Assembly (NCBI GenBank): GCA_036380735.1
Contig: DASVEE010000015.1
Location: 48,954 to 112,953, forward strand
Direction of reading: 5' to 3'
Origin: Thermoanaerobaculia bacterium
Lineage (GTDB): Bacteria; Acidobacteriota; Thermoanaerobaculia; Gp7-AA8
Length of the DNA stretch: 64,000 bases
In this document: positions 1 to 64,000 of the stretch, piece after piece
Position numbering within the stretch: the first letter of the stretch is position 1
Layout: each line of letters starts with the position of its first letter
Translations under genes and position numbers: made by a program
The notes under the pieces: generated by a model
What the model was told of the DNA's origin: nothing
Databases searched by the model: none
Seen by the model: the letters and a program-made list of their open reading frames with translations, nothing else

Positions 1-190
1 CCACACATCGACCGGACCCGCCGGGCCACCACGATCGATATCCCGACACATCGACGGAGACGGCGGCGCTGCCGTTGACAGCGGATCGGCCTTCGTCATC
101 GATACCCTGCCCATCGAGGGCTCGTGCCGGGCGGCGTCGCTCGATGTCCGGCCCCGTCACGGGCGCGCGATCTTCGGGCATCATAGACAA

Positions 191-784
191 ATGTCCAGTG
201 ATGATCGGCAGACCTCTGTTCGTCGTTCCCAGTCCGTCGTGGCGGATGACACGCCGGCAGCTTCGCCCGCGGCCAGTCTGGATCTCGTGCACGCGGCTCC
301 GCCGGCGCTCGCGGAGCCGGAGATGCTCGTCAAGGGGCTGCGCCAGTTGCAGCGGCGCATCCCTGAGTTCACGCAACTGACGCTGCAGGAAAAGCAGTCG
401 CGCGCACGAGTCGCGAACCTCGATCCTGCTTTCATCGAGAGTGGCCTGCACGCCGCCGAAGCCTGGCCGGACAGCCAGCACTTCATGGGCCGAACGGCCG
501 AGGAGCTGCGGGAGGAAGAGGCGGAGATCCGCCGGTGGGACGCGGTGGTCGTGGAGTTCCGCGCGATCACCGACGGCATCGCCGCCGCGAACCTCAAACG
601 GAAGCACCGCCTCGGCACGACCATCCTGGACATCTACTACAGGCTCGGCAGTCACCTCCGGCGTCATAGCGACCCCGAGGATGTGCCCCTGCGTCCCTAT
701 TACGAGAACATGAAACGGGCGTATCAGCAGTCGCAGCGCCCGCGGAAGCGTAAGAAGAAGGAAGAACCGGGCGGGGACCGATAG
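191..784 (+). CDS. hypothetical protein
   Basis: 197-aa ORF with a basic C-terminus (RPRKRKKKEE) and no recognisable motifs; sits just upstream of the histidine kinase. Confidence 0.4.
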   Translation: MSSDDRQTSVRRSQSVVADDTPAASPAASLDLVHAAPPALAEPEMLVKGLRQLQRRIPEFTQLTLQEKQSRARVANLDPAFIESGLHAAEAWPDSQHFMGRTAEELREEEAEIRRWDAVVVEFRAITDGIAAANLKRKHRLGTTILDIYYRLGSHLRRHSDPEDVPLRPYYENMKRAYQQSQRPRKRKKKEEPGGDR

Positions 785-886
785 GACGAATGGGACCTAT
801 GGGACAAATAGGACGAATGGGACAGCAGCGCTGCGGCCTTGTCCTATCCGTCCTATAAGTCCCATCCGTCCTGTCCGTCCCATCGT
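774..886. repeat. Tandem-repeat-armed hairpin element (GGACnnATN / GTCCTAT-type 8-9-nt units), core CAGCGCTGCGG
   Basis: Left arm ataggacgaatgggacctatgggacaaataggacgaatgggacag, right arm gtcctatccgtcctataagtcccatccgtcctgtccgtcccatcg. Confidence 0.8.
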
Positions 887-921
887 GCTTTGCGCATCCC
901 GTCCCCGTCGTTGGCGCGTCG

Positions 922-2100
922 TTGATCCCGGCTTCACACGCGCCCGCTAATGTCGGCGGCGTGACGGATTTCCCCATCATCGGCGCGCTGGTTACGAACC
1001 ACCGCGCCTTCGTACCGCAGACGCCGGTGCCGACCGTGGCCGCGGAGTTCTCGCGCGATCCGCAGCTCGAGGCCGTGGCCATCGTCGACGGCGCGAAGCC
1101 GGCCGGGCTCGTGACTCGCGGCAAGTTCCTCTCCACGGTGTACCGCCAGTTCGGCTGGGAGATCTACCAGCGCAAGACGATCGCGGCGGTCGCCGAAAAG
1201 GCGCCGCTCGTGCTGCCCGACTGGTCGCGCCTCGACGCGGCGCTCAATCTCGCACTGCAACGGCAGTCGCAGGACCTGTATGACGAAGTGGTCGTCATCC
1301 GCGATGATGGCTCTTTCGCAGGGCTGCTGTCCGTGCGGCAGATGGTGCTGCAGCAGTCGCAGGCGCTGGCCACCGCCATCGTGCAGAAAGAGCTGGCCAC
1401 GGTGCGGGCGCAGGAGCTCGAAGAAGTCGGCCGCATCAAGTCGCAGTTCCTGGCGAACGTGACGCACGAGCTGCGATCGCCGGTGAACGCCATCATCGAG
1501 CTGGCGGAGCTGCTGCGCATGAAGCCCGATGAGCACCGCCTGTCGCTGCTCACCTCCTGCGCCACCAATCTGCGCAGCGTCATCAACAACATGCTGGAGC
1601 TGTCGAAGATCGAGGCGGGCAAGATGCGCGTGGTGAACGACCAGTTCGACCTCGTGCCGCTCCTGCACGAGGTCGCGGAGACGGCGCGCGTGCTCGCCGG
1701 CCGCAAACCGGTCGAGGTCCTCGTCTCCACCGGCGGCCGGACCGTGCCGGTCGTCTCCGACGAGGTGAAGGTGCGGCAGATCGTGCTCAACCTCGCCAGC
1801 AACGCGGTGAAGTTCACCGACGCCGGCCGCATCGTCCTGCAGCAGACCAGTATCGAAGACACCGTAGCGATCGCCGTCATCGACACCGGCATCGGCATCC
1901 GTCCGGACGATCTGGCGAAACTCTTCCTCCCGTTCTCGCAGCTCGAAGACGCCCACACCAAGACGCGCGAAGGCACCGGTCTCGGACTGGCCATCGTCCG
2001 GGAGCTCGCCCAGCTCCTCGGCGGCCGCGTGGCCGTCGAGAGCCGTCATGGCCACGGCAGCCGTTTCACGCTTCACCTACCGAAGGAGATTCCGCAATGA
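922..2100 (+). CDS. Sensor histidine kinase, cytoplasmic, with CBS-like N-terminal sensor region
   Basis: HisKA H-box (FLANVTHELRSPVNAI) and HATPase_c G-boxes (GTGLGLAIVRELAQLLGG); no transmembrane segment; stop overlaps the start of the downstream receiver gene (ATGA). The true start may differ. Confidence 0.85.
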   Translation: MIPASHAPANVGGVTDFPIIGALVTNHRAFVPQTPVPTVAAEFSRDPQLEAVAIVDGAKPAGLVTRGKFLSTVYRQFGWEIYQRKTIAAVAEKAPLVLPDWSRLDAALNLALQRQSQDLYDEVVVIRDDGSFAGLLSVRQMVLQQSQALATAIVQKELATVRAQELEEVGRIKSQFLANVTHELRSPVNAIIELAELLRMKPDEHRLSLLTSCATNLRSVINNMLELSKIEAGKMRVVNDQFDLVPLLHEVAETARVLAGRKPVEVLVSTGGRTVPVVSDEVKVRQIVLNLASNAVKFTDAGRIVLQQTSIEDTVAIAVIDTGIGIRPDDLAKLFLPFSQLEDAHTKTREGTGLGLAIVRELAQLLGGRVAVESRHGHGSRFTLHLPKEIPQ

Positions 2101-2465
2101 TCCGTCAGCGCATTCTCGTCATCGACGACGACCCGGCTCACCTCGATTCCACCCGCGGCATTCTGGAGGCCGAGGGGTATGAGGTGGCGACGCACGACCA
2201 GCCGTTCGGCTCGACCAACGCCATCGTCAAGTTCCAGCCCGACCTCGTCCTGCTCGACGTGAACATGCCCGGCCTGTCGGGCGACAAGCTCGCGGACGTT
2301 TACCGCGCGAACGCCCGGACGCGGAGCACGCGCGTGATGCTCTATTCGTCGAACGACGAAGATGCGTTGCGTGAGGCGTCGAAGCGCCTGCAGCTCGACG
2401 GCTACATCTGCAAGGGGAGCCCGGCCACGCTGCGTATCCGGGTGGCGTCGGTGCTCTCGCGCTGA
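2097..2465 (+). CDS. Response regulator, single receiver domain (CheY-like)
   Basis: ILVIDDDP...D...LLDVNMPGLSG receiver motifs; 122 aa; translationally coupled to the kinase. Confidence 0.85.
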   Translation: MIRQRILVIDDDPAHLDSTRGILEAEGYEVATHDQPFGSTNAIVKFQPDLVLLDVNMPGLSGDKLADVYRANARTRSTRVMLYSSNDEDALREASKRLQLDGYICKGSPATLRIRVASVLSR

Positions 2466-2469
2466 TCTG

Positions 2470-3048
2470 CTACCCGTGCAGCGCCGTCAGCTTCATGTAG
2501 TCGATCCAGACCGGCAGCAGCTTGTCCATGCGGGCGCGGAGGGCCGCGGCGGCGCCGGGGGTCAGGGTGGTGAAGGGGTCCTGGGCCAGGCGTTCCTTCG
2601 CGGCCGGGTCGGTGACGCGGGTGAGGTCCATCTCCAGCGGGCCGTCGATCTTGCCCTGGAAGTCGAGGGTCTCGAAGACGTGGTTCACGGCTTCGCGGGT
2701 GCGGCGGTAGCGGGCCTCGTCGATGGAGGCGGCTTTGGCGGCGGCAGGGATGGTGTGGTCTTCCCACTCCTGCTGGGCGGCGGCGCCGCGCTCGGCCGGC
2801 GTGGCGGCGTTCGCGCCGCGCTCTCGCGCTGCCTTGACCAGCGCGATCTCCTGGGTCAGGCCGCGCTCGTAGAGGTCGAGGTCGGCGGCGGTGAAGTCGG
2901 CCGGGCCGGCCGTGGGCGCAGCGCTCTCTGCGGACGAGGCGGCGGCGGTGGTTTCCTCCGGCGCGGCGCCGTTGGTGGTGTCGGTTTTCGATTCGGCGCC
3001 GCCGCACATGACGGCCAGGAAGGGCAGCAGCAGGATGAGGCGTTTCAT
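2470..3048 (-). CDS. Putative lipoprotein, unknown function
   Basis: Signal peptide plus lipobox (LLLPFLAVMCGG), then a low-complexity Ala/Thr-rich linker. Confidence 0.5.
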   Translation of the reverse strand: MKRLILLLPFLAVMCGGAESKTDTTNGAAPEETTAAASSAESAAPTAGPADFTAADLDLYERGLTQEIALVKAARERGANAATPAERGAAAQQEWEDHTIPAAAKAASIDEARYRRTREAVNHVFETLDFQGKIDGPLEMDLTRVTDPAAKERLAQDPFTTLTPGAAAALRARMDKLLPVWIDYMKLTALHG

Positions 3049-3081
3049 GGCGCCATTATCCGCGAACGCGACGGCGTCCTG

Positions 3082-3486
3082 TCAGGGCAGCGGCGGTTCG
3101 GTGGCCTTCAGCTCGGCCGAGGCGTTGAGCTCGGCGGTGGTCTCCGCGATGAGGACGTTGATGTCGAACGGCTTCTCGATGAAGCGCGCCACCGGGGGAC
3201 ACACCTTCTCCAGGGCGCTGGCGCCGAAGGCTGTCATCACGATCACGTGGGCCAGCTTCTCCGGATGGTGCTCGGTGAGGTACTTCACGACGCCGTAGCC
3301 GTCGATGCGCGGCATCATGAGGTCGAGCACGACGAGGTCGTAGTCGTACGCCAGGATCTTCTCGATGGCCTCGGCACCGTCGCGGGCCGAATCCACCTCG
3401 AAGTCCTGCCGGGCCAGGATGCGCGAGACCAGAATCCGGATCCCCGCATCGTCATCCACTACCAGCACCCGGCGCTTCGCGCTCAT
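3082..3486 (-). CDS. Response regulator, single receiver domain
   Basis: RRVLVVDDDAGIR...DLVVLDLMMP receiver motifs; start taken at the internal Met (MSAKRR). Confidence 0.8.
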   Translation of the reverse strand: MSAKRRVLVVDDDAGIRILVSRILARQDFEVDSARDGAEAIEKILAYDYDLVVLDLMMPRIDGYGVVKYLTEHHPEKLAHVIVMTAFGASALEKVCPPVARFIEKPFDINVLIAETTAELNASAELKATEPPLP

Positions 3487-3637
3487 GGCCACACCCCCCC
3501 GGAGACACCCCTGCCAGTACACCGCGCATTACTACGAGAGGACATTCCAGGGATCGACTTAGCAACGGCACTGCCAAGGTGCACAGGGAAAGCGGCAGAT
3601 GGGGGGTATGAATAAAAAATGACACCAAAGAGAACGA

Positions 3638-3758
3638 GAGGACGAATAGGACAGATAGGACGAATAGGACCTATAGGACCGCCGCCCAAACCCCGCGCGG
3701 AACTGCCCATGGGACCCCGGTGTCCTATTGGTCCTATGGGTCCTATTCGTCCTATCGT
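3638..3758. repeat. Tandem-repeat-armed hairpin element (GAATAGGAC 9-mer arms)
   Basis: gaggacgaataggacagataggacgaataggacctataggac ... gtcctattggtcctatgggtcctattcgtcctatcgttcc. Confidence 0.8.
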
Positions 3759-3855
3759 TCCCCCTTCCCCCAAACCGGAACAATCGTTCGGTCTCCCCGG
3801 TTGATAAAGCCGTACCGATTTGGTACTGTTTCGCTCCTTCTGCCGCGGACTGACC

Positions 3856-4325
3856 ATGCTGAAGATCTCTAAACTCACGGATTACGGCCTGCTGGCTGCT
3901 GTCTACCTCGCCAAAAAAACCGGCGAAGTGGTGGCCGCTCGGGAGATTGCCGAGTTCTACCATCTGCCGGCCCCGGCGGTGACGAAGGTGCTGAAGACGC
4001 TCCATGCGGGCGGTCTCGTCCATTCGCACCGCGGCGTCGGCGGCGGTTATTCTTTTGATGGCGACGCCGAGCTCGTCACGCTCGGCCAGCTCATCGAAGT
4101 CCTCGAAGGACCGTGGGATCTCGTCGAGTGCGAGTCCGTCGACGATACCGGTCACGCGGTCTGCGCGATCCGGGTCGCCTGCCCCTCGCGGCGCTTTCTC
4201 TCCGGGATCAACCGCGCCATCAAGGGCGCCTTCGATCAGGTCACCCTCGGCGACCTCACGCGCGGCAGCATGCCGTTCACCGTCATCGACAAGCAGCGCC
4301 TCAACGGCGCGGAGTCCTCCATCTC

Positions 4326-4329
<4 letters not shown>
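3856..4329 (+). CDS. Rrf2-family transcriptional regulator (IscR/SufR-like), likely regulator of the suf operon
   Basis: [19 protein letters not shown]... Rrf2 helix-turn-helix; three Cys ([12 protein letters not shown]) as in Fe-S-binding Rrf2 regulators; immediately upstream of and overlapping sufB. Confidence 0.75.
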
Positions 4330-5768
<1,439 letters not shown>

Positions 5769-5777
5769 GAAAGAACA

Positions 5778-6535
<758 letters not shown>

Positions 6536-6539
<4 letters not shown>

Positions 6540-7744
6540 CGACCGCCCTCACCAACGAACTGATGAACGATCTTCGCGAGCGGGGAGCGGAGCGCTTCTC
6601 GCAGCTCGGCTGGCCGACGACGCGCATCGAGGAATGGCGCTACACGAACCTGGCGAACGTCGCCAAGGTGGCGTGGCGCAGCGATGACGCGCCGAAAGTG
6701 ATCGAGACGCCGGCGACGCTGGCGGGTCGCGCGACCGTCGAGCTGCTCTTCGTCAACGGACGCCTCGTGCGCACGACGGGCGAAGCGCTGCAGCCGGTCG
6801 AGGCCGAGCGCATCGGCAGCGTCGCGGACTTCGAGAGCCACGCCATGATCGCGCTCAACGCCGCGGAGATGCAGGACGGCGCGCGCTTCCGCGTGCCGGA
6901 CAACGCGGTCGTCGACGGCTTCATCCATCTCCTGTTCGTCGGCAGCGGCGACGGGATCTGGTCGCATCCGCGCAACGTCATCGACGTCGGGCGGAACGCG
7001 CAGGTGCGCATCGTCGAGACCTACGTCGGCAGCGGTGAGTACTTCACGAACGCCGTGACGGAGCTGCTCGCCGCCGAAGGCGCCGTCGTCGATTACACGA
7101 AGGTGGTGTGCGAGGCGGAGAGCGCCACGCACGTCGGCAGCGTGCACGTGCGGCAGGAGCGCTCGTCGAGCGTGACGCTGCACAACATGTCGATCGGCGG
7201 CGCGCTGATCCGCAACGACGTCTACGCGGCCCTGACCGGTGAGGGCGCGAGCGTCGCGCTCGAAGGCCTCTTCGCCGGCGCCGGGAAGCAGCACATCGAC
7301 AACCACACCGTCATCGATCACGTCAGCCCGCACTGCGACAGCCTGGAGCTCTACAAGGGCGTCCTCGACGACCAGGCGCGCGGCGTGTTCGACGGGCGCA
7401 TCATCGTCCGTCCGAACGCCTCGAAGACGGCCTCGAAGCAGTCGAACCACAACCTCCTGCTGTCGGAAACGGCGATCGTCGATTCGAAGCCGACGCTGGA
7501 GATCCACAACGACGACGTGAAGTGCAACCACGGCTCGACGATCGGACAGATCGACGAGGAAGCGCTCTTCTACCTCCGCTCGCGCGGCATCGGCGAGGCG
7601 GAAGCACGCAACCTCCTGGTCTACGCCTTCGCGGCCGAAGTCGTCGACCGCATCAAGATCGAGCCGGTGCGCGAGCAGATCCGGCGCGCGTTGTTCCGCG
7701 CGATTCCGGCGCGCCTGCCGGAGCGCAGGGGAGGTCCACGATGA
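6536..7744 (+). CDS. sufD: Fe-S cluster assembly protein SufD
   Basis: SufB paralog lacking the Cys-rich region, positioned between sufC and sufS; stops and starts overlap. Confidence 0.8.
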
Positions 7745-8985
7745 GCAGCGTTCTCGAACAGAGTGTGACGTACGACGTCGAAGCGATCCGCCGCGACTTT
7801 CCGATCCTCGGCGAACCGATTCACGGCAAGCCGCTCGTCTATCTCGACAACGCCAACACGACGCAGAAGCCGTCGGCGGTGATCGAGCGCATCGACCACT
7901 ACTACCGTCACGAGAACTCCAACGTGCACCGCGGCGTGCATTACCTCTCCGAGGTGGCGACGGCGCAGTACGAAGGGGCGCGGACGACGGTGCGCCGCTT
8001 CATCAACGCCCGCGACGAGAAAGAGATCGTCTTCACGCGCGGCACCACGGAGTCGATCAACCTCGTGGCGCAGACGTGGGGACGCCGCCACATCGGCGAA
8101 GGGGACGAGATCCTCATCTCCGCGATCGAGCACCACTCGAACATCGTGCCGTGGCAGATGCTCTGCCAGGAGAAGGGCGCGACGCTGCGCGTGATCCCGG
8201 TGAGCGACGAAGGGGAACTGCTCCTCGAGGAGTACGAGCGGCTGCTGAATCCGCGCGTGAAGCTGGTTGCCATCGGCCATGCGTCGAACGCGCTCGGCAC
8301 CATCAATCCGCTGGCGCGCATGATCCCGCTGGCGCACGCGAACGGCTCGCTCGTCCTCGTCGACGGCGCGCAGGGCGTGCCGCACATGACGGTCGACGTG
8401 CAGGCGCTCGACTGCGACTTCTACGCGTTCTCCGCGCACAAGGTGTACGGGCCCACCGGCACCGGTGTGCTGTACGGTAAGGAAGCGCTGCTCGAGGCGA
8501 TGCCTCCGTGGCAGGCGGGCGGCGACATGATCCTCTCCGTCACGTTCGAGAAGACGACGTACAACGCGCTGCCGTACAAGTTCGAAGCGGGCACGCCGAA
8601 CATTCAGGGCGTCATCGCTCTCGGTGCCGCGCTCGATTACGTGAGCGGCGTCGGGCTCGACGCGATCGCCGCGTACGAGAACGAGGTGCAGCAGTACGCG
8701 ACCGCGCGGCTGCGCGAGGTCGACGGCGTCCGCCTCATCGGCACGGCGAAACAGAAAGCGGCGGTGATCTCCTTCGTCCTCGAGGGCGTGCATCCGCACG
8801 ACATCGGCACGATCCTGGATAAGGAAGGGATCGCCATCCGTACCGGGCACCACTGCGCGCAGCCGCTGATGATGCGCTTCAAGGTGCCGGCGACGGTGCG
8901 CGCGTCGTTCGGGCTGTACAACACGAAGGAAGAGGCCGATGCGCTCGTCGCCGGCCTCCACAAAGTCGTCGAGGTATTTCGCTGA
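7741..8985 (+). CDS. sufS: Cysteine desulfurase SufS (class II aminotransferase, PLP-dependent)
   Basis: MSSVLEQ... start overlapping the sufD stop; PLP-lysine context (FYAFSAHKVYGPTG) and active-site Cys (RTGHHCAQ). Confidence 0.9.
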   Translation: MSSVLEQSVTYDVEAIRRDFPILGEPIHGKPLVYLDNANTTQKPSAVIERIDHYYRHENSNVHRGVHYLSEVATAQYEGARTTVRRFINARDEKEIVFTRGTTESINLVAQTWGRRHIGEGDEILISAIEHHSNIVPWQMLCQEKGATLRVIPVSDEGELLLEEYERLLNPRVKLVAIGHASNALGTINPLARMIPLAHANGSLVLVDGAQGVPHMTVDVQALDCDFYAFSAHKVYGPTGTGVLYGKEALLEAMPPWQAGGDMILSVTFEKTTYNALPYKFEAGTPNIQGVIALGAALDYVSGVGLDAIAAYENEVQQYATARLREVDGVRLIGTAKQKAAVISFVLEGVHPHDIGTILDKEGIAIRTGHHCAQPLMMRFKVPATVRASFGLYNTKEEADALVAGLHKVVEVFR

Positions 8986-9437
8986 TGTCGTCGGACTTAC
9001 GGGAGCTGTACCAGCAGGTCATCCTCGATCACAACCGCAATCCGCGGAACTACCGTGAGATGGCGGACGCGACGCGCCGCATCGAGGGCTACAACCCTCT
9101 CTGCGGCGATCACTACACGGTGTTCCTGAGCCTCGAGGGCGACACGATCCGCGAAGTCTCCTTCACCGGCAGCGGTTGCGCCATCTCCAAAGCCTCCGCC
9201 TCGGTCATGAGCACGACGGTGAAGGGGAAGACGAAGGAAGAGGCGACGCGCCTCTTCGACACGTTCCACCGCCTCGTCACCGGCGACGCGAGCGGACTGA
9301 GCGCGGCAGATCTCGGCCGCCTCGCGGCGTTCTCAGGAGTGAGCGAGTTCCCCGCGCGCGTCAAGTGCGCGACGCTCGCCTGGCATACGCTCCGCACCGC
9401 CCTCGATGGGGATGCAGAGAGCGTGAGTACGGAGTGA
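8985..9437 (+). CDS. sufU: Zn-dependent sulfur transferase SufU (IscU/NifU-like)
   Basis: NPLCGD...GSGCAIS...C motifs typical of SufU/IscU. Confidence 0.85.
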   Translation: MSSDLRELYQQVILDHNRNPRNYREMADATRRIEGYNPLCGDHYTVFLSLEGDTIREVSFTGSGCAISKASASVMSTTVKGKTKEEATRLFDTFHRLVTGDASGLSAADLGRLAAFSGVSEFPARVKCATLAWHTLRTALDGDAESVSTE

Positions 9438-9515
9438 GGCTGTTTTCGGTTGTTGGTTTTCGGTTGTTGGTTAAAAGCCAAACCGAAAACCAACAACCGA
9501 AATCCGAAAACCAAC
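9438..9515. repeat. Tandem-repeat-armed hairpin element (GGTTTTC/GGTTGTT heptamer arms) between sufU and sufT
   Basis: ggctgttttcggttgttggttttcggttgttgg-ttaaaagcc-aaaccgaaaaccaacaaccgaaatccgaaaaccaac; ends 1 nt before the sufT ATG. Confidence 0.85.
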
Positions 9516-9516
9516 T

Positions 9517-10065
9517 ATGCGCGAAGAAGTCGAATTCAACCGCAACACCGAAGCCATCATGATCCCCAGCGGTGAGCGTGTCCTGGTCCCGAAAGGGGCG
9601 CAGGGAACGATCACGCAGGCTCTCGGCGGCACGTACACGCTCATCACGGACCGCGGCCTCATGGTCCGCATCTCCGGCCGCGAAGTGGAAGCGATCGGCA
9701 AGACGCCGGTCGACGCCCCGGAAGTGCAGCCGTCGGAGCTGACCCCCGAGAAGCTCGAAGAGCTGATCTGGGACGCGCTCCGCACCTGCTTCGACCCCGA
9801 GATCCCGGTCAACATCGTCGACCTCGGCCTGGTCTATCTCTGCGAGCTCAATGACGTGGAAGAAGGCGTCCGCGACGTCCACATCAAGATGACCCTCACC
9901 GCCCCCGGCTGCGGCATGGGCCCGGTCCTCGCCGGCGACGTGAAGTCGAAAGTCGAAGCCATCCCCGGCATCCGCACCGCCGAAGTGGAAGTGGTCTTCG
10001 ACCCGGTGTGGGATCGCAGCATGATGTCCGATGCAGCGAAGCTGCAACTGGGCATGATGTGGTGA
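9517..10065 (+). CDS. sufT: Fe-S assembly protein SufT (DUF59/MIP18 family)
   Basis: FDPEIPVNIVDLGLVY...TLTAPGCGMG DUF59 signature with the SufT-type N-terminal extension; separated from sufU by a repeat hairpin. Confidence 0.75.
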   Translation: MREEVEFNRNTEAIMIPSGERVLVPKGAQGTITQALGGTYTLITDRGLMVRISGREVEAIGKTPVDAPEVQPSELTPEKLEELIWDALRTCFDPEIPVNIVDLGLVYLCELNDVEEGVRDVHIKMTLTAPGCGMGPVLAGDVKSKVEAIPGIRTAEVEVVFDPVWDRSMMSDAAKLQLGMMW

Positions 10066-10068
10066 GTA

Positions 10069-10170
10069 GGGCTCAGGGGTCAGGGCTCAGGGCTCAGGGG
10101 CTGCGCTACACGGACGATGACCGCGCATAGCGGAGCCCCCTGAGCCCTGGGCCCTGAGCCCTGGGCCCCC
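10069..10170. repeat. Tandem-repeat-armed hairpin element (GGGCTCA heptamer arms), core GGCTGCGCTACACGG...CCGCGCATAGCGGAGCC
   Basis: gggctcaggggtcagggctcagggctcagggg ... cccctgagccctgggccctgagccctgggccc. Confidence 0.85.
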
Positions 10171-10188
10171 GTCCGCTACAATGCCGCC

Positions 10189-10752
10189 ATGCCTTTTTGC
10201 GCCAACTGCGGTAGCTCCACGCCCGAAGTGTCTTACGCGCTCTGCCCGAGCTGCGGCAATCCTACGAACGGGGCGCCGCGGCCGATGACGTACTCCCCGG
10301 CGGCGCCGCGGCCGGGCGTCAGCAAGTGGGTGTTCGTCATCGTCGGGCTCTTCCTGCTGATCCCGTTCATGGGGATCGTCGCGGCGATCGCCATCCCGAA
10401 CTTCATGACCGCCATGCAGCGCTCGAAGCAGAAGCGCACGATGGCCGATATCCGCGGCGTCGCGATGAAGGTCGAGGAGTACGGGCTGAAGCACAACCGT
10501 TTTCCGGCCGATCTCGAGAGCGCCGGAATCACCGCGCCGAACGACGCCTGGATGCGGCCGCTCTGGTATACCTGCGTGCCGCAGGTGGAGTGCACCGGCT
10601 ATGCAATCGTGAGCATGGGCGCCGATGGCGCGCTCGAGCATGAGGACATCGCCGAGTATGTGGACGCAGGCGGGACGACGAACTTCAATTCCGACATCGT
10701 CTTCATCGATGGTAAGTTCGTGCAGTATCCCAACACAGTCCAGGTGGAGTAG
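10189..10752 (+). CDS. Zinc-ribbon protein fused to a membrane-anchored pseudopilin-like (GspG-like) domain, no prepilin cleavage motif
   Basis: N-terminal CxxC...CxxC (CANCGS...CPSCGN); TM helix then AIAIPNFMTAMQRSKQ and C-terminal ...IVSMGADG, resembling the GspG/pilin fold; lacks the G/FTLIE leader. Confidence 0.55.
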   Translation: MPFCANCGSSTPEVSYALCPSCGNPTNGAPRPMTYSPAAPRPGVSKWVFVIVGLFLLIPFMGIVAAIAIPNFMTAMQRSKQKRTMADIRGVAMKVEEYGLKHNRFPADLESAGITAPNDAWMRPLWYTCVPQVECTGYAIVSMGADGALEHEDIAEYVDAGGTTNFNSDIVFIDGKFVQYPNTVQVE

Positions 10753-10764
10753 GGAAGGAGAGAT

Positions 10765-11271
10765 ATGTACTGTACGAATTGCGGAAATGATCGTCCCGAC
10801 AATCATCAGCCGTGTCCCAACTGCGGGGCCGTGCCTCAGCATGTGCCGCCGGCATCGCAGCAGCAGTTCGGCTCGTCGCCACAGGAGTTTGGCCAGGTAG
10901 GCAATCCCCAGGGGCAGTACACGCCGCCTCCTCCGCCGTCGATCGGTGGACCGGGGTACGGCGGGCCGGGTGGTCCCGGGATGCCGGTGGGCACGAAGGT
11001 GCCGAACTACCTCATCTTCTCGATCATCATGACGATCTGCTGCTGCCCCCTCGGCTCGCCGTTCGGGATCGTGTCGATCATCTTCGGCGCGTCGGTGAAC
11101 AGCAAGCTCGCCGCGGGTGACTACGCCGGGGCGCAGAAGGCGTCGGCCAACGCGCGCCTGTGGCTGATCATCGGTCTGGTGGTCGCGCTGGCCGGGATGA
11201 TCCTCTCGTTCTTCATGGGTGGTTTCGAGGACATCACGCGGTTGATGAATGAAGGCGCTGCGAATCGCTAG
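10765..11271 (+). CDS. Zinc-ribbon / proline-rich / DUF4190 (CD225-like) membrane protein
   Basis: CTNCGN...CPNCGA zinc ribbon, PPPPPS proline tract, then two-TM IFSIIMTICCCPLGSPFGIVSIIFG...LIIGLVVALAG region typical of DUF4190. Confidence 0.55.
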   Translation: MYCTNCGNDRPDNHQPCPNCGAVPQHVPPASQQQFGSSPQEFGQVGNPQGQYTPPPPPSIGGPGYGGPGGPGMPVGTKVPNYLIFSIIMTICCCPLGSPFGIVSIIFGASVNSKLAAGDYAGAQKASANARLWLIIGLVVALAGMILSFFMGGFEDITRLMNEGAANR

Positions 11272-11626
11272 CGTTGCGGCGGCCGCCCTCGTGGCGGCCG
11301 CCGGCGCGTGGGTGCTGTACCACAACGAACCGACGACCGCCGGGTTCTTCCCGGCGTGTCTATTCCGAAAGCTGACCGGCCTGGATTGCCCCGGCTGCGG
11401 CATGACGCGCGGCCTCTATCATCTGCTGCATGGGCACGTCTGGACGGCGTTCCGCTTCAACCCGCTGATGTTCGTGCTGCTGCCGCTCGTCCTGGGCGGC
11501 GGCACGATCGCCCTCCTGCGCGGTGAGCCACCCGCGCTGACGCGCAAGCCGTGGTTCGGCTGGACGGTGCTGTCGCTGATCTCGGTGTTCTGGGTGGTGC
11601 GGAACACGCCGTTGTGGCCGTTCTGA
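11249..11626 (+). CDS. DUF2752-family membrane protein
   Basis: LTGLDCPGCGMTRGLYHLLHG motif characteristic of DUF2752. Confidence 0.55.
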   Translation: MKALRIASVAAAALVAAAGAWVLYHNEPTTAGFFPACLFRKLTGLDCPGCGMTRGLYHLLHGHVWTAFRFNPLMFVLLPLVLGGGTIALLRGEPPALTRKPWFGWTVLSLISVFWVVRNTPLWPF

Positions 11627-11680
11627 CGGGCACCAGTGAAGAAAAAAGGGGACGGACCCGCGGCCCGTCCCCACATGCTG

Positions 11681-12034
11681 CTAGCGGTGGTCGTTGAAGA
11701 ACGTCCAGTCACCGACCGGGTGTCCCTGCTGAAGCTGCTGCGCCTGCAGGTAGCCGTCGATGGCTGCCACGATGCTGACCAGACCACTGACCGTGCCGAA
11801 GGTGCACAGGCCGAGGACCCACGCCACGATGGCGACGATGCCCTTGGTCTTCTGTCCCATGATCAGGTAGCCCACCCCGCCGAGTACCAGCAGGTTGAGC
11901 ACGAGCACGAGAATCGGATCCTTGGGTGGCTGCGTCGGGTAAACGAGACCACCACCGCTGGGCGGCGGCGGAACCGGCGAGCCGCCGGACGGCGGCGGCG
12001 GGGTGTACGAACCTCCGGGAGTTGTGTTCGACAT
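11681..12034 (-). CDS. Proline-rich small membrane protein (TM2/NINE-like)
   Basis: GGSYTPPPPSGGSPVPPPPSGGG N-terminus, then two TM helices (ILVLVLNLLVLGGVGYLIMG...IVAIVAWVLGL). Confidence 0.5.
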   Translation of the reverse strand: MSNTTPGGSYTPPPPSGGSPVPPPPSGGGLVYPTQPPKDPILVLVLNLLVLGGVGYLIMGQKTKGIVAIVAWVLGLCTFGTVSGLVSIVAAIDGYLQAQQLQQGHPVGDWTFFNDHR

Positions 12035-12043
12035 TGATCCTCC

Positions 12044-12484
12044 TTACATCTTGTCTGCGAAGTCGCTGATGACAGGCACTTTCAAACGCTGGCCCGACGT
12101 TGCTTTCACGATGCAGACCACGATGAGAGCGATGTAGGCGAGCCACAGCACGCAGTTCAGCATGGAGAGGCCGCAGCCGACGCCGCTCGGCAGGAAGCGC
12201 ATGAGGACCGTGATGAGGATGTACACCACGATGTAGGCGACGAAGATGGCCAGGCCGTTCTTCGCGTGCCACTGGACTTCGCGGTCTTCCTTCTTCGTGA
12301 GCAGCGGAATCAGGGCGAGCAGCCCCAGGTAAGAGAGGACGAGCATGATCGTGCGATCGCTGCCCGCGCCGCCCGGTGGCGGGTTGTAGCCTCCGCCCGT
12401 TGGCGGTGGCGGCGGAGTGTAGGAGCCGCCTCCCGGAGGCGGAGGTGTAGCAGGGGGAATCGTGGGCGGAGGAATCTCGCTCAT
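12044..12484 (-). CDS. Proline-rich small membrane protein (DUF4870-like)
   Basis: Start at MSEIPPPTIPPATPPPPGGGSYTPPPPPTGGGYNPPPGG, followed by three TM helices; paralogous N-terminal motif to the neighbouring gene. Confidence 0.5.
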   Translation of the reverse strand: MSEIPPPTIPPATPPPPGGGSYTPPPPPTGGGYNPPPGGAGSDRTIMLVLSYLGLLALIPLLTKKEDREVQWHAKNGLAIFVAYIVVYILITVLMRFLPSGVGCGLSMLNCVLWLAYIALIVVCIVKATSGQRLKVPVISDFADKM

Positions 12485-12522
12485 TGCAGCTCCTTCGTTC
12501 TTTCCGAGTTTGGACGTGAATT

Positions 12523-14184
12523 CTAGCCGGATTCGCCGAGGCGAGTGAGACGGCGCTCGGCGAAACGAATAGGTATCACGGTCAGAGCGGCCGACAGCGT
12601 GAGCGCAGTCACCAGCGGCACCGCCGTCGCGATCCAACCGCTGTCGTCCTGCACGGAGAAGACGCGCCAGAAGAAATAGCGCATGATCGGCCGTGCCATC
12701 AGCACCATCATCGTCCCCACATAGCCCATCGAAAGCGCCATGTAGGCGAAGCCGCCGAGCGACAGGCCGACCTGCAGCGGGTTCTCGGCGTTGAACTGCG
12801 GCGACAGGGCGCCCATGCCGATGCCGAGGCTGACCAGCGTGAAGGAGAGCAGCGAAGCGCCGAACAGCGTGAACGCCCACACGGCCGGCCCGGCGCCGAG
12901 CATCGAGTTGGCCACCGCGGTGAGCACCAGCGCGAGCAGCGTCAACGGCGTGGCGTAGACGAGCGCCTTCACGCGCAGAAACTGCCGGTACGACACCGGC
13001 GCCGTCTGCAGCAGCCAGAACGCCTTCCCTTCGGACGAAACGGACGGATACGCGAAGCGGAGGCAGATCGCGGCCACGACGAAGCCGGCCATGCCGAGGT
13101 TGGCGTACGCGACGATCGTGGCGCGCGCGTCGCCGCCGAGCGGCAGCATGCGGATGTTGTAGAGGTAGATGAACATCAGCGCCGCCATGAGGAAGACCTG
13201 CGACCACTGCGCGACGTCGCGCCCCAGCGTGCGCACTTCCTTCCCGATCATGGCGCGCATCGGGAGATCGGCGCGCGCGAAGAGATGGTCGAGCAGCCAC
13301 GTGGCACGCGTGGCGCCGATCGCGACGGGCGCCATGCTTTCGCGCGCGCGGACGAAGGCCGTGAAGTAGATCGCGCGGCCGATGAGGGCGAAGGCGGTGA
13401 AGAGCAGCAGCGCCACGAGCCAGATCTTCGGCGGGAACAGCGTCGCTCCGCTCTGATCCGTCATCACCTGCGCCAGCGCGGTGCTCGGATAGACGCTCAT
13501 CGCCGGCAGCTCGATCTGCCGCAGCACGCGCACCACGTCATCGGTCCCCACCTCGGAGAAGAAGCGCTCCGGCCGCGCCATCCGGAACGCGACGACGGCG
13601 AACGTCAGGATGAGGATGGCGATCGTGGCCACGATCTGATGCACGCGGCGCACAGGAAACCAGCGCACGAGCACGAGGATCACGAGCGAAGCCAGCGAAA
13701 CGGGGATGGTGAGCAGCAGGAGGAGGTTCCCGACCGTGGTCGGATAGAACGTCCACGGCCGGTCGTACTGCCGCGCGTACGCGACGAAGATCGGCAGCAG
13801 GAAGGCGAAGACGATGGTCGCGCTCTGCGCGAGCGTCTTGAGCCAGCGCGCGAGCAGCACGCGCAGCCGCGAGCGTGGCGCCGCGTGGTAGAGGTCGAGA
13901 TCGAGATCCGCAAAGTACGACCCGATGGCGACCGTCATCGACGAGGAGAACAGCACGATCGTCGCGACGAGAAACACCATCGACAGCAGGTTGCGCAGGA
14001 TGCCGATGGCGAAGAACGGCGTGGTGGCCTCGATCTCCGCCGTGGCCCGGAACAGCCGCGCAAAGAGCACGAAGTCACCGATGAGAAAGCCGGCGAACAG
14101 CGCGCTCACAATGAGCGTCTTGAGCAGCATCGCCGCGTTGAACGGGCGGAGCTTGGCGAAGGTGAGGCGGAGGGACCACATCAA
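12523..14184 (-). CDS. Polytopic membrane protein, ABC-2-type exporter permease-like (about 12 TM), no adjacent ATPase
   Basis: 553 aa, two repeated six-TM halves; family assignment from hydropathy pattern only. Confidence 0.4.
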   Translation of the reverse strand: MMWSLRLTFAKLRPFNAAMLLKTLIVSALFAGFLIGDFVLFARLFRATAEIEATTPFFAIGILRNLLSMVFLVATIVLFSSSMTVAIGSYFADLDLDLYHAAPRSRLRVLLARWLKTLAQSATIVFAFLLPIFVAYARQYDRPWTFYPTTVGNLLLLLTIPVSLASLVILVLVRWFPVRRVHQIVATIAILILTFAVVAFRMARPERFFSEVGTDDVVRVLRQIELPAMSVYPSTALAQVMTDQSGATLFPPKIWLVALLLFTAFALIGRAIYFTAFVRARESMAPVAIGATRATWLLDHLFARADLPMRAMIGKEVRTLGRDVAQWSQVFLMAALMFIYLYNIRMLPLGGDARATIVAYANLGMAGFVVAAICLRFAYPSVSSEGKAFWLLQTAPVSYRQFLRVKALVYATPLTLLALVLTAVANSMLGAGPAVWAFTLFGASLLSFTLVSLGIGMGALSPQFNAENPLQVGLSLGGFAYMALSMGYVGTMMVLMARPIMRYFFWRVFSVQDDSGWIATAVPLVTALTLSAALTVIPIRFAERRLTRLGESG

Positions 14185-14213
14185 AGCGACCGTGGTGTGG
14201 TGAGGTGGGACAT

Positions 14214-14308
14214 GGTTTTCGGTTTTCGGTTTTTGGTTTCTGGTGCTGTGCTACGCGGTGAGTGTCGCGTGGCGCAGCACCGAAAACCAAAAACCGAAAA
14301 CCGAAAAC
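14214..14308. repeat. Tandem-repeat-armed hairpin element (GGTTTTC heptamer arms), core GCTGTGCTACGCGG...CGCGTGGCGCAGCAC
   Basis: ggttttcggttttcggtttttggtttctggtg ... caccgaaaaccaaaaaccgaaaaccgaaaac. Confidence 0.85.
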
Positions 14309-14311
14309 GCC

Positions 14312-15388
14312 TCACACGATCCCCTTCACTTCCTCAAACCACTGCATCATCGATTGCGTCCGCGCCGCGCGCTGTTTCGCGCGTTCCAGGCCCAGCTCGA
14401 GAAGGCGCTCGATGAGGCGGGGGTACTTCATCTCCGTGGCTTCCCACAGCTTGGGGTACATGGAGATGTTGGTGAAGCCCGGGATGGTGTTGATCTCGTT
14501 GATGAAGAGGCGGTTGGTGCCGCGCTCGAGGAAAAAGTCGACGCGGGCGAAGCCGGAGGCGCCGATCGCTTTGAATGCGGTGACGGCGTGGCGGCGGAAC
14601 TCCTCGACCTTCTCCTTCGGCAGCTTCGCCGGGATGAGGAGCTGCGATTTGTTCTCGACGTACTTGTCCATGTAGTCGTAGAACTCGGCGCCGGCGACGA
14701 TCTCGCCCGGGACGGACGCTTCGGGCTTGTCGGTGCCGAGGACGGAGACTTCAATCTCCCGGGCATCGAGGCCGCGCTCGACGAGGACCTTTTCGTCGAA
14801 GCGCAGCGCGTGCTCGATGGCTTTCCCCAGCTCCCCTTCGCCCTTCACTTTCGTCACGCCGACGGAGGAGCCGCTGTTCGCCGGCTTGACGAAGTACGGC
14901 AGGCGCAGCGCGTTGTTGATGGCGCGCGTGACACGTTCGCGCTCGCTCGTCCATTCGCGCTCGTGGACGGCGATGTGGTCGACCATCGGCAGCTTCGCGG
15001 CGGCGAACGCCTGCTTCATGTGCGCCTTGTCCATGCCGATGGCGGAGGAGGTGACGCTGCTGCCGAGATAGGGGAGCCCGAGGATCTCGAGGTAGCCCTG
15101 GAGCGAGCCGTCTTCGCCGCCGCCGCCGTGCACCAGCGGGAAGACGAGGTCGACCTCGACGCCGCGTACCCACTGCTCGAAGAAGAAGCCGGTATCGCCC
15201 TGCTCGCTCTTCTCTTCGCCGGCGAGGATGCGCGCGCTGCGCTCCGGCGCGATGAAGCGGCCGTCTTTCCCGATGCAGATTGGCGTCAGCTCGATGCGCG
15301 GCGGTGCGGCGCCCGCGACCGAGCGCGCGGAGAGGATGGAGACTTCATGCTCGGGGCTGCGGCCGCCGAAGAGGAGGATGACTTTCAT
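14312..15388 (-). CDS. ddl: D-alanine--D-alanine ligase
   Basis: MKVILLFGGRSPEHEVSILSARSV... and ATP-grasp motifs (FVKPANSGSSVGV). Confidence 0.9.
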   Translation of the reverse strand: MKVILLFGGRSPEHEVSILSARSVAGAAPPRIELTPICIGKDGRFIAPERSARILAGEEKSEQGDTGFFFEQWVRGVEVDLVFPLVHGGGGEDGSLQGYLEILGLPYLGSSVTSSAIGMDKAHMKQAFAAAKLPMVDHIAVHEREWTSERERVTRAINNALRLPYFVKPANSGSSVGVTKVKGEGELGKAIEHALRFDEKVLVERGLDAREIEVSVLGTDKPEASVPGEIVAGAEFYDYMDKYVENKSQLLIPAKLPKEKVEEFRRHAVTAFKAIGASGFARVDFFLERGTNRLFINEINTIPGFTNISMYPKLWEATEMKYPRLIERLLELGLERAKQRAARTQSMMQWFEEVKGIV

Positions 15389-15393
15389 TTGGC

Positions 15394-15473
15394 GTCGTTG
15401 TCCGTTGTCCGTTGTCCGTTTTCCGTGGCGCCCGGTGAAACCACGGACAACGGAAAACGGACAACGGACAACG
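15394..15473. repeat. Tandem-repeat-armed hairpin element (GTCCGTT heptamer arms)
   Basis: gtcgttgtccgttgtccgttgtccgttttccgtgg-cgcccggtgaaa-ccacggacaacggaaaacggacaacggacaacg. Confidence 0.85.
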
Positions 15474-15479
15474 CGTCAG

Positions 15480-17018
15480 TTACGGTGTCGGGATCGATCC
15501 CAGCAGGTACTTCAGGTCTTCATCGCGCCAGCGGATGCCGCCGCCGAAGGTGAAGGCGGTGTCGTTGAGGGCGTTGTCGACACCCGAGGTCACGAAGAGG
15601 CGCGGGGAGTTGGGCTTCTCGCGCCGGAACGTGTACTCGGCGAAGGTACGGATGTGGGGGTTGTCGTCGCGCTGCTGCCCGAAGTCGAACGCCTCGGCCG
15701 TCACGCGCAGACGGTCGTTGACGTTGTAGTCGGCGCCGACGCCGCCGGTGGAGTCGAAGAGGCCGATGCGCAGCGCGAGGTCGTCGAACACCCAGCCCGC
15801 CTGCGCGGAGAGGAGGAAGTCGCGCTCGTAGCGGCTCTGCTCCGTCACGATCGTCTCGGACTGGCCCGTGTCCGGATTCGTGCGCGTCTCGACGATGGTC
15901 TTGTCGCGCCGCTTGCCGCGCGGATCGTCGACCAGCTCGATGTTGTAGAAGCGGTTGAGGTCGGGGTTCGGCTGCACGCGCGCCATGACCGCGGTGCGCG
16001 AGCTCCCTTCGAAGCCGGTCTCGACGCCGGTCAGCGGATCGGTCGCGCTGTTCTGGCCGATGTAGTAGTCGCCGCGGATGCCGAGGTCGAGGCGGAGGCG
16101 GCCGATGCGTCCGAGCGTGTTGCGCAGCTCGTTCACGCCGCTTTCGACGGAGCCGAGGGCCGCGGTGAGGCGGTCGTGCGCTTCGTCGCTGTAAATCAGC
16201 TTGCCCACGGTGCCCTGGCCGGTCTGCACCTGGCCGGTGATGGCGTTCAGGTTGTCGGCGGTGGTGCGCAGGTCGGTCGAGAGACCTTTGATGTTCTGCA
16301 CGACGGCGCGGACGTCTTCGCGGTTCTCGCCGACGGTGCCGGCGATCTGATTCGCCACGCGGTCGAGCGAGTCGGCGAGGCGGGGGATCTCGACGCGGAG
16401 CTGCGCCGTGATCTCGCGGGCGTTGCCGAGCGTGGCGTCGACGTTCTCGCGGTTCGCGGAGATGAGGAGGCGCACCTGCATCGTGATGTCGCGGACGTTC
16501 TCGACGATGTCGGTGAGGCGCTGCTCGTTGCCCGGTCCGGCGAGGACCTGGCGCAGCGAGGCGGTGATGGCTTTGACGTCGGTGGCGATGTCGGAGACCT
16601 GCGTCGTGACGTCGTCGATCGAGGCGGGCTGCGTGCCGGAGAGCGTGACGACGTCCGTCTGGATGACCGGCGCTTCAGGGCTGCCGGGATCGAGCTCGAT
16701 GTACTTCTCGCCGAGGAGGCCGAGGTTGGCGACGCGCGCGGAGGCGTTGGCGCGGAGGGGGACGTCGTTGTCGACTTGCAGCGTCACTTCCGCGCGGCCG
16801 TCGGGACGCACCTTGATCGAGCGCACGGTGCCTTTGCGGACGCCGGCGATGCGCACGGCCGACTTTTCATCGAGACCGGCGACGTTGTCGAACAGCACTT
16901 TCACTTCACGGGTGCCGGCCCCTCGTCCGAGGTCGATGTCCTCGATCTTGAGGACGAAGAACCCCAGGACCCCGAGGGCGATGAGCATGACGAGGCCGAC
17001 TTTGGCAGCAGAAGACAT
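15480..17018 (-). CDS. MCE/MlaD-family protein with long C-terminal extension
   Basis: N-terminal TM followed by an MlaD/Mce domain (VKVLFDNVAGLDEKSAVRIAGVRKGTV), then coiled-coil-like repeats. Confidence 0.75.
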   Translation of the reverse strand: MSSAAKVGLVMLIALGVLGFFVLKIEDIDLGRGAGTREVKVLFDNVAGLDEKSAVRIAGVRKGTVRSIKVRPDGRAEVTLQVDNDVPLRANASARVANLGLLGEKYIELDPGSPEAPVIQTDVVTLSGTQPASIDDVTTQVSDIATDVKAITASLRQVLAGPGNEQRLTDIVENVRDITMQVRLLISANRENVDATLGNAREITAQLRVEIPRLADSLDRVANQIAGTVGENREDVRAVVQNIKGLSTDLRTTADNLNAITGQVQTGQGTVGKLIYSDEAHDRLTAALGSVESGVNELRNTLGRIGRLRLDLGIRGDYYIGQNSATDPLTGVETGFEGSSRTAVMARVQPNPDLNRFYNIELVDDPRGKRRDKTIVETRTNPDTGQSETIVTEQSRYERDFLLSAQAGWVFDDLALRIGLFDSTGGVGADYNVNDRLRVTAEAFDFGQQRDDNPHIRTFAEYTFRREKPNSPRLFVTSGVDNALNDTAFTFGGGIRWRDEDLKYLLGSIPTP

Positions 17019-17021
17019 GGT

Positions 17022-17651
17022 TCAGAGCTCCGGCCGCGCATTGTAAAGCGGATTGCCGGACGGATCGCCGGGGCGATTGCTGAGCGGATCGATGCCTGCG
17101 CGGCGCAGCATCTGGAAAAGCGTCGCCAGCGGGAGCCCCACCACGTTCGTGTAGCTGCCGTGGATGGACTCGATGAACATGGCGCCGATGCCCTGCACGG
17201 CGTAGGCGCCGGCCTTATCCATCGGCTCGCCGGTGCTCACGTACCAGGCGATTTCGTCGTCGGAGAGCGGCAGCATGCGCACTTCCGACTCGGCCACGCG
17301 CGTCTCGTGGTGCTTCCGCTCGAGGTTCACCAGCGTCACGCCCGTGTAAACAATGTGGGTCTGGCCGGCGATGGTCTTCAGCATGCGCCGCGCGTCGGCT
17401 TCGTCGACAGGCTTTTCGAGGAGCTGCTCGCCGAGGAGGACGGTGGTGTCGGCGGCGATGACCCAGCGCGAGGGATGCTCCTGCGCCAGCGCCGCCGCTT
17501 TGTCGCGCGAGAGCCGCGCGACGTACTCCTCCGGTGCTTCTCCGTCCGCGCGCACTTCGGGGACGTGCGACGGCAGGACGTCGAAGTCGAGACCGATGGA
17601 CGCGAGCAGCTCGCGCCGCCGCGGCGAAGCGGAAGCCAGGATGAATTTCAC
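17022..17651 (-). CDS. maf: Maf-like nucleoside triphosphate pyrophosphatase
   Basis: KFILASASPRRRELL...; GTG start inferred; its start overlaps the stop of the upstream toxin gene. Confidence 0.8.
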   Translation of the reverse strand: MKFILASASPRRRELLASIGLDFDVLPSHVPEVRADGEAPEEYVARLSRDKAAALAQEHPSRWVIAADTTVLLGEQLLEKPVDEADARRMLKTIAGQTHIVYTGVTLVNLERKHHETRVAESEVRMLPLSDDEIAWYVSTGEPMDKAGAYAVQGIGAMFIESIHGSYTNVVGLPLATLFQMLRRAGIDPLSNRPGDPSGNPLYNARPEL

Positions 17652-17908
17652 CGGAGCGGTCTCTCCTCGATGCGCACGATGGCCAGGATCAGCACATACC
17701 GCGCCTCCGCCACGATCCGGTAGAGGATGCGCAGCCCGCCGATGCGATGGCTCCACAGGCCGCGCAACGGCTCGAAGAGGGGCGTGCCGACGATGGGGTC
17801 CTCGTCGATGATCTCCAGCGTCTTCATGACCAGGGCGCGCTCGTCGGAGTTGAGCGCTGCCCAGTCGTCGGCCACGGATTGGGCCAGGCGGAGGCGGTTA
17901 TGCCACAC
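17648..17908 (-). CDS. RelE/ParE-family type II toxin
   Basis: ...LEIIDEDPIVGTPLFEPLRGLWSHRIGGLRILYRIVAEARYVLILAIVRIEER; start trimmed to the GTG downstream of the repeat hairpin; the longer ORF-track N-terminus is repeat-encoded (TDNGPRTTDN). Confidence 0.65.
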   Translation of the reverse strand: MWHNRLRLAQSVADDWAALNSDERALVMKTLEIIDEDPIVGTPLFEPLRGLWSHRIGGLRILYRIVAEARYVLILAIVRIEERPLR

Positions 17909-17920
17909 ACGCCACCTCGG

Positions 17921-18013
17921 CCGGTTGTCCGTTGTCCGTGGTCCGTTGTCCGTGCTGGCGCTGCACGGACGCATAGCGCAGCACGGAAAACGGAAAACGG
18001 ACAACGGACAACG
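17921..18013. repeat. Tandem-repeat-armed hairpin element (GTCCGTT heptamer arms) between antitoxin and toxin genes
   Basis: ccggttgtccgttgtccgtggtccgttgtccgtgctg-gcgctgcacggacgcatagcgcag-cacggaaaacggaaaacggacaacggacaacg. Confidence 0.85.
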
Positions 18014-18019
18014 CGTCCC

Positions 18020-18277
18020 TCACCCCAGATCCTCCACTTCCAGCACCGCCCCCGCGCGCACCTCTTCTTCCGCGCGGTTCAATCTGGCCGTGACGTTCGC
18101 GTCGTTGGCCAGCTCGATCGTTTCGCGGAGGGCAAAGTATTCGTCGTAGGAGACGAGCATCACGACCGGGCGGCCGTGGCGCTCGAAGATGGTGCGTTTG
18201 CCCGTGAGCTCGCACTCGAGCACGAGCTCGCGAGCGTCGGGCGGAAGGTCGAGGATCTCGGTGCGGCGCTCGCGCAT
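18020..18277 (-). CDS. Phd/YefM-family antitoxin
   Basis: ...FERHGRPVVMLVSYDEYFALRETIELANDANVTARL..., matching the Phd/YefM signature; lies upstream of the RelE-like gene. Confidence 0.65.
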   Translation of the reverse strand: MRERRTEILDLPPDARELVLECELTGKRTIFERHGRPVVMLVSYDEYFALRETIELANDANVTARLNRAEEEVRAGAVLEVEDLG

Positions 18278-18283
18278 GGCGGC

Positions 18284-19207
18284 TTACGGTTTGGTGGCGA
18301 CCTTGCGCGGTCCGCGATGCGAGGCGCGTGGATGCTCGTCGCGGTTGGCCACGAGGTCCTCGATGAACGCGTCGAACTCCTCGCCGAGCTGCTCGTGGCG
18401 CAGCGCGTAGTCGACCGTCGCCTTGAGGTAGCCGAGCTTCTCGCCGGCGTCGTAGCGGCGTCCTTCGAAGACGTAGCCGTAGAAGTCGCCGGTGCGCACC
18501 AGCTCGCGCAGGGCGTCGGTGAGCTGGATCTCGCCGCCGGCGCCGCGCTCGGTCTTCTCAATGAGGGGGAAGACGTCGGGCGGCAGGATGTAGCGGCCGA
18601 TGATGGCGTAGCGCGAGGGGGGATTGACCTTCGGTTTCTCGACCATGTCGCGCACGCGGAAGCGGCGCTCGCCGACCATCTCGCCGGCGACGATGCCGTA
18701 GCGCGAGGTCTGATCGGCGCTCACTTCCATGAGCGCGATCACAGGTCGTCCGGTCTCCTCGAACACGCGGCGCATCTGCAGGAGGCACGGATCGTCGGCG
18801 AGGATCACGTCGTCCGGCAGCACGACGGCGAATGGCTCGTTGCCGACGGCGTCGCGGGCGGTGAGCACGGCGTGCCCGAGCCCGAGGGCTTCCTTCTGGC
18901 GGACCGCGATGAGGTCGGCCATGCGGCTGACTTCCTCCACCTCGGCCAGGAGGTCATCCTTGCCGCGATGGCGCAGCGAGCGCTCCAGCTCCGAGGTGCG
19001 GTCGAAGTGATCGAGGATCGTCTCTTTGCCCTTGGAGGTGACGATGATCAACTTGTCGAGCCCCGACCCGAGCGCCTCCTCGATCCCGTACTGCAGGATC
19101 GGCTTGTCGACGAGCGGCAGCATCTCTTTCGGAATGACCTTGGTGGCCGGAAAGAAGCGGGTGCCGAAGCCGGCGCAGGGAAAGACGCACGTGCGTAGCT
19201 GAGACAT
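18284..19207 (-). CDS. galU: UTP--glucose-1-phosphate uridylyltransferase
   Basis: VFPCAGFGTRFFPATKVIPKEMLPLVDKPILQY nucleotidyltransferase motif. Confidence 0.9.
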   Translation of the reverse strand: MSQLRTCVFPCAGFGTRFFPATKVIPKEMLPLVDKPILQYGIEEALGSGLDKLIIVTSKGKETILDHFDRTSELERSLRHRGKDDLLAEVEEVSRMADLIAVRQKEALGLGHAVLTARDAVGNEPFAVVLPDDVILADDPCLLQMRRVFEETGRPVIALMEVSADQTSRYGIVAGEMVGERRFRVRDMVEKPKVNPPSRYAIIGRYILPPDVFPLIEKTERGAGGEIQLTDALRELVRTGDFYGYVFEGRRYDAGEKLGYLKATVDYALRHEQLGEEFDAFIEDLVANRDEHPRASHRGPRKVATKP

Positions 19208-19223
19208 GAGGCGGTTGTATCAC

Positions 19224-19330
19224 AAAGGACGGAAGGGACCGATGGACCGATCGGACAGACCGCGCAAGTCCGGGTGGGCGGGGTCCCATCCGTCCTATCG
19301 GTCATATACGTCCCATTCGTTCCATCGTCC
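19224..19330. repeat. Tandem-repeat-armed hairpin element (GGACCGAT / GTCCTAT-type arms)
   Basis: aaaggacggaagggaccgatggaccgatcggacag ... gggtcccatccgtcctatcggtcatatacgtcccattcgttccatcgtcc. Confidence 0.7.
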
Positions 19331-19348
19331 GCCCCATTCCCATGCAAA

Positions 19349-20005
19349 ATGCGGCCACGCATGGAACTCCTCCTCTGGCGCTGGAGCACCACAGCGCAGA
19401 TTGCGTCCGCGTTCATGATCGCGGTCTTCTTCGTGGTGCTCAGCCGCCCGGTGCGGCGCGTGGAGCTGCGCCCGTGGGTCGCCGCGTGGCTGGCGATGAC
19501 GCGCTCGAACCGGGACCTGCTCGACGCGCAGGAAGTGCTGCAGGACCTGGTCGACCTCGATCCGCTGACGGGACTGGCCAACCGGCGCGCGCTGCCGGCG
19601 GTGTTCCGCGAGTCGTCCGAGAGCGGCGCGACGATCCTCTTCTTCGACCTCAACGACTTCAAGCGCATCAACGACGCGCACGGCCACGCCGCGGGCGACG
19701 ATTGCCTGAAGCGCTTCGCGCGCGCCCTGCAGTCGTCCTTCCGGCCCGACGATCACCTGATCCGCTACGCCGGCGACGAGTTCGTCGTCGTGGCCCCGGG
19801 AGTCGCGCCGCCCGACCTCGGCCGCCGCATCGACGCGCTACGCGAGCGGCTGAAGTTCGACCGCAACGAAGGACCGGAGATCCGCTTCTCCGTCGGCACC
19901 TCGCATCTGCCGGTGCACGGCGACGCGCAGGCTGCCCTGCGCGCCGCCGATGACGCGATGTACGTGGAGAAGTCGCGGAAGAATCAGCGCGCGGAGCTCG
20001 GCTAG
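19349..20005 (+). CDS. GGDEF-domain protein with degenerate A-site (RYAGDEF) and a single N-terminal TM
   Basis: DPLTGLANRRAL...FFDLNDFKRINDAHGHAAGDDCL...LIRYAGDEFVVV; start set after the GTCCTAT repeat array. Confidence 0.75.
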   Translation: MRPRMELLLWRWSTTAQIASAFMIAVFFVVLSRPVRRVELRPWVAAWLAMTRSNRDLLDAQEVLQDLVDLDPLTGLANRRALPAVFRESSESGATILFFDLNDFKRINDAHGHAAGDDCLKRFARALQSSFRPDDHLIRYAGDEFVVVAPGVAPPDLGRRIDALRERLKFDRNEGPEIRFSVGTSHLPVHGDAQAALRAADDAMYVEKSRKNQRAELG

Positions 20006-20036
20006 CTCACCGCGCGCGCCGGTCATTTCGCCGCAA

Positions 20037-20798
20037 TCATTTCGCGCTGAGCGCCTTCGCCTCGCGCAGCATCTCGTCGGCGCGGGCCCGGACGCGGTAA
20101 TCCTCCGTCAGGTTGCGCCAGCGCACGACGCCGTTGCGATCGATCAGGAACTCCGCCGGCCGTGCGGTCGGTCCGCCGCCCATGCCGGATTTCTCGTGGA
20201 GCAGGTCGTAGCGGCGAATGACGTTACCTTTAGGATCGCCGAGAAATGTGTACGAAAATGCAGATCCGTAATGCTTCTTGGTGACCTCGGCGGGATCGAT
20301 GCTGATCGCGATCGGCTTCACGCCGGCCGCTTCGAATTCGGGAAGACGCTGCTGGATACTCCGTAACTCGGAGTTGCAGAACGGTCACCAGTAGCCGCGG
20401 TAGAAGATGAGCAGGACGCCGTTCGAGCCGGCGAGCGTCTGCGACAGCGTGACCGGCTTGCCGTTCGTGTCGGCCAGCGTGAAGTCGGGCGCCTTCTGTC
20501 CCGGAGCCGGCGAGCCCGCCGCGCCCGGCATCCCGCCGCGCGTGGAGGCGATCGCGAAGACGAAGGCGCCGGCGATGACCACCCCCAGCACGGCCACGAT
20601 CGAGGCCAGCACTTTTTTCGGCGCCCGTCGCCAGCCGGTGACGAGGAGCACCAGCGCGAGGACGAAAAGGGCGTAGTTCACCCAGGGCACATCGCGCGTG
20701 ACGGGATAGTTGACGAACACCGTGAAGTAGGTGAGGAACGCGGCCACACAAAGCAGTAGCCCCGTCCAGAGCGGCCAGTTGAAGCGTTTCTGCTGCAT
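20037..20798 (-). CDS. Redoxin (AhpC/TSA / thioredoxin-fold) with in-frame TGA at the first Cys of the CxxC motif; candidate selenoprotein (UxxC), or a pseudogene
   Basis: One continuous reading frame across two ORF-track fragments; ...GVLLIFYRGYW-TGA-PFCNSELRSIQQRLPEFEAAGVKPIAISID...; the TGA at 20385-20387 falls exactly where Cys is expected; N-terminal TM anchor. Confidence 0.55.
20345..20384 (-). promoter_or_regulatory. Candidate bacterial SECIS-like stem-loop immediately 3' of the in-frame UGA
   Basis: mRNA CUGC-A-ACUCCG-AGUUA-CGGAGU-AUCCA-GCAG beginning about 8 nt after the UGA: 6-bp upper stem, 5-nt loop, 4-bp lower stem. Confidence 0.3.
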
Positions 20799-20872
20799 AG
20801 CCGGAATGATAATGAAACCCACGGCACAAAAAAGACACGATCCCGGTGGCCAGCAAGGGTTGGGCGGCTCAT

Positions 20873-20914
20873 GGGGTCCTATAGGTCCTATCCGTCCATA
20901 CGTCCTATCGTCTC
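20873..20914. repeat. Single-arm GTCCTAT-type tandem array
   Basis: ggggtcctataggtcctatccgtccatacgtcctatcgtctcc; no clear complementary arm. Confidence 0.6.
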
Positions 20915-21006
20915 CCCCTGCCCCTGGTACCGCACCCATCCTTCCCATGGCAGCGAACTTGCGTCCGGCGCCTTGTGGTACAACTAACTCCTCGGACTGG
21001 GCGGGC

Positions 21007-22947
21007 ATGCGTAAATTCCTGATTCTCTTCATCGTTGTTCTTCTTGCGACTCCGGCATTCGCACAGTGGCGGCGGGCGGGTCTCTACGGCGCCGACGTCC
21101 GTGCGCTCATCGTCGACCCGAACGAGCCGGACACGCTCTATCTCGGCACCAGCAGTGGTGAGGTTTACTACTCGGTCGACGGCGCGAAGACGTGGCTGAA
21201 CCCGAGGAACGGCATCCCGTTCCCGAATCACGTCGTGGACAACCTGGTCATCGACCGCGCCGGACGCCTCTGGGTGGCCGCGTGGGGTCTCTGGGGCGGC
21301 GGCGTCATCGCCGTCTCGAACGACCGCGGACGCACCTGGACGCGCCGTGACGCCGGACTCGAGGACTTCTCCGTCCGCGCCATCGCGCTCGATCAGAAGG
21401 ACCCGAACTACGTCGTCGTCGGCGGCCTGACGGGCGTGTACCGCAGCAAGGACGGCGGCGAGCAGTGGCAGAAGATCTCCGAACAGATCAACGTCGAATC
21501 GCTGGCCATCGATCCCCGCTCGCGCGAGCGCATCTTCGTCGGCACGTGGCGCCAGGGATGGCGCACCGACGACGGCGGCAAGAACTGGAAGCACATCGCG
21601 AACGGCATGGTGCTGGACACCGACATGTTCTCGATCACCATCGACGCGAAGAACCCCGACAACATGTGGGTGGCGACGTGCGGCTGGGTCTACAACACGA
21701 AGAACAGCGGCGACCTCTGGACGCGCTACCGCGACGGCTTCAACAACCGCCGCATCCACGCCGTGGAGATCGACCCGTGCAACGCCGACACGGTCTACGC
21801 CGGCTCGGTGGCGGGACTCTACCGCTCCGAAGATCACGGCAAGTCGTGGTACGTCGTCTCCGATGAAGGACTGGTCATCAACTCGATCGTCCTGCATCCG
21901 CAGCGCCCCAACCGCATCATCCTCGCCGTCGAAGGCGATGGCGTTTACGTCTCGCACGACCGTGGGAAGACGCTGAAGCGCACCGCCGACGGGCTGCACA
22001 ACCTCCGCATCACCAGCGTCGTGGCCGACCCGGTCGAAAAGGACCGCGTCTACGCCGCCGTCGCTTTCGGCGGTCAGGCCTCCGGCATCTACTCCTCGGA
22101 GGACGCCGGAAAGACGTGGGCCAAGATGAGCCACGGTGCGACGCTCCCGGAAGTGCTGTCGCTGACGGTCGCCCCGGAGCCCGACGCCGAGGTGCGCTTT
22201 TTCGCCGGCACCGAGAAAGGCTTCTTCTTTAGCAAGGACGGCAAAGAGTGGACGCAGGCGGAGCCTTCCAGCTTCCCGCTGCGCGTGGCGAAGGTCGTCC
22301 GCTTCAACCGCAACCGCTACTTCGCGGCGACGAGTGAAGGCGTGTTCACCTCGAAGGACGGTGGCCAGAACTGGTACCGCCTCGCCGACTCCGACCGCCG
22401 CACCGTCGACATCGCCATCGGCAACGTCGGCGGCAAGCAGGCGCTCTTCGCCCTCACCTCCGATGGCGTGAAGGTCTACGACAGCGGCCGCTGGGCCCCG
22501 GTCGCCGACGCCCCGTCGCAGGGACGCACGCTCGCCGTCCGCAACGTCGCCGGGGGACAGCTCGTCTTCGTCGCCGGCGCGCATGGCGTCAAATCCGGCC
22601 GCATCGACGACGAGCGCCGCTGGCAGCCGGTCGAAGCTCCCGACGCGCAGTACGCCTCCGTCCTCAGCGGCACCCGCTCGGCCGGACAGATGCTGTTCCT
22701 CACGTCACGCCAGCAGCGCGAGATCCTCGTCGGTGACGCCAACGAGAACGACTGGCTGGAACTGGTGATGCCGACACGCAACACCGAGGTCACCGCCGTC
22801 TCCCCCGATCCCTTCGCCGGCGACCGCTACTACGTGGCCACCCTCGGCGAAGGCGTCTACGTCTACGAGGGCAAGACCCGCAAGTACGTGAAGAAGGTCA
22901 CGCCGCCCGCGGAAGAGCGCGCAGCGCTGACCGGCGGGGCCAAGTGA
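21007..22947 (+). CDS. Secreted BNR/Asp-box repeat beta-propeller protein (Ycf48-like / sialidase-like)
   Basis: Signal peptide MRKFLILFIVVLLATPAFA and many S/x-DxGxTW Asp-box repeats (SVDGAKTW, SNDRGRTW, SKDGGEQW, TDDGGKNW, SEDHGKSW, SHDRGKTL, SEDAGKTW, SKDGKEW, SKDGGQNW). Confidence 0.8.
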   Translation: MRKFLILFIVVLLATPAFAQWRRAGLYGADVRALIVDPNEPDTLYLGTSSGEVYYSVDGAKTWLNPRNGIPFPNHVVDNLVIDRAGRLWVAAWGLWGGGVIAVSNDRGRTWTRRDAGLEDFSVRAIALDQKDPNYVVVGGLTGVYRSKDGGEQWQKISEQINVESLAIDPRSRERIFVGTWRQGWRTDDGGKNWKHIANGMVLDTDMFSITIDAKNPDNMWVATCGWVYNTKNSGDLWTRYRDGFNNRRIHAVEIDPCNADTVYAGSVAGLYRSEDHGKSWYVVSDEGLVINSIVLHPQRPNRIILAVEGDGVYVSHDRGKTLKRTADGLHNLRITSVVADPVEKDRVYAAVAFGGQASGIYSSEDAGKTWAKMSHGATLPEVLSLTVAPEPDAEVRFFAGTEKGFFFSKDGKEWTQAEPSSFPLRVAKVVRFNRNRYFAATSEGVFTSKDGGQNWYRLADSDRRTVDIAIGNVGGKQALFALTSDGVKVYDSGRWAPVADAPSQGRTLAVRNVAGGQLVFVAGAHGVKSGRIDDERRWQPVEAPDAQYASVLSGTRSAGQMLFLTSRQQREILVGDANENDWLELVMPTRNTEVTAVSPDPFAGDRYYVATLGEGVYVYEGKTRKYVKKVTPPAEERAALTGGAK

Positions 22948-22950
22948 TGC

Positions 22951-23096
22951 GAACTTCGAATGAAGAATTTCGAATGAAGAATTGAGGTGCGCCGCTTCGC
23001 GGCGGCGCTGTTCATAGCTGCGGTGGCGAAGCCACCGCACACCACAATTCGAAATTCGAACCTCTTCATTCGAACTTCGAAATTCGCCTCTCCTCG
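22951..23096. repeat. Tandem-repeat-armed hairpin element (GAATGAA/GAATTTC/GAACTTC heptamer arms) with long GC-rich core
   Basis: gaacttcgaatgaagaatttcgaatgaagaattg ... aattcgaaattcgaacctcttcattcgaacttcgaaattcg; the core is itself palindromic (cgcttcgcggcggcgctg ... cggtggcgaagccaccg). Confidence 0.85.
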
Positions 23097-23102
23097 AGGC
23101 CT

Positions 23103-23576
23103 TCACCTCGGATCAAAGTATCTGACCGCCATGAACCCCACGCCCTTCTGGCCGTTCTCCGACTTCGGGTCATCGGACAGCACGACGATGACGTTGGGCA
23201 GACGGTCGTCGTAGATCAGGACCGACTTCGTCCCTTTCTTCGGTTGACCGAGGGTCTTGGTCAGGAACTGCTTTTCCTCGGCGAAGGCCTTGCGGACCTC
23301 GGGGAGAAACGAGAACAGCTCGAAGCGGACGGACTTCAGCCGCTCCTTCTGGAACTCCAGGGTGAGGGCGCGCTCGTCGGTGTAGTCGACGAGCATTTCG
23401 TCCGCCTTTTTCCCCTGCTTCACCTGCCAGCCGCCGTCGGAGAGGGTGCGGACGGCGTCGGCGCGGCTCATGCCAATCGTGAGACGGAACGATTCGGGGC
23501 GCATCCAGCCGGTCTGACTGGCGGAGGGGAAGGCCGTGGCGGCCGAGAGCAGGAGAGTGAGGATCGTCGTGAGCAT
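23103..23576 (-). CDS. Hypothetical secreted protein
   Basis: Signal peptide only; no recognisable motifs. Confidence 0.4.
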   Translation of the reverse strand: MLTTILTLLLSAATAFPSASQTGWMRPESFRLTIGMSRADAVRTLSDGGWQVKQGKKADEMLVDYTDERALTLEFQKERLKSVRFELFSFLPEVRKAFAEEKQFLTKTLGQPKKGTKSVLIYDDRLPNVIVVLSDDPKSENGQKGVGFMAVRYFDPR

Positions 23577-24257
23577 TCAGTGTATGTACGGAGAGTCCGG
23601 ACGGGCCGTCGAGCGGCGGGACTGCACGATGGAGGTGGCGAGGAGGACGCGGCGGCCGATCTCGTCCCACTGCTGCGTCTTGACGAGGTCCGGCATCGCC
23701 AGCGAGCCGCCGAGGTTCACGGCGACGCAGCCGGCGTCGAGATAGGAGTCGATGTATTCGAGCGTCACGAGTCCGCCGGCGAGCATCGGGATGTCGCGCA
23801 GCGGTCCGCGGATCGTGCGGATGTAATCGGGTCCGCCGAGCTGCGGCGCGGGGTAGACCTTGACGATGTCGCAGCCCGCTTCCCAGGCGCGCACGATCTC
23901 GGTCGGCGTGGCCGCTCCGGCGACGGAGAGCATGTCGTTCTCGATCGAATAGTCGATGAGGCGGACGTCGGTGTGCGGCGAGACGATGACTTCCGCCCCG
24001 GCGCGACGGGCCAGCGCCGCGTCGTTCGTGCTGCGAACCGTTCCGGCCGCGACGACGATGCCCTGATCCTTGTAGCGCTGCACCATCTTCCCGATCAGCT
24101 CGACGGCGTCGGGCGTGGTGAGGGTGATCTCGAGGACCCGGATTCCGTTACGGGCATAAGCATCAGCGACGGACTCGGCAATGCGAGCGTCATCTTCGCG
24201 AACGACGCCGACGATCTGTTCCGAGCAGACGCGGCGCAAGAGCTCCTTGCGTGACAT
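23577..24257 (-). CDS. eda: KDPG / KHG aldolase (Eda family)
   Basis: ...GIRVLEITLTTPDA...VAAGTV...GAEVIVSPH...VKVYPA... typical of Eda TIM-barrel aldolases. Confidence 0.75.
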   Translation of the reverse strand: MSRKELLRRVCSEQIVGVVREDDARIAESVADAYARNGIRVLEITLTTPDAVELIGKMVQRYKDQGIVVAAGTVRSTNDAALARRAGAEVIVSPHTDVRLIDYSIENDMLSVAGAATPTEIVRAWEAGCDIVKVYPAPQLGGPDYIRTIRGPLRDIPMLAGGLVTLEYIDSYLDAGCVAVNLGGSLAMPDLVKTQQWDEIGRRVLLATSIVQSRRSTARPDSPYIH

Positions 24258-24280
24258 GCGGGTAGGGTAGCACGCGCGAT

Positions 24281-24362
24281 TTATGGGACTAATAGGGCAC
24301 ACACTTCTGCCTCTGTCCTATACGTCCCATTCGTCCTATCGGTCCTATACGTCCTATCGTTC
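24281..24362. repeat. GTCCTAT-type tandem array with weak complementary left arm
   Basis: tatgggactaatagggcac ... tgtcctatacgtcccattcgtcctatcggtcctatacgtcctatcgttcc. Confidence 0.65.
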
Positions 24363-24371
24363 CCCGGCGAT

Positions 24372-26660
24372 TCAATGCACCTTGGCAATCAGACGCCCGA
24401 AGGCCGCCTCTCCGCGAAGTACATCCAGCCGCGGGTCTACCGCCAGAAAGACCATCCAGGCGCTGCGCTCCGCGAAGGCTTCTTCCAGTTTGGCCAGCGC
24501 CGCCGCGCGGTCGCCTAAGCCGGCGTGCACGATGGCGATGTCGTACGCGGAGATGTACCGCTGCTGCGCCTCGTTCATCAGCTCCGCCAGCAGCGCCTCC
24601 GCTTCGCTCCTCCGCCCGGCGATGGCGTACGTGTGGGCCAGCATCGCGCGCAGGATCGGGATGCGGTCCACTTCCAGCGCCCGGCGGAAGGCGTCGAGCG
24701 CTTCGTCGTAGCGGTGCTGCTGCCCGAGGGCCATGCCGAGCCAGCCGTGGGCGGGGATGAAGTTCTCGTCGAGCTCCAGCGCCTTGCGGAAGCGGCGGAT
24801 CGCCGTCTCGTGATCGCGGGCGAAGTAGAACGGCCACCCGGCGTGCACGGCGATGATCAGCGACAGCGGATCGAGGTCGCCCGCCTTCGTCACCTGCTCG
24901 ATCGCCTCGGACGGCCGGTTCCGCGCGCACAGCAGCATGGCGTAGCCGTCGTGTGCCGTGGCGTAGTTTGGATTCAGCTCGATGGCGCGGCGGTACGCCT
25001 GCTCGGCGCCATCCCAGTCCCAGTCGAACCACCACTTCACCGCGCCGAGCGACGCCCACGCTTCGGCGAGCCCGTCGTCGATCTCCAGCGCGCGCATCGC
25101 CGCCGCTTTCGCCTTCGGCATCGCGTCGTTCGGCGGCAGCGGGATGTTGGTGGCCAGCGTCATGAACGAGTCGGCCAAGCCGGCGTACGCGGAGGCGAAC
25201 GACGGATCGGATTCGATCGCCTCGCGGAAGAACGTGATGCCGCGCTTGAGGCTCTCCTCCGTCCGTTTGTTCCAGTGGTAGCGCCCCTTGAGGTAGAGCT
25301 GGTACGCCTCGCTGTTCTCCGTCTGCCGCTTGCGCAGCTTCTTTTTCTCCGCGCCGGTCAGCTTGAGGCGCAGCTTCTCCGTGATCTCGCGCGCCATCTC
25401 TTCCTGCAGCTTGAGGATGTCCGCGAGCTCGCGGTTGTACGTTTCGCCCCAGAGCTGCGAGCCGTCGAACGAATCGACCAGCTCCACGTTGATGAGGAAG
25501 CGATCGCCGAGCTGCGCCAGTCTGCCGGTGAGCACCGCGCGCACGCGCAGCTCGCGGCCGGCCTGTTGCGCATCGGTCTCGCGGTTCTTGTAGCGGAAGA
25601 CGGTGCTGCGCGCCATCACCTTCAGCTTCGGCAGTTGCGACAGCTTGTTGATGATCGCCTCGGTGATGCCGTCGCTGAGGTACTCCGCGTTCGGATCGTT
25701 CGTCGCGTTGCGCAGCGGCAGCACGGCGATGGAATCGATCGACTTCGAGCGGCGCGTGCTCGTCAGCTTCCGCACCAGCTCCCCCTTCATGGTGGAGGAG
25801 CTGCTGCCGATCGCGCGCAGCGTCAGCGCGAGGTCGCGTGTCGACTGGAAGCGCGAGGAGGGGTTCTTCTCGACGCAGCCTTCGATGATGCGCTGGAACT
25901 CGGGTGGTACGGCCTCAGCGAGGAGGTCGCGCGGCAGGTCTTCCTTGAGGATCGCCGCGATGGTGGCAGCGCCGGAGTCGCGGTGGAACGGCTTCCGCGA
26001 GGTGACCATCTCGAAGAGGATGCAGCCGAGGGCGAAGATGTCGGCGGTCGGATCGACGGCTTCGCCGCGGAGCTGCTCGGGCGACATGTAGCCGAGCGTG
26101 CCGATCACCGTGCCCGGATCCGTCTGGAACCACTTCGTGGTGGGGATGTTCGCTTCGTCGCGCTGCATGAGCAGCGGATCGGTCTGCGCGAGCCCGAAGT
26201 CGAGGATCTTCACACGCCCGTCGGCGGTGAGGAAGATGTTCTCCGGCTTCAGGTCGCGATGGATGACCGACTTCGCATGCGCCACCGCCAGCCCTTCGGC
26301 CACTTCGGCGCCGACTTCGACGGCGCGGCGCCAGTTGAGCGGCATGTGCTGCAGCTGATCGCGCAGCGTGCGGCCTTCGAGCAGCTCCATGACCACGTAG
26401 AACGTGCCGTTCTCCCGGCCGACGTCGTGGACGGCGACCAGGTTCGGATGCGACAGCGCGGCGATGGCGCGCGCCTCCCGCTCGAAGCGCGCGACCGCTT
26501 CGGCGTCATGTTGCGAGTCGCGGTGAAGGATCTTGATGGCGACGTCCCGCCCGAGCCGCGGGTCGCGTCCCCGCCAGACCTGCCCCATCCCGCCTTCGCC
26601 CAGGAGCGAAAGCACGTCATAGGGGCCGATCCTGGAGCCGGCGGACAGCACGGGGGACAT
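24372..26660 (-). CDS. Serine/threonine protein kinase with C-terminal TPR repeats
   Basis: GEGGMGQVWRG...VAIK, HRDLKPENI, DFGLA and SPEQ motifs; the C-terminal half is TPR repeats. Confidence 0.9.
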   Translation of the reverse strand: MSPVLSAGSRIGPYDVLSLLGEGGMGQVWRGRDPRLGRDVAIKILHRDSQHDAEAVARFEREARAIAALSHPNLVAVHDVGRENGTFYVVMELLEGRTLRDQLQHMPLNWRRAVEVGAEVAEGLAVAHAKSVIHRDLKPENIFLTADGRVKILDFGLAQTDPLLMQRDEANIPTTKWFQTDPGTVIGTLGYMSPEQLRGEAVDPTADIFALGCILFEMVTSRKPFHRDSGAATIAAILKEDLPRDLLAEAVPPEFQRIIEGCVEKNPSSRFQSTRDLALTLRAIGSSSSTMKGELVRKLTSTRRSKSIDSIAVLPLRNATNDPNAEYLSDGITEAIINKLSQLPKLKVMARSTVFRYKNRETDAQQAGRELRVRAVLTGRLAQLGDRFLINVELVDSFDGSQLWGETYNRELADILKLQEEMAREITEKLRLKLTGAEKKKLRKRQTENSEAYQLYLKGRYHWNKRTEESLKRGITFFREAIESDPSFASAYAGLADSFMTLATNIPLPPNDAMPKAKAAAMRALEIDDGLAEAWASLGAVKWWFDWDWDGAEQAYRRAIELNPNYATAHDGYAMLLCARNRPSEAIEQVTKAGDLDPLSLIIAVHAGWPFYFARDHETAIRRFRKALELDENFIPAHGWLGMALGQQHRYDEALDAFRRALEVDRIPILRAMLAHTYAIAGRRSEAEALLAELMNEAQQRYISAYDIAIVHAGLGDRAAALAKLEEAFAERSAWMVFLAVDPRLDVLRGEAAFGRLIAKVH

Positions 26661-26703
26661 TGTAGATGGGGAGGGACCAACCAACGGGCGATACCGATGA
26701 ACC

Positions 26704-26805
26704 GAATTAAGAATTTCGAATTTCGAATGAAGAATGGCTGCGCTGTCCGGGGGCAGACCGTGGGTGGGGGGGACTTCGAAATTCGAAATTCGAAATTCTT
26801 AATTC
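26704..26805. repeat. Tandem-repeat-armed hairpin element (GAATTTC/GAATGAA heptamer arms), core GGCTGCGCTG...
   Basis: gaattaagaatttcgaatttcgaatgaagaat-ggctgcgctgtccgggggcagaccgtgggtggggggga-cttcgaaattcgaaattcgaaattcttaattc. Confidence 0.85.
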
Positions 26806-26912
26806 ACTCTCCGCCCCCTAAATCCCGAACGATCCGCGATCCAGTTCTCCCCGCCCCCAACGCGACCCCGCTCACAGTCCCCCGCCCACCAACTGGTTTA
26901 ACATCCCGCCCC

Positions 26913-27911
26913 ATGGTCCTGATCAACAAGGCGATCAACGAGGTGACGGTCAAGCTGGTCTACTACGGCCCGGGCCTCTGCGGCAAAACCACGAACCTGG
27001 AAAAGATCTACGGCAACCCGAAGCTCGAGAACAAAGGGAAGATGATCTCGATGGCGACGGAGACCGACCGGACGCTGTTCTTCGACTTCATGCCGATGGA
27101 GCTCGGCACGATCGCCGGGCAGAAGGTGCGTGTGCAGCTCTACACGGTGCCGGGGCAGGTGTTCTACGACGCCACGCGCAAGCTCGTCCTGCGCGGCGCC
27201 GACGGCGTCGTCTTCGTGGCCGACTCGCAGAAGTCGATGCGCGAGTCGAACCTCGTCAGCCTGGAGAACCTGAAGACGAACCTGCGCATCAACCGCATCG
27301 ATCCGGACAAGGTGGCGATCGTCTTCCAGTACAACAAGCGCGATCTGCCGACGGCGGCCACGGTCGAAGAGATGACGGAGTACCTCGAGCCGGGCAATGC
27401 GCCGATCGTCGAAGCGTCGGCCATCAACGGCGCCGGCGTGACGGCGACGCTGCGCGCGGCGGTCTCGAAGATCCTCGACAACCTGAAGAACAACGTCGAC
27501 GTGACGCTGTACGAAGCGGCGCCGCTGGCCGCGCCCGACATGACGCAGAAAGCGGGCGTGACGCCGTCGTCCGCCGGCACGCCGAAGCTGTCGATGAAGA
27601 ACGAAAACCTCATGCGCACCGACCCGGTGCCGGTCGCGTCGTTGCCCCCGGAGCCCGAGCCCGCGCCCTTCGAGGTGCCGTTCGCCGCCGTCGAAGCCGC
27701 GGTCGATACCGCCTTCGACAGCGCCATCGACACCTCGATCGCGGTCGAAGTCCAGGACGATCCGTTCGCCTCGCATCACGAAGAGGAGCCGCGCATCGAC
27801 CTCTCCGCCATGCTGGCAAGCGCCCGCGCGGTCGTGGCGTCGCTGGAAGCCGCGCTGGAAAAAGCGCGGGAACATGAACGGTCGATCCAGGAACAGATGA
27901 ACCGCGGATAG
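26913..27911 (+). CDS. MglA-like Ras-superfamily small GTPase with about 130-aa low-complexity C-terminal extension
   Basis: VKLVYYGPGLCGKTTNLEKI (P-loop), LYTVPGQ (switch II), FQYNKRDL (NKxD); no MglB/roadblock partner adjacent; gene bracketed by two same-family repeat hairpins. Confidence 0.75.
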   Translation: MVLINKAINEVTVKLVYYGPGLCGKTTNLEKIYGNPKLENKGKMISMATETDRTLFFDFMPMELGTIAGQKVRVQLYTVPGQVFYDATRKLVLRGADGVVFVADSQKSMRESNLVSLENLKTNLRINRIDPDKVAIVFQYNKRDLPTAATVEEMTEYLEPGNAPIVEASAINGAGVTATLRAAVSKILDNLKNNVDVTLYEAAPLAAPDMTQKAGVTPSSAGTPKLSMKNENLMRTDPVPVASLPPEPEPAPFEVPFAAVEAAVDTAFDSAIDTSIAVEVQDDPFASHHEEEPRIDLSAMLASARAVVASLEAALEKAREHERSIQEQMNRG

Positions 27912-27915
27912 GCCG

Positions 27916-28010
27916 GAATTTCGAATGAAGAATTTCGAAGTTCGAATGAAGAATGGCTGCTGGCCAGTGCGTTTCTAAATTCAACATTCGAAATTCGAAA
28001 TTCTTCATTC
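27916..28010. repeat. Tandem-repeat-armed hairpin element (GAATTTC/GAATGAA heptamer arms), core GGCTGCTGGCCAGTGCG
   Basis: gaatttcgaatgaagaatttcgaagttcgaatgaagaat ... aaattcaacattcgaaattcgaaattcttcattc. Confidence 0.85.
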
Positions 28011-28072
28011 ACCGTTTCCCTCATCCTCACGTCGTTCCTACTCCCCACCTGTTATAAAGTGCCCCCCGCCCA

Positions 28073-28786
28073 ATGACCTGGTACCAGGAATGGTTCGGCG
28101 AGGAGTACCTCGAGCTCTACGCCTACCGCGATGAAGAGGAAGCGCGGCAGCAGGTCTCCTTCTTTCGCGAGCAGTGCGGCCTCTTTCGCGGACCGGTGCT
28201 CGATCTCGCGTGCGGGATGGGTCGGCACATGGACGAGCTGCGCACCGCCGGCTACGAGCCCGTCGGCTGCGACCTCTCCTACACGCTGCTGCGCACCGGC
28301 ATCACGCAATACGGCACGATGCCCGTCGTGCGGGCCGACATGCGCAGCCTGCCGTTCTGTGACGACACGTTCGACGGCCTGGTCAACTTCTTCACGAGCT
28401 TCGGCTACTTCGCCACGGAAGACGAAAACCTCCAGGTCGTCCGCGAGATGGCGCGCGTCCTCAGCAACAACTCGCCCTTCCTCTTCGACTACCTCAACGT
28501 CCATCGCGAGCTCGAGAAGATGGTGCAGCGGGAGACGCGCACGACGCCGACGGGCGAGGTGAAGCTCGAGCGCTGGTTCGACGGATCTGACCGCTCCTTC
28601 AACAAGCGGATAACGATCGGTGACAAGCGCTATCTGGAGCGGGTTCGCGGCTACGATCTCGACGAAATCTCGATGATGTTCACTTCCTGCAACCTCGCGA
28701 TCCGCAGCGCCTTCGGCGACTTCGACGGCTCGCCGTTCACGCACACCTCGCCGCGGCTGATCCTCGTCGGGAGCTACATCCGATGA
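28073..28786 (+). CDS. Class I SAM-dependent methyltransferase; candidate N-methyl-bacillithiol synthase (NmbA-like), by context
   Basis: VLDLACGMGRH (motif I); overlaps the bshC start (ATGA). Confidence 0.6.
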   Translation: MTWYQEWFGEEYLELYAYRDEEEARQQVSFFREQCGLFRGPVLDLACGMGRHMDELRTAGYEPVGCDLSYTLLRTGITQYGTMPVVRADMRSLPFCDDTFDGLVNFFTSFGYFATEDENLQVVREMARVLSNNSPFLFDYLNVHRELEKMVQRETRTTPTGEVKLERWFDGSDRSFNKRITIGDKRYLERVRGYDLDEISMMFTSCNLAIRSAFGDFDGSPFTHTSPRLILVGSYIR

Positions 28787-30333
28787 GCGAGCCCGGTTGT
28801 CTCCGCGCGCCGCTGGCGCGCTATCCGGGCTTCAATCGCTTCGTCCTCGACTGGCTTTCCTCACGGGAGAGCGCCGTGCGCTTCCTGCCGCGCGCGACGG
28901 AGCTTCGCGAGCGCGGAGCGCAGTCGCCGGAAGTCAGCCAGCGCAAAGCCGAAGTCGCGAATGCGCTGATCGCGACGAACCAGCGCTGGGGCCTCTTCGT
29001 CGAGAACGACGTCCGCCAGTGGGAGTCCGGCGAAGCGGTGACGCTCGTCGCCGGGCAGCAGGTCGGCTTCGCCGGCGGGCCGCTCTACACGCTGGCGAAG
29101 ATCGCGTCGCTCGTGCGCATGAAGCGCGACCTCGAAGCGCAAGGCCGGAAAGCGACCGCGTTCTTCTGGCTGGCGACCGAGGATCATGATTTCGACGAAG
29201 TGGCGAACATCGCGCTGCCGGTGCAGTCGATCGGCGGCGAGAAGAGCGTCAACCGGCAGCTCGACCTCCTGAAGCTGCGCGCCGTGCGCGGGCTCGACGG
29301 GCACTCCGTCGTCGGTTCGCTGCCGCTGCCCGAGGTGCTGATCGCGCAGCTCCTCTCCGTGTACGACATGCCGCGCCCGTCGTGGCTGCGCGAAGGAGTG
29401 AACTTCCGCGACTCGTTCGCGGAGCTGCTGGCCACCGTCTTCGGCGGCGAGATCGTCCTCATCGACGCACTGCAGCCGGAACTGCGCCGCGCCGCCGCAC
29501 CGCTCTTCGACGCCATCACCGCGAAGTGGGACGACGTGCAGCACGCCATCGGCGCGCGCTCGGTGGAGTTGCAGCAGGCCGGCTACGCGCAACAGGTCGT
29601 GCCGCGCGAAGGGGAGTCGTACACGCTGCTCTTTCACGTCTACGAAGACGGCACGCGCAGCGCCCTCGGGCGGCCCGAGCAGCTCGTGCCGGAGCAGACG
29701 TCGACCTCCGCGCTCACACGCCCGCTGCTGCAGGACTTCGTGCTGCAGCCGGACGTCTTCGTCGGCGGTCCCGCCGAAGTCGCCTACTACGCGCAGATCG
29801 CCCCGCTCCACGACCTCCTCGGCGTGCCGATGCCGCGCGTCGCGTTACGCGCGCACGCACTCGTCGCGCCGAAACGCAACGTGCGGGCGATGGAGCGGCT
29901 GCACATCTCCGCCGACGAAGTGTTCGCCAGCGCCGACGAGATCGTCGCCGCTCGTGAGCCTGAGGGCGTGGCGCGCGTGCGCGAGCTCGCCGACGCCGCG
30001 CACAAGGAGCTGCTGACGCGGATCGAGGAGCTCGGGCAGATCGCGCTGCCGGCCGATCACGCGCTGGCGCGCGCGTTCAACCGTTCCGTCGGCCACATCG
30101 AGTTTCATTTCGGGAAGCTCGCCGAGCGCTCCATCAAAGGGCTCGTGCGGAAGGACAAGGAGCGTCACGCCGCCGTGCGCGAGCTCGTGGCCACGCTCTA
30201 TCCCGACCGTCACGTGCAGGACCGCGTCGTGTCGTGGTTCTCGTACTGGTGCCACTATGATCGGTACCTCGTCGACCGTCTGATCGACTGCGTCGAGCCC
30301 GATTCCGATTCCTTTGTGATCGTAGGTCTATGA
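28783..30333 (+). CDS. bshC: Bacillithiol biosynthesis cysteine-adding enzyme BshC
   Basis: 516 aa; BshC/YllA-family architecture and length; sits in an operon with bshB and bshA. Confidence 0.65.
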   Translation: MSEPGCLRAPLARYPGFNRFVLDWLSSRESAVRFLPRATELRERGAQSPEVSQRKAEVANALIATNQRWGLFVENDVRQWESGEAVTLVAGQQVGFAGGPLYTLAKIASLVRMKRDLEAQGRKATAFFWLATEDHDFDEVANIALPVQSIGGEKSVNRQLDLLKLRAVRGLDGHSVVGSLPLPEVLIAQLLSVYDMPRPSWLREGVNFRDSFAELLATVFGGEIVLIDALQPELRRAAAPLFDAITAKWDDVQHAIGARSVELQQAGYAQQVVPREGESYTLLFHVYEDGTRSALGRPEQLVPEQTSTSALTRPLLQDFVLQPDVFVGGPAEVAYYAQIAPLHDLLGVPMPRVALRAHALVAPKRNVRAMERLHISADEVFASADEIVAAREPEGVARVRELADAAHKELLTRIEELGQIALPADHALARAFNRSVGHIEFHFGKLAERSIKGLVRKDKERHAAVRELVATLYPDRHVQDRVVSWFSYWCHYDRYLVDRLIDCVEPDSDSFVIVGL

Positions 30334-31052
30334 GCGAACAAGTCGACATCATCTTCTTCGGCGCGCATCCGGACGACGTCGAGCTCTCCTGCGGCGGCAC
30401 CGTCGCCAAATTCGTGAAAGACGGCGTGCGCGTCGGCATGGTGGACCTCACGCGCGGCGAGATGGGGACGCGCGGCACGCCGCAGACGCGGAAGCGCGAA
30501 GCCGCCGCCTCGGCGAAGATTCTCGGCGCGGCCTTCCGCGAGCAGCTCGACTTCGGCGACGGCGACCTCCGCACCGGCCGCGAGGAACAGTTGCAGGTCA
30601 TCGACGTCATCCGCCGCTACCGGCCGAAGGTCATCTTCACCGCGTGGCCGGACGAGCGTCATCCCGATCACGAGCGCGGCGGCCGGCTGGTCACCGAAGC
30701 CTCGTTCTACGCCGGCCTCAAAGCGCTGGAGACCAAGTACCCCGTGCACCGGCCGCAGACCGTCGTGTACTACCTGCAGAACTACGTCCTCGCGCCGACG
30801 TTCGTCGTCGACGTGACGAGCGCGTGGAAGACGAAGATGCGCTCCGTCGCCGCGTTCAAGTCGCAGTTCTACGACCCGAATTCGAAAGAGCCGAAGACGG
30901 TGCTCTCCGACCCCAGGTTCCTCGAAATGATCGACGCCCGCGGCCGCCACTTCGGCGCGTTGATCGGCGTGAAGTACGGCGAAGCGTTCCTCACGAAACA
31001 GCCGCCGCGGATCGATGATGTGGTGGCTGCGTACAGCGGGCGTGAGGTCTAG
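30330..31052 (+). CDS. bshB: Bacillithiol biosynthesis deacetylase BshB (LmbE/PIG-L family)
   Basis: IIFFGAHPDDVELSCGGT...HPDH LmbE motifs. Confidence 0.75.
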   Translation: MSEQVDIIFFGAHPDDVELSCGGTVAKFVKDGVRVGMVDLTRGEMGTRGTPQTRKREAAASAKILGAAFREQLDFGDGDLRTGREEQLQVIDVIRRYRPKVIFTAWPDERHPDHERGGRLVTEASFYAGLKALETKYPVHRPQTVVYYLQNYVLAPTFVVDVTSAWKTKMRSVAAFKSQFYDPNSKEPKTVLSDPRFLEMIDARGRHFGALIGVKYGEAFLTKQPPRIDDVVAAYSGREV

Positions 31053-32165
31053 ATGAGAATCGGCATCACCTGCTATCCCACTTTCGGCGGTTCCGGCGTC
31101 GTGGCCACGGAGCTCGGTCTCGCCCTGGCGAAGCGGGGCGACGACGTGCACTTCATCAGCTACGCGCTGCCGTCGCGGCTGAACATCCTCCACGAGCGCG
31201 TGCACTTCCACGAGGTCACGGTCACGCCGTACCCGCTGTTCGATCCGTATCCTCCGTACACGCTCGCCCTGGCGACGAAGATGGCAGAGGTCGCGGCGTA
31301 CGAGCGGCTCGACGTGCTGCACGTCCACTACGCGATCCCCCATGCGATCAGCGCGCATCTCGCGAAGCAGATCCTGGCGAACCAGAAGCTGAAGGTCGTC
31401 ACCACGCTGCACGGCACCGACATTACGCTCGTCGGCCGCGACCCCAGCTACCTGCCCATCACCAAGTTTGGCATCGAGGTATCGGACGGCGTCACGGCTG
31501 TCTCGCAGTGGCTGAAGCGGGAGACGGCGCAGAACTTCGCGACCGACAAAGCCATCGAGGTGATCCCCAACTTCGTCGACCCGCAGCGCTTCCGCCGCAC
31601 CGACCAGGCGTATTGCCGGCAGTTCGGCGCGCCGGGCGACAAGCTGCTCTGCCACGTCTCCAACTTCCGCCCGGTGAAACGGATCATGGACGTCGTGGAG
31701 GTCTTCGAGCGCGTCGCGCGTGAAGTCCCGAGCCGCCTGCTGATGGTCGGCGACGGCCCCGATCGTTCGCGCGCCGAGGCGTACTGCCGCGATCACGGCC
31801 TCCGCGACCGCGTCATCTTCATCGGCAGCGTCCCCAACCTGGAAGAGATCGTCGGCTCCACGGACCTCTTCCTGCTGCCCTCGGACGCCGAGTCGTTCGG
31901 TATGGCGGCGCTGGAAGCGCTGGCCTGCGAAGTCCCGGTCATCGCCACGCGCGCCGGAGGCCTACCCGAGGTCGTCGACGACGGCGAAACCGGCTTCCTG
32001 CTGCCGGTGGCGGATGTCGACGGCATGGCTGCCAGAGCCATCGAGATCCTGCGCGACGACGCCCTGCGGAAGAAAATGGGCGCCCGCGGCCGGGAACTGG
32101 CCATTGAGAGGTTCGACGTGAACCGGATTGTGCCCAAGTACCGCGAACTGTACGAAAGCGTGTAG
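31053..32165 (+). CDS. bshA: N-acetyl-alpha-D-glucosaminyl L-malate synthase BshA (GT4 glycosyltransferase)
   Basis: [22 protein letters not shown]... GT4 fold; adjacent to bshB and bshC. Confidence 0.7.
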
Positions 32166-32170
32166 CAGGG

Positions 32171-32296
32171 GAACGATAGGACCTATAGGACGAATAGCAC
32201 CTATAGGACGGATAGGACCCCGCCACCCGAGATCCGCCTTTGACGTTGTCCTCTAGGTCCCATCCGTCCCATCCGTCCTATAGGTCCTATCGTCCC
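32171..32296. repeat. Tandem-repeat-armed hairpin element (ATAGGAC 9-mer arms) between bshA and the slt gene
   Basis: aacgataggacctataggacgaatagcacctataggacggataggac ... gtcctctaggtcccatccgtcccatccgtcctataggtcctatcgtcccc. Confidence 0.8.
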
Positions 32297-32297
32297 C

Positions 32298-34718
32298 TCA
32301 CGGTTCCGCGCGAATGCCGCCAGCCGGGCCACTTCCTCCGTAGATCTCGTTGTACCTTTCGTACGAGTTCATCACTTTGCGGATGTAGTGTTTCGTCTCG
32401 TCGAAGTTAACGGAGGACAGGAAGAAGTCATCCCCTGCGGCGGGCTGGATGCGCGACCACAGGGCGACCTGTTTCGGGCCGGCGTTGTAGGCCGCGGCGA
32501 CGCGGTAGCGGTTGCCGCCGAGTTGCTCCGACAGTTCGCTGACGTACTTGGCGCCGAGCTGGATGATCACCCTCGGGTCGTACAGATCCTCCGGGTCGAC
32601 GTCGACGAGGCCGATGCCGCGGCCGATCTCGCGTGCGGTGGTGATGATGAACTGCAGCAGGCCGCGCGCCGCCGCGACCGACTTTGCGCGCGGGTTGAAG
32701 CGCGACTCTTCGCGCATGATCGACAGCACGAGCGTCGGGTCGGCGCCGAAGCGTTTGGCGTCGGCCGTGATGAACTCGTGGAAGTAGCGCGGGTAGAGCA
32801 GCTCGCGCACGCGGCGCGGCAGCAGCTCCGGGTAGAAGTCCTTCGGCACGCGGTTCATCATCACTTCGATCGCGTAGATCGATTCGCGCGACGCGCTCCC
32901 TCGGTTCAGCGCCAGCGAGCGCGTCAGCGCTTCCTTCGCCGGGCGCAGGTCCCACCGCCGGGTGATGTCGTCGACCGCTTCGTCGTGCAGCCCCATCGCC
33001 ATCAGCAGCAGCGCGCGGTTGTCCGACTCCATCGGGAGCTTCGGGAACGCGTGCGGCTCGAGCGACAGCACCGCCTTGTAGACGCCGAGCTGCTCGTAGA
33101 TCTGGCGCAGGATCGCGAGCTGCTTCGCGTGATCGCGCGACGACAGCAGCAGGCGATCCGTCTGGATCTCCTTCGCTTCCTCGAACTTCTTCTCCGCCAT
33201 CAGCGTGCGCACCTGCGCTTCGCGGCGCGCCAGCTCCTGCGCCAGGCGCGGCGCCATCTGCGCCGAGTCGAGCCGCCGCCGCGCAAAGTACGCAAAGTGC
33301 GCCGGGACGTCGGAGCGCAGGACCGTCAGGTAGTCGCGGAACGCACCCGCGGGATCGCCCGCTTCGAGGGCACGCGCTCGCCAGTACGCAAACTCCGCTT
33401 CGTCGTAGCCGTCGAGCAGCGCGCGCGGCACGGCGTTCAGCGTGCCCACCGCGGCGGTGTGCTGGTTGCGGCCGATCATGCCGATCGCATACGCCAGCGA
33501 CCCTTCGAGCACCGCGCGCTCGTTCGGCGCCAGCTTGCGCAGCAGCGCGAGATCGCCTTGCGCTTCGGCCAGACGTCCGGCGCGTAGCCGCGTACGCAAC
33601 CGCTGCGTCAGCGCGGCCAGCGTCGCAGGGAACTTCCCCGGGATGGCGATCGACTGCGTCATCAGCTTCTCGGCCGTTGCATCGTCGCCGCGCAACTGCG
33701 CCGCACGCGCGGCGTGCCAGAGGAACGTGACCTTCTGCTCCGGCTTTTGCGTCGCCGCCGCACCGGCCAGGTACGTCCGCTGCGCCTCGGCGAACTGCTC
33801 GTTGCCGAAGTAGCTGCGCCCGAGGGCGAAGCGGAGATCGTCGGCGCGCTGGGGGAGGCGGGGGATGGCCATCGACAGCAGCGCCACGGCGCGCGCGTAG
33901 TGGCGGTGATTGCGGAACGTTTCGCCGAGGAGCGCCCACTGCTCCGGGTTCATGCGGCGGATCAGCTCCGGACGGTCGAGCGCGCGCGAGATGCGGTCGG
34001 ACGCGTCGTCCGTCGAGTTGCCGCGCAGCAGCGGGATCCCGTTCGCCAGCGCGCGCTCCTCGTCGCCGCCGCGTACGAGCGTGGCCACGATGCGTGCGTC
34101 GATGTCGCGTTTCTGCTGCGGCGTGGCCGTCACGTTAAGGCGCATGGCGAACGAGAGGAGGGGCCGTGCGTCCTCGAGCCCGCCGAGGTATTCCAGCTCC
34201 TCCTCGATGGCGGTGTCGCGATACATCGCGTCGGGCATGCTGAAGATCAGCGTGTGGCGCGTCTTGCTCGCCGCGGCCGCGTCTCCGCCGGCGTCATCGA
34301 GCGCGGCGCGGTGATACAGCGCCAGCTCGCGGAACGGATTCCCCTCGGCCAGAAACGGCGCGAGGCGCTGTCCCGCTTCCTCGCGGTCGTTCTCCTCGAT
34401 GAGCGCGCGGGCGTGGAGGTAGCCGAGCGACCACTGCTGGTACTCCTTCGGATGCTTCTTCTCGATCTCGTCGAGGAGGTCGTCGAGCGCCGAGGGGTTC
34501 AGTTGCTGGAAGGTCTCGGTCCACTGCTCGACCGGCGGGATGCCGGCGGGCGGTTGCGGTTTCACCTCTCCCGCGGTCGTGCGGAAGACGCGATGGCGGC
34601 GGACGCGCTGCCGGGCGAGGTAGATGGCGGCGAGGGTGACGATCAGGACGAGAGCGACGAGACTGAGGAGGATTACGCGTCGTGGGACGCGTCGATGTTC
34701 ATCGTGTTTCTCGGTCAT
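32298..34718 (-). CDS. Soluble lytic murein transglycosylase (Slt family) with long superhelical N-terminal domain
   Basis: C-terminal SLT catalytic motif (ESRFNPRAKSVAAARGLLQFI...AYNAGP); 806 aa. Confidence 0.8.
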   Translation of the reverse strand: MTEKHDEHRRVPRRVILLSLVALVLIVTLAAIYLARQRVRRHRVFRTTAGEVKPQPPAGIPPVEQWTETFQQLNPSALDDLLDEIEKKHPKEYQQWSLGYLHARALIEENDREEAGQRLAPFLAEGNPFRELALYHRAALDDAGGDAAAASKTRHTLIFSMPDAMYRDTAIEEELEYLGGLEDARPLLSFAMRLNVTATPQQKRDIDARIVATLVRGGDEERALANGIPLLRGNSTDDASDRISRALDRPELIRRMNPEQWALLGETFRNHRHYARAVALLSMAIPRLPQRADDLRFALGRSYFGNEQFAEAQRTYLAGAAATQKPEQKVTFLWHAARAAQLRGDDATAEKLMTQSIAIPGKFPATLAALTQRLRTRLRAGRLAEAQGDLALLRKLAPNERAVLEGSLAYAIGMIGRNQHTAAVGTLNAVPRALLDGYDEAEFAYWRARALEAGDPAGAFRDYLTVLRSDVPAHFAYFARRRLDSAQMAPRLAQELARREAQVRTLMAEKKFEEAKEIQTDRLLLSSRDHAKQLAILRQIYEQLGVYKAVLSLEPHAFPKLPMESDNRALLLMAMGLHDEAVDDITRRWDLRPAKEALTRSLALNRGSASRESIYAIEVMMNRVPKDFYPELLPRRVRELLYPRYFHEFITADAKRFGADPTLVLSIMREESRFNPRAKSVAAARGLLQFIITTAREIGRGIGLVDVDPEDLYDPRVIIQLGAKYVSELSEQLGGNRYRVAAAYNAGPKQVALWSRIQPAAGDDFFLSSVNFDETKHYIRKVMNSYERYNEIYGGSGPAGGIRAEP

Positions 34719-35157
34719 CGTTGGTTTTCTCGATGAGCGTTCCGGATCGGATCGCCTGCGGAGCCCGCCTCAGGATCTCCGCGCGTGCAATCGCGTAGCC
34801 AAGGATGGCGTCCACGAGCAGCCGGCGCCCGTCAGCGGACAGCAGAATGAGCACTTTCCGGCGCACTTCCCGGACCTCGACGATGTCTTCCCACCGCATC
34901 CAGCGGCCCCGGCGGCCGAACAGCTTGAGCAGCCGGTTCTCGTACTTCACCCCCTCGGGCGCCACGTAGATGTGATCGCCGTACTGCATGACGAAGCCGG
35001 CGAGGGTGCCGAAGAAGAGGAGCGCCAGGCCGATCAGGACGAGGATGCTGTAGTCGTTCGGATGCTCCGCCAGGTACATGAAGAAGATCGCCGCCGACCC
35101 GAACGTCGCCGCGCAGGAAACGAGGCGGGAAATGGGCGGGCGCTCGAAGACCAGCAT
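34699..35157 (-). CDS. Membrane-anchored bacterial PH-domain protein (DUF304-like)
   Basis: Two N-terminal TM helices followed by a bPH_2-like segment. Confidence 0.4.
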   Translation of the reverse strand: MLVFERPPISRLVSCAATFGSAAIFFMYLAEHPNDYSILVLIGLALLFFGTLAGFVMQYGDHIYVAPEGVKYENRLLKLFGRRGRWMRWEDIVEVREVRRKVLILLSADGRRLLVDAILGYAIARAEILRRAPQAIRSGTLIEKTNDDRETR

Positions 35158-35216
35158 TCGGGCGGAATTGTATGGGACCTCCTCGAAAACACGCCCTGCT
35201 ACAATCCCGGTCCTTT

Positions 35217-36947
35217 ATGCGCTGGTCTCAATACTTCCTCAACACGCTCCGTGAAGTCCCCTCGGATGCCGACGTCATCTCGCAGAAGCTGATGATGCGG
35301 TCCGGGATGATCCGTAAGGTCGCTGCCGGCATCTATACATACCTGCCGCTCGGCCTCCGCTCCATCCGCAAGCTCGAGAACATCGTCCGCGAAGAGATGA
35401 ACCGCGCGGGCGCGGCCGAGCTGCTGATGCCGGCCATCCAGCCGGCCGAGCTCTGGATGGAATCGGGGCGCTGGCAGAAGTACGGGAAGGAGCTCCTGCG
35501 CATCAAGGACCGTCACGACCGCGACTTCGTGTTCGGCCCCACGCACGAGGAAGTCATCACCGAGTCGGTGCGCGACGCCATCTCCTCGTACCGCCAGCTC
35601 CCGATCAACCTCTACCAGATCCAGACGAAGTTCCGCGATGAAGTGCGGCCCCGCTTCGGCCTGATGCGCGGCCGCGAGTTCATTATGAAGGACGCGTACT
35701 CCTTCCACACGAGCCGCGAGTCGCTCGACGAGACGTACGACAAGATGCGCGAGGCCTACACGCGCATCTTCCACCGCTGCGCGCTGGATCACGTCCCGGT
35801 CGAAGCCGACACCGGCAACATCGGCGGCTCGGCGTCGCACGAGTTCATGGTGCTGGCCGGTTCCGGCGAGGACGCGGTCGTGAGCTGCCCCAGCTGCCGG
35901 TACGGCGCGAACATGGAGAAGGCCACGTCGAAGTTCTTCAGCGACGAGCCGGAGCCGGCGCCCGCGCAGCTCGAAGAGCTCGCGCCGCTGCACACCCCCG
36001 GCACGCAGTCGATCGACGACGTCGGCAAGTTCCTCGGCAAACCGACCTCCCAGCTCGTCAAGACGCTGATCTTCGACACCGACCTCGGGCCGGTGATGGT
36101 CCTCGTGCGCGGCGACCGCGAAGGCAACGAGGTCAAGATCAAGAACCACCTCGGCGCGCAGTGGATGGAGATGCTCCCGGACTCCCGCTTCGAAGCGGAG
36201 ACCGGCGGCGTCGTCGGCTACTGCGGCCCGGTCGGGACGAAGTGCAAGCGCGTGCTCGCCGACGTCTCGCTCAAAGGCTTCAAGCGCTGGATCATCGGCG
36301 GCAACAAGAAGGACACGCACCTCGACCACGCCTCACCAGGCCGCGATTTCCCCGAGCCGGAGTACGGCGACTTCACGACGGTTTACGCCGGCGACGCGTG
36401 CCCCCGCTGCGGCACCGCGCTGGAGATCTACCGCGGCATCGAGGTCGGCCACATCTTCAAGCTCGGGACGAAGTACTCCGAGGCGATGCACTGCGAGTAT
36501 CTCGACGAGAAGGGGCAGCGCGTTCCGATGATCATGGGGTGCTACGGCCTCGGCATCGGCCGCACCGTCGCCTCCGCCGTCGAGCAGAGCCACGACGACG
36601 ACGGCATCATCTGGCCCATGCCGATCGCGCCGTTCGAGGTGGTCGTCACCTCGGTCGGCAAGGACGAAGCGGTCATCGCCGAGGCGACGCGGATCTACTC
36701 GGAGCTGCTTGCGGCCGGTGTCGACGTGCTGCTCGACGATCGTGACGAGCGTCCCGGGGTGAAGTTCAAGGACGCCGATCTGGTCGGCTTCCCTCTCCGG
36801 GTAGTCATCGGCGGTAAGAGCCTGGCGAACGGCCAGATCGAATGGAGCTGGCGCAAAGACAAGGAGAAGCAACTCTCCACCCCGCAGGAGATCGTCGGCT
36901 TGATCGGTGAGCACGTGCGCACGGGACGTCTGGCCGGGATTCAGTGA
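35217..36947 (+). CDS. proS: Proline--tRNA ligase
   Basis: MRWSQYFLNTLREVPSDADVISQKLMMRSGMIRKV...; class II aaRS motifs and a C-terminal anticodon-binding domain. Confidence 0.9.
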   Translation: MRWSQYFLNTLREVPSDADVISQKLMMRSGMIRKVAAGIYTYLPLGLRSIRKLENIVREEMNRAGAAELLMPAIQPAELWMESGRWQKYGKELLRIKDRHDRDFVFGPTHEEVITESVRDAISSYRQLPINLYQIQTKFRDEVRPRFGLMRGREFIMKDAYSFHTSRESLDETYDKMREAYTRIFHRCALDHVPVEADTGNIGGSASHEFMVLAGSGEDAVVSCPSCRYGANMEKATSKFFSDEPEPAPAQLEELAPLHTPGTQSIDDVGKFLGKPTSQLVKTLIFDTDLGPVMVLVRGDREGNEVKIKNHLGAQWMEMLPDSRFEAETGGVVGYCGPVGTKCKRVLADVSLKGFKRWIIGGNKKDTHLDHASPGRDFPEPEYGDFTTVYAGDACPRCGTALEIYRGIEVGHIFKLGTKYSEAMHCEYLDEKGQRVPMIMGCYGLGIGRTVASAVEQSHDDDGIIWPMPIAPFEVVVTSVGKDEAVIAEATRIYSELLAAGVDVLLDDRDERPGVKFKDADLVGFPLRVVIGGKSLANGQIEWSWRKDKEKQLSTPQEIVGLIGEHVRTGRLAGIQ

Positions 36948-36955
36948 TCTAGCCC

Positions 36956-37027
36956 GAGGACGAATAGGACCTATGGGACGCCCTATTTGTCCCATCTGTC
37001 CTATAGGTCCTATTCGTCCTATCGAGC
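36956..37027. repeat. Tandem-repeat-armed hairpin element (ATAGGAC 9-mer arms, very short loop)
   Basis: gaggacgaataggacctatgggacg-ccctatttgtcccatctgtcctataggtcctattcgtcctatcgagcc. Confidence 0.75.
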
Positions 37028-37048
37028 CCATGCCCTAAACTCAGCAGC

Positions 37049-38455
37049 ATGCGTATCCGCACTTTGACCGTTTTTCTTGCGTTCGCCCTGACGGCGGGCG
37101 TTCACGCCCAGAACACCGACATCGAGGCTCTGGCCGGGCTGCAGTTCAACTTCGGGAACCCCGGGGCCCGTTCGCTCGGCATGGGCGGCGCGTTCCTCGG
37201 GCTGGCTGACGATGCTTCGGCGGCCGAGGCGAATCCCGCCGGGTTGTCGATCCTGAGGAAGGCGGAGGTCTCGCTCGAGGTCCGCAACTACCTCGAGAAC
37301 CAGATCCTCACCACCAGCGGCACCTTCCCCGACTTCGAGCGCACCGCGTTCGGCCACCACAGCGACCGCGCCGTCATCAGCTTCGCCAGCGCCGTCGTCC
37401 CGGTGCGCAACTTCACCTTCGGCGCCTACTTCCACGAGCCGCTGCGCAACCAGGGCGCCGGGGCCGTCATCCCGCAGCGCAATCCGCTGACCGGACAGAT
37501 CGAGAAAGACCTCCCGGTCTTCTACATGGAGCAGCAGAACAACCAGCCGATCGGCGGGCCGCTCAGCTTCGAGGAGTGCGAAGCCGTCAAGGACCGCAAC
37601 AACGATCCGTTCTCCTGCCTCGGCTATGAGGTCTTCCCCTTCATCTCCGCGCTCGACGTCCAGCAGCGCACGTTCGGCGTCGCCGGTGCGTGGCAGGTGA
37701 CGCCGAAGTTCTCCGTCGGCGCCACCGCGCGCTACCACACGTTCAAAGAGGACGCGTTCACCTTCCGCATCGACCGCTTCTTCAACTTCGTCGGCTACGC
37801 CGTGCAGGCCACCGGCGATGTGAGTGAAGACGGCACCGAGATCGAGATCAAGGAAGAGACCGACTTCACCTTCACCGCCGGCTTCAAGTGGGCGCCGAGC
37901 GACAAGCTCAGCTTCGGCGGCGTGTACAAGAAGGGTCCGACCTTCGACGCGCCGACGTTCCTCGCCACCGACGCCACCGACCGTCTCTTCGTGCGCGTCG
38001 GCAACACCGAGTTCCACACGCCGGACGTGGCGGGCCTCGGCGTCTCGTACCGCCCGATCCCGGTGCTGACGATCAACTTCGACGCGGTGCACGTGAAGTA
38101 CACGAACCTCGTCGACGACTTCACCACGACCGTGGCCATCGGCGACCTCGATGAGCCGTACATCACCCACGACGTCACCGAGCTCCACCTCGGCGGCGAA
38201 TACTTCTTCGCCACCCGCATCCCGTTCGCCATCCGCGCCGGCTACTGGCGCGAGCCGGCCCACGCCATCGAGTACAACGGGCCCCTCGACACCCCGGACC
38301 GCATCGCGGCCGCGTTCATCTATCCCGAGGGGAAGGACCAGAACCACTTCTCCATCGGCGCCGGCATCGCGCTGCCGCGGTTCCAGATCGACTTTGCGTA
38401 CGACACGTCGGACACGTACAAGGTCGGATCGATCTCGATGGTGACTCGGTTCTAG
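37049..38455 (+). CDS. Outer-membrane beta-barrel protein, FadL/TodX-like (or PorV-like)
   Basis: Signal peptide, then GARSLGMGGAFLGLADDASAAEANPAGL, the conserved N-terminal hatch motif of the FadL/OMPP1 family. Confidence 0.6.
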   Translation: MRIRTLTVFLAFALTAGVHAQNTDIEALAGLQFNFGNPGARSLGMGGAFLGLADDASAAEANPAGLSILRKAEVSLEVRNYLENQILTTSGTFPDFERTAFGHHSDRAVISFASAVVPVRNFTFGAYFHEPLRNQGAGAVIPQRNPLTGQIEKDLPVFYMEQQNNQPIGGPLSFEECEAVKDRNNDPFSCLGYEVFPFISALDVQQRTFGVAGAWQVTPKFSVGATARYHTFKEDAFTFRIDRFFNFVGYAVQATGDVSEDGTEIEIKEETDFTFTAGFKWAPSDKLSFGGVYKKGPTFDAPTFLATDATDRLFVRVGNTEFHTPDVAGLGVSYRPIPVLTINFDAVHVKYTNLVDDFTTTVAIGDLDEPYITHDVTELHLGGEYFFATRIPFAIRAGYWREPAHAIEYNGPLDTPDRIAAAFIYPEGKDQNHFSIGAGIALPRFQIDFAYDTSDTYKVGSISMVTRF

Positions 38456-38545
38456 GAATTGAGAATTCCGAATTGAGAATTGAGAATTGGCTTCGCTGGC
38501 CGGTGCGCAGCTATCTCAATTCTCAATTCCCCAATTCTCAATTCC
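38456..38545. repeat. Tandem-repeat-armed hairpin element (GAATTGA heptamer arms), core GGCTTCGCTGGCCGGTGCGCAGC
   Basis: gaattgagaattccgaattgagaattgagaattg-gcttcgctggccggtgcgcagctatc-tcaattctcaattccccaattctcaattcc; the right arm overlaps the last codons of the VanX-like gene. Confidence 0.85.
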
Positions 38546-39230
38546 GGATCTCCGTCAGCGGCACGTTCATCAGGTCGAACCTCTGCCACCCGCCAAAGTC
38601 GTAGTGCCACCATTCCGACGGCAGCGGTTCGAAGCCGTGCTTCACCATCACGTCACGTAGCCTTGCGCGATTGACCAGCACGTCGGCCGACAGGTCGTTG
38701 AAGTCGTGGCGGGCTCTCGGGGTGAAGTCGTCGTACGGGGTGGGCATCGCCAGCTCTTCGCCGGTGCGCAGGTCGATCAGCGTCAGATCGACCGCCGCGC
38801 CGCGGTTGTGGCGCGAGCCCTTCGACGGATCGGCAACGTAGTCGGGGTTCTTGATCGGCTCCCACATCCGTTCCGTGATGCTGTAGGGGCGGTAGCCGTC
38901 GAAGACCTTCAGCCCGAGACCGTCGGCGGCGAGCTCCTGCTGCACGGCGGCGAGAGCTCGTGCGGCGGGCGCGCGGAGATACGCCTTTGCCACCGGGTAC
39001 AGCGTCGTCTTCATGAAGTTGTTGTCGGTGGCGTAGCGGATGTCGAGACGCACGCCGGGAATGGTGGAGAGGTCGACGAGACGCGTCTCCGCGTTAGCAG
39101 CGGCGAGCCGCTCGTACGTCGCGGCGTCAGGGACGACGCGCAGCCCGTATCGGTTGGCGGGGATGTCGGGCGCGGAGGCGCAGGCGGCAACCAGCAGCAG
39201 AAGCGGGATCAGACGTCGCATGCCGCGCAT
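38538..39230 (-). CDS. D-Ala-D-Ala dipeptidase (VanX/DdpX, peptidase M15D), secreted
   Basis: ...SRHNRGAAVDLTLID...E...HYDF motifs, so His/Asp/His zinc ligands are present; signal peptide; the last codons lie inside a repeat-hairpin arm. Confidence 0.7.
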   Translation of the reverse strand: MRGMRRLIPLLLLVAACASAPDIPANRYGLRVVPDAATYERLAAANAETRLVDLSTIPGVRLDIRYATDNNFMKTTLYPVAKAYLRAPAARALAAVQQELAADGLGLKVFDGYRPYSITERMWEPIKNPDYVADPSKGSRHNRGAAVDLTLIDLRTGEELAMPTPYDDFTPRARHDFNDLSADVLVNRARLRDVMVKHGFEPLPSEWWHYDFGGWQRFDLMNVPLTEIRN

Positions 39231-39297
39231 GCTACCGCCCCTTCGCCCCATTCGTCCCCTCCCCCCGCTCGATCCACCCGGTGATACCTTACGCGCG

Positions 39298-40485
39298 ATG
39301 GAACTCGACATCTTCTTTTCGATCTGCCAGACGGAAGTGAACGGCTATCTGCCGAGCGAGCGCGTCATGTTCGAGAACTTCTTCGAACAGGTCGACCTCG
39401 CCGACCGCCTCGGCTTCGGCACCGCGTGGGTGGCGGAGAGCCATCTCTCCACGGAAGTGCAGAAGACGAACCCCGGCGCGGTGATCCCTCACTTCGTCGG
39501 CGAGATCGGGCTCAACACCGACATTCTCCAACTCGCGCACAAGGTGTTCGCGCGGACGAAGCGGATCGGCATCGGCTCCGCGATCCTCAACATCCTCTGC
39601 AACGGCGGCCCGATCGCGCACGCGGAGCGGATCAAGACGTTCCTCTCGCTCCATGGGCTCGACCCGCACGAAACGCGCACGCTGACGATCGGCTTCGCGT
39701 CCGGCCGCTTTCCCTTCATCAACATCCCGTACGGCATCGTGCCGCGGAATGCGGTGGAGGAGGCGGCGTGGCCGGTGGTGAAGAACAAGATCTTCGAGGA
39801 GGCGACGGAGATTTTTCTCCGCCTGCTCAAAGGGGAGACGCTCAACTCCTCGATGATTGCCACGCGCACGATGAAGCGGGCCGACTTCCGCAAAGACGAG
39901 GACTGGCAGCGTGTGCAGGAAGCCTACGGGCAGCCGGCGGAGGAGATTCCGCTCGCCGCGCGCTGGCCGTTCCCCAACCTCAAGATCGTGCCCGAGGAGC
40001 CGCGGATGGAACTGCTGCGCCTCTCGATCGGCTCGCACGACCCGGCTACGCAGATCTTCGCCAACACGATCCTCCCGGTCGGCGTCTTCAACCTCTCGAT
40101 CACCCCTGGGGACGAGATCGAGAAGACGAACGAGCGGATGCAGACGCACTACCACCCCGACGGCGGCGGCTGGCAGCGCCGGCTGATGCCGCGGACGGTC
40201 CTGGTCTTCATCAACGACGACGATCCGGCGAAGGCGCACCAGGAGGCGCGCGACGCGCTGTCCAACTACTGGCGCGCGCTCGAAGGGACTCTGGACGAGG
40301 AGAAAGTGCGCCGCGCCACGAACAACGCGCTGGTCGGCAACGCCGAACAGATCGCCGCCCAGATGCAGGAGCGCTTCCATTCGGACGACCGCCTGATGCT
40401 GTGGTTCGACTTCAATAATCACGACTCGAAGAGAGTCATGAAAAACATGCACGATTTCATGACGAAGATACCGCATAACAAATAG
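39298..40485 (+). CDS. LLM-class (luciferase-like) flavin-dependent oxidoreductase
   Basis: Bacterial-luciferase TIM-barrel family features; start at MELDIFFSI. Confidence 0.6.
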   Translation: MELDIFFSICQTEVNGYLPSERVMFENFFEQVDLADRLGFGTAWVAESHLSTEVQKTNPGAVIPHFVGEIGLNTDILQLAHKVFARTKRIGIGSAILNILCNGGPIAHAERIKTFLSLHGLDPHETRTLTIGFASGRFPFINIPYGIVPRNAVEEAAWPVVKNKIFEEATEIFLRLLKGETLNSSMIATRTMKRADFRKDEDWQRVQEAYGQPAEEIPLAARWPFPNLKIVPEEPRMELLRLSIGSHDPATQIFANTILPVGVFNLSITPGDEIEKTNERMQTHYHPDGGGWQRRLMPRTVLVFINDDDPAKAHQEARDALSNYWRALEGTLDEEKVRRATNNALVGNAEQIAAQMQERFHSDDRLMLWFDFNNHDSKRVMKNMHDFMTKIPHNK

Positions 40486-40594
40486 GACGAATAGGACGAA
40501 TAGGACCAACAGGACCGATGGGACCGACAGCACCTACCGACAGCCGGGCGCAGCGTCCCGTTCGTCCTATTCGTCCTATAGGTCGTCCTATCGT
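40481..40594. repeat. Tandem-repeat-armed hairpin element (ATAGGAC 9-mer arms), core contains GGGCGCAGC
   Basis: aataggacgaataggacgaataggaccaacaggaccgatgggaccgacag ... gtcccgttcgtcctattcgtcctataggtcgtcctatcgttgcc. Confidence 0.75.
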
Positions 40595-41282
40595 TGCCCT
40601 GCTGCTGGCTGCAGGGCTGCTGCTGTTTGGCGCCTTCCACCTCAGCCGGTCCCGGACCTTCCAGCTTTTCGGCACGATCGTCCAGCGCGTCGACACCGAG
40701 CGCCGCGTCGTGGCGCTGACCTTCGACGACGGGCCGACGCGCGAGTACACGGACAGCGTCCTGGCCACGCTGCGGCAGCACAACGTCCGCGGGTCTTTCT
40801 ACCTCGTCGGGCGCGACGTTCAGCGGAACCCGGACCTCGTGCGGCGCATCCTGGCCGAGGGGCATGAGGTCGGGAACCACTCCTGGTCGCATGAGCGGAT
40901 GCTGCTGAAGTCGCCCTCCTGGATTCGCGGCGAGGTGGAGAATACCGACCGCGTCCTGCGCGCCGCCGGCGTCACCGGCCCGATCCACTTCCGCGCGCCG
41001 TACTGCAAGAAGCTCGTCGGTCTGCCGTGGTACCTCGCCCGGACGAACCGCACGCACGTCACCTTCGACGTCGAGCCCGAGACCGAGGAGCGGGTGGCCG
41101 CGTCCGCCCAGCTCATTGCCGATGACGTCCTGCAGAAGGTGCAGCCCGGATCGATCATCCTGCTCCACGTGATGTTCCGCAGCCGGGAAGAGTCGCGCAA
41201 GGCGCTGCCGCTGATCATTCCGCGCCTGCGCGCGGCCGGCTATGACTTTGTGACCGTGTCGGAGCTGCTGGCAATGCGGTAG
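40518..41282 (+). CDS. Polysaccharide deacetylase (NodB-homology domain), membrane-anchored; 5' end uncertain
   Basis: VALTFDDGP...HNVRGSFYLVGRD...GHEVGNHSWSH NodB motifs; the annotated N-terminus overlaps a GTCCTAT repeat array, so the real start is probably near [10 protein letters not shown]. Confidence 0.75.
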   Translation: MGPTAPTDSRAQRPVRPIRPIGRPIVALLLAAGLLLFGAFHLSRSRTFQLFGTIVQRVDTERRVVALTFDDGPTREYTDSVLATLRQHNVRGSFYLVGRDVQRNPDLVRRILAEGHEVGNHSWSHERMLLKSPSWIRGEVENTDRVLRAAGVTGPIHFRAPYCKKLVGLPWYLARTNRTHVTFDVEPETEERVAASAQLIADDVLQKVQPGSIILLHVMFRSREESRKALPLIIPRLRAAGYDFVTVSELLAMR

Positions 41283-41288
41283 AAGCTT

Positions 41289-41392
41289 GAACGCAGAACG
41301 CAGAACGCAGAATGCAGAACGCAGAACGCAGAATTGAGAACGCGGTTGCCCCTTTTCAACGTTCTGCGTTCTGCGTTCTGCATTCTGCATTC
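41289..41392. repeat. Tandem-repeat-armed hairpin element (GAACGCA heptamer arms)
   Basis: gaacgcagaacgcagaacgcagaatgcagaacgcagaacgcag-aattgagaacgcggttgccccttttcaac-gttctgcgttctgcgttctgcattctgcattc. Confidence 0.85.
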
Positions 41393-41461
41393 ACGGTTCT
41401 GCCTTCAAACCCCGGCGCAATAGGACAGAGGCGCCCCACCGTTTAGAATGGCCGCCTCGCC

Positions 41462-42553
41462 ATGACCACCATCGATCAGGCACCAGCCACCTTCGACGAA
41501 TCGCAGGCCGTCAGTTTTGCCCGGGCCATGCCGAACTGGCAGCCGCTCGTGGAGTACCGGCGGAACGGCGTCGCGGAGAACACGATTCACGGCGCCGTTT
41601 CGTGGGTGTCGGGGAAGAACCTCATCTACTCGTTCGGCGGCAACGTCGAGGTCTACGGACGCTCGATGGTGAAGCCGATCATGATGAAAGTCTTCGCTCG
41701 CGAGTTCTCCGGCGCGCTCGATCCGGAACAGCAGGCGATCTCCGTCGCCTCGCACAACGGCGACAGCGACCACGTGCGCGTCGCGCGCTCCATCCTCCGC
41801 GAAGGGGAATGGGGGCTGATGCAGACGCCGCACGATGTGCCGCTCGTGCAGTTCGGCCGGCAGGTGCGCCGTCCACGGCGCTGGTATCACTGCTGCTCCG
41901 GCGAGCACGCGGCCATCCTCCGCGGCTGCAAGATCAAAGGGTGGTCGCGCGTCGGCTACGTCTGGCCGCATCACCCCTTCTTCCAGGAGCACCTCCGCTA
42001 CATCCGCGAGGTCCTCGGCCCCGACTGGAAAGCCGGCACCATCGCCAAGGACGGCTGCGGCCTGCCGACCGTCTCCATGACGGTCACCGATCTGGCCAGG
42101 CTCTTCGCCAACATGGTCACGGAGAAGGACTCCGACTGGATCTGGGGAGCGATGACGGCGCATCCCGACCTCATCGGCGGTTTCAACCGTCTCGACTCGA
42201 CCGTGCTCAAAGCCTGTGGCGGCCGCGTGCTGGCCAAGGAAGGCGCCGACGGTCTCCTCGGGCTGGCCATCGAGCATCCCGAATATCCGGAAGGGCTCGG
42301 CGTGGTGGTGAAGATCGCGCACGGCTGGAACCCGCAGGCCACCTGGTACATCGCCCGCTACATCCTCGGCGTCCTCGGCTTCGAGTTCCGCAACCCGTAC
42401 AAGCTGCGGCGCCAGAAGGCCTTCATCGTGCCGGAGGTGATTCCGCCGAACCTTCGCGAGCGCATGGCGGCGATCACGCCGTGGGATTCGTGGGATCCGG
42501 ACATCGACCGCTGGGAGTTCGAACCGGAGGAATTCGTTGCAGCCCCACGGTAA
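41462..42553 (+). CDS. Asparaginase-II-family protein (PF06089-like)
   Basis: SMVKPIMMKVF...SVASHNGDSDH...HCCSGEHAAIL pattern characteristic of the Asparaginase_II family. Confidence 0.5.
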   Translation: MTTIDQAPATFDESQAVSFARAMPNWQPLVEYRRNGVAENTIHGAVSWVSGKNLIYSFGGNVEVYGRSMVKPIMMKVFAREFSGALDPEQQAISVASHNGDSDHVRVARSILREGEWGLMQTPHDVPLVQFGRQVRRPRRWYHCCSGEHAAILRGCKIKGWSRVGYVWPHHPFFQEHLRYIREVLGPDWKAGTIAKDGCGLPTVSMTVTDLARLFANMVTEKDSDWIWGAMTAHPDLIGGFNRLDSTVLKACGGRVLAKEGADGLLGLAIEHPEYPEGLGVVVKIAHGWNPQATWYIARYILGVLGFEFRNPYKLRRQKAFIVPEVIPPNLRERMAAITPWDSWDPDIDRWEFEPEEFVAAPR

Positions 42554-43964
42554 CTTCATCGACGGGAAGTTCGTCCCGCCGGTCCACGGTCAGTACCTCG
42601 ACGACATCGGCCCGGCTACCGGCGAAGTGATCGCGCGGATTCCCGACAGCGATGCGGCGGACGTGGCGAACGCCGTAGCCGCGGCGGAGCGCGCCTTCAA
42701 GACGTGGTCGCGCACACCGGCCTCTGAGCGCTCGCGCCTGCTGCTGAAGCTCGCGGACCTGATCGAACAGCATCTCGACGAGCTGGCGCAGCTCGAGTCG
42801 CGCGACAACGGCAAGCCGGTGGCGCTGGCGAAGCGGATGGACATTCCCCGCGCCGTCGCCAACTTCCGCTTCTTCGCCACCGCCATCCTCCATCACTCCA
42901 CCGGCGCGCACGTCACGGACGGTGCGGCGCTGAACTACACGCTGCGTCATCCGCTCGGCGTCGCGGGGCTGATCTCGCCGTGGAACCTGCCGCTCTATCT
43001 GCTCTCATGGAAGATCGCGCCGGCCATCGCCTCCGGCAACACGTGCGTGGCGAAGCCGTCGGAGCTGACGCCGCTCACCGCCAACCGCATGGCGGAGCTG
43101 GCGAACGAAGCGGGCATCCCGCCGGGCGTCATCAACATCGTGCACGGCCTCGGCGCCAAAGCGGGGGCCGCGATCTGCGAGCATCCGGGCGTGCCGGTGA
43201 TCTCGTTCACCGGCGGCACGGTCACGGGACAGAAAGTTGCCGCCACCGCCGCGCCGATGTTCAAGAAGCTGTCGCTCGAGCTGGGAGGCAAGAACCCGAA
43301 CGTCATCTTCGCCGACGCCGATCTCGAGCAGGCGATCCCCACCTCGATCCAGTCGAGCTTCGCGAACCAGGGCGAGATCTGCCTTTGCGGCTCGCGTATC
43401 TTCGTCGAGCGCACCATCTACGATGAGTTCTGCGAGCACTTCGTCGCCGCGACGAAGAAGCTGCGCATCGGCGATCCGGCCGATGCGGCGACGGACGTCG
43501 GCGCGCTCATCTCGCAGGCGCACCTCGACAAAGTCCTCGGCTACATCGCCCTGGCCCAAGAAGAAGGCGGCGTCATTGCCGCCGGCGGCAACCGCGTCGA
43601 CCGTCCCGGTTACTTTGTCGAGCCGACGGTCGTCACAGGCCTCGGGTGCGAATGCCGCGTGCTGCAGGAAGAGATCTTCGGTCCCGTCGTCACGATCACG
43701 CCGTTCGAGTCGGAGGAGGAAGCGGTCGGCTTCGCCAACTCGACGAAGTACGGGCTGTCGGCGTCGCTCTGGACGCGCGACCTGCAGCGCGCCCACCGCG
43801 TCGCGGCGGCGCTCGACAGCGGCACCGTCTGGGTGAATTGCTGGCTCCTGCGCGACCTGCGTGTCCCCTTCGGCGGCGTGAAGGAGAGCGGCGTCGGACG
43901 CGAAGGCGGCTTTGAATCGCTGGAGTTTTTTACCGAAGCCAAGAACGTCTGCGTGAAACTTTAG
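42537..43964 (+). CDS. NAD(P)-dependent aldehyde dehydrogenase (2-aminomuconate / 2-hydroxymuconate semialdehyde dehydrogenase-like)
   Basis: ALDH glutamate and cysteine active-site motifs (LELGGKNP, FANQGEICLCGSRIF); context with the amnB-like genes. Confidence 0.85.
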   Translation: MQPHGNFIDGKFVPPVHGQYLDDIGPATGEVIARIPDSDAADVANAVAAAERAFKTWSRTPASERSRLLLKLADLIEQHLDELAQLESRDNGKPVALAKRMDIPRAVANFRFFATAILHHSTGAHVTDGAALNYTLRHPLGVAGLISPWNLPLYLLSWKIAPAIASGNTCVAKPSELTPLTANRMAELANEAGIPPGVINIVHGLGAKAGAAICEHPGVPVISFTGGTVTGQKVAATAAPMFKKLSLELGGKNPNVIFADADLEQAIPTSIQSSFANQGEICLCGSRIFVERTIYDEFCEHFVAATKKLRIGDPADAATDVGALISQAHLDKVLGYIALAQEEGGVIAAGGNRVDRPGYFVEPTVVTGLGCECRVLQEEIFGPVVTITPFESEEEAVGFANSTKYGLSASLWTRDLQRAHRVAAALDSGTVWVNCWLLRDLRVPFGGVKESGVGREGGFESLEFFTEAKNVCVKL

Positions 43965-44044
43965 GAATTGAGAATTGGCGAATTGAGAATTGAGAATCGC
44001 GTAGCGCAACCCATTCTCAATTCTCAATTCCGAATTCTCAATTG
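43965..44044. repeat. Tandem-repeat-armed hairpin element (GAATTGA heptamer arms), core CGCGTAGCGCAACCC
   Basis: gaattgagaattggcgaattgagaattgagaat-cgcgtagcgcaaccc-attctcaattctcaattccgaattctcaattg; ends 9 nt before the downstream ATG (GAGGAAG Shine-Dalgarno partly inside the arm). Confidence 0.85.
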
Positions 44045-44053
44045 AGGAAGCCC

Positions 44054-45295
44054 ATGACCGCCACCGCCCTTCCCTTCGCCATCCCTGCCGAACCGACGGC
44101 CACGTGGAGCATCGCCAAGCGCCTCACCTTCCGCTTTGCGTTCGTCTATCTGATCCTTTACAGCCTGCCGTTCCCGCTGATGATGCTGCGGGAGCCGTGG
44201 CAGAACCTGTGGAACGCCATCGTGCCGGCCGTGGCCACGAGCGTCTTCGGCGTCGCGGCCGACGTGCTGCCGAATGGGAGCGGGGACACGACGTGGAACT
44301 ACGTGCAGGTGTTCTGCTTCGCGTCGTTCGCGCTGCTGGCGACGCTGCTGTGGACCGCGCTCACGCGGGCGAAGAGCCACCCGAAGCTGTACGCGGCGCT
44401 GCGCATTTACGTGCGCTTCTCGCTGGCGATGGTGATGGTCCAGTACGGTGCGGTGAAGGTGATCCAGGCGCAGTTCCCGTCGCCGACACTCGAGCGGCTC
44501 GTGCAGCCGTACGGCGCCTCGTCACCGATGGGGATTCTCTGGACGTTCATGGGCGTCTCTGCCGCGTACAACCTCTTCGCCGGGCTCGGTGAAGTCATCG
44601 GTGGGGTGCTCCTCACGATGCGCCGCACCACCCTCGCCGGCGCGCTGCTGTCGCTGGCGGTGATGGGGCACGTGGCGATCCTCAACTACTGCTACGACGT
44701 GCCGGTGAAGCTCTTTTCGACGCACCTGGTGCTGATGGCGCTGTTCCTCGCCGCGCCCGACCTGCCGCGCGTGCTGCGCTTCTTCACCGAATGGAGCGGC
44801 GGCCACGGGAAGCGGTGGCTAGTCCTCGCCCGCACAGTCGTCGTCGCCGGCTTCGTCGGCTATTCGTTGTTCGTCGCTCAGCAGGGGCGGACGTTGTATG
44901 GCGATCTTTCACCGCGCTCGCCGCTGCGCGGCATCTGGAACGTCGACGAGCTGACGGTTGACGGCGTCAGCCGTCCGCCTCTGGTCACGGACGCCAGCCG
45001 CTGGCGCCGTGTCATCTTCGACAACCCGCGCTTTTCGTCGATCTACACGATGGATGACGTGCGCCAGCGCTTCGCGTCCACGCTGACGGGGAAAACGCTG
45101 GAGCTGACCGACCGTGATGATCCGCAGCGGAAGATCGTGCTGACGTACGCCCGCGTCGACGCGAAGACGCTGCGGCTCGAAGGGAAGGTCGACGGAAAAC
45201 AGATCGCCGCCACCTGCCACCTGCAGGACGAAGGGCAGTTCCTGCTGAAGACGCGCGGCTTCCACTGGACCAATGAGTACCCGTTCAACCGGTAG
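44054..45295 (+). CDS. Membrane protein (DoxX-like N-terminal TM domain plus about 140-aa soluble C-terminal domain), function unknown
   Basis: Multiple TM helices (FRFAFVYLILYSLPFPLMML...); embedded in the aromatic-amine cluster. Confidence 0.35.
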   Translation: MTATALPFAIPAEPTATWSIAKRLTFRFAFVYLILYSLPFPLMMLREPWQNLWNAIVPAVATSVFGVAADVLPNGSGDTTWNYVQVFCFASFALLATLLWTALTRAKSHPKLYAALRIYVRFSLAMVMVQYGAVKVIQAQFPSPTLERLVQPYGASSPMGILWTFMGVSAAYNLFAGLGEVIGGVLLTMRRTTLAGALLSLAVMGHVAILNYCYDVPVKLFSTHLVLMALFLAAPDLPRVLRFFTEWSGGHGKRWLVLARTVVVAGFVGYSLFVAQQGRTLYGDLSPRSPLRGIWNVDELTVDGVSRPPLVTDASRWRRVIFDNPRFSSIYTMDDVRQRFASTLTGKTLELTDRDDPQRKIVLTYARVDAKTLRLEGKVDGKQIAATCHLQDEGQFLLKTRGFHWTNEYPFNR

Positions 45296-45378
45296 GATCG
45301 GATTGAGGATGGCTTCGCTGGGCGGAACGTTTCGCCGAGCGCAGCCATCCTCAATCCTCAATCCTTCATCCTCAATCC
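45296..45378. repeat. Tandem-repeat-armed hairpin element (GGATTGA heptamer arms), core GGCTTCGCTGGGCGGAACGTTTCGCCGAGCGCAGCC
   Basis: ggatcggattgaggat ... atcctcaatcctcaatccttcatcctcaatcc; the right arm is longer than the left. Confidence 0.8.
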
Positions 45379-45384
45379 CGATAG

Positions 45385-46311
<927 letters not shown>

Positions 46312-46317
46312 CAACCC

Positions 46318-46414
46318 GAACGCAGAACGCAGAACGCAGAATGACGAATTGAGAAAGGGGACCGATCGTGGTGCGCAGCATTTCTTCGTTCGACGTTCTG
46401 CGTTCTGCGTTCTG
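46318..46414. repeat. Tandem-repeat-armed hairpin element (GAACGCA heptamer arms)
   Basis: gaacgcagaacgcagaacgcag-...ggtgcgcagc...-cgttctgcgttctgcgttctg. Confidence 0.85.
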
Positions 46415-46419
46415 ACTTC

Positions 46420-47880
46420 ATGAATCCAATCCTCAAGGCTTACGTAGTCCCTGGACAGCCCCACATTCTTCTCGGCGATCGGCAGAACGCCGGCTGGGCC
46501 AAACTGAAACATGCCTACGAACAAATCGGTCGTGAGATCGAACGGTCCGGGGCGGAGCTGATTCTCCTTTACTCGACGCAGTGGTTCTCCGTCATCGGGC
46601 ATCTGTTCCAGATCGATCCGCGGCCGAAGTGGACGCTGGTCGATCAGAACTGGTACGAGCTCGGGGAAATCCCTTACGAGTTTCGTGTCGATCCGAACTT
46701 CGGGGAGCTGTATTGCCGCACGGTGAAAGACGCGGGGATGCAGGCGGCGACGGTCGCGTATCACGGCTTTCCGATCGACACCGGGACGGTCGTGGCGCTG
46801 AAGCTGATGAACCCGAACAACGCGGTGCCGGCGTCGATGGTCTCGTGCAACATCTACGCGGAGCGCGAGGAGACCCGCGCCCTCGGCTTCGCCGCACGCA
46901 AAGCGATCGAGGCGTACGGGAAGAAGACGATCGTCGTCGCGGTGACGAACTTCTCGAACCGCTACGAGGTGGCGGAGATCGATCCGGCGAAGGACCGTAT
47001 CTCCTCGCAGAAGGATGACGAGTGGAACCGTAAGCTCCTCGAGATGTTCGCCGAGGGGCGGCTGGAGGATGTGGCGCAGGTGGCGCGTGATTTTGCGCGC
47101 GAGGCCAACGCCGACATGGGCTTCAAAGCCATCTGGTGGCTCGGCGCGGTGATGGGGGAGCACAACAGGTACGACGGCAAGGTGTGGGAGTACCAGCCTG
47201 TCTGGGGCACCGGCAGCGCCATCGTCGAGCTGACCCCGAACGACCGCAAGCAGATCGACTGGGAGAAAGAGTTCGACGAAGGACCGGTCCCGGTCTTCGA
47301 CAGCGCGGGCTCCGGCGGTTCCAGCGGCACCGGCCTGGAAACGCACAACGTGCTGGAACGCGGGCCCGATGTGCACCAGCAAAGCGAAATGAACTCCCAG
47401 GAGGATTCCTCGACGGGACGGTCCAGTCCGATGAGGTCCATCAGTCCTCTACGTGCGATCGGTCCTGATGACACCGCGGTGCGCACCGATCGCGCGCCTG
47501 CGCCGGTCGGCCCGTATCCGCACGCGCGGCGTGTCGGTGATTTCCTGTTCCTTTCCGGGATCGGGCCGCGCAAGCCGGGAACGGGGGAGATCCCGGGGCT
47601 CATTCGGGATGCGGCGGGCTCGGTGATCGATCACGACATCGAGGTGCAGACGCGCGCGTGCATCGAGAACATCCGCGCGATCCTGGAGGACGCGGGCAGC
47701 TCGCTGGAGAAGGTGCTCGACGTGACGGTGTACCTCACCGACATGCAGCGCGATTTCGACCGCTTCAACAAGGTCTACGCCGAGTACTTCGGGCAGATCC
47801 AGCCGACGCGCACGAGCGTCGGGGTCGATTCGCTGCCGACGCCGATCGCCGTGGAGTTGAAAGTGATCGCGGCGCGATGA
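46420..47880 (+). CDS. Fusion protein: LigB-family AmnA-like domain + Ser/Gly-rich linker + RidA/YjgF-family (AmnD-like 2-aminomuconate deaminase) domain
   Basis: N-terminal about 300 aa paralogous to the preceding gene (ILLYSTQWFSVIGH...); C-terminal about 130 aa with the RidA fold (PAPVGPYPHARRVGDFLFLSGIGP...VTVYLTDM...F); single ORF of 486 aa. Confidence 0.6.
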   Translation: MNPILKAYVVPGQPHILLGDRQNAGWAKLKHAYEQIGREIERSGAELILLYSTQWFSVIGHLFQIDPRPKWTLVDQNWYELGEIPYEFRVDPNFGELYCRTVKDAGMQAATVAYHGFPIDTGTVVALKLMNPNNAVPASMVSCNIYAEREETRALGFAARKAIEAYGKKTIVVAVTNFSNRYEVAEIDPAKDRISSQKDDEWNRKLLEMFAEGRLEDVAQVARDFAREANADMGFKAIWWLGAVMGEHNRYDGKVWEYQPVWGTGSAIVELTPNDRKQIDWEKEFDEGPVPVFDSAGSGGSSGTGLETHNVLERGPDVHQQSEMNSQEDSSTGRSSPMRSISPLRAIGPDDTAVRTDRAPAPVGPYPHARRVGDFLFLSGIGPRKPGTGEIPGLIRDAAGSVIDHDIEVQTRACIENIRAILEDAGSSLEKVLDVTVYLTDMQRDFDRFNKVYAEYFGQIQPTRTSVGVDSLPTPIAVELKVIAAR

Positions 47881-48503
47881 AGCTCATCGACATCTCGCCG
47901 CTGATCGACGAGTCGATCGGCGTCTGGCCGGGCGACACGCCGTTCCGGCAGAACGTTAGCGTGGACATGCATCAGGGAGCGAACCTCACGCTCTCCGACG
48001 TCCACACGACGCTGCACGTCGGCGCGCACACCGACGCGCCGAACCATTACGTCGCGGACGGCGAGGACATCGCGCAGCGGCGGCTGGAGCTGTACATCGG
48101 AGCGTGCAACGTGATCCACGTGGACGTCGCCCGCGGCGAGCGCATCATGCCGTCGCACCTCGCGGGGAAGGCGATCACCGCCGCGCGCGTGCTCTTCCGC
48201 ACCAACACGTTCCCCGATCCCCGCGCGTGGAACGACGACTTTGCCAGCCTCTCGCCGGAGCTCATCGAGGTGCTGCACGATCGCGGCGTCGTCCTCGTCG
48301 GGCTTGATACGCCGTCGGTCGATCCGTTCGAATCGAAAGCGCTCGAAGCGCACAACGCGCTCGCGCTGCACGACATGGCCAACCTCGAAGGGGTCGTGCT
48401 CGAAGGCGTTCCGGAAGGGGAGTACGAGCTGATCGCGCTGCCGCTGCGGATCAGGGGAGGAGACGCAAGTCCCGTACGAGCGGTGTTGCGAACGCTCGAT
48501 TGA
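47877..48503 (+). CDS. Cyclase-family protein / kynurenine (aryl) formamidase KynB-like
   Basis: DISPLIDESIGVWPGDTPF...HVGAHTDAPNHY, the HxGTHxDxPxH metal-binding motif; ATGA overlap with the upstream gene. Confidence 0.7.
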   Translation: MKLIDISPLIDESIGVWPGDTPFRQNVSVDMHQGANLTLSDVHTTLHVGAHTDAPNHYVADGEDIAQRRLELYIGACNVIHVDVARGERIMPSHLAGKAITAARVLFRTNTFPDPRAWNDDFASLSPELIEVLHDRGVVLVGLDTPSVDPFESKALEAHNALALHDMANLEGVVLEGVPEGEYELIALPLRIRGGDASPVRAVLRTLD

Positions 48504-50418
48504 GCTGCTCGTCGAGCTCCGCGGCCGGCACCGGCTTGCTGTAGTAGTAGCCCTGAATGAGGTCGCAGTCCTTGCGCCGCAGCAGCTCGAGCTGCTCCTT
48601 CGTCTCGACGCCCTCGGCGACCACCGTCATCTCCAGGCTGTGCGCCATGGCAATCACGGCGGAGACGATCGCCGCGTCGACGCTGTCGCTCGTCACGTCG
48701 TGCACGAACGACTGGTCGAGCTTGAGCGTGTCGATGGGGAAGCGCTTGAGGTAGTTGAGCGAGGAGTAGCCGGTGCCGAAATCGTCCATCGCGATCTTCA
48801 CGCCGAGGGCGCGGAGCTCGCGCAGCGTGAACATGGTGCTCTCGGCGTTCTGCATCGCGTTGGACTCGGTGATCTCGAGCTGCAACTGCGCCGGATTGAT
48901 GCCGGTGTCGGCGATGACAGCGCGGATCTGGTCGACGAGATCGGGCTGCCCGAACTGCCGCGCGGAGAGGTTGACCGACATGGTGAGCCCGTGCTGCTCC
49001 CACGCGCGGATCTGGCGGCAGGCGGTGGCGAGCACCCACTGGCCGAGGGGGATGATGAGGCCCGACAGCTCGGCGACGGTGATGAATTGCGCGGGCCCGA
49101 GGAGGCCGAGCTCCGGGTGCCGCCAGCGGACGAGGGCTTCGGCGCCGACGATCTGCTCCGTGCGTGCGTCGATGACGGGCTGGTAGTGCAGCACGAGCTC
49201 GTCGTGGGTCAGCGCCTTGCGCAGCATGTTCTCCAGCGCGAGCCGTTCGAGCGCGCGTGCGTTCATCGCCGGCGCGTAGAGCTGGTAGTTGTCGCGCCCC
49301 TGCTCTTTCGCGCGGTACATGGCGGTGTCGGCATTGCGCACGAGCGTCTCGGGATCGAGGCCGTCCTCGGGGAAGAGGCTCACGCCGATCGACGTCGTGA
49401 CGAACAGCTCGCGAGCGTGGATGAAGAACGGGAGCTTCAGCGTCTCGATGATCTTGTGGGCGATGGTGGCGGCGTTTTCGACGCTCTCGACGCGCGGGAT
49501 CAGCAGCGTGAACTCGTCGCCGCCGAAGCGCGCGACGGTGTCGCCCTCGCGGATGCAACTGCGGATGCGCTCGGCGACGGACTTGAGCAGCGCGTCGCCG
49601 GTGGAATGCCCGAGGGAGTCGTTGATGTCCTTGAAACGATCGAGATCGAGGAAGAAGACGGCGAGCTTCTGCTGTCCGCGCTGCGCCTGCGCGAGCGCGA
49701 CGATGAGGCGGTCGACGAACAGCGGTCGGTTCGGCAGGCCGGTGAGTGCGTCGTGGTAGGCGAGGTGCTCGATCTCGTTCGCGGCCAGCTCGGCGGCTTC
49801 GCGCTCGTCCTCGAGCAGCGAGGCGATCATGCCGATGCCGAGGACGGCCTGCATCAGGAAGTCGATGTAGCCGAGGTAGGTGATGGGGGTGAGGTAGCGA
49901 AGCTGGGCGGTGCCGTAGAGGGCGAAGGCGCCGGCGAGGATGGCGAAGCCGATCCCTTCGCGGCGCATGCGGGCGCGCCAGAGAGCGACGGCGGCGACGA
50001 AGAAGGCCAGGGAGGCGGCGCCGGCACGCAGCTCGGGCAGCAACCACGCGGCGAGACCGAGCGCCGTCAGCGCGAGAGTGATGCGCTGCGCATCGACGAG
50101 CCGGACCGGACGGCGACGCAGCAGCTCGTAGACGCCGAAGAGGAGCCACGCGATCTCGAGCCAGCCGGCGACGCTCGCGGTGATCTTCGCCGTGATGCTG
50201 AAGGGATGGTGGGCAGGATACTGCCATAACGACTGGATCGCGATCGTCAGTCCGGAGGCGAGGTTGAACACTGCCAGCGCGCCCCAGGCGCACGTCCAGT
50301 GCAGAAGATAGGACTTGCGGTACTGCCGGTGGAAGCTGAGCAAAAGCAGAGCGAGCACGATCGCTCCCAGCGTTTGCGCAGTAAAGGTGGCAGCAACGAC
50401 GATGTTGTATTCGGACAT
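48451..50418 (-). CDS. Membrane-anchored GGDEF-EAL protein (diguanylate cyclase/phosphodiesterase)
   Basis: Start at MSEYNIVV; about 7 TM helices, then GGDEF (RFGGDEFTLL) and EAL (QLEITES...DDFGTGYSSL) domains. Confidence 0.85.
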   Translation of the reverse strand: MSEYNIVVAATFTAQTLGAIVLALLLLSFHRQYRKSYLLHWTCAWGALAVFNLASGLTIAIQSLWQYPAHHPFSITAKITASVAGWLEIAWLLFGVYELLRRRPVRLVDAQRITLALTALGLAAWLLPELRAGAASLAFFVAAVALWRARMRREGIGFAILAGAFALYGTAQLRYLTPITYLGYIDFLMQAVLGIGMIASLLEDEREAAELAANEIEHLAYHDALTGLPNRPLFVDRLIVALAQAQRGQQKLAVFFLDLDRFKDINDSLGHSTGDALLKSVAERIRSCIREGDTVARFGGDEFTLLIPRVESVENAATIAHKIIETLKLPFFIHARELFVTTSIGVSLFPEDGLDPETLVRNADTAMYRAKEQGRDNYQLYAPAMNARALERLALENMLRKALTHDELVLHYQPVIDARTEQIVGAEALVRWRHPELGLLGPAQFITVAELSGLIIPLGQWVLATACRQIRAWEQHGLTMSVNLSARQFGQPDLVDQIRAVIADTGINPAQLQLEITESNAMQNAESTMFTLRELRALGVKIAMDDFGTGYSSLNYLKRFPIDTLKLDQSFVHDVTSDSVDAAIVSAVIAMAHSLEMTVVAEGVETKEQLELLRRKDCDLIQGYYYSKPVPAAELDEQLNRAFATPLVRDLRLLP

Positions 50419-50449
50419 GGGGGCGAGGCGGACCTGCCGCCGATTGTAA

Positions 50450-51520
50450 TCACAGTACGGCTGAATACGCCGTAATGAGTCGGGTTGCCGCTGCCCGGTA
50501 GCCGAACTGTTGCGAGTGCGTCGCGACGCGCGTCCGAAACGGGCGAACCTCGTTCGCCAGCAGCGCCTGCACTTTCGTGGCGAGCGCTTGCGGTGTGGCG
50601 GCATCGGCGATGAGCCGCGGGGCGAGGTCGCCGAGGAGGGCGTGGACGCCGTCGAGTGGAAAGACGGCGGGAGGCACGCCACAGGCCATGGCTTCGAGGA
50701 TGGCTCGATGCCCCTCGTCGGAGCCGCGAGCGGTGAAGAGGAGCAGATCGGACGCGCGGTAGTGATCGGCGAGGTCGACCTCGTGATAGCCGGCCCAGAG
50801 GACGTCGGCGGCGATGTCGAGATCGCGCGCGAGCTGCTCGAGCACCGGGCGGTGAGGGCCGTGGCCGATGACCATCATGCGCGCGCTCGGCAGATCGCGC
50901 CGCACGAGCGCGAAGGTGCGCAGCGCGTCCTCGAAGCCGCGCCGCGGGGCGAGCTTGCCGATGACCGTGATGAGCTTCGCGTCGTCGGGGATGGCGTAGG
51001 TGACGCGGACGTCGTCGCCGTGGGGGTCGAACTGGCGGTGATCGAGCGGCGGCGGCGTGAAGACGGCGTCGCGTCCGCGGAGCGCCTCGGCATCGCGGAA
51101 GGTGTCGTTCACGACGCAGAGCAGTTTCGTGCGGCGGATCAGTGCGCGCGTGAAGGGATCGGTGCGAAGGACGCGCTCCGCGTGAAACGTGCGCGCGACG
51201 GTGACGCGGCGGCCGACGGCGAGGAAGCGGGCGAGCCAGTGGTCGTACGTGAGGTGCGCGTGGATGACGTCGAAGCCGTGACGGTCCAGCATCCGCCCGA
51301 GCGCCGCGAGCGTCCGCCGGAAGGCGAGCGGGTTCTGCGCCTTCTCGATCAGCGGGTGCGCGAAATCGTGGTGCGCGAGCTTCTCCTGCAGCTTGTAGCC
51401 GCCGACGTAGGCATAGTGCGCGTCGACGCCCGCCTCACGCAGAGCTTCAACCTCGGCGAAAGCCGGCGCCGCGGCCCCGGTCCAGCGGTTGCCGGCGGCC
51501 AGGTGGAGGATCTTCAACAC
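50450..51520 (-). CDS. Glycosyltransferase family 4
   Basis: GT-B C-terminal motif (...EGHRAILEAMACGVP...). Confidence 0.7.
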   Translation of the reverse strand: MLKILHLAAGNRWTGAAAPAFAEVEALREAGVDAHYAYVGGYKLQEKLAHHDFAHPLIEKAQNPLAFRRTLAALGRMLDRHGFDVIHAHLTYDHWLARFLAVGRRVTVARTFHAERVLRTDPFTRALIRRTKLLCVVNDTFRDAEALRGRDAVFTPPPLDHRQFDPHGDDVRVTYAIPDDAKLITVIGKLAPRRGFEDALRTFALVRRDLPSARMMVIGHGPHRPVLEQLARDLDIAADVLWAGYHEVDLADHYRASDLLLFTARGSDEGHRAILEAMACGVPPAVFPLDGVHALLGDLAPRLIADAATPQALATKVQALLANEVRPFRTRVATHSQQFGYRAAATRLITAYSAVL

Positions 51521-51646
51521 GCGCGCGCATTATGCCGGAGGCGTGCGGGGATGGAACCGATGGCCGAATGGGACACCACGATGTTGACCACGACACATCC
51601 TCCGTCCCATCGGCCTTTCCCGGCCGTCTGATATATTCGCGCGCCT

Positions 51647-51886
51647 ATGGCCGTCGATCAGGAACTGCTTGCCATCCTTGCCTGTCCCCTGTGCAAACAG
51701 GAAGTGAAAGTCGTCCCGCTCACGGAGGCGCGGCGCTCCGCGGTGCGCGACAAGTACCGGGAGAAGTTCCGCGGCGAGGAGCCGGTCGTCGAGAGCGGCC
51801 TCCGTTGCGTGAAGTGCGGCCGCGTCTACCCCGTCGTCAGCGACATCCCGATCATGCTCGTCGAAGAAGCCTACGATGAGCCCTGA
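51647..51886 (+). CDS. Trm112-family protein (DUF343)
   Basis: LLAILACPLCKQ...LRCVKCGRVYPVVSDIPIML zinc-ribbon-like Trm112 signature. Confidence 0.7.
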   Translation: MAVDQELLAILACPLCKQEVKVVPLTEARRSAVRDKYREKFRGEEPVVESGLRCVKCGRVYPVVSDIPIMLVEEAYDEP

Positions 51887-51889
51887 GTC

Positions 51890-53128
51890 GTGCTAGCCCG
51901 TCTGCTGGCTGGAGTCCGCTCGGAGTTCTCCAGCCTCAGTCCTCACGGTCTCCTCCGCTGGGCCGGCTTCTTCTACTTCGCCCACATCCTTTTCCAGGGA
52001 AAGATCGCCCCCTCGGAGCTCGGCGCGTTCTGGTTCATCTTCTGTCTCGGCTGGGCCATGGTCCGCCGCGAGGCGCGCTTCTCGTTCCACATCCTCTATT
52101 ACCCCCTGATCCTCTACGGCGTCGTCTCGACGCTCTCCGCCGCCGTGGCGCAGGCGCGCATCCACGCCGGGTTCGAGTCGATGCTGTGGTTCAAGATGCT
52201 GATCTTCCCGGCGGCGCTGATCTACTTCCGGATGATCCCGCGCGCGCGGACGCTCGCGCTCTGGGCGCACGTCGTGTTCGGCGTCGGCATCGCTGCGTGG
52301 GGCATCTTCGAGTTTCTCGTCCTCGACCAGCGCGATCTGGAGCGGCGGATCAACGGTCCGTCGACGCACGTCATGACGTTCTCCGGGCTGCTGCTGCCGC
52401 TGTCGCTGATGCTGCTGATGATGTGGTGGCACCAGCGGAAGGCGTGGCAACTCGCCGCCACCACGGTCATCTCCCTCACGCTCGTCCTGACGTTCACGCG
52501 CGGCGTCTGGCTCGGCTGGATCTTCGCGGTCGTCGTGATTCTCGTCGTCGCGCGGCCGCGGCTCCTCCTCTATCTGCCCATCGTGCTGGTGTGGGGACTC
52601 GTCCTCATGCCGTTGCCGGTCTTCGGACGGCTGATGTCGATCTTCGATCCGACGCAGTCGTCGAACCTGGACCGCATCCGGATGATCGAGGCGGGGGTGG
52701 AGATGATCCGCGACTATCCGGTCCTGGGTGTTGGGCCGGCGAACGTGAAAGAGGTGTATCCGCTCTACAAGAAGCCGGACGCTCCCCGCTTCCGGCCGCC
52801 GCACCTCCATAACAACGTGATCCAGCTCTGGGCGGAGCGCGGGGTCCTTGGGGTGGTCGCCTACATTCTGTTGCTCGCCCTCTTCCTCCGCGAATGCGCC
52901 AAGGGGTGGCGCTCGCCGGGGGAGGGGAGGATGTGGGCCGAGATCGGGATCGTCATCACGGCCGGCCTGACCTGGGCCGGGCTGTTCGAGTTCAACTTCG
53001 GCGATACCGAGGTCTTCTACATCATGCTCGACCTCTTCGCCCTCGTGATCGCTTCCATCGAGGCGAGCGCGGCCGAGCCGGTGAATGAACCGGCAGTAGG
53101 GGCTGTTCCGGCGATGTCAGCAGCTTAG
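51890..53128 (+). CDS. O-antigen ligase-family membrane protein (Wzy_C)
   Basis: Polytopic, with a large periplasmic loop containing TFTRGVWLGW; non-ATG start probable. Confidence 0.6.
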   Translation: MLARLLAGVRSEFSSLSPHGLLRWAGFFYFAHILFQGKIAPSELGAFWFIFCLGWAMVRREARFSFHILYYPLILYGVVSTLSAAVAQARIHAGFESMLWFKMLIFPAALIYFRMIPRARTLALWAHVVFGVGIAAWGIFEFLVLDQRDLERRINGPSTHVMTFSGLLLPLSLMLLMMWWHQRKAWQLAATTVISLTLVLTFTRGVWLGWIFAVVVILVVARPRLLLYLPIVLVWGLVLMPLPVFGRLMSIFDPTQSSNLDRIRMIEAGVEMIRDYPVLGVGPANVKEVYPLYKKPDAPRFRPPHLHNNVIQLWAERGVLGVVAYILLLALFLRECAKGWRSPGEGRMWAEIGIVITAGLTWAGLFEFNFGDTEVFYIMLDLFALVIASIEASAAEPVNEPAVGAVPAMSAA

Positions 53129-53160
53129 GGCCCTGAGCCCTCAGGCTGCCCGAAACCATT

Positions 53161-53781
53161 TTGATCATGCTTCCGTCGAAGAGCCGAGACATAGGGGAAA
53201 TGAAACACCTGAGCGATCAGGAGCTCATGCGAATCGTTCAGGCGGGTGACTACTCCCCGGCCTCCGAGATTTATGACCGCTACAGCGGACGGATCTACAA
53301 CTTCGCGTTTCGTTTCTTGAAGAATGCGGAAGCGGCCGAGGACGCGACGCAGGAAGTATTCGTCAAGATGATCAAACACGCCAATCAGTTCCACGGGGAT
53401 GCAAAGCTGTCGACGTGGCTCTTCTCCATCACGGCCAACTGGTGCCGTGACTACCTCCGGAAAGCGGACAACAAGTCGAAGGAATCCGACGATGTGCTGG
53501 TGACTCTGCCGGCGCCGGCGGAGAACGCGCCCGACCGCAATCTGGAGCAGAGGGAGAACGAGATCCGCGTACGCCGCGCGCTCCAGGAACTGACGCCGGA
53601 ACAGAGAGAAGCGATCCTGCTCTCACGCTACCAGGGACTGTCGTACGCCGAGATCGCGCAGATCGCCGGCTGTTCCGAAGGTGCCGTGAAGACGCGGGTT
53701 TTTCGCGCGATGGAAACATTGAAAAAAGCGCTCGCGGGTGACGTGGGCGGAGGTGCCCGATGGCCGATTGCAGTGCGCTGA
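53161..53781 (+). CDS. ECF-type RNA polymerase sigma factor
   Basis: Sigma-70 region 2 (FSITANWCRDYLRK) and region 4 (LSYAEIAQIAGCSEGAVKTRVFRA). Confidence 0.85.
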   Translation: MIMLPSKSRDIGEMKHLSDQELMRIVQAGDYSPASEIYDRYSGRIYNFAFRFLKNAEAAEDATQEVFVKMIKHANQFHGDAKLSTWLFSITANWCRDYLRKADNKSKESDDVLVTLPAPAENAPDRNLEQRENEIRVRRALQELTPEQREAILLSRYQGLSYAEIAQIAGCSEGAVKTRVFRAMETLKKALAGDVGGGARWPIAVR

Positions 53782-54830
53782 GAGAGAACCTGCCGATGCT
53801 TCTGACCGAGTCGATCGACCCGGCCCGGCGGGAGCTCACTCACGAGCACATCGAGAGCTGCGAAGCCTGTACGGCGGAGTGGCTCGCGTACAAAGAAACC
53901 TGGAACGTGCTCGACGAGCTGCCGGAAGTCGAAGTGCCGGCGCGCGTGAAGCAGCGATTCCTCGCCGCGGTCAACCCGCAGGCGGTGGTCGCTCCCGTCG
54001 TCGCTCCGGCGCCCGCGGAGAAGGCCGATAACGTCGTGCCCTTCACGCGGAAGCCGGCCTTCAAGTGGGTCGCGCAGGCCGCGGCCGTCGCCCTGCTCGT
54101 GGGCGGCTCCTACTTTGCGGGTCAGCGCACCGCGACGCCGGAACCGGCGCCGATGGTCGCGCAGCAGCAGGAACTGACGCCTGCGCGGATCAACAGCGTG
54201 CAGGAGTTCTCGCCCGTCTCCATGTCGCTGGCCGAGACGCGCGTCCTCGACGCGAGCACGCTCAGTCCGAACATCGAAGGGCGCCCCGACATCACGAACG
54301 TGAAGTTCGTCGACGCCGATCCCAGCGATGACGCCATCGGCGTCTCGTTCGACATCACCTCGCGCTGGACCGTGAAGGGCAGCCCGAACGACAAGAGCAT
54401 GGTGCGCCTCCTTTCGTACGTGCTGGAGAGCGAAGGGCAGTCGTCCTCGCCGCGCTCCGACGCCATCGACTGGGTGCGCCAGACCTACTCCGATCCGCAG
54501 TACTCGCACCCCGAGATCGCGAATGCGCTGGCCAAAGTGCTGCGCACCGACGATCACGAAGGCGCCCGCATCAACGCCGTCGACACGCTGAAGACGCTGC
54601 CGGCTTCCTCGACCCAGCAGACGCGCGAGGCACTGATCGAAGCGCTCAAGAGCGATCCGAATCCCGCGGTCCGCATGAAGGCCGTCGATGCGCTGGCGAA
54701 GCTCGCCGCCGCCGGTGAGCGCCTCGATCCGGCCGCGCTCGACATGCTCCGCCAGAAGGCCGGCCAGGCCGATGAGAACGTCTACGTCCGCGTCAAAGCG
54801 GCAGAAGCCCTTGGGAACATCCGTCCGTAA
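53760..54830 (+). CDS. Anti-sigma factor: N-terminal zinc-finger (ZAS-like HxxxCxxC), single TM, C-terminal HEAT-repeat domain
   Basis: HEHIESCEACTAEW; TM helix AAAVALLVGGSYFAG; HEAT-like ...VRMKAVDALAKL...VYVRVKAAEALGNI. Confidence 0.7.
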   Translation: MADCSALRENLPMLLTESIDPARRELTHEHIESCEACTAEWLAYKETWNVLDELPEVEVPARVKQRFLAAVNPQAVVAPVVAPAPAEKADNVVPFTRKPAFKWVAQAAAVALLVGGSYFAGQRTATPEPAPMVAQQQELTPARINSVQEFSPVSMSLAETRVLDASTLSPNIEGRPDITNVKFVDADPSDDAIGVSFDITSRWTVKGSPNDKSMVRLLSYVLESEGQSSSPRSDAIDWVRQTYSDPQYSHPEIANALAKVLRTDDHEGARINAVDTLKTLPASSTQQTREALIEALKSDPNPAVRMKAVDALAKLAAAGERLDPAALDMLRQKAGQADENVYVRVKAAEALGNIRP

Positions 54831-56432
54831 ATGAACAGCATCCGCACACTTTCGGCCGCGCTCGCGCTCGCGCTCCTCGTCGCCTCGCCGCTCCTCGCGG
54901 CGACGACGAAGACGAGCAAGTTCGAGCGCGCACTGCCGCTCGGCATGGCCGGCGTCCTGACGGTCCGCACCACGACCGGCAGCGTCGAGGTCGTCGGCGT
55001 CGATGAAGGTGGTGTGCGCTTCACCGCGATCAAAACCGTCACCGCGTTCAACACCGACAAGGAGAAGGAAAAGGCGCTCCTCGCCGAGGCCGACCGCCTG
55101 GTCGAGCTCCGCGAGGCCGTTTCCGCCGACGGCCGCAACGCCCTGATCCACACGCTCGCGCCGGCGATGAGCGGCCGTGGCTGGCGCGTCGACGTGCGCT
55201 ACGTCGTCTGGATGCCGCGCACCGCCGATCTGCGCGTCGAGGTCGTCAAATCGCAGCAGATCCGCGTCGTGAACATGATCGGCAACGTCAGCGTGAAGAA
55301 CTTCTCCGGCACGATCGTGCTGGAGCGTGTCACCGGCGTTGCCAACGTCGAAAGCACCAACGGCGGCATCGTCTACATGCCGCAGCAGCGCCTCGGCGGC
55401 AACGTCACGCTGAAGACCGTCAACGGCAACATCGAGGCGATCGTCCCCGACGGCATCGGGTTCCAGTGGGCCGCGGAAGCGCTCGCGGGCGATGTACGCT
55501 CGACGATCCCCGGCGTGCGTGGGCGGCTCAGCGGCCCCGCGTTCCGCGGCAGCGTCAATGCTCCGGGCGGACCGACGCTGACGACGGCCACCGTCACGGG
55601 CAACGTGTTCCTCCTCCGCGCCGGTACGCAGGCCGCGGCGGCGCGTTCTCTGCGCGAGACGATTCCGCAGGCGCCCGTTCCGCCGTCGCAACAGCAGCCG
55701 GCCGCGGCGACGCTGGCCGCCTCACGTGCCGGACGGCGCGACATGACGCAGCAGTTCGTCCAGGGACGCGTCGATTTCGCCACGAACATCGGCGACATCT
55801 CCATCAGCGAGCTGCGCGGCGACGCCACGCTCTCCACCGGCGCCGGCGAAGTCCGCCTCGGCACCGTGACCGGCACCTGCCGCGTCACGTCGCTCGGCGG
55901 GCCGCTCGAGCTGGGCGACATTTTCGGGTTGCTCGATGCCCGGACGCAGGCCGGCGACGTCACGATCCAGGCCGCGCGTTCCGGCGGCTCCGTGCAGACC
56001 GGCGGCGGCATCATCCGCCTGGTGTATGCCGGCGGACCGACGTCGCTGAGCTCGGCCGGCGGCGACATCATCGTGCGCCAGGCCGCGTCCTCGGTGAACG
56101 CGGAGACGCGCTCGGGCGACATTTCCATCTCCGTCGATCCCGGCGCCAAGACCCAGCGTCTCGGCGCGAAGACGGCGAAGGGGAACGTCGTGCTGTTCCT
56201 CCCTCCGCGCTTCGGCGCCGACGTCGACATCACCGTCATCACGACGGATGCGAATGCGACGCACCTCATCGAGTCGTCTTTCGGCGCGCTGAGCGTGCAG
56301 AGGGAACAGATCGCCGGCGGCAAGACCCGCCTCCGCGCCAGCGGCAAGATCAACGGCGGCGGCGAGCGCCTGGAGCTGTTCGCCGAAGGTGGCGGCGTGC
56401 AGATCAAGACGCAGCCGGTGCCGGGCCGCTGA
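54831..56432 (+). CDS. Secreted DUF4097-family (putative adhesin / beta-helix) protein
   Basis: Signal peptide; repeated GDV/GNV beta-strand units (VNGNIEA, TGNVFL, AGDVTIQA, GGDIIV, SGDISIS, KGNVVL). Confidence 0.65.
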   Translation: MNSIRTLSAALALALLVASPLLAATTKTSKFERALPLGMAGVLTVRTTTGSVEVVGVDEGGVRFTAIKTVTAFNTDKEKEKALLAEADRLVELREAVSADGRNALIHTLAPAMSGRGWRVDVRYVVWMPRTADLRVEVVKSQQIRVVNMIGNVSVKNFSGTIVLERVTGVANVESTNGGIVYMPQQRLGGNVTLKTVNGNIEAIVPDGIGFQWAAEALAGDVRSTIPGVRGRLSGPAFRGSVNAPGGPTLTTATVTGNVFLLRAGTQAAAARSLRETIPQAPVPPSQQQPAAATLAASRAGRRDMTQQFVQGRVDFATNIGDISISELRGDATLSTGAGEVRLGTVTGTCRVTSLGGPLELGDIFGLLDARTQAGDVTIQAARSGGSVQTGGGIIRLVYAGGPTSLSSAGGDIIVRQAASSVNAETRSGDISISVDPGAKTQRLGAKTAKGNVVLFLPPRFGADVDITVITTDANATHLIESSFGALSVQREQIAGGKTRLRASGKINGGGERLELFAEGGGVQIKTQPVPGR

Positions 56433-56515
56433 TCGGACGAATCGGACCTACAAGACCAAAGCGCCGGTCCCATTCGTCCTATAGGTCCTATTCGTCCTAT
56501 TTGTCCTATCGGACC
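56431..56515. repeat. Tandem-repeat-armed hairpin element (GGACGAAT / GTCCTAT-type arms)
   Basis: gatcggacgaatcggacctacaagacc-aaagcgccg-gtcccattcgtcctataggtcctattcgtcctatttgtcctatcggaccc. Confidence 0.75.
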
Positions 56516-56601
56516 CATCCTGCGGCCACCATTGCGTCCCACCGGTTTTCCCGCATAGCATTCGCCGCCTGTATGAACCGCTGATCCGGAGGACTTTCCA
56601 T

Positions 56602-57324
56602 TTGAAATCGATTTTGTACGGAGCACTGCTGTTTGCCCTCGTGGCCTGCAACGCGACCGATCCTGCCAACACGACGGCTGGCACGGAGGCGGAAGGCACC
56701 ACTGCGACGGCGACCGACACGAGCGCCTCGACCACCGCGGCCGCGACCGACACCAACAGCACGGCGCCGGCGGCGCCTGCGCAACAGGAGAAACCAATGA
56801 GCGAATACCAGGACCAGGTAGCGGTGATCAAGACCACCGCGGGCGAGATCCAGATCCGCTTCTTCCCCGACGTCGCCCCGAACCACGTGAAGAACTTCAT
56901 CGACCTGGCGAACCAGGGCTTCTACAACGGCACGAAGTTCCACCGCGTCATTCCCGGCTTCATGATCCAGGGCGGTGACCCGAACACCAAGAGCGGCGAC
57001 CCGTACACCTGGGGCACGGGCGGCTCGCCGAACCGCCTGCGCGCGGAGTTCAACAACGTCAAGCACAAGCGCGGCATCGTCTCGATGGCGCGCTCGACCG
57101 ATCCGAACAGCGCCTCGTCGCAGTTCTTCATCATGGTCGCGGACTACCCGTCGCTCGACAACCAGTACTCGGTCTTCGGCCAGGTGCTCTCCGGCATGGA
57201 AGTCGTCGACAAGATCGTGAGCGCGAAGACGGAGCGCGAACGTCCGGTCGAGCCGACCGCCATCGAGAGCATCACGTTCCGGGCGGCCACGGACGCGGAG
57301 AAGGGGCCGGCGCCCCAGGCGTGA
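56602..57324 (+). CDS. Peptidyl-prolyl cis-trans isomerase, cyclophilin type, lipoprotein
   Basis: Lipobox (LFALVACN), low-complexity Thr/Ala-rich linker, then FHRVIPGFMIQGGDP...MAR...SQFFI cyclophilin motifs. Confidence 0.9.
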   Translation: MKSILYGALLFALVACNATDPANTTAGTEAEGTTATATDTSASTTAAATDTNSTAPAAPAQQEKPMSEYQDQVAVIKTTAGEIQIRFFPDVAPNHVKNFIDLANQGFYNGTKFHRVIPGFMIQGGDPNTKSGDPYTWGTGGSPNRLRAEFNNVKHKRGIVSMARSTDPNSASSQFFIMVADYPSLDNQYSVFGQVLSGMEVVDKIVSAKTERERPVEPTAIESITFRAATDAEKGPAPQA

Positions 57325-58298
57325 CGCTTCCGGACGAAGTCGCGGTCGTCGTGAGCGAGTGGCTGGGTGAAGGTTGGACCGCGCAGCCACTCGCGGGCGA
57401 CGCCTCCGTGCGTGCGTACTTTCGCATCGCGCACGGCGGGCAGACGTACATGCTCGCGTATTACCCGGAAGAGGTGCGGTCGCAGCTGAAGCGTTTCCTG
57501 GACGCGTACGCTGCGGTCGCACCGAGCGGCCGCATCCCGGCAGTCCTGCACGACAGCGCATTCGCGGTGCTGCAGCACGACGTCGGCGACCGCACGCTCT
57601 TCGACATCCTGCACGAGCACCGCGACGAAGGTGTGCGTCTCTACCACGAGGCCATCGAGCTGCTCGTGGCGTTCCAGCAGGCGCGCGCGGAGGTGAACCC
57701 TCCGTTCACGGCGGAATCGTTCTTCGCGGAGCTGGAGATGGCGCGCGACTTCTACGCCGGTCAGCTCATGGGTGCGCCGTCCGAAGAGCTGAAAACACTT
57801 TTCGAGAAGCTGTCACAGAAAGTCGCACAGCATCCGTATGTTTTATGTCATCGCGATTTTCACGGACAAAACCTGCATGTTTTAAATGACACGGTTTATC
57901 TCATCGACTATCAGGATCTGAGAATGGGTCCGGATACGTACGATCTCGCCTCGCTGCTGCGCGACCGCGGCGTCGCGCGCATCCTCGGCGAAGCGACGGA
58001 GCTCGACCTGCTCGAGCACTACCGCCGCGTCACCGGCGCCGATGAGACCATCCGCCGCCGCTACTTCGAAACGCTGCTGCAACGCTCCGTCAAGATCCTC
58101 GGCACGTTCTCCAAGCAGCCGATCGTCCGCGGCCGCATGCACTATCTCAAGTTCATCCCCCCGACGCTCGAAAGCATCCGCCGCTGCCTCGACGAGCTGC
58201 CGGAGTTCGCCGCGCTCGGCCAGCAACTGCCGATGGAGTTCTCCCTGGAAGCGGCACAGGAACGCGCGCGCTCTCTCTACGAAGCCGTGCAATCATGA
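57321..58298 (+). CDS. Phosphotransferase-family kinase (APH fold; AmgK/anomeric sugar kinase-like)
   Basis: HRDFHGQNL catalytic loop and IDYQD motif. Confidence 0.6.
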   Translation: MTLPDEVAVVVSEWLGEGWTAQPLAGDASVRAYFRIAHGGQTYMLAYYPEEVRSQLKRFLDAYAAVAPSGRIPAVLHDSAFAVLQHDVGDRTLFDILHEHRDEGVRLYHEAIELLVAFQQARAEVNPPFTAESFFAELEMARDFYAGQLMGAPSEELKTLFEKLSQKVAQHPYVLCHRDFHGQNLHVLNDTVYLIDYQDLRMGPDTYDLASLLRDRGVARILGEATELDLLEHYRRVTGADETIRRRYFETLLQRSVKILGTFSKQPIVRGRMHYLKFIPPTLESIRRCLDELPEFAALGQQLPMEFSLEAAQERARSLYEAVQS

Positions 58299-58367
58299 TT
58301 TCCGCTTTCCGAGTGCCGGTTTCCGCGCTGCCTCGCGCCGGAAGCCGGCAATCGGAAATCCGAAATC
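58297..58367. repeat. Tandem-repeat-armed hairpin element (GATTTCC heptamer arms), core CGCTGCCTCGCG
   Basis: gatttccgctttccgagtgccggtttccg-cgctgcctcgcg-ccggaagccggcaatcggaaatccgaaatc; overlaps the stop of the kinase-like gene. Confidence 0.75.
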
Positions 58368-58379
58368 GAGGTAAGACAG

Positions 58380-59408
58380 ATGGCTAAACACAAGATCACC
58401 CTGCTCCCCGGCGACGGGATCGGCCCGGAAGTCACGGCCGCCGTGGTGCAGATCATCGAATGCGCGGGTGTCGACGTCGAATGGGAGAAGTACTTCGTCG
58501 GCGCGGAAGCGCTCACACGCTCCGGCGATCCGCTGCCGCAGGAAGTGCTCGACTCGATCCTGCGCAACAAGGTCGCGCTCAAAGGGCCGGTGACGACGCC
58601 CGTCGGAACCGGCTTCGCGTCGATCAACGTCCGGCTGCGCAAGACGCTCGACCTCTACTCGAACCTCCGCCCGGTGCGCTCGATGCCGAACATCAAGACG
58701 CGCTACGAGGACATCGATCTCGTGGTCGTGCGTGAGAACACCGAAAGCCTCTACGCGGGTCTCGAGCACGAGGTGATCCCCGGCGTCGTCGAGTCGCTGA
58801 AGATCATCACGGAGAAGGCGTCGACGCGCATCGCCCGCTTCGCGTTCGAGTACGCGCGCCAGCACGGACGCAAGCGCGTCACGGCCGTCCACAAGGCGAA
58901 CATCATGAAGCTGTCGGACGGCCTGTTCCTGCAGTGCTTCCGCAACGTGGCGAAGGAGTACCCGAACATCGAGGCGGACGACAAGATCGTCGACAACCTC
59001 TGCATGCAGCTCGTGACGAACCCGAACCAGTTCGACATCCTGCTGCTCGAGAACCTGTACGGCGACATCGTCTCCGACCTGACCGCGGGCCTCGTCGGCG
59101 GCCTGGGCGTCGTCGCCGGCGCGAACATCGGCGAGAACGGCGCGGTCTTCGAAGCGGTGCACGGCAGCGCGCCCGACATCGCCGGCCAGAACAAGGCGAA
59201 CCCGCTGGCGCTCCTGCAGTCGGCCGTCCTCATGCTGCATCACATCGGCGAGCCGCAGGCTGCCCAGCGCATCCACACCGCGATCCTCAAAGTGCTGGCC
59301 ATGGGACCGGAGCACCGCACGAAAGACATCGACGGCACCGGCTCCACCACCGACTTCACCGTGGCCATCTGTGACGTGCTGCGGAAAGGTGTGCGCTCCA
59401 CGGATTAG
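58380..59408 (+). CDS. NAD-dependent isocitrate/homoisocitrate dehydrogenase (IDH3-like beta-decarboxylating dehydrogenase)
   Basis: LLPGDGIGPEV, LKGPVTTPVG...LRKTLDLYSNLRPV and VRENTESLYAGLEH, closely matching the NAD-IDH pattern. Confidence 0.8.
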   Translation: MAKHKITLLPGDGIGPEVTAAVVQIIECAGVDVEWEKYFVGAEALTRSGDPLPQEVLDSILRNKVALKGPVTTPVGTGFASINVRLRKTLDLYSNLRPVRSMPNIKTRYEDIDLVVVRENTESLYAGLEHEVIPGVVESLKIITEKASTRIARFAFEYARQHGRKRVTAVHKANIMKLSDGLFLQCFRNVAKEYPNIEADDKIVDNLCMQLVTNPNQFDILLLENLYGDIVSDLTAGLVGGLGVVAGANIGENGAVFEAVHGSAPDIAGQNKANPLALLQSAVLMLHHIGEPQAAQRIHTAILKVLAMGPEHRTKDIDGTGSTTDFTVAICDVLRKGVRSTD

Positions 59409-59416
59409 CCTCGACC

Positions 59417-59502
59417 GGATTGAGGATTGAGGATGGAGGATCGAGGAAAGAAGCCTGGCCATGCGCAGCGATCCTCAATCCTCGATTCCCGATCCTCAAT
59501 CC
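59417..59502. repeat. Tandem-repeat-armed hairpin element (GGATTGA heptamer arms), core AAGCCTGGCCATGCGCAGCG
   Basis: ggattgaggattgaggatggaggatcgagga ... atcctcaatcctcgattcccgatcctcaatcc. Confidence 0.85.
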
Positions 59503-59838
59503 TTTCTCGCCGAGGGCGTGGCCCACTTCAATTTCCACCGATTCTGGGAAGCACATGAATCGTGGGAGCACCTCTGGCTGGCCGACCGTACGCCCGAGCG
59601 CGAGTTCCTTCAGGGGCTGATCCAGCTCGCCGCGGCGTACTACCACGTGCGGCGCGGCAACGTCCGCGGGGCGACGCGCCTGTTCGACGCGGGGCTGCGC
59701 CGTCTCGATCCGTTTCCTCCCCGCTTCCGTGGCATCGACCGTGAGGCCGCGGTCGAGGCGGCGCGCCGTCACCGCGACGTGATCGCCGGCGGGGGCACCG
59801 TCCCGGCTGACGCTTTCCCGAAGCTTTCGATGACGTAA
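59461..59838 (+). CDS. DUF309-family protein; true start probably downstream of the repeat hairpin (about 59500)
   Basis: FN.HRFWEAHE.WE.LW......REFLQGLIQLAAAYYHVRRGNVRGATRL signature. Confidence 0.5.
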   Translation: MRSDPQSSIPDPQSFLAEGVAHFNFHRFWEAHESWEHLWLADRTPEREFLQGLIQLAAAYYHVRRGNVRGATRLFDAGLRRLDPFPPRFRGIDREAAVEAARRHRDVIAGGGTVPADAFPKLSMT

Positions 59839-59920
59839 GTTTTCCGCACCAGAGTCCGGCGGAAGGACTACAATCGAGCCCTCATCCAATCGAAAAATCC
59901 TCACGTCGCGAGGGTCAACA

Positions 59921-60937
59921 ATGCACGAGATCGATCAACGGGACCGGGAGCTTTTGAACGCTCTGCAGGGGGAGATTCCGCTCGTCTCGACGCCGTTTGC
60001 CGTTCTGGGCCAGCAGCTCGACATGTCCGAGAAAGAAGTGATCAAACGGACGGAGCGGCTCCGGCGCGAAGGACTGGTGCGGCAGGTCGCGCCTCAATTC
60101 GATTCGCGCGCGCTCGGCTACCGCTCGTGCCTCGTCGCGGCGCGCGTCATGCCCGAGCGCATCGACGATGCGGCGGCGACGATCGGCGCGCATCCCGGCG
60201 TCACCCAGAACTACCGGCGCAACAACGACTTCAACCTCTGGTTCACGATCCACGTCTCGCCGCTGTCGAAGCTGGGACTCGAAAAGACGATCGAGATCCT
60301 CGGCGATGAAGCCGAATGCCAGATCGTCCGGCCGCTGCCGACGCTGAAGCTCTTCAAGACCACGAGCGCCGACGGTGATTCGCACGCCGAGAACGAGACG
60401 CACGAGCCGGCGGCGCTGACGCCGCTGGAGATCGAATGCGTGCGCGTACTGCAGCGCGAAGTGCCGCTGCAACCGCGTCCCTTCGACGCGCTGGCGCGCG
60501 CCGCGAACCTCGGCGCCGACGAAGTGCTCGCGGCTGCACGCGCGCTGCTCGAGCGCGGCCAGATCCGCCGCTTCTCCGCCACGGTGACGCCGCGCAAGGC
60601 CGGCTTCGTCGCCAGCGCCATGGGCGTGTGGGCGGTGCCGCCCGACAGCGCCGACACGTTCGGCGCGCAACTCTCGCAGCACAAAGCGGTGTCGCACTGC
60701 TACCTCCGCCCGGTCTACGAGGACTGGCCGTACAACCTCTACACGACCGTGCATGGGCGCAGCGTCGATGAGTGCGAATCGATCATCAACGACCTCGCGA
60801 TCGACACCGGCCTGACGCAGAAGCAGGCGCTCTATCCGACCAAGGAGTACAAGAAGGCGCGTCTTCAGCTCTTCTCGCACGAGGCGGAAGAGTGGGAAGC
60901 GACGCACGCGTCGCGCCGCGCCGCCGCCGCGTCGTAG
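59921..60937 (+). CDS. Siroheme decarboxylase, fused NirD/NirL (AhbA/AhbB)-type Lrp/AsnC-like tandem domains
   Basis: Two repeats of LLNALQGEIPLV...PF..LG...SE.EV......L...G..R.....D..ALGY...L.A and AHP.VTQNYRR...FNLWF, typical of NirD/NirL/AhbA/AhbB. Confidence 0.65.
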   Translation: MHEIDQRDRELLNALQGEIPLVSTPFAVLGQQLDMSEKEVIKRTERLRREGLVRQVAPQFDSRALGYRSCLVAARVMPERIDDAAATIGAHPGVTQNYRRNNDFNLWFTIHVSPLSKLGLEKTIEILGDEAECQIVRPLPTLKLFKTTSADGDSHAENETHEPAALTPLEIECVRVLQREVPLQPRPFDALARAANLGADEVLAAARALLERGQIRRFSATVTPRKAGFVASAMGVWAVPPDSADTFGAQLSQHKAVSHCYLRPVYEDWPYNLYTTVHGRSVDECESIINDLAIDTGLTQKQALYPTKEYKKARLQLFSHEAEEWEATHASRRAAAAS

Positions 60938-60941
60938 CCGC

Positions 60942-61259
60942 TTGTTCGAGTCGTTTCAGGAGCCGCAGCCGGCCGAGCGCCTCCGCGCCGTGGCCGCGGC
61001 TCCGGTCGCGGCGTTTCTCCTCGCGCAGTTCTACTTCTCGCTGTACCCGCTGCTGAGCCGCGTGCCCGCGTGGCTGTTCTGGCTCATCGTGGCCATTCTC
61101 TTCGCGGGCACCGCGTGGGGCTTCTTTGCTACCGCGCGCATCGTGGTCAGACACGGCCGCAGCCTTGGGTGGCGGGGGATCGTCTGGCTGGTCTTCGCGG
61201 TGCTGGCGTCGCTGGTCTGCGGTTGGCTGCTGCTGTCGTTGACGCTGCCGTGGTTGTAG
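60942..61259 (+). CDS. Small hypothetical membrane protein (3 TM)
   Basis: Hydrophobic helices only. Confidence 0.35.
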   Translation: MFESFQEPQPAERLRAVAAAPVAAFLLAQFYFSLYPLLSRVPAWLFWLIVAILFAGTAWGFFATARIVVRHGRSLGWRGIVWLVFAVLASLVCGWLLLSLTLPWL

Positions 61260-61274
61260 GCCCGGGGGACGCAT

Positions 61275-61312
61275 CTGTCCTATACGTCCCATACGTCCTA
61301 TAGGTCCTATTA
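61275..61312. repeat. Single-arm GTCCTAT-type tandem array
   Basis: tgtcctatacgtcccatacgtcctataggtcctatt. Confidence 0.6.
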
Positions 61313-61329
61313 GAAATGAGGCCTCTCGC

Positions 61330-61992
61330 ATGACCTATCCCACCATCCCCTACACCCGTGAGCGCCGCTCCGAAATCGAGATGATCGAGGCCGCGCGCGC
61401 GTTCCTGCACACGCTTCTCCAGCGGCGCACGGTGCGTGAGTTCGCTCCCGATCCGATTCCGGACGAGGTGCTCGAGCTCGCGATCGCGGCCGCCAACGCC
61501 GCGCCCTCCGGCGCCAACATGCAGCCGTGGAAGTTCGTCGTCGTGAAGGATCCGGCGATCAAACGCGAGATCCGGCTCGCCGCGGAGAAGGAGGAGTACG
61601 ACAGCTACCACGGCCGCATGCCCGAAGAGTGGCTGCGCGCGCTCGCGCCGCTGCAGACCGACTGGCACAAGGAGTTCCTGGAGGTCGCCCCGGCGCTGAT
61701 CGTCATCTTCAAGGAGGACTTCGGCCTCGCGGAGGATGGGACGAAGGTGACGCACTACTACGTCAACGAATCAGTCGGCATCGCGTGCGGCTTCCTCCTC
61801 GCCGCGCTCAACGCCGCCGGACTGGCCACCCTCACTCATACGCCCAGTCCCATGGGCTTCCTTCGCGACATTCTGGGCCGCCCGAAGAACGAGAAGGCCT
61901 ACCTCCTCATCCCCGTCGGCTACCCGGCGGAGAATTGCCGCGTCCCCGACATCCGCAAAAAGACGCTCGACGAAGTACGGATCGTCCGTTGA
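61330..61992 (+). CDS. Nitroreductase-family flavoprotein (iodotyrosine deiodinase/BluB-like subfamily)
   Basis: RRTVREF...PSGANMQPWKFVVV nitroreductase N-terminal motif. Confidence 0.75.
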   Translation: MTYPTIPYTRERRSEIEMIEAARAFLHTLLQRRTVREFAPDPIPDEVLELAIAAANAAPSGANMQPWKFVVVKDPAIKREIRLAAEKEEYDSYHGRMPEEWLRALAPLQTDWHKEFLEVAPALIVIFKEDFGLAEDGTKVTHYYVNESVGIACGFLLAALNAAGLATLTHTPSPMGFLRDILGRPKNEKAYLLIPVGYPAENCRVPDIRKKTLDEVRIVR

Positions 61993-62222
61993 GGCCAACT
62001 TTTTTGACAAGCCATCAGGCGTAAGTCACTGAGCCCACGTGACCGGCATGCGGAACGCCGCGTGGAAAGACGCTCTCCCGAAAGGAGATGCGCATGGACC
62101 ACGATTGGATGGACGAAGACTTCATCCAGGACATGGACGAGATCGTGACGAGGGTGGAATCGCGCGACCTCACAGGGTGGGAAAAAGTCGTGTTTGTTGT
62201 TGGGACCGAGGAGGACTAACCT

Positions 62223-62420
62223 TTGACTATCATGACGATTCCCAAAGACAGAGTTCGTCGCCTGCTCGATTCTCTGCCGGACGAAGTGTCGTACGACGAC
62301 ATCCAGTACCACATCTACGCTCAGCAGAAGATCGATCGCGGACTCGATGCCTCGGCGCGGGGAGACTTCATCTCCGATGCCGAGATCGAGCAACGGATCG
62401 CTCGATGGGCTGGCGAGTAA
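62223..62420 (+). CDS. Small antitoxin-like protein (putative addiction-module component)
   Basis: 65 aa, acidic; 16-nt overlap with the downstream ParE-like gene. Confidence 0.45.
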   Translation: MTIMTIPKDRVRRLLDSLPDEVSYDDIQYHIYAQQKIDRGLDASARGDFISDAEIEQRIARWAGE

Positions 62421-62713
62421 AGTGGACGACGCCCGCATGGAATGACGTCGAGCACGCAGCTCGGTTCATCGCCCGCGATTCTCCGCATTATGCGGTGGTC
62501 CTGCAGCGCGAAGCTCAGGCCGCGGCGAATGCCTTGCGCCAGTTCGCGAAACGCGGACGAATAGTCCCGGAGCGTGAAGACGAGCGGCTGCGCGAGCTCT
62601 TCGTCGTCAGGACGTACCGCCTGATCTACAGGATCGTGGCTGACGACGAGGTGCACATCATCGCCTTCATCCATGGCGCCCGCCAGTTGGACTTGAGCGA
62701 TCGGCTCAACTAA
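62405..62713 (+). CDS. RelE/ParE-family type II toxin
   Basis: WTTPAWNDVEHAARFIA...RELFVVRTYRLIYRIVADDEVHIIAFIHGARQLD, a ParE signature; start at MGWRVKW inside the longer ORF. Confidence 0.65.
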   Translation: MGWRVKWTTPAWNDVEHAARFIARDSPHYAVVLQREAQAAANALRQFAKRGRIVPEREDERLRELFVVRTYRLIYRIVADDEVHIIAFIHGARQLDLSDRLN

Positions 62714-62940
62714 CTCTTCGTGCCGTCGTCCGGGTTCTCCACCGCCTGGACGGCGGCGATCGCTCCCTGGAAGCCGATCTTGGAGTGGGTGCCGTCGCAG
62801 AACGGCTTCATGGTCGAGCCGCCGCAGCGGCAGAGGGCGGCTTTCTTCACCGGGACCTCGTTGCCCTGCGCGTCGACGAGTTTGAACTCACCTTCGACTA
62901 TCAGCGGACCGTTATCGCGAATCTTGATCGTGACGCTCAT
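62710..62940 (-). CDS. CDGSH iron-sulfur domain protein
   Basis: CRCGGSTMKPFCDGTH motif. Confidence 0.85.
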   Translation of the reverse strand: MSVTIKIRDNGPLIVEGEFKLVDAQGNEVPVKKAALCRCGGSTMKPFCDGTHSKIGFQGAIAAVQAVENPDDGTKS

Positions 62941-62949
62941 CGGCTCTCC

Positions 62950-63336
62950 TTAGAAGATCGGGTTTTCGGCCACGTGGTGGAAGTTCCACTCGTACGTGAA
63001 GCCGGGGAACGGCACGGGCACCATGTACTTGACGTCGATACGGATGGAGTCGCGGCGGCGGACGATCTCGATGTCTTCCTTGCCGACCGGCAGGTTGAGA
63101 CGTTCCGCCTCGCCCAGAATCGCGCGGATGATCTGCGGGTCCTCGTGCGTGCCGGCGGCGCGGGCTTCGTCCGTCACGGTCTGACGGAGATCGGCGGTTC
63201 TCACCTTCACCGGAATCATCTTGTACGCGATGAACACCCCGGCAAGCAGCAAAAGCACACCGAAAATACAGCCGAGCTGACCCTCGCCCCGTTCGCGGCG
63301 GTTACCACCCATAGACCCTCCGATGATTTTCGACAT
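62950..63336 (-). CDS. Small N-terminally anchored hypothetical protein
   Basis: One TM helix (IFGVLLLLAGVFIAY); no motif recognised. Confidence 0.4.
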   Translation of the reverse strand: MSKIIGGSMGGNRRERGEGQLGCIFGVLLLLAGVFIAYKMIPVKVRTADLRQTVTDEARAAGTHEDPQIIRAILGEAERLNLPVGKEDIEIVRRRDSIRIDVKYMVPVPFPGFTYEWNFHHVAENPIF

Positions 63337-63351
63337 CTGGACGGCCGCATT

Positions 63352-63903
63352 CTACTCGATTGGAACGAGCGGGCGCGTCGCGGCGTGCGCGACGTTGTCA
63401 CGAGACGACGACGACCAGAGGATCAGCCGCGCGCGTCCGACGATGTACTCCGCCGGCAGCGGTCCCCAGTTGCGGCTGTCGTACGAGGCGTCGCGGTTGT
63501 CGCCCATCACGAAGTAGCAGTTGGAGGGGACGAGTTGCGCTCCGATCTCGCCGCTGGCGGAGGCACGGCGCACGTAGGGCTCCGGCAGTGTCTGCCTGCC
63601 GATGCGCACCTGCCCGAACGCCGAGTCGATCAGGTCGCCGGGCGTGGCGATGACCCGCTTCACCACGATCTCGTCCGGCTTCAGCGGCGAGCGGAAGACG
63701 ACCACGTCGCCGCGCCGCGGCTCATTGCCGAAGACGTACGGCGTCACCAGGATGTGGTCGCCCACCTGCAGCGTCGGGGACATCGACTCCGAGGGGATGG
63801 CATAGATGCCGATGGCCACCCGGACGAGCAGCGCCAGCCCGACCGCTACGGCGAGCGGCTCCAGAACCAGGCGAACGACGGACTTCTGGCGCATCAACAC
63901 CAC
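63352..63903 (-). CDS. lepB: Signal peptidase I
   Basis: SESMSPTL (Ser box), VVKRVIATPGD (Lys box), GDNRDASYDSR. Confidence 0.85.
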   Translation of the reverse strand: MVLMRQKSVVRLVLEPLAVAVGLALLVRVAIGIYAIPSESMSPTLQVGDHILVTPYVFGNEPRRGDVVVFRSPLKPDEIVVKRVIATPGDLIDSAFGQVRIGRQTLPEPYVRRASASGEIGAQLVPSNCYFVMGDNRDASYDSRNWGPLPAEYIVGRARLILWSSSSRDNVAHAATRPLVPIE

Positions 63904-64000
63904 GATAACGAACGAAGGGCCCTGGAAGTTCCGCGGGCGACAGCTACAGCGGGCACGACGGAAAAGCTGCCTACAGCGGAGCCGCGTGGAACGTCTCGTT

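Follow-up and report, generated by a model that had tools for sequence, protein, structure and literature searches.

What does a hairpin do between the two genes of a toxin-antitoxin pair? [quoted passage not shown] The preliminary description of this DNA offered two answers, namely that the hairpin attenuates the toxin relative to the antitoxin or that it marks an insertion that has decoupled the pair. The best explanation overall, and in our view a probable one, is that an ancestral pair within a housekeeping gene string had its junction hit by a generic foldback insertion.

The gene string and its Phd-RelE pair

The coordinates given earlier for the antitoxin, the toxin, the hairpin spacer and the maf overlap were all reconfirmed by ORF and sequence checks (Table 1).

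Table 1. Features of the locus, in order along the minus strand
Feature	Position	Strand	Support and remarks
galU-like nucleotidyltransferase gene	18284..19207	-	Pfam NTP_transferase 2.5e-31; opens the co-directional string
Phd/YefM-family antitoxin gene, 85 aa	18020..18277	-	PF02604 (PhdYeFM_antitox) 30.7 bits, cutoff 29.8, residues 16-76
Antitoxin-toxin spacer, 111 nt	17909..18019	-	Inserted, compared with the inferred ancestral overlap of 11 nt
Foldback hairpin	about 17921..18015 (~93 nt)	-	RNA MFE -71.2 kcal/mol, z = -5.6
GAGG Shine-Dalgarno-like motif	17915..17918	-	Sequence; directly 3' of the stem and 6 nt before the toxin GTG
RelE-fold toxin gene, 86 aa, GTG start	17648..17908	-	PF05016 (RelE/ParE superfamily) 24.7 bits, cutoff 23
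GTGA, maf GTG start (17649-17651) over toxin TGA stop (17648-17650)	17648..17651	-	Sequence
maf, nucleotide pyrophosphatase family	17022..17651	-	Pfam Maf 4.9e-65, residues 2-184
MlaD/MCE-domain gene	15480..17018	-	Pfam MlaD 1.7e-20; starts 3 nt after the maf stop
Second GTCCGTT-type hairpin, mlaD stop to ddl-like start	15396..15473	-	-61.6 kcal/mol
ddl-like gene	14312..15388	-	tblastn orthology; L002 ortholog with Dala_Dala_lig Pfam domains; next in the string

The assignment of the two small genes as a Phd/YefM plus RelE-like pair was borne out by Pfam matches, profile matches and the predicted toxin fold. A protein identical to the antitoxin is named Phd/YefM antitoxin by NCBI. An NCBIfam search gave sub-threshold matches only, the antitoxin scoring slightly below threshold against phd_fam (19.4, cutoff 20.8). 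The antitoxin lies directly upstream of its cognate toxin on the same strand, a pairing that is kept in about 60 species. Whether the toxin ORF is RelE-like on an HMM search had been proposed as a check, and its PF05016 match is above threshold. In a profile comparison with the PDB the toxin matched Mycobacterium tuberculosis RelE2 and E. coli RelE. The AlphaFold (AF2) model of the toxin has a pLDDT of 90, and its best Foldseek matches are M. tuberculosis RelE2, RelE1 and E. coli RelE (top matches 3g5o_B, 9g12 and 4fxe, with TM scores of 0.76-0.83 and rmsd of 1.1-2.2 Å). The TM score against 3g5o_B is 0.80, and ParE structures score lower. Based on this model, the toxin is predicted to have a RelE-type alpha/beta fold. 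Although the Pfam name would suggest ParE, a gyrase poison, we reject that identity and file the toxin as RelE-fold within the RelE/ParE superfamily because both fold and profile are closer to RelE than to ParE. The catalytic residues of E. coli RelE are K52, K54, R61, R81 and Y87, and those of other RelE-family toxins differ. In the profile alignment R61 aligns with an invariant Arg of the toxin family and K52 and K54 are unmatched, while most family members stop at residues 80-86, short of the Y87 position. Within the insert-bearing clade dN/dS is 0.02-0.10 for the antitoxin and 0.09-0.15 for the toxin; judged by these ratios, both genes are still under purifying selection.

The galU-phd-relE-maf-mlaD synteny is kept in all of the approximately 60 related species-level Thermoanaerobaculia genomes. 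In the window the antitoxin ATG is 6 nt past the galU stop, and in so short a gap a promoter or operator dedicated to the pair is not apparent. The overlap of the toxin stop with the maf start, pointed out before, is real: the Maf Pfam match begins at residue 2 of the reading from the overlapping GTG, and the 4-nt overlap is kept in about 50 of 63 loci. This overlap and the gaps of 3-6 nt to galU and mlaD fit co-transcription, as far as gene spacing can indicate. The pair is probably a vertically inherited part of a co-directional housekeeping gene string in this soil genome of the Thermoanaerobaculia (Acidobacteriota). That a Phd/RelE pair is fixed beside maf across a whole bacterial class is a more unusual point than the hairpin. 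A scan for tRNA and tmRNA genes found none.

A probable generic foldback insertion at a presumably once-overlapping junction

The spacer had been described as almost entirely one strong GTCCGTT-type hairpin, and the arms and the fold energy confirm it. The two arms (17924-17957 and 17979-18012) are 34 nt long and 91% complementary. Four GTTGTCC/GTTTTCC units make up the 5' arm and four GGACAAC/GGACCAC units the 3' arm, with a GC-rich apical stem-loop between them, and none of 200 shuffles folds as well. Searched at gathering thresholds, the whole window has no matches to Rfam families.

Hairpins of this kind are abundant in the window. On its crude gene map, some 20 hairpins, their arms built of 7- or 8-mers, fill roughly half of the intergenic spacers, with period-7 hairpins in at least 14 of 34 spacers and period-8 hairpins in others. 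GTCCGTT-type 13-mers were seen 14 times against 2.2 expected. The second GTCCGTT-type hairpin, downstream of mlaD, is nearly identical in its first 30 nt to the copy in the toxin-antitoxin pair and has a different loop. GTCCGTT hairpins also occur in at least 120 metagenome contigs; every loop is unique among the 80 copies fetched, most of which are intergenic. At least 24 repeat units were seen, including GTCCGTT, GAAGGCA, GGGATGA, GGACTGA, GAACGCA and GTTTTCG. Hairpins of the class often stand directly after stop codons, mostly between tightly packed co-directional genes. A MITE has terminal inverted repeats and a target-site duplication and is present in many dispersed copies. The element has inverted arms and dispersed copies, and its loops are unique to each copy. 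A literature search on heptamer-arm hairpins in Acidobacteria or Thermoanaerobaculia returned nothing specific. The element belongs to a genome-wide, fast-evolving class of intergenic hairpins that colonise gene junctions generally, and a repeat this common points to a generic insertion rather than a purpose-built regulator.

The orthologous loci record what the junction looked like before the insertion. As the preliminary description had expected of such gene pairs, they normally overlap: 17 species have an 11-nt overlap with the sequence [T/A]TGTGGAATGA, and a further 8 have a gap of 2-4 nt. The 11-nt overlap is spread over the whole Maf+MlaD tree, a crude NJ tree, its deepest branches included. 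We infer from these sequences that it is the ancestral state of the junction. The ancestral toxin start (TTG or ATG) would have lain 11 nt inside the 3' end of the antitoxin gene, within [T/A]TGTGGAATGA, and a GGAGGA Shine-Dalgarno sequence within the last antitoxin codons. Such a ribosome-binding site, together with the overlap, would make the two genes translationally coupled in the ancestor.

In the lineage of the window and two relatives (L001 and L008), which share the GTCCGTT insert and are separated by dS of about 0.5, a foldback of four GTCCGTT/AACGGAC heptamers per arm would have been inserted exactly at this junction. An TGGAATGA-like copy on either side of the insert would have left the stop of the antitoxin and the start of the toxin intact. 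The insert's left flank keeps a copy of the overlap segment, and in several insert families both flanks show a copy of the 11-nt overlap (mean of 3.8 of 8 matches, against a background of 1.8). For the clade of the window this flanking duplication is moderately clear, with 4 of 8 positions in the strict test and 6 of 8 by eye against an L016-type junction. Foldbacks at stop/start junctions would often supply the stop codon and duplicate the overlapped segment. They could originate by transposition, or by the addition of repeats at breaks and subsequent template switching. After the insertion, the antitoxin/toxin overlap is lost and the toxin has its own GAGG and GTG. The insert-bearing clade of the window has GGGAGG or GGGGGG at the Shine-Dalgarno position of the toxin, and most other insert-bearing loci lack it. 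The second of the two earlier proposals, that an insertion has decoupled the pair, thus finds support.

The same junction has been split repeatedly. The inserts between phd and relE fall into 14 unrelated sequence clusters, 13 of them unrelated to that of the window, and 21 of 24 fold strongly. The repeat differs in copy number between the near-identical strains L002 and L003. Spacers of at least 40 nt are found at 24 of 58 phd|relE, 20 of 60 maf|mlaD, 19 of 42 mlaD|ddl and 18 of 38 ddl|abc junctions, an invasion rate at phd|relE similar to that at the neighbouring non-TA junctions (33-47%). Spacers of this length are absent from the galU|phd junction (0 of 61) and seldom seen at relE|maf (8 of 63). 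This uneven tolerance may reflect selection specifically allowing or favouring the uncoupling of antitoxin and toxin.

Alternative readings of the pair and of its hairpin

Is the pair still a toxin-antitoxin module? It is quite possible, if not the likelier case, that it has ceased to be a classical addiction or stress module, or was not one to begin with, and that Phd and the RelE-fold protein form a domesticated complex acting together with Maf and the envelope operon. About 60 species have the locus as a fixed feature, and there is no space for a dedicated promoter or operator either in the window or in its relatives, where the gap after galU never reaches 40 nt. Antitoxin and toxin are fused in frame in 11 species, and also in P0027, and the 4-nt coupling of toxin to maf is nearly universal. 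The early end of most toxins and the unmatched K52 and K54 point in the same direction. However, membership in the Phd and RelE families is clear by both sequence and fold, the invariant residues include many Arg, Tyr and Glu that might make up an active site, and fused, chromosomally fixed modules can still be toxic. A domesticated complex is compatible with the insertion explanation: if antitoxin/toxin stoichiometry is not critical, insertions would be tolerated. We put forward only tentatively, and as rather doubtful, the joint proposal that Thermoanaerobaculia carry both an undescribed, diverse foldback class that is precise at stop/start junctions and a domesticated, non-addiction Phd-RelE pair. 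The pair would then be present throughout the class, in some species as a fusion, with translational coupling to Maf, while coupling between antitoxin and toxin would be dispensable.

The foldback insertion, which we favour, may still have consequences for expression. In a polycistronic RNA the stem-loop of -71 kcal/mol should block coupled translation, and it should act as a barrier to 3'-exonucleases and/or a target for double-strand RNase. Either effect would tilt output towards galU-phd and away from relE-maf-mlaD, similar to REP, ERIC and other intercistronic palindromes. From the sequence, a polar effect of the hairpin on toxin and maf expression is plausible, only as a by-product. Because the element has persisted in three species and a new Shine-Dalgarno sequence has arisen behind it, it may have become useful.

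A dedicated attenuator, that is, a hairpin evolved or kept to reduce translation or transcription of the toxin compared with the antitoxin, is a stronger claim, and the TA-specific form in which it was first proposed is not supported. The very stable stem is placed exactly between the cistrons and is retained in the three related species with the new Shine-Dalgarno sequence behind it, the strong folding of most inserts at the junction is in line with such a role, and kis-kid is known to tune its antitoxin:toxin ratio at the RNA level, as has been proposed for axe-txe (PMC3760812). Yet the hairpin is missing from more than half of the orthologous loci, and its place is taken elsewhere by the 13 unrelated inserts. 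Similar hairpins occur just as frequently at non-TA junctions and in about half of the spacers of the window. By inspection, the arm mismatches are uncompensated among the window, L001 and L008, three copies that differ by heptamer indels and nested arrays. An intrinsic (Rho-independent) terminator or classical attenuator has a GC-rich stem followed by a U-tract. The sequence read after the stem has no U-tract and continues with CCGGCCGAGGUGGCGUG, so that the hairpin is not a classical terminator. We consider a dedicated attenuator unlikely.

Improbable too is a U-tract-independent (I-shaped) terminator or operon breakpoint, in which the hairpin ends the galU-phd transcript and a separate promoter drives relE-maf-mlaD. 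The frequent position of such hairpins immediately after stop codons would suit it. So would the clade of L015, L025, L027 and L032, in which the insert ends, some 10 nt ahead of the toxin ATG, with a conserved, -10 box-like gcTATAAACTcc. In the window, however, no T-run lies behind the stem and no sigma-70-like promoter between hairpin and toxin, the distance from stem to GTG being only 11 nt. A scan of 15200-19500 for intrinsic terminators and sigma-70 promoters found nothing at the hairpin, for the terminator on either strand. Most such hairpins, moreover, lie between tightly packed co-directional genes.

Finally, that the toxin starts at the upstream TTG at 18004 and reads through the repeat (118 aa), or that the insertion made the pair a decaying pseudogene, is highly improbable: the in-frame ORF (17648-18004) is present, but its Pfam match starts only at residue 43, the N-terminus MW(N/H)DRLR, which begins at 17908, is conserved in 26 toxin homologues, the NCBI gene call is the identical 86-aa toxin, and the low toxin dN/dS speaks against decay. 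We therefore reject the 118-aa reading on conservation and Pfam coordinates; the conserved N-terminus and the NCBI call place the start at the GTG at 17908, so that the toxin is not translated through the repeat, as had been surmised.

Taken alone, the locus is a generic repeat insertion at an operon junction and has little significance. The approximately 60 genomes in which the junction is overlapped, split by 14 different hairpins, or fused are a natural experiment on whether a RelE-type module depends on translational coupling and stoichiometry, and the near-invariant coupling of toxin to maf hints at an unexplored functional link. Annotation of Thermoanaerobaculia MAGs should expect heptamer-arm hairpins at gene boundaries. 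These hairpins are also a tractable system for studying the origin of such repeats and their effects on polycistronic mRNAs.

Comparison with known systems

The toxin resembles RelBE2 (Rv2865-2866) and RelBE1 of M. tuberculosis and RelBE of E. coli in fold and profile. YefM-YoeB and Axe-Txe combine a Phd-type antitoxin with a RelE-fold toxin, and the window likewise has a Phd/YefM-type antitoxin upstream of the toxin. Unlike in these systems, the toxin here is shorter at the C-terminus and leaves K52, K54 and Y87 of E. coli RelE unmatched. The locus itself is fixed throughout the class, leaves no room for its own promoter and is coupled to maf, and some species have the two genes fused in frame. 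The antitoxin:toxin ratio of kis-kid (parD of R1) and axe-txe is shaped by translational coupling, by limited degradation of the mRNA and by stem-loops (PMC3760812). The present locus is also a bicistronic antitoxin-toxin pair with a stem-loop. Whereas the structures in kis-kid and axe-txe are integral, conserved and experimentally tested, the one described here is a generic repeat inserted in a particular lineage.

The classical example of an intercistronic REP is malE-malF. A REP is a palindrome of 20-40 nt with a conserved GTAG or CGTC head. The element shares with the REP/BIME and ERIC repeats found in operons of enterobacteria that it is dispersed, hairpin-forming and intergenic, often between co-directional operon genes, and variably present between relatives. 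Unlike REP, window-type arms are tandem 7-mer or 8-mer arrays, with many units per genome and a unique loop per copy, and the element is about 93 nt long with a stem of about 34 bp. No conserved GTAG or CGTC head was found in the flanks of the 80 GTCCGTT copies; this missing head and the different architecture rule out membership in REP. Among the roles proposed for REP/BIME and ERIC-type palindromes in PMC3733652 are mRNA stabilisation, termination and supercoiling.

In overall design, the element can be likened to the eukaryotic foldback (FB) transposons as a structural analogy only, with no homology implied, FB elements being eukaryotic, far larger and in some cases equipped with a transposase. 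They have long inverted arms of tandem short repeats in variable copy number around a variable middle. In Xanthomonas campestris and X. axonopodis, tandem GGGAATC heptamer arrays lie in intergenic regions, where two arrays are frequently paired in convergent (inverted) orientation and can form a stem-loop; close relatives retain the site but differ in array length (Rehm et al. 2015, PMC4692102). The hairpins described here are likewise tandem 7-mers, intergenic, paired in convergent orientation and variable in copy number between relatives, as in L002 and L003. They also have the G-rich array first, 5' of the loop on either strand, in 25 of the 27 informative cases among the fetched loci. Unlike Xanthomonas, with its one dominant G4-prone unit, they draw on many units, most of them not G4-prone, and they belong to a different host phylum. 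To our knowledge, insertion of a Xanthomonas-type heptamer array inside a toxin-antitoxin pair has not been described. The Xanthomonas GGGAATC arrays are the nearest precedent for the heptamer-arm hairpins of Thermoanaerobaculia.

Layout of the split pair and predicted fold of the toxin

The preliminary description placed a Phd/YefM antitoxin, a spacer hairpin, a RelE-like toxin and a toxin stop on the maf start in this order, and this layout is confirmed as written by the coordinates, the Pfam scores and the Maf match, which begins from residue 2 of the GTG-17651 reading (E = 4.9e-65). Every gene in question is encoded on the minus strand.

Coordinates of genes, hairpins and ORF-poor stretches in the window
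Feature	Position	Strand	Remark
galU-like nucleotidyltransferase gene	18284-19207	-	stop 6 nt ahead of the 85-aa antitoxin ORF
Phd/YefM antitoxin ORF, 85 aa	18020-18277	-	Pfam Phd/YefM 30.7 bits (threshold 29.8)
Antitoxin-toxin spacer, 111 nt	17909-18019	-	nearly all a single hairpin
Hairpin arms, 34 nt each	17924-17957, 17979-18012		91% complementary
Toxin ORF, 86 aa, GTG start	17648-17908	-	PF05016 (RelE/ParE superfamily) 24.7 bits (threshold 23)
Toxin TGA overlapping maf GTG	17648-17650, 17649-17651	-	
MlaD/MCE gene		-	3 nt downstream of maf
Second GTCCGTT hairpin	15396-15473		between mlaD stop and ddl-like start
Hairpins of the window	785-921, 3600-3800, 9438-9516, 10066-10188, 14185-14311, 15389-15479, 22948-23102, 26685-26830, 27900-28072, 32166-32297, 36948-37048, 40470-40600, 41283-41461, 43965-44041, 45296-45393, 46312-46419, 58299-58379, 59409-59460		
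Stretches of 0.4-1.4 kb without confident ORF	6540-7521, 12035-12522, 20322-20730, 26685-28072		crude GC3-based gene map
Further stretches without confident ORF	38456-39039, 47881-48450, 50683-51646, 61993-62709		same map

The toxin is identical to an NCBI protein named RelE/ParE family toxin from a Thermoanaerobaculia MAG, and the HMM check places it above the PF05016 threshold. The best solved relatives of its family profile are M. tuberculosis RelE2 (Rv2866) and E. coli RelE. The AlphaFold model (pLDDT 90) superposed on RelE2, RelE1 and E. coli RelE at TM 0.76-0.83, while ParE structures scored lower. Because of this profile and superposition, the toxin is RelE-like at the level of its predicted fold, as had been proposed. 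In the profile alignment, R61 of E. coli RelE corresponds to the invariant Arg of the toxin family, K52 and K54 have no counterpart, and the majority of members stop short of the Y87 position. An invariant N-terminus, MW(N/H)DRLR, begins in 26 homologues exactly at GTG 17908, which rules out translation from an upstream TTG through the repeat, a start already judged unlikely.

Four heptamers in tandem build each hairpin arm; as read in the mRNA, the 5' arm is composed of GTTGTCC/GTTTTCC and the 3' arm of GGACAAC/GGACCAC. As RNA, the hairpin reaches a minimum free energy of -71.2 kcal/mol, a stability matched by no shuffled sequence out of 200 (z = -5.6). No Rfam family matched, and a terminator/promoter scan found neither a U-tract nor a sigma-70-like promoter beside the hairpin.

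Probable ancestral overlap and its recurrent invasion

The comparison covered 60 species-level Thermoanaerobaculia/Acidobacteriota genomes and several metagenome contigs, all encoding the toxin. The galU-phd-relE-maf-mlaD order is kept at every locus with flanks present. At 17 loci the toxin starts 11 nt within the antitoxin ([T/A]TGTGGAATGA), with GGAGGA in the last antitoxin codons 8-9 nt 5' of that start; at 8 additional loci the gap is 2-4 nt. The 11-nt overlap is spread throughout a rough neighbour-joining tree of Maf and MlaD, the deepest branches included, and is therefore taken as the ancestral state. The overlap and the shared Shine-Dalgarno are absent in the window, where the toxin's own GAGG-GTG, with GAGG 6 nt 5' of the GTG, sits 11 nt past the stem.

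An insert of 52-417 nt lies between phd and relE at 24 of 58 loci, with strong folding in 21 of the 24; that of L009 formed no strong hairpin. The inserts make up 14 unrelated sequence clusters, five of them heptamer foldbacks with different units: GTCCGTT (the window, L001, L008), GAAGGCA (L002, L010), GGGATGA (L013, L018, L019), GGACTGA/GGGACTT (L022, L037) and GATCAGT (L044). The other nine have no heptamer-array foldback and are mostly other long palindromes. Heptamer copy number differs between the near-identical strains L002 and L003. Since the clusters are unrelated across loci and the window's element is common to L001 and L008, the hairpin is a lineage-specific insertion of three related species. 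The ortholog comparison, in which the 17 overlapped loci lack the element, supports the proposal that an insertion decoupled the pair.

Nested CAAAAAC/GGTTTTT arrays enlarge the element to 174 nt in L001 (1073-1246) and 267 nt in L008 (5734-6000). These second arrays are nested or interleaved, with GGTTTTT 5' and CAAAAAC inside the loop, and the order in L008 is A-B-A'-B'. The GTCCGTT element of both loci shows rapid elaboration in place. In L037, a 417-nt GGACTGA/GGGACTT array at the phd-relE junction (960-1421) runs into the last antitoxin codons and provides the antitoxin stop. In L005 the two genes overlap and a different hairpin (gtctgtgattttcgttttttt ... aaaaaaacgaaaatcacagac; 5247-5320) lies between the toxin stop and maf.

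How did both genes survive the insertion? Several insert families have kept a likeness to the ancestral overlap in the 8 nt ahead of the antitoxin stop (TTGAGGGA-TGA and TTGGTGAA-TGA, for example, versus TTGTGGAA-TGA). On average 3.8 of the 8 positions match, compared with a background of 1.8, and the toxin side retains ATGTGGAATGA. By eye, the window's left flank GATCTGGGGTGA and right flank GTGTGGCATAAC are both like the L016-type junction GATCTGGAATGAC. These likenesses fit an inferred flanking duplication of some 8-11 bp, either a target-site duplication or a selected one, the case being only moderate for the window's clade. The antitoxin stop of some families lies within the heptamer array itself (GGGATGA, GGACTGA). 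The toxin start is ATG in all insert-bearing loci but the window (GTG), and TTG is limited to overlapped loci (12 of 17); this usage hints at compensation for lost coupling, although the loci are phylogenetically non-independent. In the window, L001 and L008, the antitoxin has a dN/dS of 0.02-0.10 and the toxin one of 0.09-0.15, like galU (0.05) and mlaD (0.16), so the split pair is still maintained.

Two further start regions stood out. In L016 (about 1414-1424), L024 (about 5440-5450) and L029 (about 6001-6011) the frame of the toxin runs ...TGA TGG AGG TCG AAG ATC TGG AAT GAC, with no ATG, GTG or TTG ahead of the conserved WNDRL; these toxins may use a non-canonical AUC start or a frameshift from the antitoxin frame. 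In L015, L025, L027 and L032 different inserts have a common 3' end, gcTATAAACTcc, about 10 nt 5' of the toxin ATG and within the last ~25 nt ahead of it, which is -10-box-like and may form an internal relE-maf promoter in this clade.

Junction census and the possible role of the hairpin

In the same loci, spacers of at least 40 nt were counted at galU-phd (0/61), phd-relE (24/58), relE-maf (8/63), maf-mlaD (20/60), mlaD-ddl (19/42) and ddl-abc (18/38). The phd-relE junction is invaded at about the rate of ordinary junctions such as maf-mlaD, which argues against a toxin-antitoxin-specific attenuator; the attenuator of the preliminary description is unsupported as a dedicated function. The galU-phd and relE-maf junctions are protected from inserts. 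Seven of the eight classifiable relE-maf inserts are in species with fused phd-relE, and the eighth (L047) has an 11-nt overlap. The census speaks instead for a repeat of generic kind that is tolerated at any junction where coupling can be dispensed with.

By analogy with REP/ERIC-type intercistronic palindromes and with kis-kid and axe-txe, the 34-bp stem in a galU-to-mlaD polycistronic RNA would either shield the RNA upstream of it from 3' exonucleases or become a target of a double-strand RNase, and would stop terminating ribosomes from re-initiating. Combined, such effects would leave relE-maf-mlaD with a lower output than galU-phd, plausibly as a by-product and not a demonstrated function.

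As a type II module, the Phd-RelE pair is unusual. Its chromosomal position is fixed across the class, there is no room for its own promoter/operator, and the 4-nt toxin-maf coupling is nearly universal. In 11 species (L053, L057-L059, L061-L067) the two are fused in frame into one ORF of about 160-170 aa without internal stop (L053: 5740-6240), and most of these carry hairpins at the toxin-maf junction instead. That the pair is a domesticated complex, not an addiction or stress module, is a possible reading, though less likely than not. The window's locus by itself is fairly ordinary; the comparative context is moderately interesting, with recurrent invasion, diverse heptamer foldbacks and a class-wide maf-coupled, sometimes fused RelE pair.

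Heptamer hairpins as a class and known repeats

The hairpin is not peculiar to the toxin-antitoxin spot. In the second GTCCGTT hairpin the first 30 nt are near-identical to this copy and the loop is different. About 20 strong hairpins with tandem 7-mer or 8-mer arms occupy roughly half of the window's intergenic spacers. Period-7 hairpins are in at least 14 of the 34 spacers of at least 30 nt, most amid closely packed co-directional genes and beginning 0-7 nt past a stop codon. The 7-mer units include GAACGCA, GTTTTCG, GGGCTCA, GAATTGA, GGATTGA and GAATTTC/GAATGAA; the 8-mer type is ATAGGACN. An exact-pattern scan found the GTCCGTT hairpin in at least 120 metagenome contig stretches; in the 80 copies compared every loop differed, the heptamer arms alone were common, and most lay within ~20 nt of gene ends. 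The window's stretches without confident ORF could represent clusters of repeats or genes that the map missed; AATTCTC and AAATTCG heptamers are abundant in 38456-39039 and 26685-28072.

The window and 62 loci (L002, L005, L008-L067) hold at least 24 different heptamer units. In a strict scan of this set, 27 hairpins were informative: 25 had the G-richer array 5' of the loop, and 2 the C-richer.

The window's element is neither an intrinsic terminator, for it has no U-tract, nor a REP, which differs in size and has a GTAG/CGTC head that is missing here. It may be a MITE. Among published DNA-level precedents, the convergent GGGAATC heptamer arrays of Xanthomonas come closest; they are intergenic, paired for a stem-loop and variable in length between relatives (PMC4692102). 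The G-rich-first asymmetry, a strand-symmetric orientation rule, resembles these convergent pairs, whereas the Thermoanaerobaculia hairpins comprise many different units that coexist.

Follow-up and report, generated by a model that had tools for sequence, protein, structure and literature searches.

Reading frame and annotation of the locus

The locus at positions 20037..20798 (minus strand) of the 64,000-nucleotide window, the whole stretch of DNA that was analysed, raises the question of whether a redoxin gene carrying an internal TGA codon is a broken gene or a gene for a selenoprotein. The complete CDS comprises 254 codons, translated as 253 residues and a terminal TGA stop at 20037-20039. 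It opens with an ATG at 20796-20798 (MQQKRFNW...), a start that agrees with the N-termini of homologues, the orthologues beginning M..RRFNWPLW, and the frame is intact except at codon 138. This codon, an in-frame TGA at 20385..20387 (minus strand), is the sole internal stop of the frame, lies in the context ...LLIFYRGYW*PFCNSELRSIQ... and supplies the first residue of a UxxC motif, for which it is the putative Sec codon. GC3 is of the coding type on both sides of the TGA (0.91 and 0.78). A preliminary description of this locus had reported a single frame with one internal TGA at 20385-20387, which is borne out; the strand, left unstated there, is the minus strand.

TGA is an ordinary stop codon here, since numerous long coding ORFs of the window, as well as the redoxin gene itself, terminate with it, and an alternative genetic code in which TGA would specify Trp or Gly was rejected on these grounds. 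Four other same-frame pairs of ORFs split by TGA (2470-3528, 51632-53128, 23103-24317 and 17648-18283) were considered as selenoproteins and discarded, as they look like ordinary adjacent genes.

Of the top 120 database homologues, approximately 80 have been called as genes that end exactly at ...FYRG[YHFD]W. These fragment entries of 139-178 aa, which account for most of the top 120 matches, are labelled 'hypothetical protein' or bear an arbitrary name, and Sec annotation is absent from every source among those 120. The gene is annotated as a short fragment because the putative Sec codon is taken for a stop. Some JGI records give W at the TGA site, one of which (L082) has W for the internal TGA and for the true stop alike; the W entries are code-4 mistranslations.

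Conservation of the TGA codon and its cysteine counterparts

Species-representative genomes yielded 377 relatives and metagenomes at least 527, the closest relative in the genome collection sharing 61% identity. An exact search with the N-terminal fragment matched only a 1.2-kb Logan contig from SRR25158503. Orthologue carriers with a complete or near-complete sequence include OY970380.1, OY970256.1, OY969563.1, CAWGEI010000003.1 and CAWGWK010000002.1. The genome set used for comparison was built on the 80 best orthologous loci, drawn from different species-level genomes that are mostly Acidobacteriota, at 47-61% identity. All 81 genome-derived sequences share the position of the TGA codon and have an intact downstream frame that ends at a normal stop. 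In an independent collection, a further 67 of 67 RG-type metagenome loci likewise had the TGA at the same codon and an intact downstream frame, giving a total of 148 TGA forms out of 148 and a conserved downstream frame of approximately 115 codons.

An alignment to homologues, proposed in the preliminary description as a check of the correspondence between U and C, sets Cys at the TGA column in P0001 (WCPFC, encoded by TGC; 59% identity), in P0004 and P0005 (CPAC), in P0012 (CPLC) and in the 11 members of a subfamily with the motif FYMYSGCRAC (MYSGCRAC); P0007 also has Cys at this position. Cys forms are a small minority among the close relatives.

If the locus were a pseudogene, a Cys-type redoxin gene would have acquired a nonsense TGA and would yield nothing but a truncated fragment of 137 residues. 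This is how gene callers treat it, as the 139-178-aa entries that make up about 80 of the top 120 illustrate, and Sec machinery was not found within the window. A nonsense mutation, however, is not expected across the classes of a phylum, and the frame downstream of it would decay, whereas all 148 independent orthologues, which share about 50% protein identity, have the TGA at the same codon and retain an intact frame of about 115 codons to a proper stop, with coding-like GC3 downstream. The TGA, shared at one codon together with an intact frame in all orthologues, is therefore not a nonsense mutation. A recent mutation of this kind, which the preliminary description had raised, does not agree with the 81 genome and 67 metagenome sequences, and the probability that the locus is a pseudogene is negligible.

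A hairpin downstream of the TGA codon

The candidate core of a bacterial SECIS, recognised by its conservation and its fit to the bSECIS model, is a hairpin, ACUCCG-AGUUA-CGGAGU, at 20358..20374 (minus strand). It consists of a 5-bp stem, CUCCG/CGGAG, and a 5-nt loop, AGUUA, with a distance of 16 nt from the UGA to the loop. Across orthologues the hairpin takes the form CUCCG-AGUUR-CGGRG; the invariant columns of the orthologue alignment A2 are 15-23, 25-27 and 29, and pairing of the 5-bp core holds in every one of the 79 distinct orthologous sequences. The stem-loop first proposed for this site was longer. Its inner stem of 5-6 bp and AGUUR loop stand, being both paired throughout and frozen at the codon level, whereas the outer CUGC...GCAG stem is specific to the window and is not conserved (paired in 49% of orthologue cells, a level that shuffled controls also reach).

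The Ser-Glu-Leu-Arg codons, 12 nt past the TGA, vary synonymously hardly or not at all across the 148 TGA forms. In the genome set, Ser is TCC, Glu is GAG and Arg is CGG in 81 of 81 sequences each and Leu is TTA or TTG only, and the same freeze is found in the 67 metagenome TGA forms. Among approximately 85 conserved amino-acid columns, variation is seen wherever synonymous alternatives exist, save at the codons directly after UxxCN; the codon entropy of other Ser, Leu and Arg columns is 0.7-2.4 bits. The freeze is relaxed in the Cys subfamily, with TCG in 5 of 11 members and CGA in 2 of 11 (Fisher p = 6e-7 against the TGA forms), and Leu is CTT or CTG in two of the four close Cys forms. Most of the hairpin is still kept in these four forms, a point against its interpretation as a SECIS; such retention could reflect a very recent Sec-to-Cys conversion or an additional constraint on those codons.

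The published bSECIS model specifies a loop of 3-9 nt, an upper stem of 4-16 bp, a G within the first two loop positions, a distance of 16-37 nt from UGA to loop and an MFE of -7.5 kcal/mol or lower (PMC13188914 Fig. 2). The hairpin described here has a 5-nt loop whose second position is G and whose third is U, a stem of 5-6 bp and a spacing of 16 nt, the last being the lower limit of the model. In all, 76 of 81 sequences, that of the window included, conform to the published rules. An MFE of -7.5 kcal/mol or lower was obtained for 76 of 81 segments of 45 nt, and 51 nt from the present locus gave -14.8. The bare 17-nt hairpin is short, with an MFE of -5.8 to -7.5 kcal/mol across sequences and of -7.3 in this one. 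As a 71-nt fold of the region was no better than shuffles (z = -0.15), the structural argument rests on comparison between sequences. Compensatory covariation in the core stem is almost nil because the stem is invariant, the exceptions being a U-A/U-G change at a single pair and, in three sequences, an A-U/U-A change at the sixth. Rfam searches, at the gathering threshold over the whole window and permissively over 20300-20420, returned no SECIS or credible RNA family, only chance matches to lncRNA and U3.

The lack of an Rfam match and of compensatory covariation, together with the retention of much of the element in close Cys forms, might suggest that the invariant 15 nt are bound by a protein, targeted by an sRNA or part of an antisense feature, with the TGA handled otherwise. 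The position of the element, its loop G-U at positions 2-3, its stem length and its spacing nonetheless fit the bSECIS model, the codon freeze is tied to the TGA forms and relaxed in the Cys subfamily, and neither a conserved antisense ORF nor a neighbouring gene accounts for the conservation; a role other than that of a SECIS is exceedingly improbable. We infer that the downstream hairpin is a bacterial SECIS element, in line with the original proposal, from its location at the SECIS position, the selection on its synonymous sites and the agreement of most sequences with the published bSECIS constraints.

Selenocysteine machinery and genomic neighbourhood

No tRNA genes were detected by ARAGORN in the 64-kb window, and no tRNA-Sec was detected in approximately 0.9 Mb of flanks around the 80 orthologous loci. 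E. coli SelA, SelB and SelD queries gave no tblastn match in the window to selA, selB or selD, in agreement with the preliminary description. These searches show only that the redoxin gene has no Sec-machinery gene linked to it. Nor was a conserved operon partner found, the best neighbour cluster being present in 17 of 81 loci.

The same searches, which yielded no Sec-machinery gene in either the window or the flanks of the orthologues, would also accord with recoding of UGA to a residue other than Sec, whether to Cys by a tRNA-Sec-like tRNA(Cys) and SelB or to Trp or Cys by hairpin-stimulated near-cognate read-through. Recoding of UGA to Cys through SelB is non-canonical and has been described in a few bacteria. 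The W given at the TGA site in some JGI entries would favour Trp, but these entries are the mistranslations noted above (L082), and Trp at the catalytic position of a CxxC would be inactive. For Cys, TGC or TGT would be the cheaper solution, and such forms exist but are few among the close relatives. Given in addition that TGA is a normal stop in the window and that Acidobacteria are documented users of Sec (PMC1794560 Table 2; PMC12013277 Table 2), decoding of codon 138 as anything but Sec is very unlikely.

Architecture of the protein and its active site

Structural modelling (AF2) and Foldseek comparison were performed with the Cys homologue P0001 (59% identical), standing in for the protein of the window. 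Residues ~1-86 (20541..20798, minus strand) form an N-terminal membrane domain of three predicted TM helices, which span residues 7-24, 37-56 and 61-87 in the model of P0001 (pLDDT 92). The loop between TM helices 1 and 2 carries a conserved P-x-T-R-D-[VF]-P-W motif, and the conserved columns of the domain are P32, T34, R35, D36, P38, W39, G55 and R58. Pfam gave no match within this N-terminal region.

Residues 99-253 (20040..20504, minus strand) form a domain with the predicted peroxiredoxin fold (AhpC/TSA-Redoxin), as indicated by Pfam, PDB matches and Foldseek. With U replaced by C, Pfam returned AhpC-TSA (PF00578) at 1.2e-29 and Redoxin at 1e-20. The active site is U138-P-F-C141, and R213, within ARPAEFLID, is invariant. 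Cys141, the second residue of the UxxC motif (codon TGC, 20376..20378, minus strand), aligns with the peroxidatic Cys of PrxQ/BCP/AhpE (2cx3, 4xih); it is C in 81 of 81 orthologues and conserved to 90% or more in the full-length homologues. Sec138 aligns where peroxiredoxins carry the Thr of their TxxC motif. The TGA accordingly lies at the first residue of the redoxin active site, as first described, but the accompanying comparison with a generic thioredoxin WCPxC does not hold, the fold being of the peroxiredoxin type with Sec at the position of the Prx Thr. By the positive-inside rule, K4/R5 and R57-R58-x-x-K61-K62 would be cytoplasmic, and the redox domain should therefore face the periplasm.

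Strong conservation of the membrane domain in its own right (PxTRDxPW, G55, R58) would also be expected if the truncated three-helix protein of 137 residues were the main product, with read-through minor or selenium-dependent and the UGA chiefly a regulatory switch. Some truncated protein is to be expected in any case from the partial efficiency of Sec decoding, which in E. coli is 30-40% (PMC4513850). The Prx domain is, however, conserved at least as strongly as the membrane domain, the Cys forms yield full-length protein only, and the synonymous freeze of the hairpin points to selection in favour of efficient insertion. A predominantly truncated product is accordingly very unlikely.

Relationship to known redox proteins

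The protein is, by its sequence, of an already known kind of selenoprotein, the Prx-like thiol:disulfide oxidoreductases, with which it shares the AhpC/TSA (PF00578) domain and the UxxC motif, while its membrane-domain architecture differs from that of described members. That family, with UxxC or UxxU and WP_010940744.1 of Geobacter sulfurreducens as representative, is listed as 'predicted with high confidence' (PMC13188914 Table 1). BLASTP against WP_010940744.1 aligned 168 aa at 30% identity (E = 4e-17), the two Sec residues falling in one column, and the active-site motifs, FYRGYWUPFC here and FYRGAWUPYC there, have FYRGxWUPxC in common. Both have been predicted from a UGA/Cys pair and a downstream hairpin. 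In the known Prx-like representatives, ~60 residues at the N-terminus form a soluble helical extension and ~20 residues are inserted ahead of the FIID strand, whereas the present protein has the conserved three-helix membrane domain with its PxTRDxPW loop and lacks the insertion. The known members occur mostly in Deltaproteobacteria and Clostridia (PMC1794560 Table 3), the present clade mainly in Acidobacteriota.

Among solved structures, the best sequence matches were to PrxQ/BCP/AhpE, ranging from 1.5e-17 (BCP) to 7e-15, with AhpE at 5e-16. The modelled fold appears to be the same (Foldseek TM 0.88-0.91, rmsd 1.8-2.5 Å; 3hjp, 1xvw, 5epf and 4gqf; Bcp4/AhpE/PrxQ). The peroxiredoxin signature PxxxT/SxxC is not kept, Arg134 replacing Pro and Sec138 replacing Thr/Ser, which results in a thioredoxin-like UxxC, and membrane anchoring further sets the protein apart from this group. 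A candidate for the catalytic Arg is the invariant R213, in the strand region ...R...F-[LI]-[IV]-D; the HMMER alignment to 2cx3 puts the Prx Arg one residue later, at P214. NCBIfam Prx models scored at best 37-52 bits against cutoffs of 140-374, and no NCBIfam model covers this protein family.

TlpA, ResA and CcmG, thiol-disulfide oxidoreductases that are anchored in the membrane and act outside the cytoplasm, share with the protein an N-terminal membrane anchor and a thioredoxin-superfamily domain with a dithiol-type xCxxC. ResA was the top NCBIfam match (3.8e-14; PDB ResA 4e-11), but the cutoffs were not reached for ResA (53 against 170 bits), DsbE (26 against 123) or TlpA (19 against 230). 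The present protein differs in having three conserved TM helices and not a single anchor, a Prx-type and not a TlpA-type fold, and Sec in place of Cys. The group is the best analogy for the probable mode of action. PrxU, Sec-Prx (TxxU) and the SelL-related proteins are selenoproteins of the same AhpC/TSA-Redoxin superfamily, to which NCBIfam matches were weak (PrxU 37 bits against a cutoff of 270; SelL_rel_redox 44 against 120). In Sec-Prx, Sec replaces the peroxidatic Cys, giving TxxU (PMC13188914 Table 1), whereas in the present protein Sec lies three residues upstream and the Cys at the peroxidatic position is retained.

Proposed mechanism and function

The preliminary proposal of a membrane-anchored redoxin containing selenocysteine is supported by the conserved TGA, the alignment of Cys with TGA and the frozen hairpin. 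The gene for a membrane-anchored, peroxiredoxin-shaped redox protein with a catalytic Sec specified by an internal TGA is very probably real, and we hold with considerable confidence that 20037-20798 (minus strand) encodes a selenoprotein of 253 residues in which UGA138 is read as Sec.

On this reading, UGA codon 138 would be decoded as selenocysteine through the hairpin CUCCG-AGUUA-CGGAG, its loop 16 nt past the UGA, which from its conservation and bSECIS fit would recruit SelB with Sec-tRNA(Sec). Sec138 would stand where a thioredoxin-type CxxC has its N-terminal nucleophilic Cys. Its selenolate would most likely attack a substrate disulfide, a sulfenate or a (lipid) hydroperoxide, Cys141 would resolve the product to an intramolecular selenenylsulfide, and a membrane electron-transfer partner would re-reduce the latter. 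The protein would act as a thiol:disulfide oxidoreductase or peroxidase that depends on Sec, is anchored in the membrane and belongs to the Prx-like thiol:disulfide oxidoreductase kind.

Distribution and significance

The gene occurs widely in soil Acidobacteriota, a phylum that ranks with the most abundant of soil bacteria, and is routinely mis-annotated as a truncated hypothetical protein, so that its recognition would correct a systematic annotation error. The present understanding of Sec decoding is unchanged, while a membrane-anchored, probably extracytoplasmic member would be added to the thioredoxin-fold UxxC selenoproteins. The 148 orthologues with an invariant hairpin, beside Cys forms whose hairpin is being relaxed, would provide an unusually clean natural dataset for the minimal SECIS in Acidobacteriota.

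More tentatively, these proteins may constitute an undescribed, Acidobacteriota-wide selenoprotein subfamily in which the three-helix PxTRDxPW membrane domain works with an extracytoplasmic Sec-Cys Prx-fold domain, a possibility to which we attach rather limited confidence. If this were true, the near-invariant 15-nt CUCCGAGUURCGGRG would be usable as a marker of selenium use in soil metagenomes, and expression of the redox domain would be selenium-dependent, a truncated membrane protein being made when selenium is scarce. Classes that such a subfamily would take in are Thermoanaerobaculia, Blastocatellia/Pyrinomonadaceae and Terriglobia, and its roles might include, for example, the reduction of membrane lipid hydroperoxides or of periplasmic disulfides.

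The redoxin reading frame and its internal TGA

The redoxin gene (window:20037-20798, minus strand) comprises 254 codons with the N-terminus MQQKRFNWPLW and contains a single internal stop, a TGA at codon 138 (20387..20385, minus strand) within LLIFYRGYW*PFCNSELRSIQ. The gene also ends in TGA. Translation of the minus strand bore out the preliminary description, which had reported one frame with one TGA in FYRGYW-[TGA]-PFC. With Cys in place of the stop, the protein matched Pfam AhpC-TSA over residues 99-227 (1.2e-29) and Redoxin (1e-20). GC3 was 0.91 and 0.78 in the two halves of the gene, both a coding-type bias; the window has a G+C content of 65.5%.

A protein search returned 705 homologues. 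Among the top 120, approximately 40 entries were full-length and approximately 80 were gene calls of 139-178 residues, each ending exactly at ...FYRG[YHFD]W, which appears to be the pattern of a mis-called selenoprotein family. None of these 120, most of them truncated gene calls, contained U. A DNA-level scan of one genome per species identified 377 relatives, of which the best 80 were analysed (47-61% identity to the redoxin; mostly Thermoanaerobaculia, Pyrinomonadaceae/Blastocatellia, Terriglobia, Ca. Acidoferrales and Chloracidobacterium MAGs). In all 80 a TGA occupied the same codon, the frame beyond it being intact, conserved and closed by a normal stop, and an independent metagenome scan yielded 67 further TGA forms. 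A recent nonsense mutation, which would make the gene a pseudogene, can be ruled out since the TGA is common to 148 lineages at approximately 50% protein identity and the downstream 115 codons are conserved. A genetic code in which TGA is sense was also rejected, because TGA is the ordinary stop codon of many ORFs in the window.

Six full-length JGI entries (P0002, P0003, P0006, P0008, P0009 and P0010) show Trp at the Sec site. This was checked on DNA for one of the six, P0002 (L082:181-1065, JGI Ga0613177_36808), where Trp had been assigned to the internal TGA and equally to the genuine terminal one, the entry ending ...SDRWQVTSDE. The Trp of P0002 is a translation artefact of the kind that genetic code 4 would produce, and gene calling on the contigs of the W-forms probably relied on a wrong code.

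Alignment to Cys-containing homologues established the U/C correspondence. P0001, 59% identical to the window protein, has WCPFC with codon TGC at the Sec site; P0004, P0007 and P0012 have TGC or TGT, and a more distant Cys subfamily exhibits the motif FYMYSGCRAC. We infer that codon 138 encodes Sec, as opposed to Cys by a non-canonical route.

A conserved hairpin downstream of the TGA

Folding of the window region 3' of the TGA as a single sequence was no better than that of shuffled sequence (z = -0.15), so it is comparison between sequences that supports a structure. Codon usage was scored in an alignment of 81 sequences (the window gene and the 80 orthologous loci), at columns with one amino acid at least 90% conserved. 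All conserved columns with synonymous alternatives varied (0.6-2.4 bits codon entropy), except four consecutive codons, Ser-Glu-Leu-Arg, beginning 12 nt after the TGA. Ser was TCC, Glu GAG and Arg CGG in 81/81, while Leu was exclusively TTA or TTG, CTN being dominant for Leu elsewhere. The 67 metagenome forms showed the same codon freeze, whereas in 11 Cys-subfamily genes Ser was TCG in five and Arg CGA in two (Fisher p = 6e-7 for the Ser codon).

Folded together, the frozen bases give a hairpin, 5'-(A)CUCCG-AGUUR-CGGRG(U)-3'. Its 5-bp core is paired in 79/79 distinct sequences, one pair alternating between U-A and U-G, and a sixth pair is present in approximately half, three of which carry it as a double change from A-U to U-A. 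Of the stem-loop first proposed, the inner hairpin is therefore retained and the outer CUGC/GCAG helix is not, being paired in just 49% of cells, which does not exceed shuffles. The bSECIS model specifies a loop of 3-9 nt, a stem of 4-16 bp, 16-37 nt from UGA to loop, a G within the first two loop positions, as a rule with G or U next to it on the 3' side, and an MFE of -7.5 kcal/mol or below (2026 review, PMC13188914). The redoxin hairpin has a 5-nt loop (AGUUR, where G occupies position 2 and U position 3), a stem of 5-6 bp and a UGA-loop spacing of 16 nt; the MFE threshold was passed by 76/81 45-nt windows, the bare 17-mer giving -5.8 to -7.5. The hairpin thus lies, as had been suggested, at a SECIS position. 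The minimal SECIS of E. coli fdhF likewise lies 11 nt past the UGA. No Rfam match was obtained in a permissive scan around the hairpin or at gathering threshold across the window, which is uninformative as bacterial SECIS elements are poorly modelled. Conservation and bSECIS fit suggest that the hairpin is an invariant minimal SECIS of the clade.

The close Cys-codon relatives, with TGC/TGT (L083:354-1109, encoding P0001; L084:10001-10804, encoding P0007; L086 and L087), retain the greater part of the SECIS-like hairpin, and P0001 retains it perfectly. The loop-forming Leu codon is CTT or CTG in two of these four, compared with 0/148 TGA forms. These relatives seem to have switched from Sec to Cys recently, leaving a 'fossil' SECIS in decay.

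Protein architecture and active site

An AlphaFold2 model of P0001, standing in for the window protein, was confident (pLDDT 92, pTM 0.82). Three long helices span 7-24, 37-56 and 61-87, the conserved TRDVP loop contains a short one, and the membrane part is followed by an alpha/beta domain. Foldseek matched the latter to Bcp4, AhpE, BcpB and PrxQ (target-normalised TM 0.88-0.91, rmsd 1.8-2.5 Å) and returned no match among solved structures for the membrane part. A PDB sequence search identified A. pernix BCP (1.5e-17), M. tuberculosis AhpE (~5e-16) and ResA (4e-11). The alignments set FYRGYW-U-PF-C against FFPAAF-S-PV-C, placing Cys141 at the position of the peroxidatic Cys; the Thr/Ser of the peroxiredoxin signature is replaced by Sec138 and its Pro by Arg134. 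Judged from these alignments, the active site is a thioredoxin-style UxxC on a peroxiredoxin scaffold. Both the substrate (disulfide or hydroperoxide) and the reductant are presumptive.

The three-helix membrane domain (20541-20798, minus strand) is also found in orthologues. Residues P32, T34, R35, D36, P38, W39, G55 and R58 are conserved in it, and conservation is strong in the loop motif F-N-W...P-x-T-R-D-[VF]-P-W. Pfam gave no match to the domain, which also lacks any conserved Cys. Conservation of this degree exceeds the need of a plain anchor. The charge distribution (K4/R5 ahead of TM1; RRAPKK between TM2 and TM3) predicts a redox domain outside the cytoplasmic membrane.

Relationship to known selenoproteins

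A Prx-like thiol:disulfide oxidoreductase (PF00578, UxxC/UxxU, WP_010940744.1) is listed as a high-confidence predicted prokaryotic selenoprotein (PMC13188914 Table 1), and its sequence contains FYRGAWUPYC (PMC12013277 supplement). It aligns U-to-U with the window protein (30% identity, E = 4e-17), but differs in having an additional insertion and an N-terminal extension that is soluble. On the redoxin, every NCBIfam model scored far under its cutoff, those for ResA, Prx, PrxU and SelL-related proteins among them. Acidobacteria are known to use Sec, with four selenoproteins in three families (PMC1794560 Table 2). Occallatibacter riparius is a Sec user (PMC12013277 Table 2), its three listed selenoproteins being AhpD-like, deiodinase-like and FdhA, none of the redoxin family (PMC12013277).

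The conserved TGA, the U/C correspondence and the bSECIS-fitting hairpin support interpretation as a Sec redoxin, and the window gene very probably encodes Sec. The redoxin joins the known thioredoxin-fold UxxC Prx-like selenoproteins with a distinct membrane-anchored architecture; the kind itself is not new. Another UxxC redox selenoprotein will not surprise the specialist; what merits recording is how widely the clade extends among soil Acidobacteriota, together with the systematic mis-annotation and the invariant minimal SECIS.

Genomic context

The window contains no tRNA genes, and tblastn with E. coli SelA, SelB and SelD agreed with the preliminary description in finding no selA, selB or selD there. 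Neither tRNA-Sec nor SelA/SelB/SelD homologues were found in the window or approximately 0.9 Mb of orthologue flanks, and no neighbouring gene was conserved across the 81 loci. The Cys-form P0007 lies in a cluster (L084:6120-11167; GCA_046128585.1 contig JBJSWE010064495.1) encoding an ECF-type sigma factor (Sigma70_r2/r4_2 + DUF6596), YCII, SnoaL-like, two DoxX, glyoxalase and DUF1428 proteins, a neighbourhood of stress or redox type; none such was seen around the Sec forms.

Two TGA-form orthologues occurred in MAGs assigned outside Acidobacteriota, namely L046 (DATMMW010000012.1, labelled Candidatus Dormiibacterota) and L078 (DASXIC010000111.1, labelled Chthoniobacterales). The active-site region of L046 is nearly identical to that of L052 (Ca. 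Acidoferrum), down to a hairpin extended to 7 bp. Their placement could reflect mis-binning or horizontal transfer.

Other features of the window

Intergenic repeats with 9-nt periodic units TAGGACNNA, e.g. TAGGACCTATAGGACC, occur at window 782-864, 3647-3754, 19282-19315, 20875-20910, 24314-24356, 32177-32289, 36956-37021, 40483-40587, 56442-56508 and 61276-61309 (42 matches when as many as 3 mismatches are allowed; expectation 0.04). A plus-strand array is often followed approximately 50 nt on by a minus-strand array, forming inverted clusters, one of which lies directly upstream of the redoxin gene start. A REP/MITE-like element and a protein-binding array are candidates. Two small abutting ORFs of 85 and ~118 aa (window 17648-18283, minus strand) adjoin a galU-like gene and presumably resemble an antitoxin/toxin pair, Phd/YefM-like then RelE/ParE-like. 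A short DNA repeat probably has further copies at window ~15.3-18.2 kb, where several frames contain repeat-like peptide strings (…DNGQRTT…).

Follow-up and report, generated by a model that had tools for sequence, protein, structure and literature searches.

The window, by which we mean the whole 64-kb stretch of DNA that was analysed, encodes a GTPase with a long C-terminal tail which, together with its relatives, forms a conserved branch of MglA, the polarity GTPase, in Acidobacteria; the branch has probably been inherited vertically. No description of such a branch was found in the literature searched. The best explanation of the locus, and on balance the probable one, is an acidobacterial MglA switch in which the tail would serve in cis as a module for recruitment, localisation or oligomerisation, the neighbouring kinase is dispensable and the flanking hairpins are unrelated.

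A tailed member of the MglA family

The gene starts at a true ATG at 26913 and its stop codon ends at 27911. The gene, its catalytic domain and the motifs of that domain are as follows:

26913..27911, + strand: tailed MglA-like GTPase gene, 332 aa plus stop (open reading frame, PDB MglA match and homologues)
26913..27503, + strand: GTPase domain, residues 1-197 (PDB match and residue comparison)
26967-26993, + strand: P-loop GPGLCGKTT, residues 19-27 (sequence)
27063-27089, + strand: Arg-finger segment TDRTLFFDF, residues 51-59 (sequence)
27144-27158, + strand: G3 motif TVPGQ, residues 78-82 (sequence)
27333-27344, + strand: G4 motif NKRD, residues 141-144 (sequence)

An earlier note on this DNA had taken the product for an MglA-family Ras-like GTPase on the strength of its TVPGQ and NKRD motifs, and a phmmer search against PDB bore this out. 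The best solved relative was MglA of Myxococcus xanthus (6h17/5ymx/6hjh; E ~3e-66, residues 2-193), MglA of Thermus thermophilus also matched (3t12; E 4e-54, residues 2-193), and the next matches after MglA were Rab proteins at E 5e-07. The G domain corresponds one to one with these Group 1 proteins (6h17, 5ymx, 3t12) over residues 2-193, the P-loop, R53, TVPGQ without Asp, Gln82 and NKRD being common to both. The G3 motif of MglA lacks the Asp that is conserved in other GTPases, reading TxxGQ instead of DxxGQ (PMC4316618), and the G3 of the window protein is likewise TVPGQ, with no Asp and with the catalytic Gln82 present. On these features and the intrinsic Arg finger, the placement between MglA and Rup that the earlier note had called for falls to the MglA family, and the protein is best assigned to the Group 1 type. 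A Rup-type GTPase was ruled out by the absence of Asp from G3 and by Rab-like matches about 60 orders of magnitude weaker than those to MglA.

The homologue set comprised the best 120 sequences listed, from Acidobacteriota/Thermoanaerobaculia MAGs, making 121 sequences with the query. These homologues are full length (302-387 aa), are 64-86% identical to the GTPase and cover 86-100% of it (at least 97% in all but two). R53 (the intrinsic Arg finger, M. xanthus numbering), which lies within TDRTLFFDF, is invariant across the 121 sequences; GPGLCGKTT is found in all 121 and NKRD in 120, and G21, T26, T27, R53, T78, Q82, N141, K142 and D144 are kept in 12 of 12 tailed sequences compared. The catalytic core (P-loop, R53, Gln82 and NKRD) is intact, and with it the protein most likely still functions as a GTP/GDP switch.

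In a neighbour-joining tree the tailed proteins are separated from canonical MglA, and also from its MglB-coupled members in the acidobacterial loci L027, L057, L077 and L080. Canonical MglA ends 2-5 residues past alpha5, whereas the window GTPase adds its conserved 135-aa tail, lacks mglB within 10 kb and has a changed alpha5 surface. Relative to canonical MglA, the tailed clade carries F177T, D178A, K181R, K185A/S, L186R/K and T189D on this helix. The alpha5 face of M. xanthus MglA binds the C-terminal (Ct) helix of MglB (PMC6785124), and it is this face that bears the clade-specific substitutions. The nearest named loci of the tailed subfamily are from Thermoanaerobaculia MAGs.

The GTPase is a local orphan, as judged over the 64-kb window and the 10-kb flanks of its relatives. 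The earlier note had reported no adjacent mglB, and a profile HMM built from 57 mglA-adjacent MglB proteins indeed found no match, even at E<=10, in any ORF of at least 70 aa in the window. An MglB HMM gave none at E<=10 in loci L001-L012 either, the genes called in L001, L002 and L083-L090 included no Robl_LC7 domain (PF03259), and MglB was not found within 10 kb of the tailed GTPase in 19 related loci. The broader premise of the note, that MglA sits beside MglB and has no extension, holds as a rule but not universally. Among the 70 other MglA loci retrieved (L013-L082), mglB adjoins mglA in 57, and in a published survey 390 of 449 MglA genes had an MglB gene within four genes, so that coupling is typical and not obligatory; the roughly 13% that are orphans still count as MglA family proteins (PMC4316618). 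C-terminal extensions unrelated to the present one also occur, with tails of 146-203 aa in Eisenbacteria (L012), Zixibacteria (L013), Sumerlaeaceae (L043) and Planctomycetota (L061). Read side by side, these show no visible sequence similarity to the window tail; that of L061 ends in a hydrophobic, probably membrane-spanning segment, and in L013 and L061, unlike the window, an MglB gene still lies alongside.

The G domain begins at residue 1 with no SofG-like N-terminal extension, and the conserved MVLINK start is found at all loci, L004, L005 and L007-L011 among them. SofG carries N-terminal and internal extensions, whereas the tailed GTPase is extended only at its C-terminus. The likeness to SofG of M. 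xanthus and to Bdellovibrio MglA, both of Group 1, lies in an MglA-family switch without adjacent mglB, and these two orphan switches are known to be functional (PMC4316618).

Organisation and conservation of the tail

The tail spans residues 198-332 and contains 14 Pro, 24 Ala and 23 Asp plus Glu among its 135 residues, with a net charge of -13. The Pro-, Ala- and acidic-rich extension of about 130 aa that the earlier note had described is thus confirmed. It is present in all 120 homologues listed, with a length of about 105-190 residues across the subfamily, which points to a real conserved feature and not to junk sequence. Three conserved parts can be distinguished, namely a PDMTQK..SAGTPKLSMK box, a disordered Pro/Ala/acidic linker with xPF motifs and a terminal helix:

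27525..27599, + strand: conserved tail box LAAPDMTQKAGVTPSSAGTPKLSMK, residues 205-229 (alignment of 121 sequences)
27600..27788, + strand: acidic, Pro/Ala-rich disordered stretch, residues 230-292 (composition and AF2)
27666-27671, 27678-27683 and 27762-27767, + strand: PF positions of the three xPF motifs in the acidic stretch (sequence)
27789..27905, + strand: C-terminal amphipathic, coiled-coil-like helix, residues 293-331, about 38 residues (AF2)

An AF2 model built with the 121-sequence alignment gave a GTPase fold, disorder at residues 194-292 and then a helix at 293-331 with pLDDT 96-98; a separate prediction put the helix at 297-331. The box is predicted to be disordered; P208, D209, G215, S220, G222 and K225 within it are invariant in the 121 sequences, and AGTPKLS occurs in 95 of them. 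Residues 229-296 have a net charge of -13, and the acidic stretch has a pLDDT of 39-54. Each of the 121 family members has one to four xPF motifs, with the consensus (E/D)(E/D)DPF(A/G). The terminal helix shows a heptad-like hydrophobic stripe when read directly from the sequence, carries an (A/S/T/L/G)LExAL-type motif in 116 of 121 sequences and is all that the divergent relative L011 retains of the tail. When the tail was searched separately against 1.8 billion cluster representatives, 25 matches were returned, mostly short fragments and some with a partial GTPase domain; no other protein family was recognised among these matches, which were not individually identified. The tail would thus appear to be specific to the tailed GTPase family.

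Neighbouring genes, hairpins and the role of the tail

The features surrounding the GTPase gene are as follows, the downstream gene block as a whole spanning 28073..32165 (+):

24372..26684, - strand: Hanks-type Ser/Thr kinase, 770 aa, TolB_N/CadC-like in its middle region and with TPR repeats at the C-terminus (Pfam, NCBIfam)
26893..26904, + strand: promoter-like motif CTGGTTTAACAT (alignment of 20 upstream regions)
28073-28786, + strand: SAM methyltransferase (Pfam, NCBIfam)
28783-30333, + strand: bshC (Pfam, NCBIfam)
30330-31052, + strand: bshB-like PIG-L deacetylase (Pfam, NCBIfam)
31053-32165, + strand: bshA-like GT4 (Pfam, NCBIfam)
22948..23088, no strand assigned: third GAATTTC-family hairpin, directly after a BNR/sortilin-like gene (RNA fold z -8.1)
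26704..26805, no strand assigned: hairpin of the GAATTTC-heptamer family in the kinase/GTPase spacer (25-nt arms, 100% complementary)
27916..28010, no strand assigned: hairpin of the GAATTTC-heptamer family, 4 nt past the GTPase stop codon (32-nt arms, 91% complementary)

The position of the GTPase is conserved by synteny in 19 of 20 family loci, within a block of aldolase, kinase, GTPase, methyltransferase, bshCBA, SLT and proS genes. The bshC-bshB-bshA genes lie downstream of it in 17 of 20 loci; in L008-L010 the end of the contig cuts off the downstream side of the GTPase, and the context of L004 is a different one. In L084 and L087 the following gene starts at the final base of the GTPase gene. 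When the 20 upstream regions were aligned, most family loci showed a motif with the consensus CTGGTAAGCTT at 20-45 nt before the GTPase ATG, and its counterpart in the window, CTGGTTTAACAT, may act as a promoter element. A scan for the sigma-70 consensus gave no match. All of the family loci belong to one fairly narrow lineage in which synteny is strong in general, and for this reason the neighbours carry little weight either way.

The divergent arrangement with a Ser/Thr kinase bearing TPR repeats, noted earlier, stands (open reading frame 24372-26684 on the minus strand, with Pkinase at E 1e-51 and several TPR families). A switch wired to this kinase, as the earlier note proposed, would make the two genes a functional pair in which the kinase targets the invariant Ser/Thr of the SAGTPKLSMK box for phosphorylation, or binds the acidic DPF motifs or the terminal helix through its TPR region; phosphorylation would then gate localisation or activity of the GTPase, replacing or supplementing MglB. 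We consider such a module rather unlikely, though functional coupling of the two proteins is possible. The kinase keeps its HRDLKPEN and DFG motifs intact as read from the sequence, the tail offers an invariant S..G..K core and a near-invariant Thr-Pro, and orthologues 72-88% identical are divergent from and directly adjacent to the GTPase in 10 of 20 loci, with an eleventh lying one gene away in L090. In L085 and L089 the kinase still lies beside the GTPase although the DNA beyond it is rearranged, which implies a stronger linkage than would be expected of a dispensable neighbour. There is also a precedent in the masABK locus of M. xanthus, where the gene of the eukaryote-like kinase MasK is likewise divergent from the mglA operon (mglBA) and yeast two-hybrid assays show binding of MasK to MglA (PMC3546991). 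However, the window locus has neither masA nor masB, MglB is present in Myxococcus and not at the window locus, and the likeness to the kinase found upstream of mglBA in Myxococcus-type loci, presumably MasK, is confined to the kinase domain at about 33% identity. The neighbours do vary, as the earlier note had named as a point against its reading, but only by half (kinase present at 11 of 20 loci and absent at 9). Of the nine loci that lack it, eight are otherwise syntenic, with the aldolase gene abutting the GTPase, and one has a wholly different context; the tail is nevertheless kept in 9/9 and the AGTPKLS box in 8/9, L011 retaining the terminal helix only. The kinase-less loci are spread over at least two sub-clades of a BshA+BshB tree, implying at least two apparent independent losses. 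Moreover, the bsh genes keep their place beside the GTPase more consistently than the kinase does, and the whole block is syntenic, so that adjacency may reflect inherited gene order alone. The kinase would thus seem to be a frequent and ancestral but dispensable neighbour and not an obligate partner.

The earlier note also had the GTPase gene bracketed by two hairpins of the same unit. Both are there, one in each spacer flanking the gene, with RNA folds of -51.8 kcal/mol (z -6.5 vs shuffles) for 26704-26805 and -38.8 kcal/mol (z -6.3) for 27916-28010, the latter with no T-tract terminator found. They could be thought to mark the gene as a mobilised or bracket-regulated unit, a reading which is already contradicted and to which we give almost no credence. 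The family is represented three times in the window, where chance alone would give 1.1 motif matches, and its third copy lies 3.7 kb away behind an unrelated gene; at least 20 intergenic sites of the window have hairpins or arrays on the same plan, made up of other tandem 7- or 9-nt units. The arms are inverted repeats inside each element and not terminal repeats around the GTPase. The motif is absent from all 82 loci compared, including the 86%-identical L001, in which unrelated hairpins occupy both corresponding spacers, while the GTPase itself stays syntenic; the core motif also occurs in at least 56 high-GC metagenome contigs with no MglA nearby. Since relatives lack these hairpins and the class recurs throughout the window, the bracket means nothing for the GTPase gene, and the elements are ordinary genome-wide intergenic repeats unrelated to it. 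They resemble REP/MITE-like repeats in being short, repeated, strongly folding palindromes found only between genes, but differ in that their arms consist of tandem 7- or 9-nt units, which come in many different sequences within one genome. Another way to account for the tail is that it folds back onto its own G domain and enters the allosteric pocket between alpha5 and beta2-beta3, a pocket described together with its role in PMC6785124. Contact would be made by the DPFA motifs, by the acidic beginning of the terminal helix or by both, and the switch would depend less on MglB, either promoting its own nucleotide exchange or inhibiting itself. In M. xanthus this pocket is filled in trans by the MglB Ct-helix (SPFAEITDDDIDNLF) or by a Glu-rich helix of RomR. 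The C-terminus of mglA-adjacent MglBs carries a near-invariant SPFAEITD(D/E)DID.LF, and (D/E)DPFA recurs in acidic surroundings along the tail. Of the pocket residues, L64 and I67 are unchanged, a positive charge persists at 181 (R) and 186, and the clade-specific alpha5 changes are as expected for a changed ligand. Against this, the tailed GTPases have Ala or Ser in place of K185, which contacts the Ct-helix in M. xanthus, the DPF region is of low confidence in AF2, and a profile-profile comparison of tail and MglB aligned six columns only (dDPFA/eSPFA; probability 0.4%, E 0.14), leaving the DPFA/SPFA resemblance without statistical support. We regard this fold-back as improbable.

The preferred explanation remains that of a tailed MglA switch, the tail of which most likely has a role in partner binding, localisation or oligomerisation. 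It is fused to helix alpha5 and would act in cis to recruit partners, to localise the protein or to let it oligomerise, and the switch state of the G domain would be read out by proteins binding to the DPF motifs and to the terminal helix. By analogy, such a tail may be comparable to the hypervariable C-terminal regions of eukaryotic Ras and Rab proteins or to the acidic region of RomR, which is disordered.

The tailed GTPase gene and its protein

The earlier note had described an MglA-like GTPase with a long acidic tail, transcribed divergently from a Ser/Thr kinase with TPR repeats, and both genes are present in the window:

26913-27911, + strand: tailed GTPase gene, ATG at 26913 and end at 27911, an open reading frame of 332 codons
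24372-26684, - strand: neighbour kinase, 770 aa, with an N-terminal Hanks-type domain (Pfam Pkinase, E 1e-51)

Residues 2-193 of the GTPase align without gaps to MglA of Myxococcus xanthus (PDB 6h17, 5ymx; E 3e-66) and of T. thermophilus (3t12; E 4e-54). After these, the best matches among solved proteins are Rab GTPases, with E 5e-07 or weaker. The P-loop (GPGLCGKTT), the Arg-finger segment (TDRTLFFDF) and the G3 (TVPGQ) and G4 (NKRD) motifs could all be recognised, and the clade of tailed proteins keeps the catalytic residues G21, T26, T27, R53, Q82, N141, K142 and D144. Every sequence criterion tested assigns the protein to the MglA family (Group-1 type), as opposed to the Rup GTPases, and as judged from these residues its MglA-type switch is intact. 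Clade-specific substitutions were found on the alpha5 face (F177T, D178A, K181R, K185A/S, L186R/K and T189D). In M. xanthus this face forms, together with L64 and I67, the pocket for the C-terminal helix of MglB (PMC6785124); L64 and I67 are retained in the tailed clade. The G domain of the tailed family is almost invariant, although neighbouring genes are only 40-90% identical across the same genomes. No exact copy of the window protein is on record in public assemblies.

The tail (residues 198-332) contains 14 Pro, 24 Ala and 23 Asp plus Glu, with a net charge of -13. A protein search of 5.8 billion sequences gave at least 8000 matches, and the family figures rest on the best 120 of these. 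They are all 302-387 aa long, with identities of 64-86% and a query coverage of 86-100%, which drops below 97% in two only. All organisms named for these 120 are Acidobacteriota MAGs. Carriers of the tailed gene include GCA_009772585.1 (WNEZ01000019.1), ERZ25039504 contig_2141 (2.5 Mb), ERZ25039588 contig_25123 (1.2 Mb), DASYGV01, DASXHZ01, DASXRT01 and JBGPFD01. In alignments of 23 and of 121 sequences the tail proves to be conserved across the protein family, with three conserved parts behind the G domain:

Residues 205-229: box, L..PDMTQK(A/S)GV...SAGTPKLSMK, with P208, D209, G215, S220, G222 and K225 invariant
Linker: variable Pro/Ala/acidic stretch with one to four xPF motifs in 121 of 121 sequences, consensus (E/D)(E/D)DPF(A/G)
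Terminal segment: consensus LLANARALVASLEAALERARENER

AlphaFold2 supplied with the 121-sequence alignment predicted a Ras-like fold, low confidence for residues 194-292 (pLDDT 39-54) and a single helix for residues 293-331 (pLDDT 96-98). With 23 sequences the model was poor overall (pLDDT 54), yet had the same terminal helix. The hydrophobic residues of this helix recur at a spacing of 3-4, read directly from the sequence, which is compatible with a coiled coil or a docking helix. A search with the tail only, against 1.8 billion cluster representatives, gave 25 matches, mostly short fragments, some of which carry part of the GTPase domain; no other protein family was recognised among them, their identities being unchecked. 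Against the PDB, a profile of the tail gave no significant match, only a keratin coiled coil and ribosomal protein S15 at E>0.5.

Placement of the family and the search for MglB

A scan of one genome per species yielded at least eight loci with the tail, L003-L010, of which seven are labelled Thermoanaerobaculia and the other Acidobacteriota. It also gave a divergent relative (L011), whose tail is 90 residues long and retains the terminal helix only, and at least about 70 mglA loci of the ordinary kind from other phyla. When the G domains were placed in a neighbour-joining tree, built without support values, the tailed proteins formed their own clade, separate from the canonical 195-aa MglA proteins, including the MglB-coupled acidobacterial ones of L027 and L080 (both Thermoanaerobaculia), L077 and L057.

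C-terminal tails on MglA were also seen in Eisenbacteria (L012, 368 aa), Sumerlaeaceae (L043, 357 aa), Zixibacteria (L013, 395 aa, flanked by MglB and a second, weak Roadblock-like ORF) and Planctomycetota (L061, 382 aa, with MglB downstream). The last ends in a hydrophobic segment that is probably membrane-spanning. Read side by side, these tails are mutually unrelated and have no visible similarity to the tail described here. The conserved tail and the separate clade set this subfamily apart from the described MglA members. No paper combining MglA with Thermoanaerobaculia was found in the searchable literature, and a search of it for MglA with tail, disorder or Acidobacteria showed no such tail among the matches listed.

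The M. xanthus MglB sequence used as query was checked against the retrieved loci: in Myxococcus-type loci its match was the ORF directly before mglA (E 4e-101), and with it MglB adjoining mglA was found in 57 loci. An HMM built from these 57 proteins, run with all filters off on ORFs of at least 70 aa, had no match at E<=10 in the 64-kb window or in L001-L012, and Pfam identified no Roadblock/LC7 domain in the small ORFs of the window. Among the called genes within 10 kb, none in L001, L002 or L083-L090 carried such a domain. The absence of an adjacent mglB remarked on in the earlier note therefore extends to the whole window and to 10 kb around the gene in the relatives searched, and the tailed GTPase is locally orphan throughout the family. 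Contigs matched by a Thermoanaerobaculia MglB agreed in length with none of those carrying tailed GTPases, a comparison limited to the best 120 matches and so uninformative on co-occurrence. A 2014 survey counted 59 orphans among 449 MglA genes, including SofG and the Bdellovibrio MglA (PMC4316618).

Two further observations were made among the comparison loci. A second acidobacterial MglA group (L025, L041, L056, L065, L069, L074 and L079; Acidoferrales and others) has the ordinary length of 195 aa and no MglB within 10 kb in its seven loci. Five of the seven have Ala in place of the P-loop T27, Glu stands at position 182 in all, and the group falls on two separate branches of the neighbour-joining tree. 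Locus L033 (BNCN01000011.1, labelled Comamonas sp. KCTC 72670) holds an mglB-mglA pair with a MasK-like kinase upstream. Its MglB scores the same as that of Corallococcus against the M. xanthus sequence (E 3.8e-101 for both). The label looks wrong or the assembly contaminated.

Hairpin elements of the spacers

The earlier note had pointed out two hairpins of the same unit that bracket the GTPase gene. Both were confirmed at their positions and belong to one family, with GAATTTC units, of which a third copy was found:

26704-26805: hairpin, 25-nt arms, 100% complementary, fold z -6.5 against shuffles
27916-28010: hairpin, 32-nt arms, 91% complementary, fold z -6.3 against shuffles
22948-23088: third copy of the family, behind an unrelated gene

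Hairpins or arrays with arms of tandem 7-nt or 9-nt units, of many sequences, occupy at least 20 intergenic sites of the window. Examples of the units are GAACGCA, GGATTGA, GTTGTCC, GGTTTTC, AGGGCTC, GAATTGA and the 9-mer GTCCTATNC.

Hairpin and array sites in the window
775-884, 3629-3761, 9442-9512, 10068-10168, 14213-14308, 15396-15473, 17924-18013
19236-19330, 20876-20912, 24315-24364, 32169-32297, 36998-37022, 38456-38545, 40481-40584
41278-41408, 43965-44043, 45300-45378, 46318-46419, 56466-56509, 59398-59521, 61277-61310

Folding is very strong at several of these, among them 41275-41412 (z -11) and 32165-32300 (z -7.8). The tandem-unit hairpins look like a single class of element, built alike but in many sequence families, occurring about once per 3 kb. 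Rfam models run on window 22800-28200 gave only sub-threshold chance matches, of miRNA and frameshift models on the hairpins.

The GAATTTC motif was absent from 82 of 82 comparison loci. In L001, the closest relative (GTPase 86% identical), the same two spacers hold long hairpins of unrelated sequence:

L001 9868-9975: hairpin upstream of the GTPase, GGCAGTT/GGCGGGT-type arms, z -4.9
L001 11028-11170: palindrome of about 140 nt downstream of the GTPase, z -11.9

In relatives such as L003 these spacers are only about 30 nt long. Contig L154 carries a GAATTTC-type hairpin (81-135) near the position of the GTTGTCC-type one of the window (17924-18013), and in such relatives the sites recur at the same or nearby spacers while the repeat units differ. 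A metagenome scan for the AT-rich hairpin core, GAATKAAGAATTTCGAA, gave at least 120 matches, at least 56 of them in soil-type contigs of high GC (58% or more; among L091-L210), where the core often forms an inverted pair 50-80 nt apart, so the family is spread over many related organisms. Of these high-GC contigs, L154 alone overlaps the window (85% identity), and neither an MglA nor an MglB ORF was found in 56 of them (266 kb), a sample too small to show absence. Given the third copy, the other sites of like build, the absence from the comparison loci and the occurrence of the core with no MglA nearby, the bracket is incidental. A reading of the hairpins as a mobile cassette was rejected on the same grounds, and also because the gene keeps its syntenic place in 19 of the 20 loci and the arms are inverted repeats inside each element instead of lying at the two ends of the gene.

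The neighbouring kinase, the gene order and the role of the tail

Behind its catalytic domain, the neighbour kinase matches TolB_N/CadC/HilA-type models in the middle region and several TPR families in the C-terminal part. Its adjacency was compared in 20 loci, the window included. An orthologue directly and divergently adjoins the GTPase in ten (the window, L001, L002, L003, L006, L083, L084, L085, L086 and L089), and in L090 a lactamase_B/rhodanese gene lies between the two; the orthologues are 72-88% identical over their full length. Eight loci have no kinase and a KDPG-aldolase gene abutting the GTPase (L005, L007-L011, L087 and L088), and L004 has a wholly different context, with a Na+/H+ exchanger and a histidine kinase/response regulator pair. 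The kinase is therefore a frequent but dispensable neighbour, and the pairing that the earlier note proposed holds in ten loci, nearly so in L090, and is lacking in nine. In a neighbour-joining tree of BshA plus BshB (no support values; outgroup L011, itself without the kinase), L005 groups with L087 and L007 with L088, and these two kinase-less pairs sit separately within the kinase-bearing loci, which points to one gain of the kinase and at least two losses.

The GTPase gene heads a conserved order of a SAM methyltransferase gene (in most loci), bshC, bshB and bshA, spanning 26913-32165 in the window. The bshC-bshB-bshA genes, which serve bacillithiol synthesis, lie downstream in 17 of the 20 loci; L008-L010 end before this side can be read and L004 differs in context. 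We know of no functional link between the tailed GTPase and the bsh genes. In L084 (10001-15063) and L087 (10001-14384) the final base of the GTPase gene is also the first of the next one, suggesting co-transcription. A short motif precedes the start codon:

26893-26904: upstream motif CTGGTTTAACAT, consensus CTGGTAAGCTT

In most family loci the consensus stands 20-45 nt before the GTPase ATG, at equivalent positions in 19, with GGAGG after it in many. Its occurrence whether or not the kinase is present suggests that the GTPase may have its own promoter; a scan of window 26600-28150 for consensus promoters and terminators found nothing. The upstream syntenic block also includes a ParE-toxin/PhdYeFM-antitoxin pair (17648-18283). 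The GTTGTCC-type hairpin at 17924-18013 falls within the longest ParE ORF, in its 5' part, which makes it probable that the annotated ParE start lies too far upstream.

With its box, linker and helix, the tail would act as a cis-linked module for partner binding, localisation or oligomerisation, a role to which we give slightly better than even chances. Coupling to the kinase, through phosphorylation of the SAGTPKLS box or binding of a peptide by the TPR repeats, is possible but rather unlikely. The adjacency in ten loci speaks for it, as does, to some extent, its retention in L085 and L089, where the DNA past the kinase departs from the usual synteny, and there is a precedent in M. xanthus, in which the masABK operon and mglBA run divergently and MasK binds MglA in the yeast two-hybrid system (PMC3546991). 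The kinase upstream of mglBA in Myxococcus-type loci, presumably MasK, however resembles the window kinase in the catalytic domain only (about 33% identity), the tail persists in all nine kinase-less loci and the AGTPKLS box in eight of them, and the losses implied by the BshA plus BshB tree also count against coupling. As synteny holds for the entire region within a fairly narrow lineage, evidence from neighbours is weak in both directions.

That the acidic tail folds back into the pocket for the MglB C-terminal helix is improbable. The (D/E)DPFA of the tail looks suggestively like the SPFAE of the near-invariant MglB C-terminus, but a profile-profile comparison aligned only six columns (dDPFA to eSPFA) with a probability of 0.4%, so the resemblance is no evidence of homology. 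Less probable again, and in our judgement very unlikely, is a self-contained polarity switch independent of MglB, in which the DPFA motifs and helix of the tail would take the role of the MglB C-terminal helix or RomR in cis and the kinase would gate it by phosphorylating the SAGTPKLS box. If true, a Ras-like GTPase would be run by a tethered regulatory tail and Ser/Thr phosphorylation, and a Roadblock-type GAP would play no part.

Among bacterial Ras-like polarity switches, MglA is the model. To our knowledge, what is known of it derives almost entirely from Myxococcus, Thermus and Bdellovibrio, in which it is a bare G domain; the tailed branch differs in having the box, the DPF motifs, the terminal helix and a changed alpha5, and no linked MglB. 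Fold and chemistry of the protein are known, and the function of the tail is what we infer. This large, tightly conserved acidobacterial branch would be a natural system for the localisation and regulation of a small GTPase with no adjacent Roadblock partner, and it could show whether disordered tails match the role of the hypervariable regions of eukaryotic Ras and Rab proteins.
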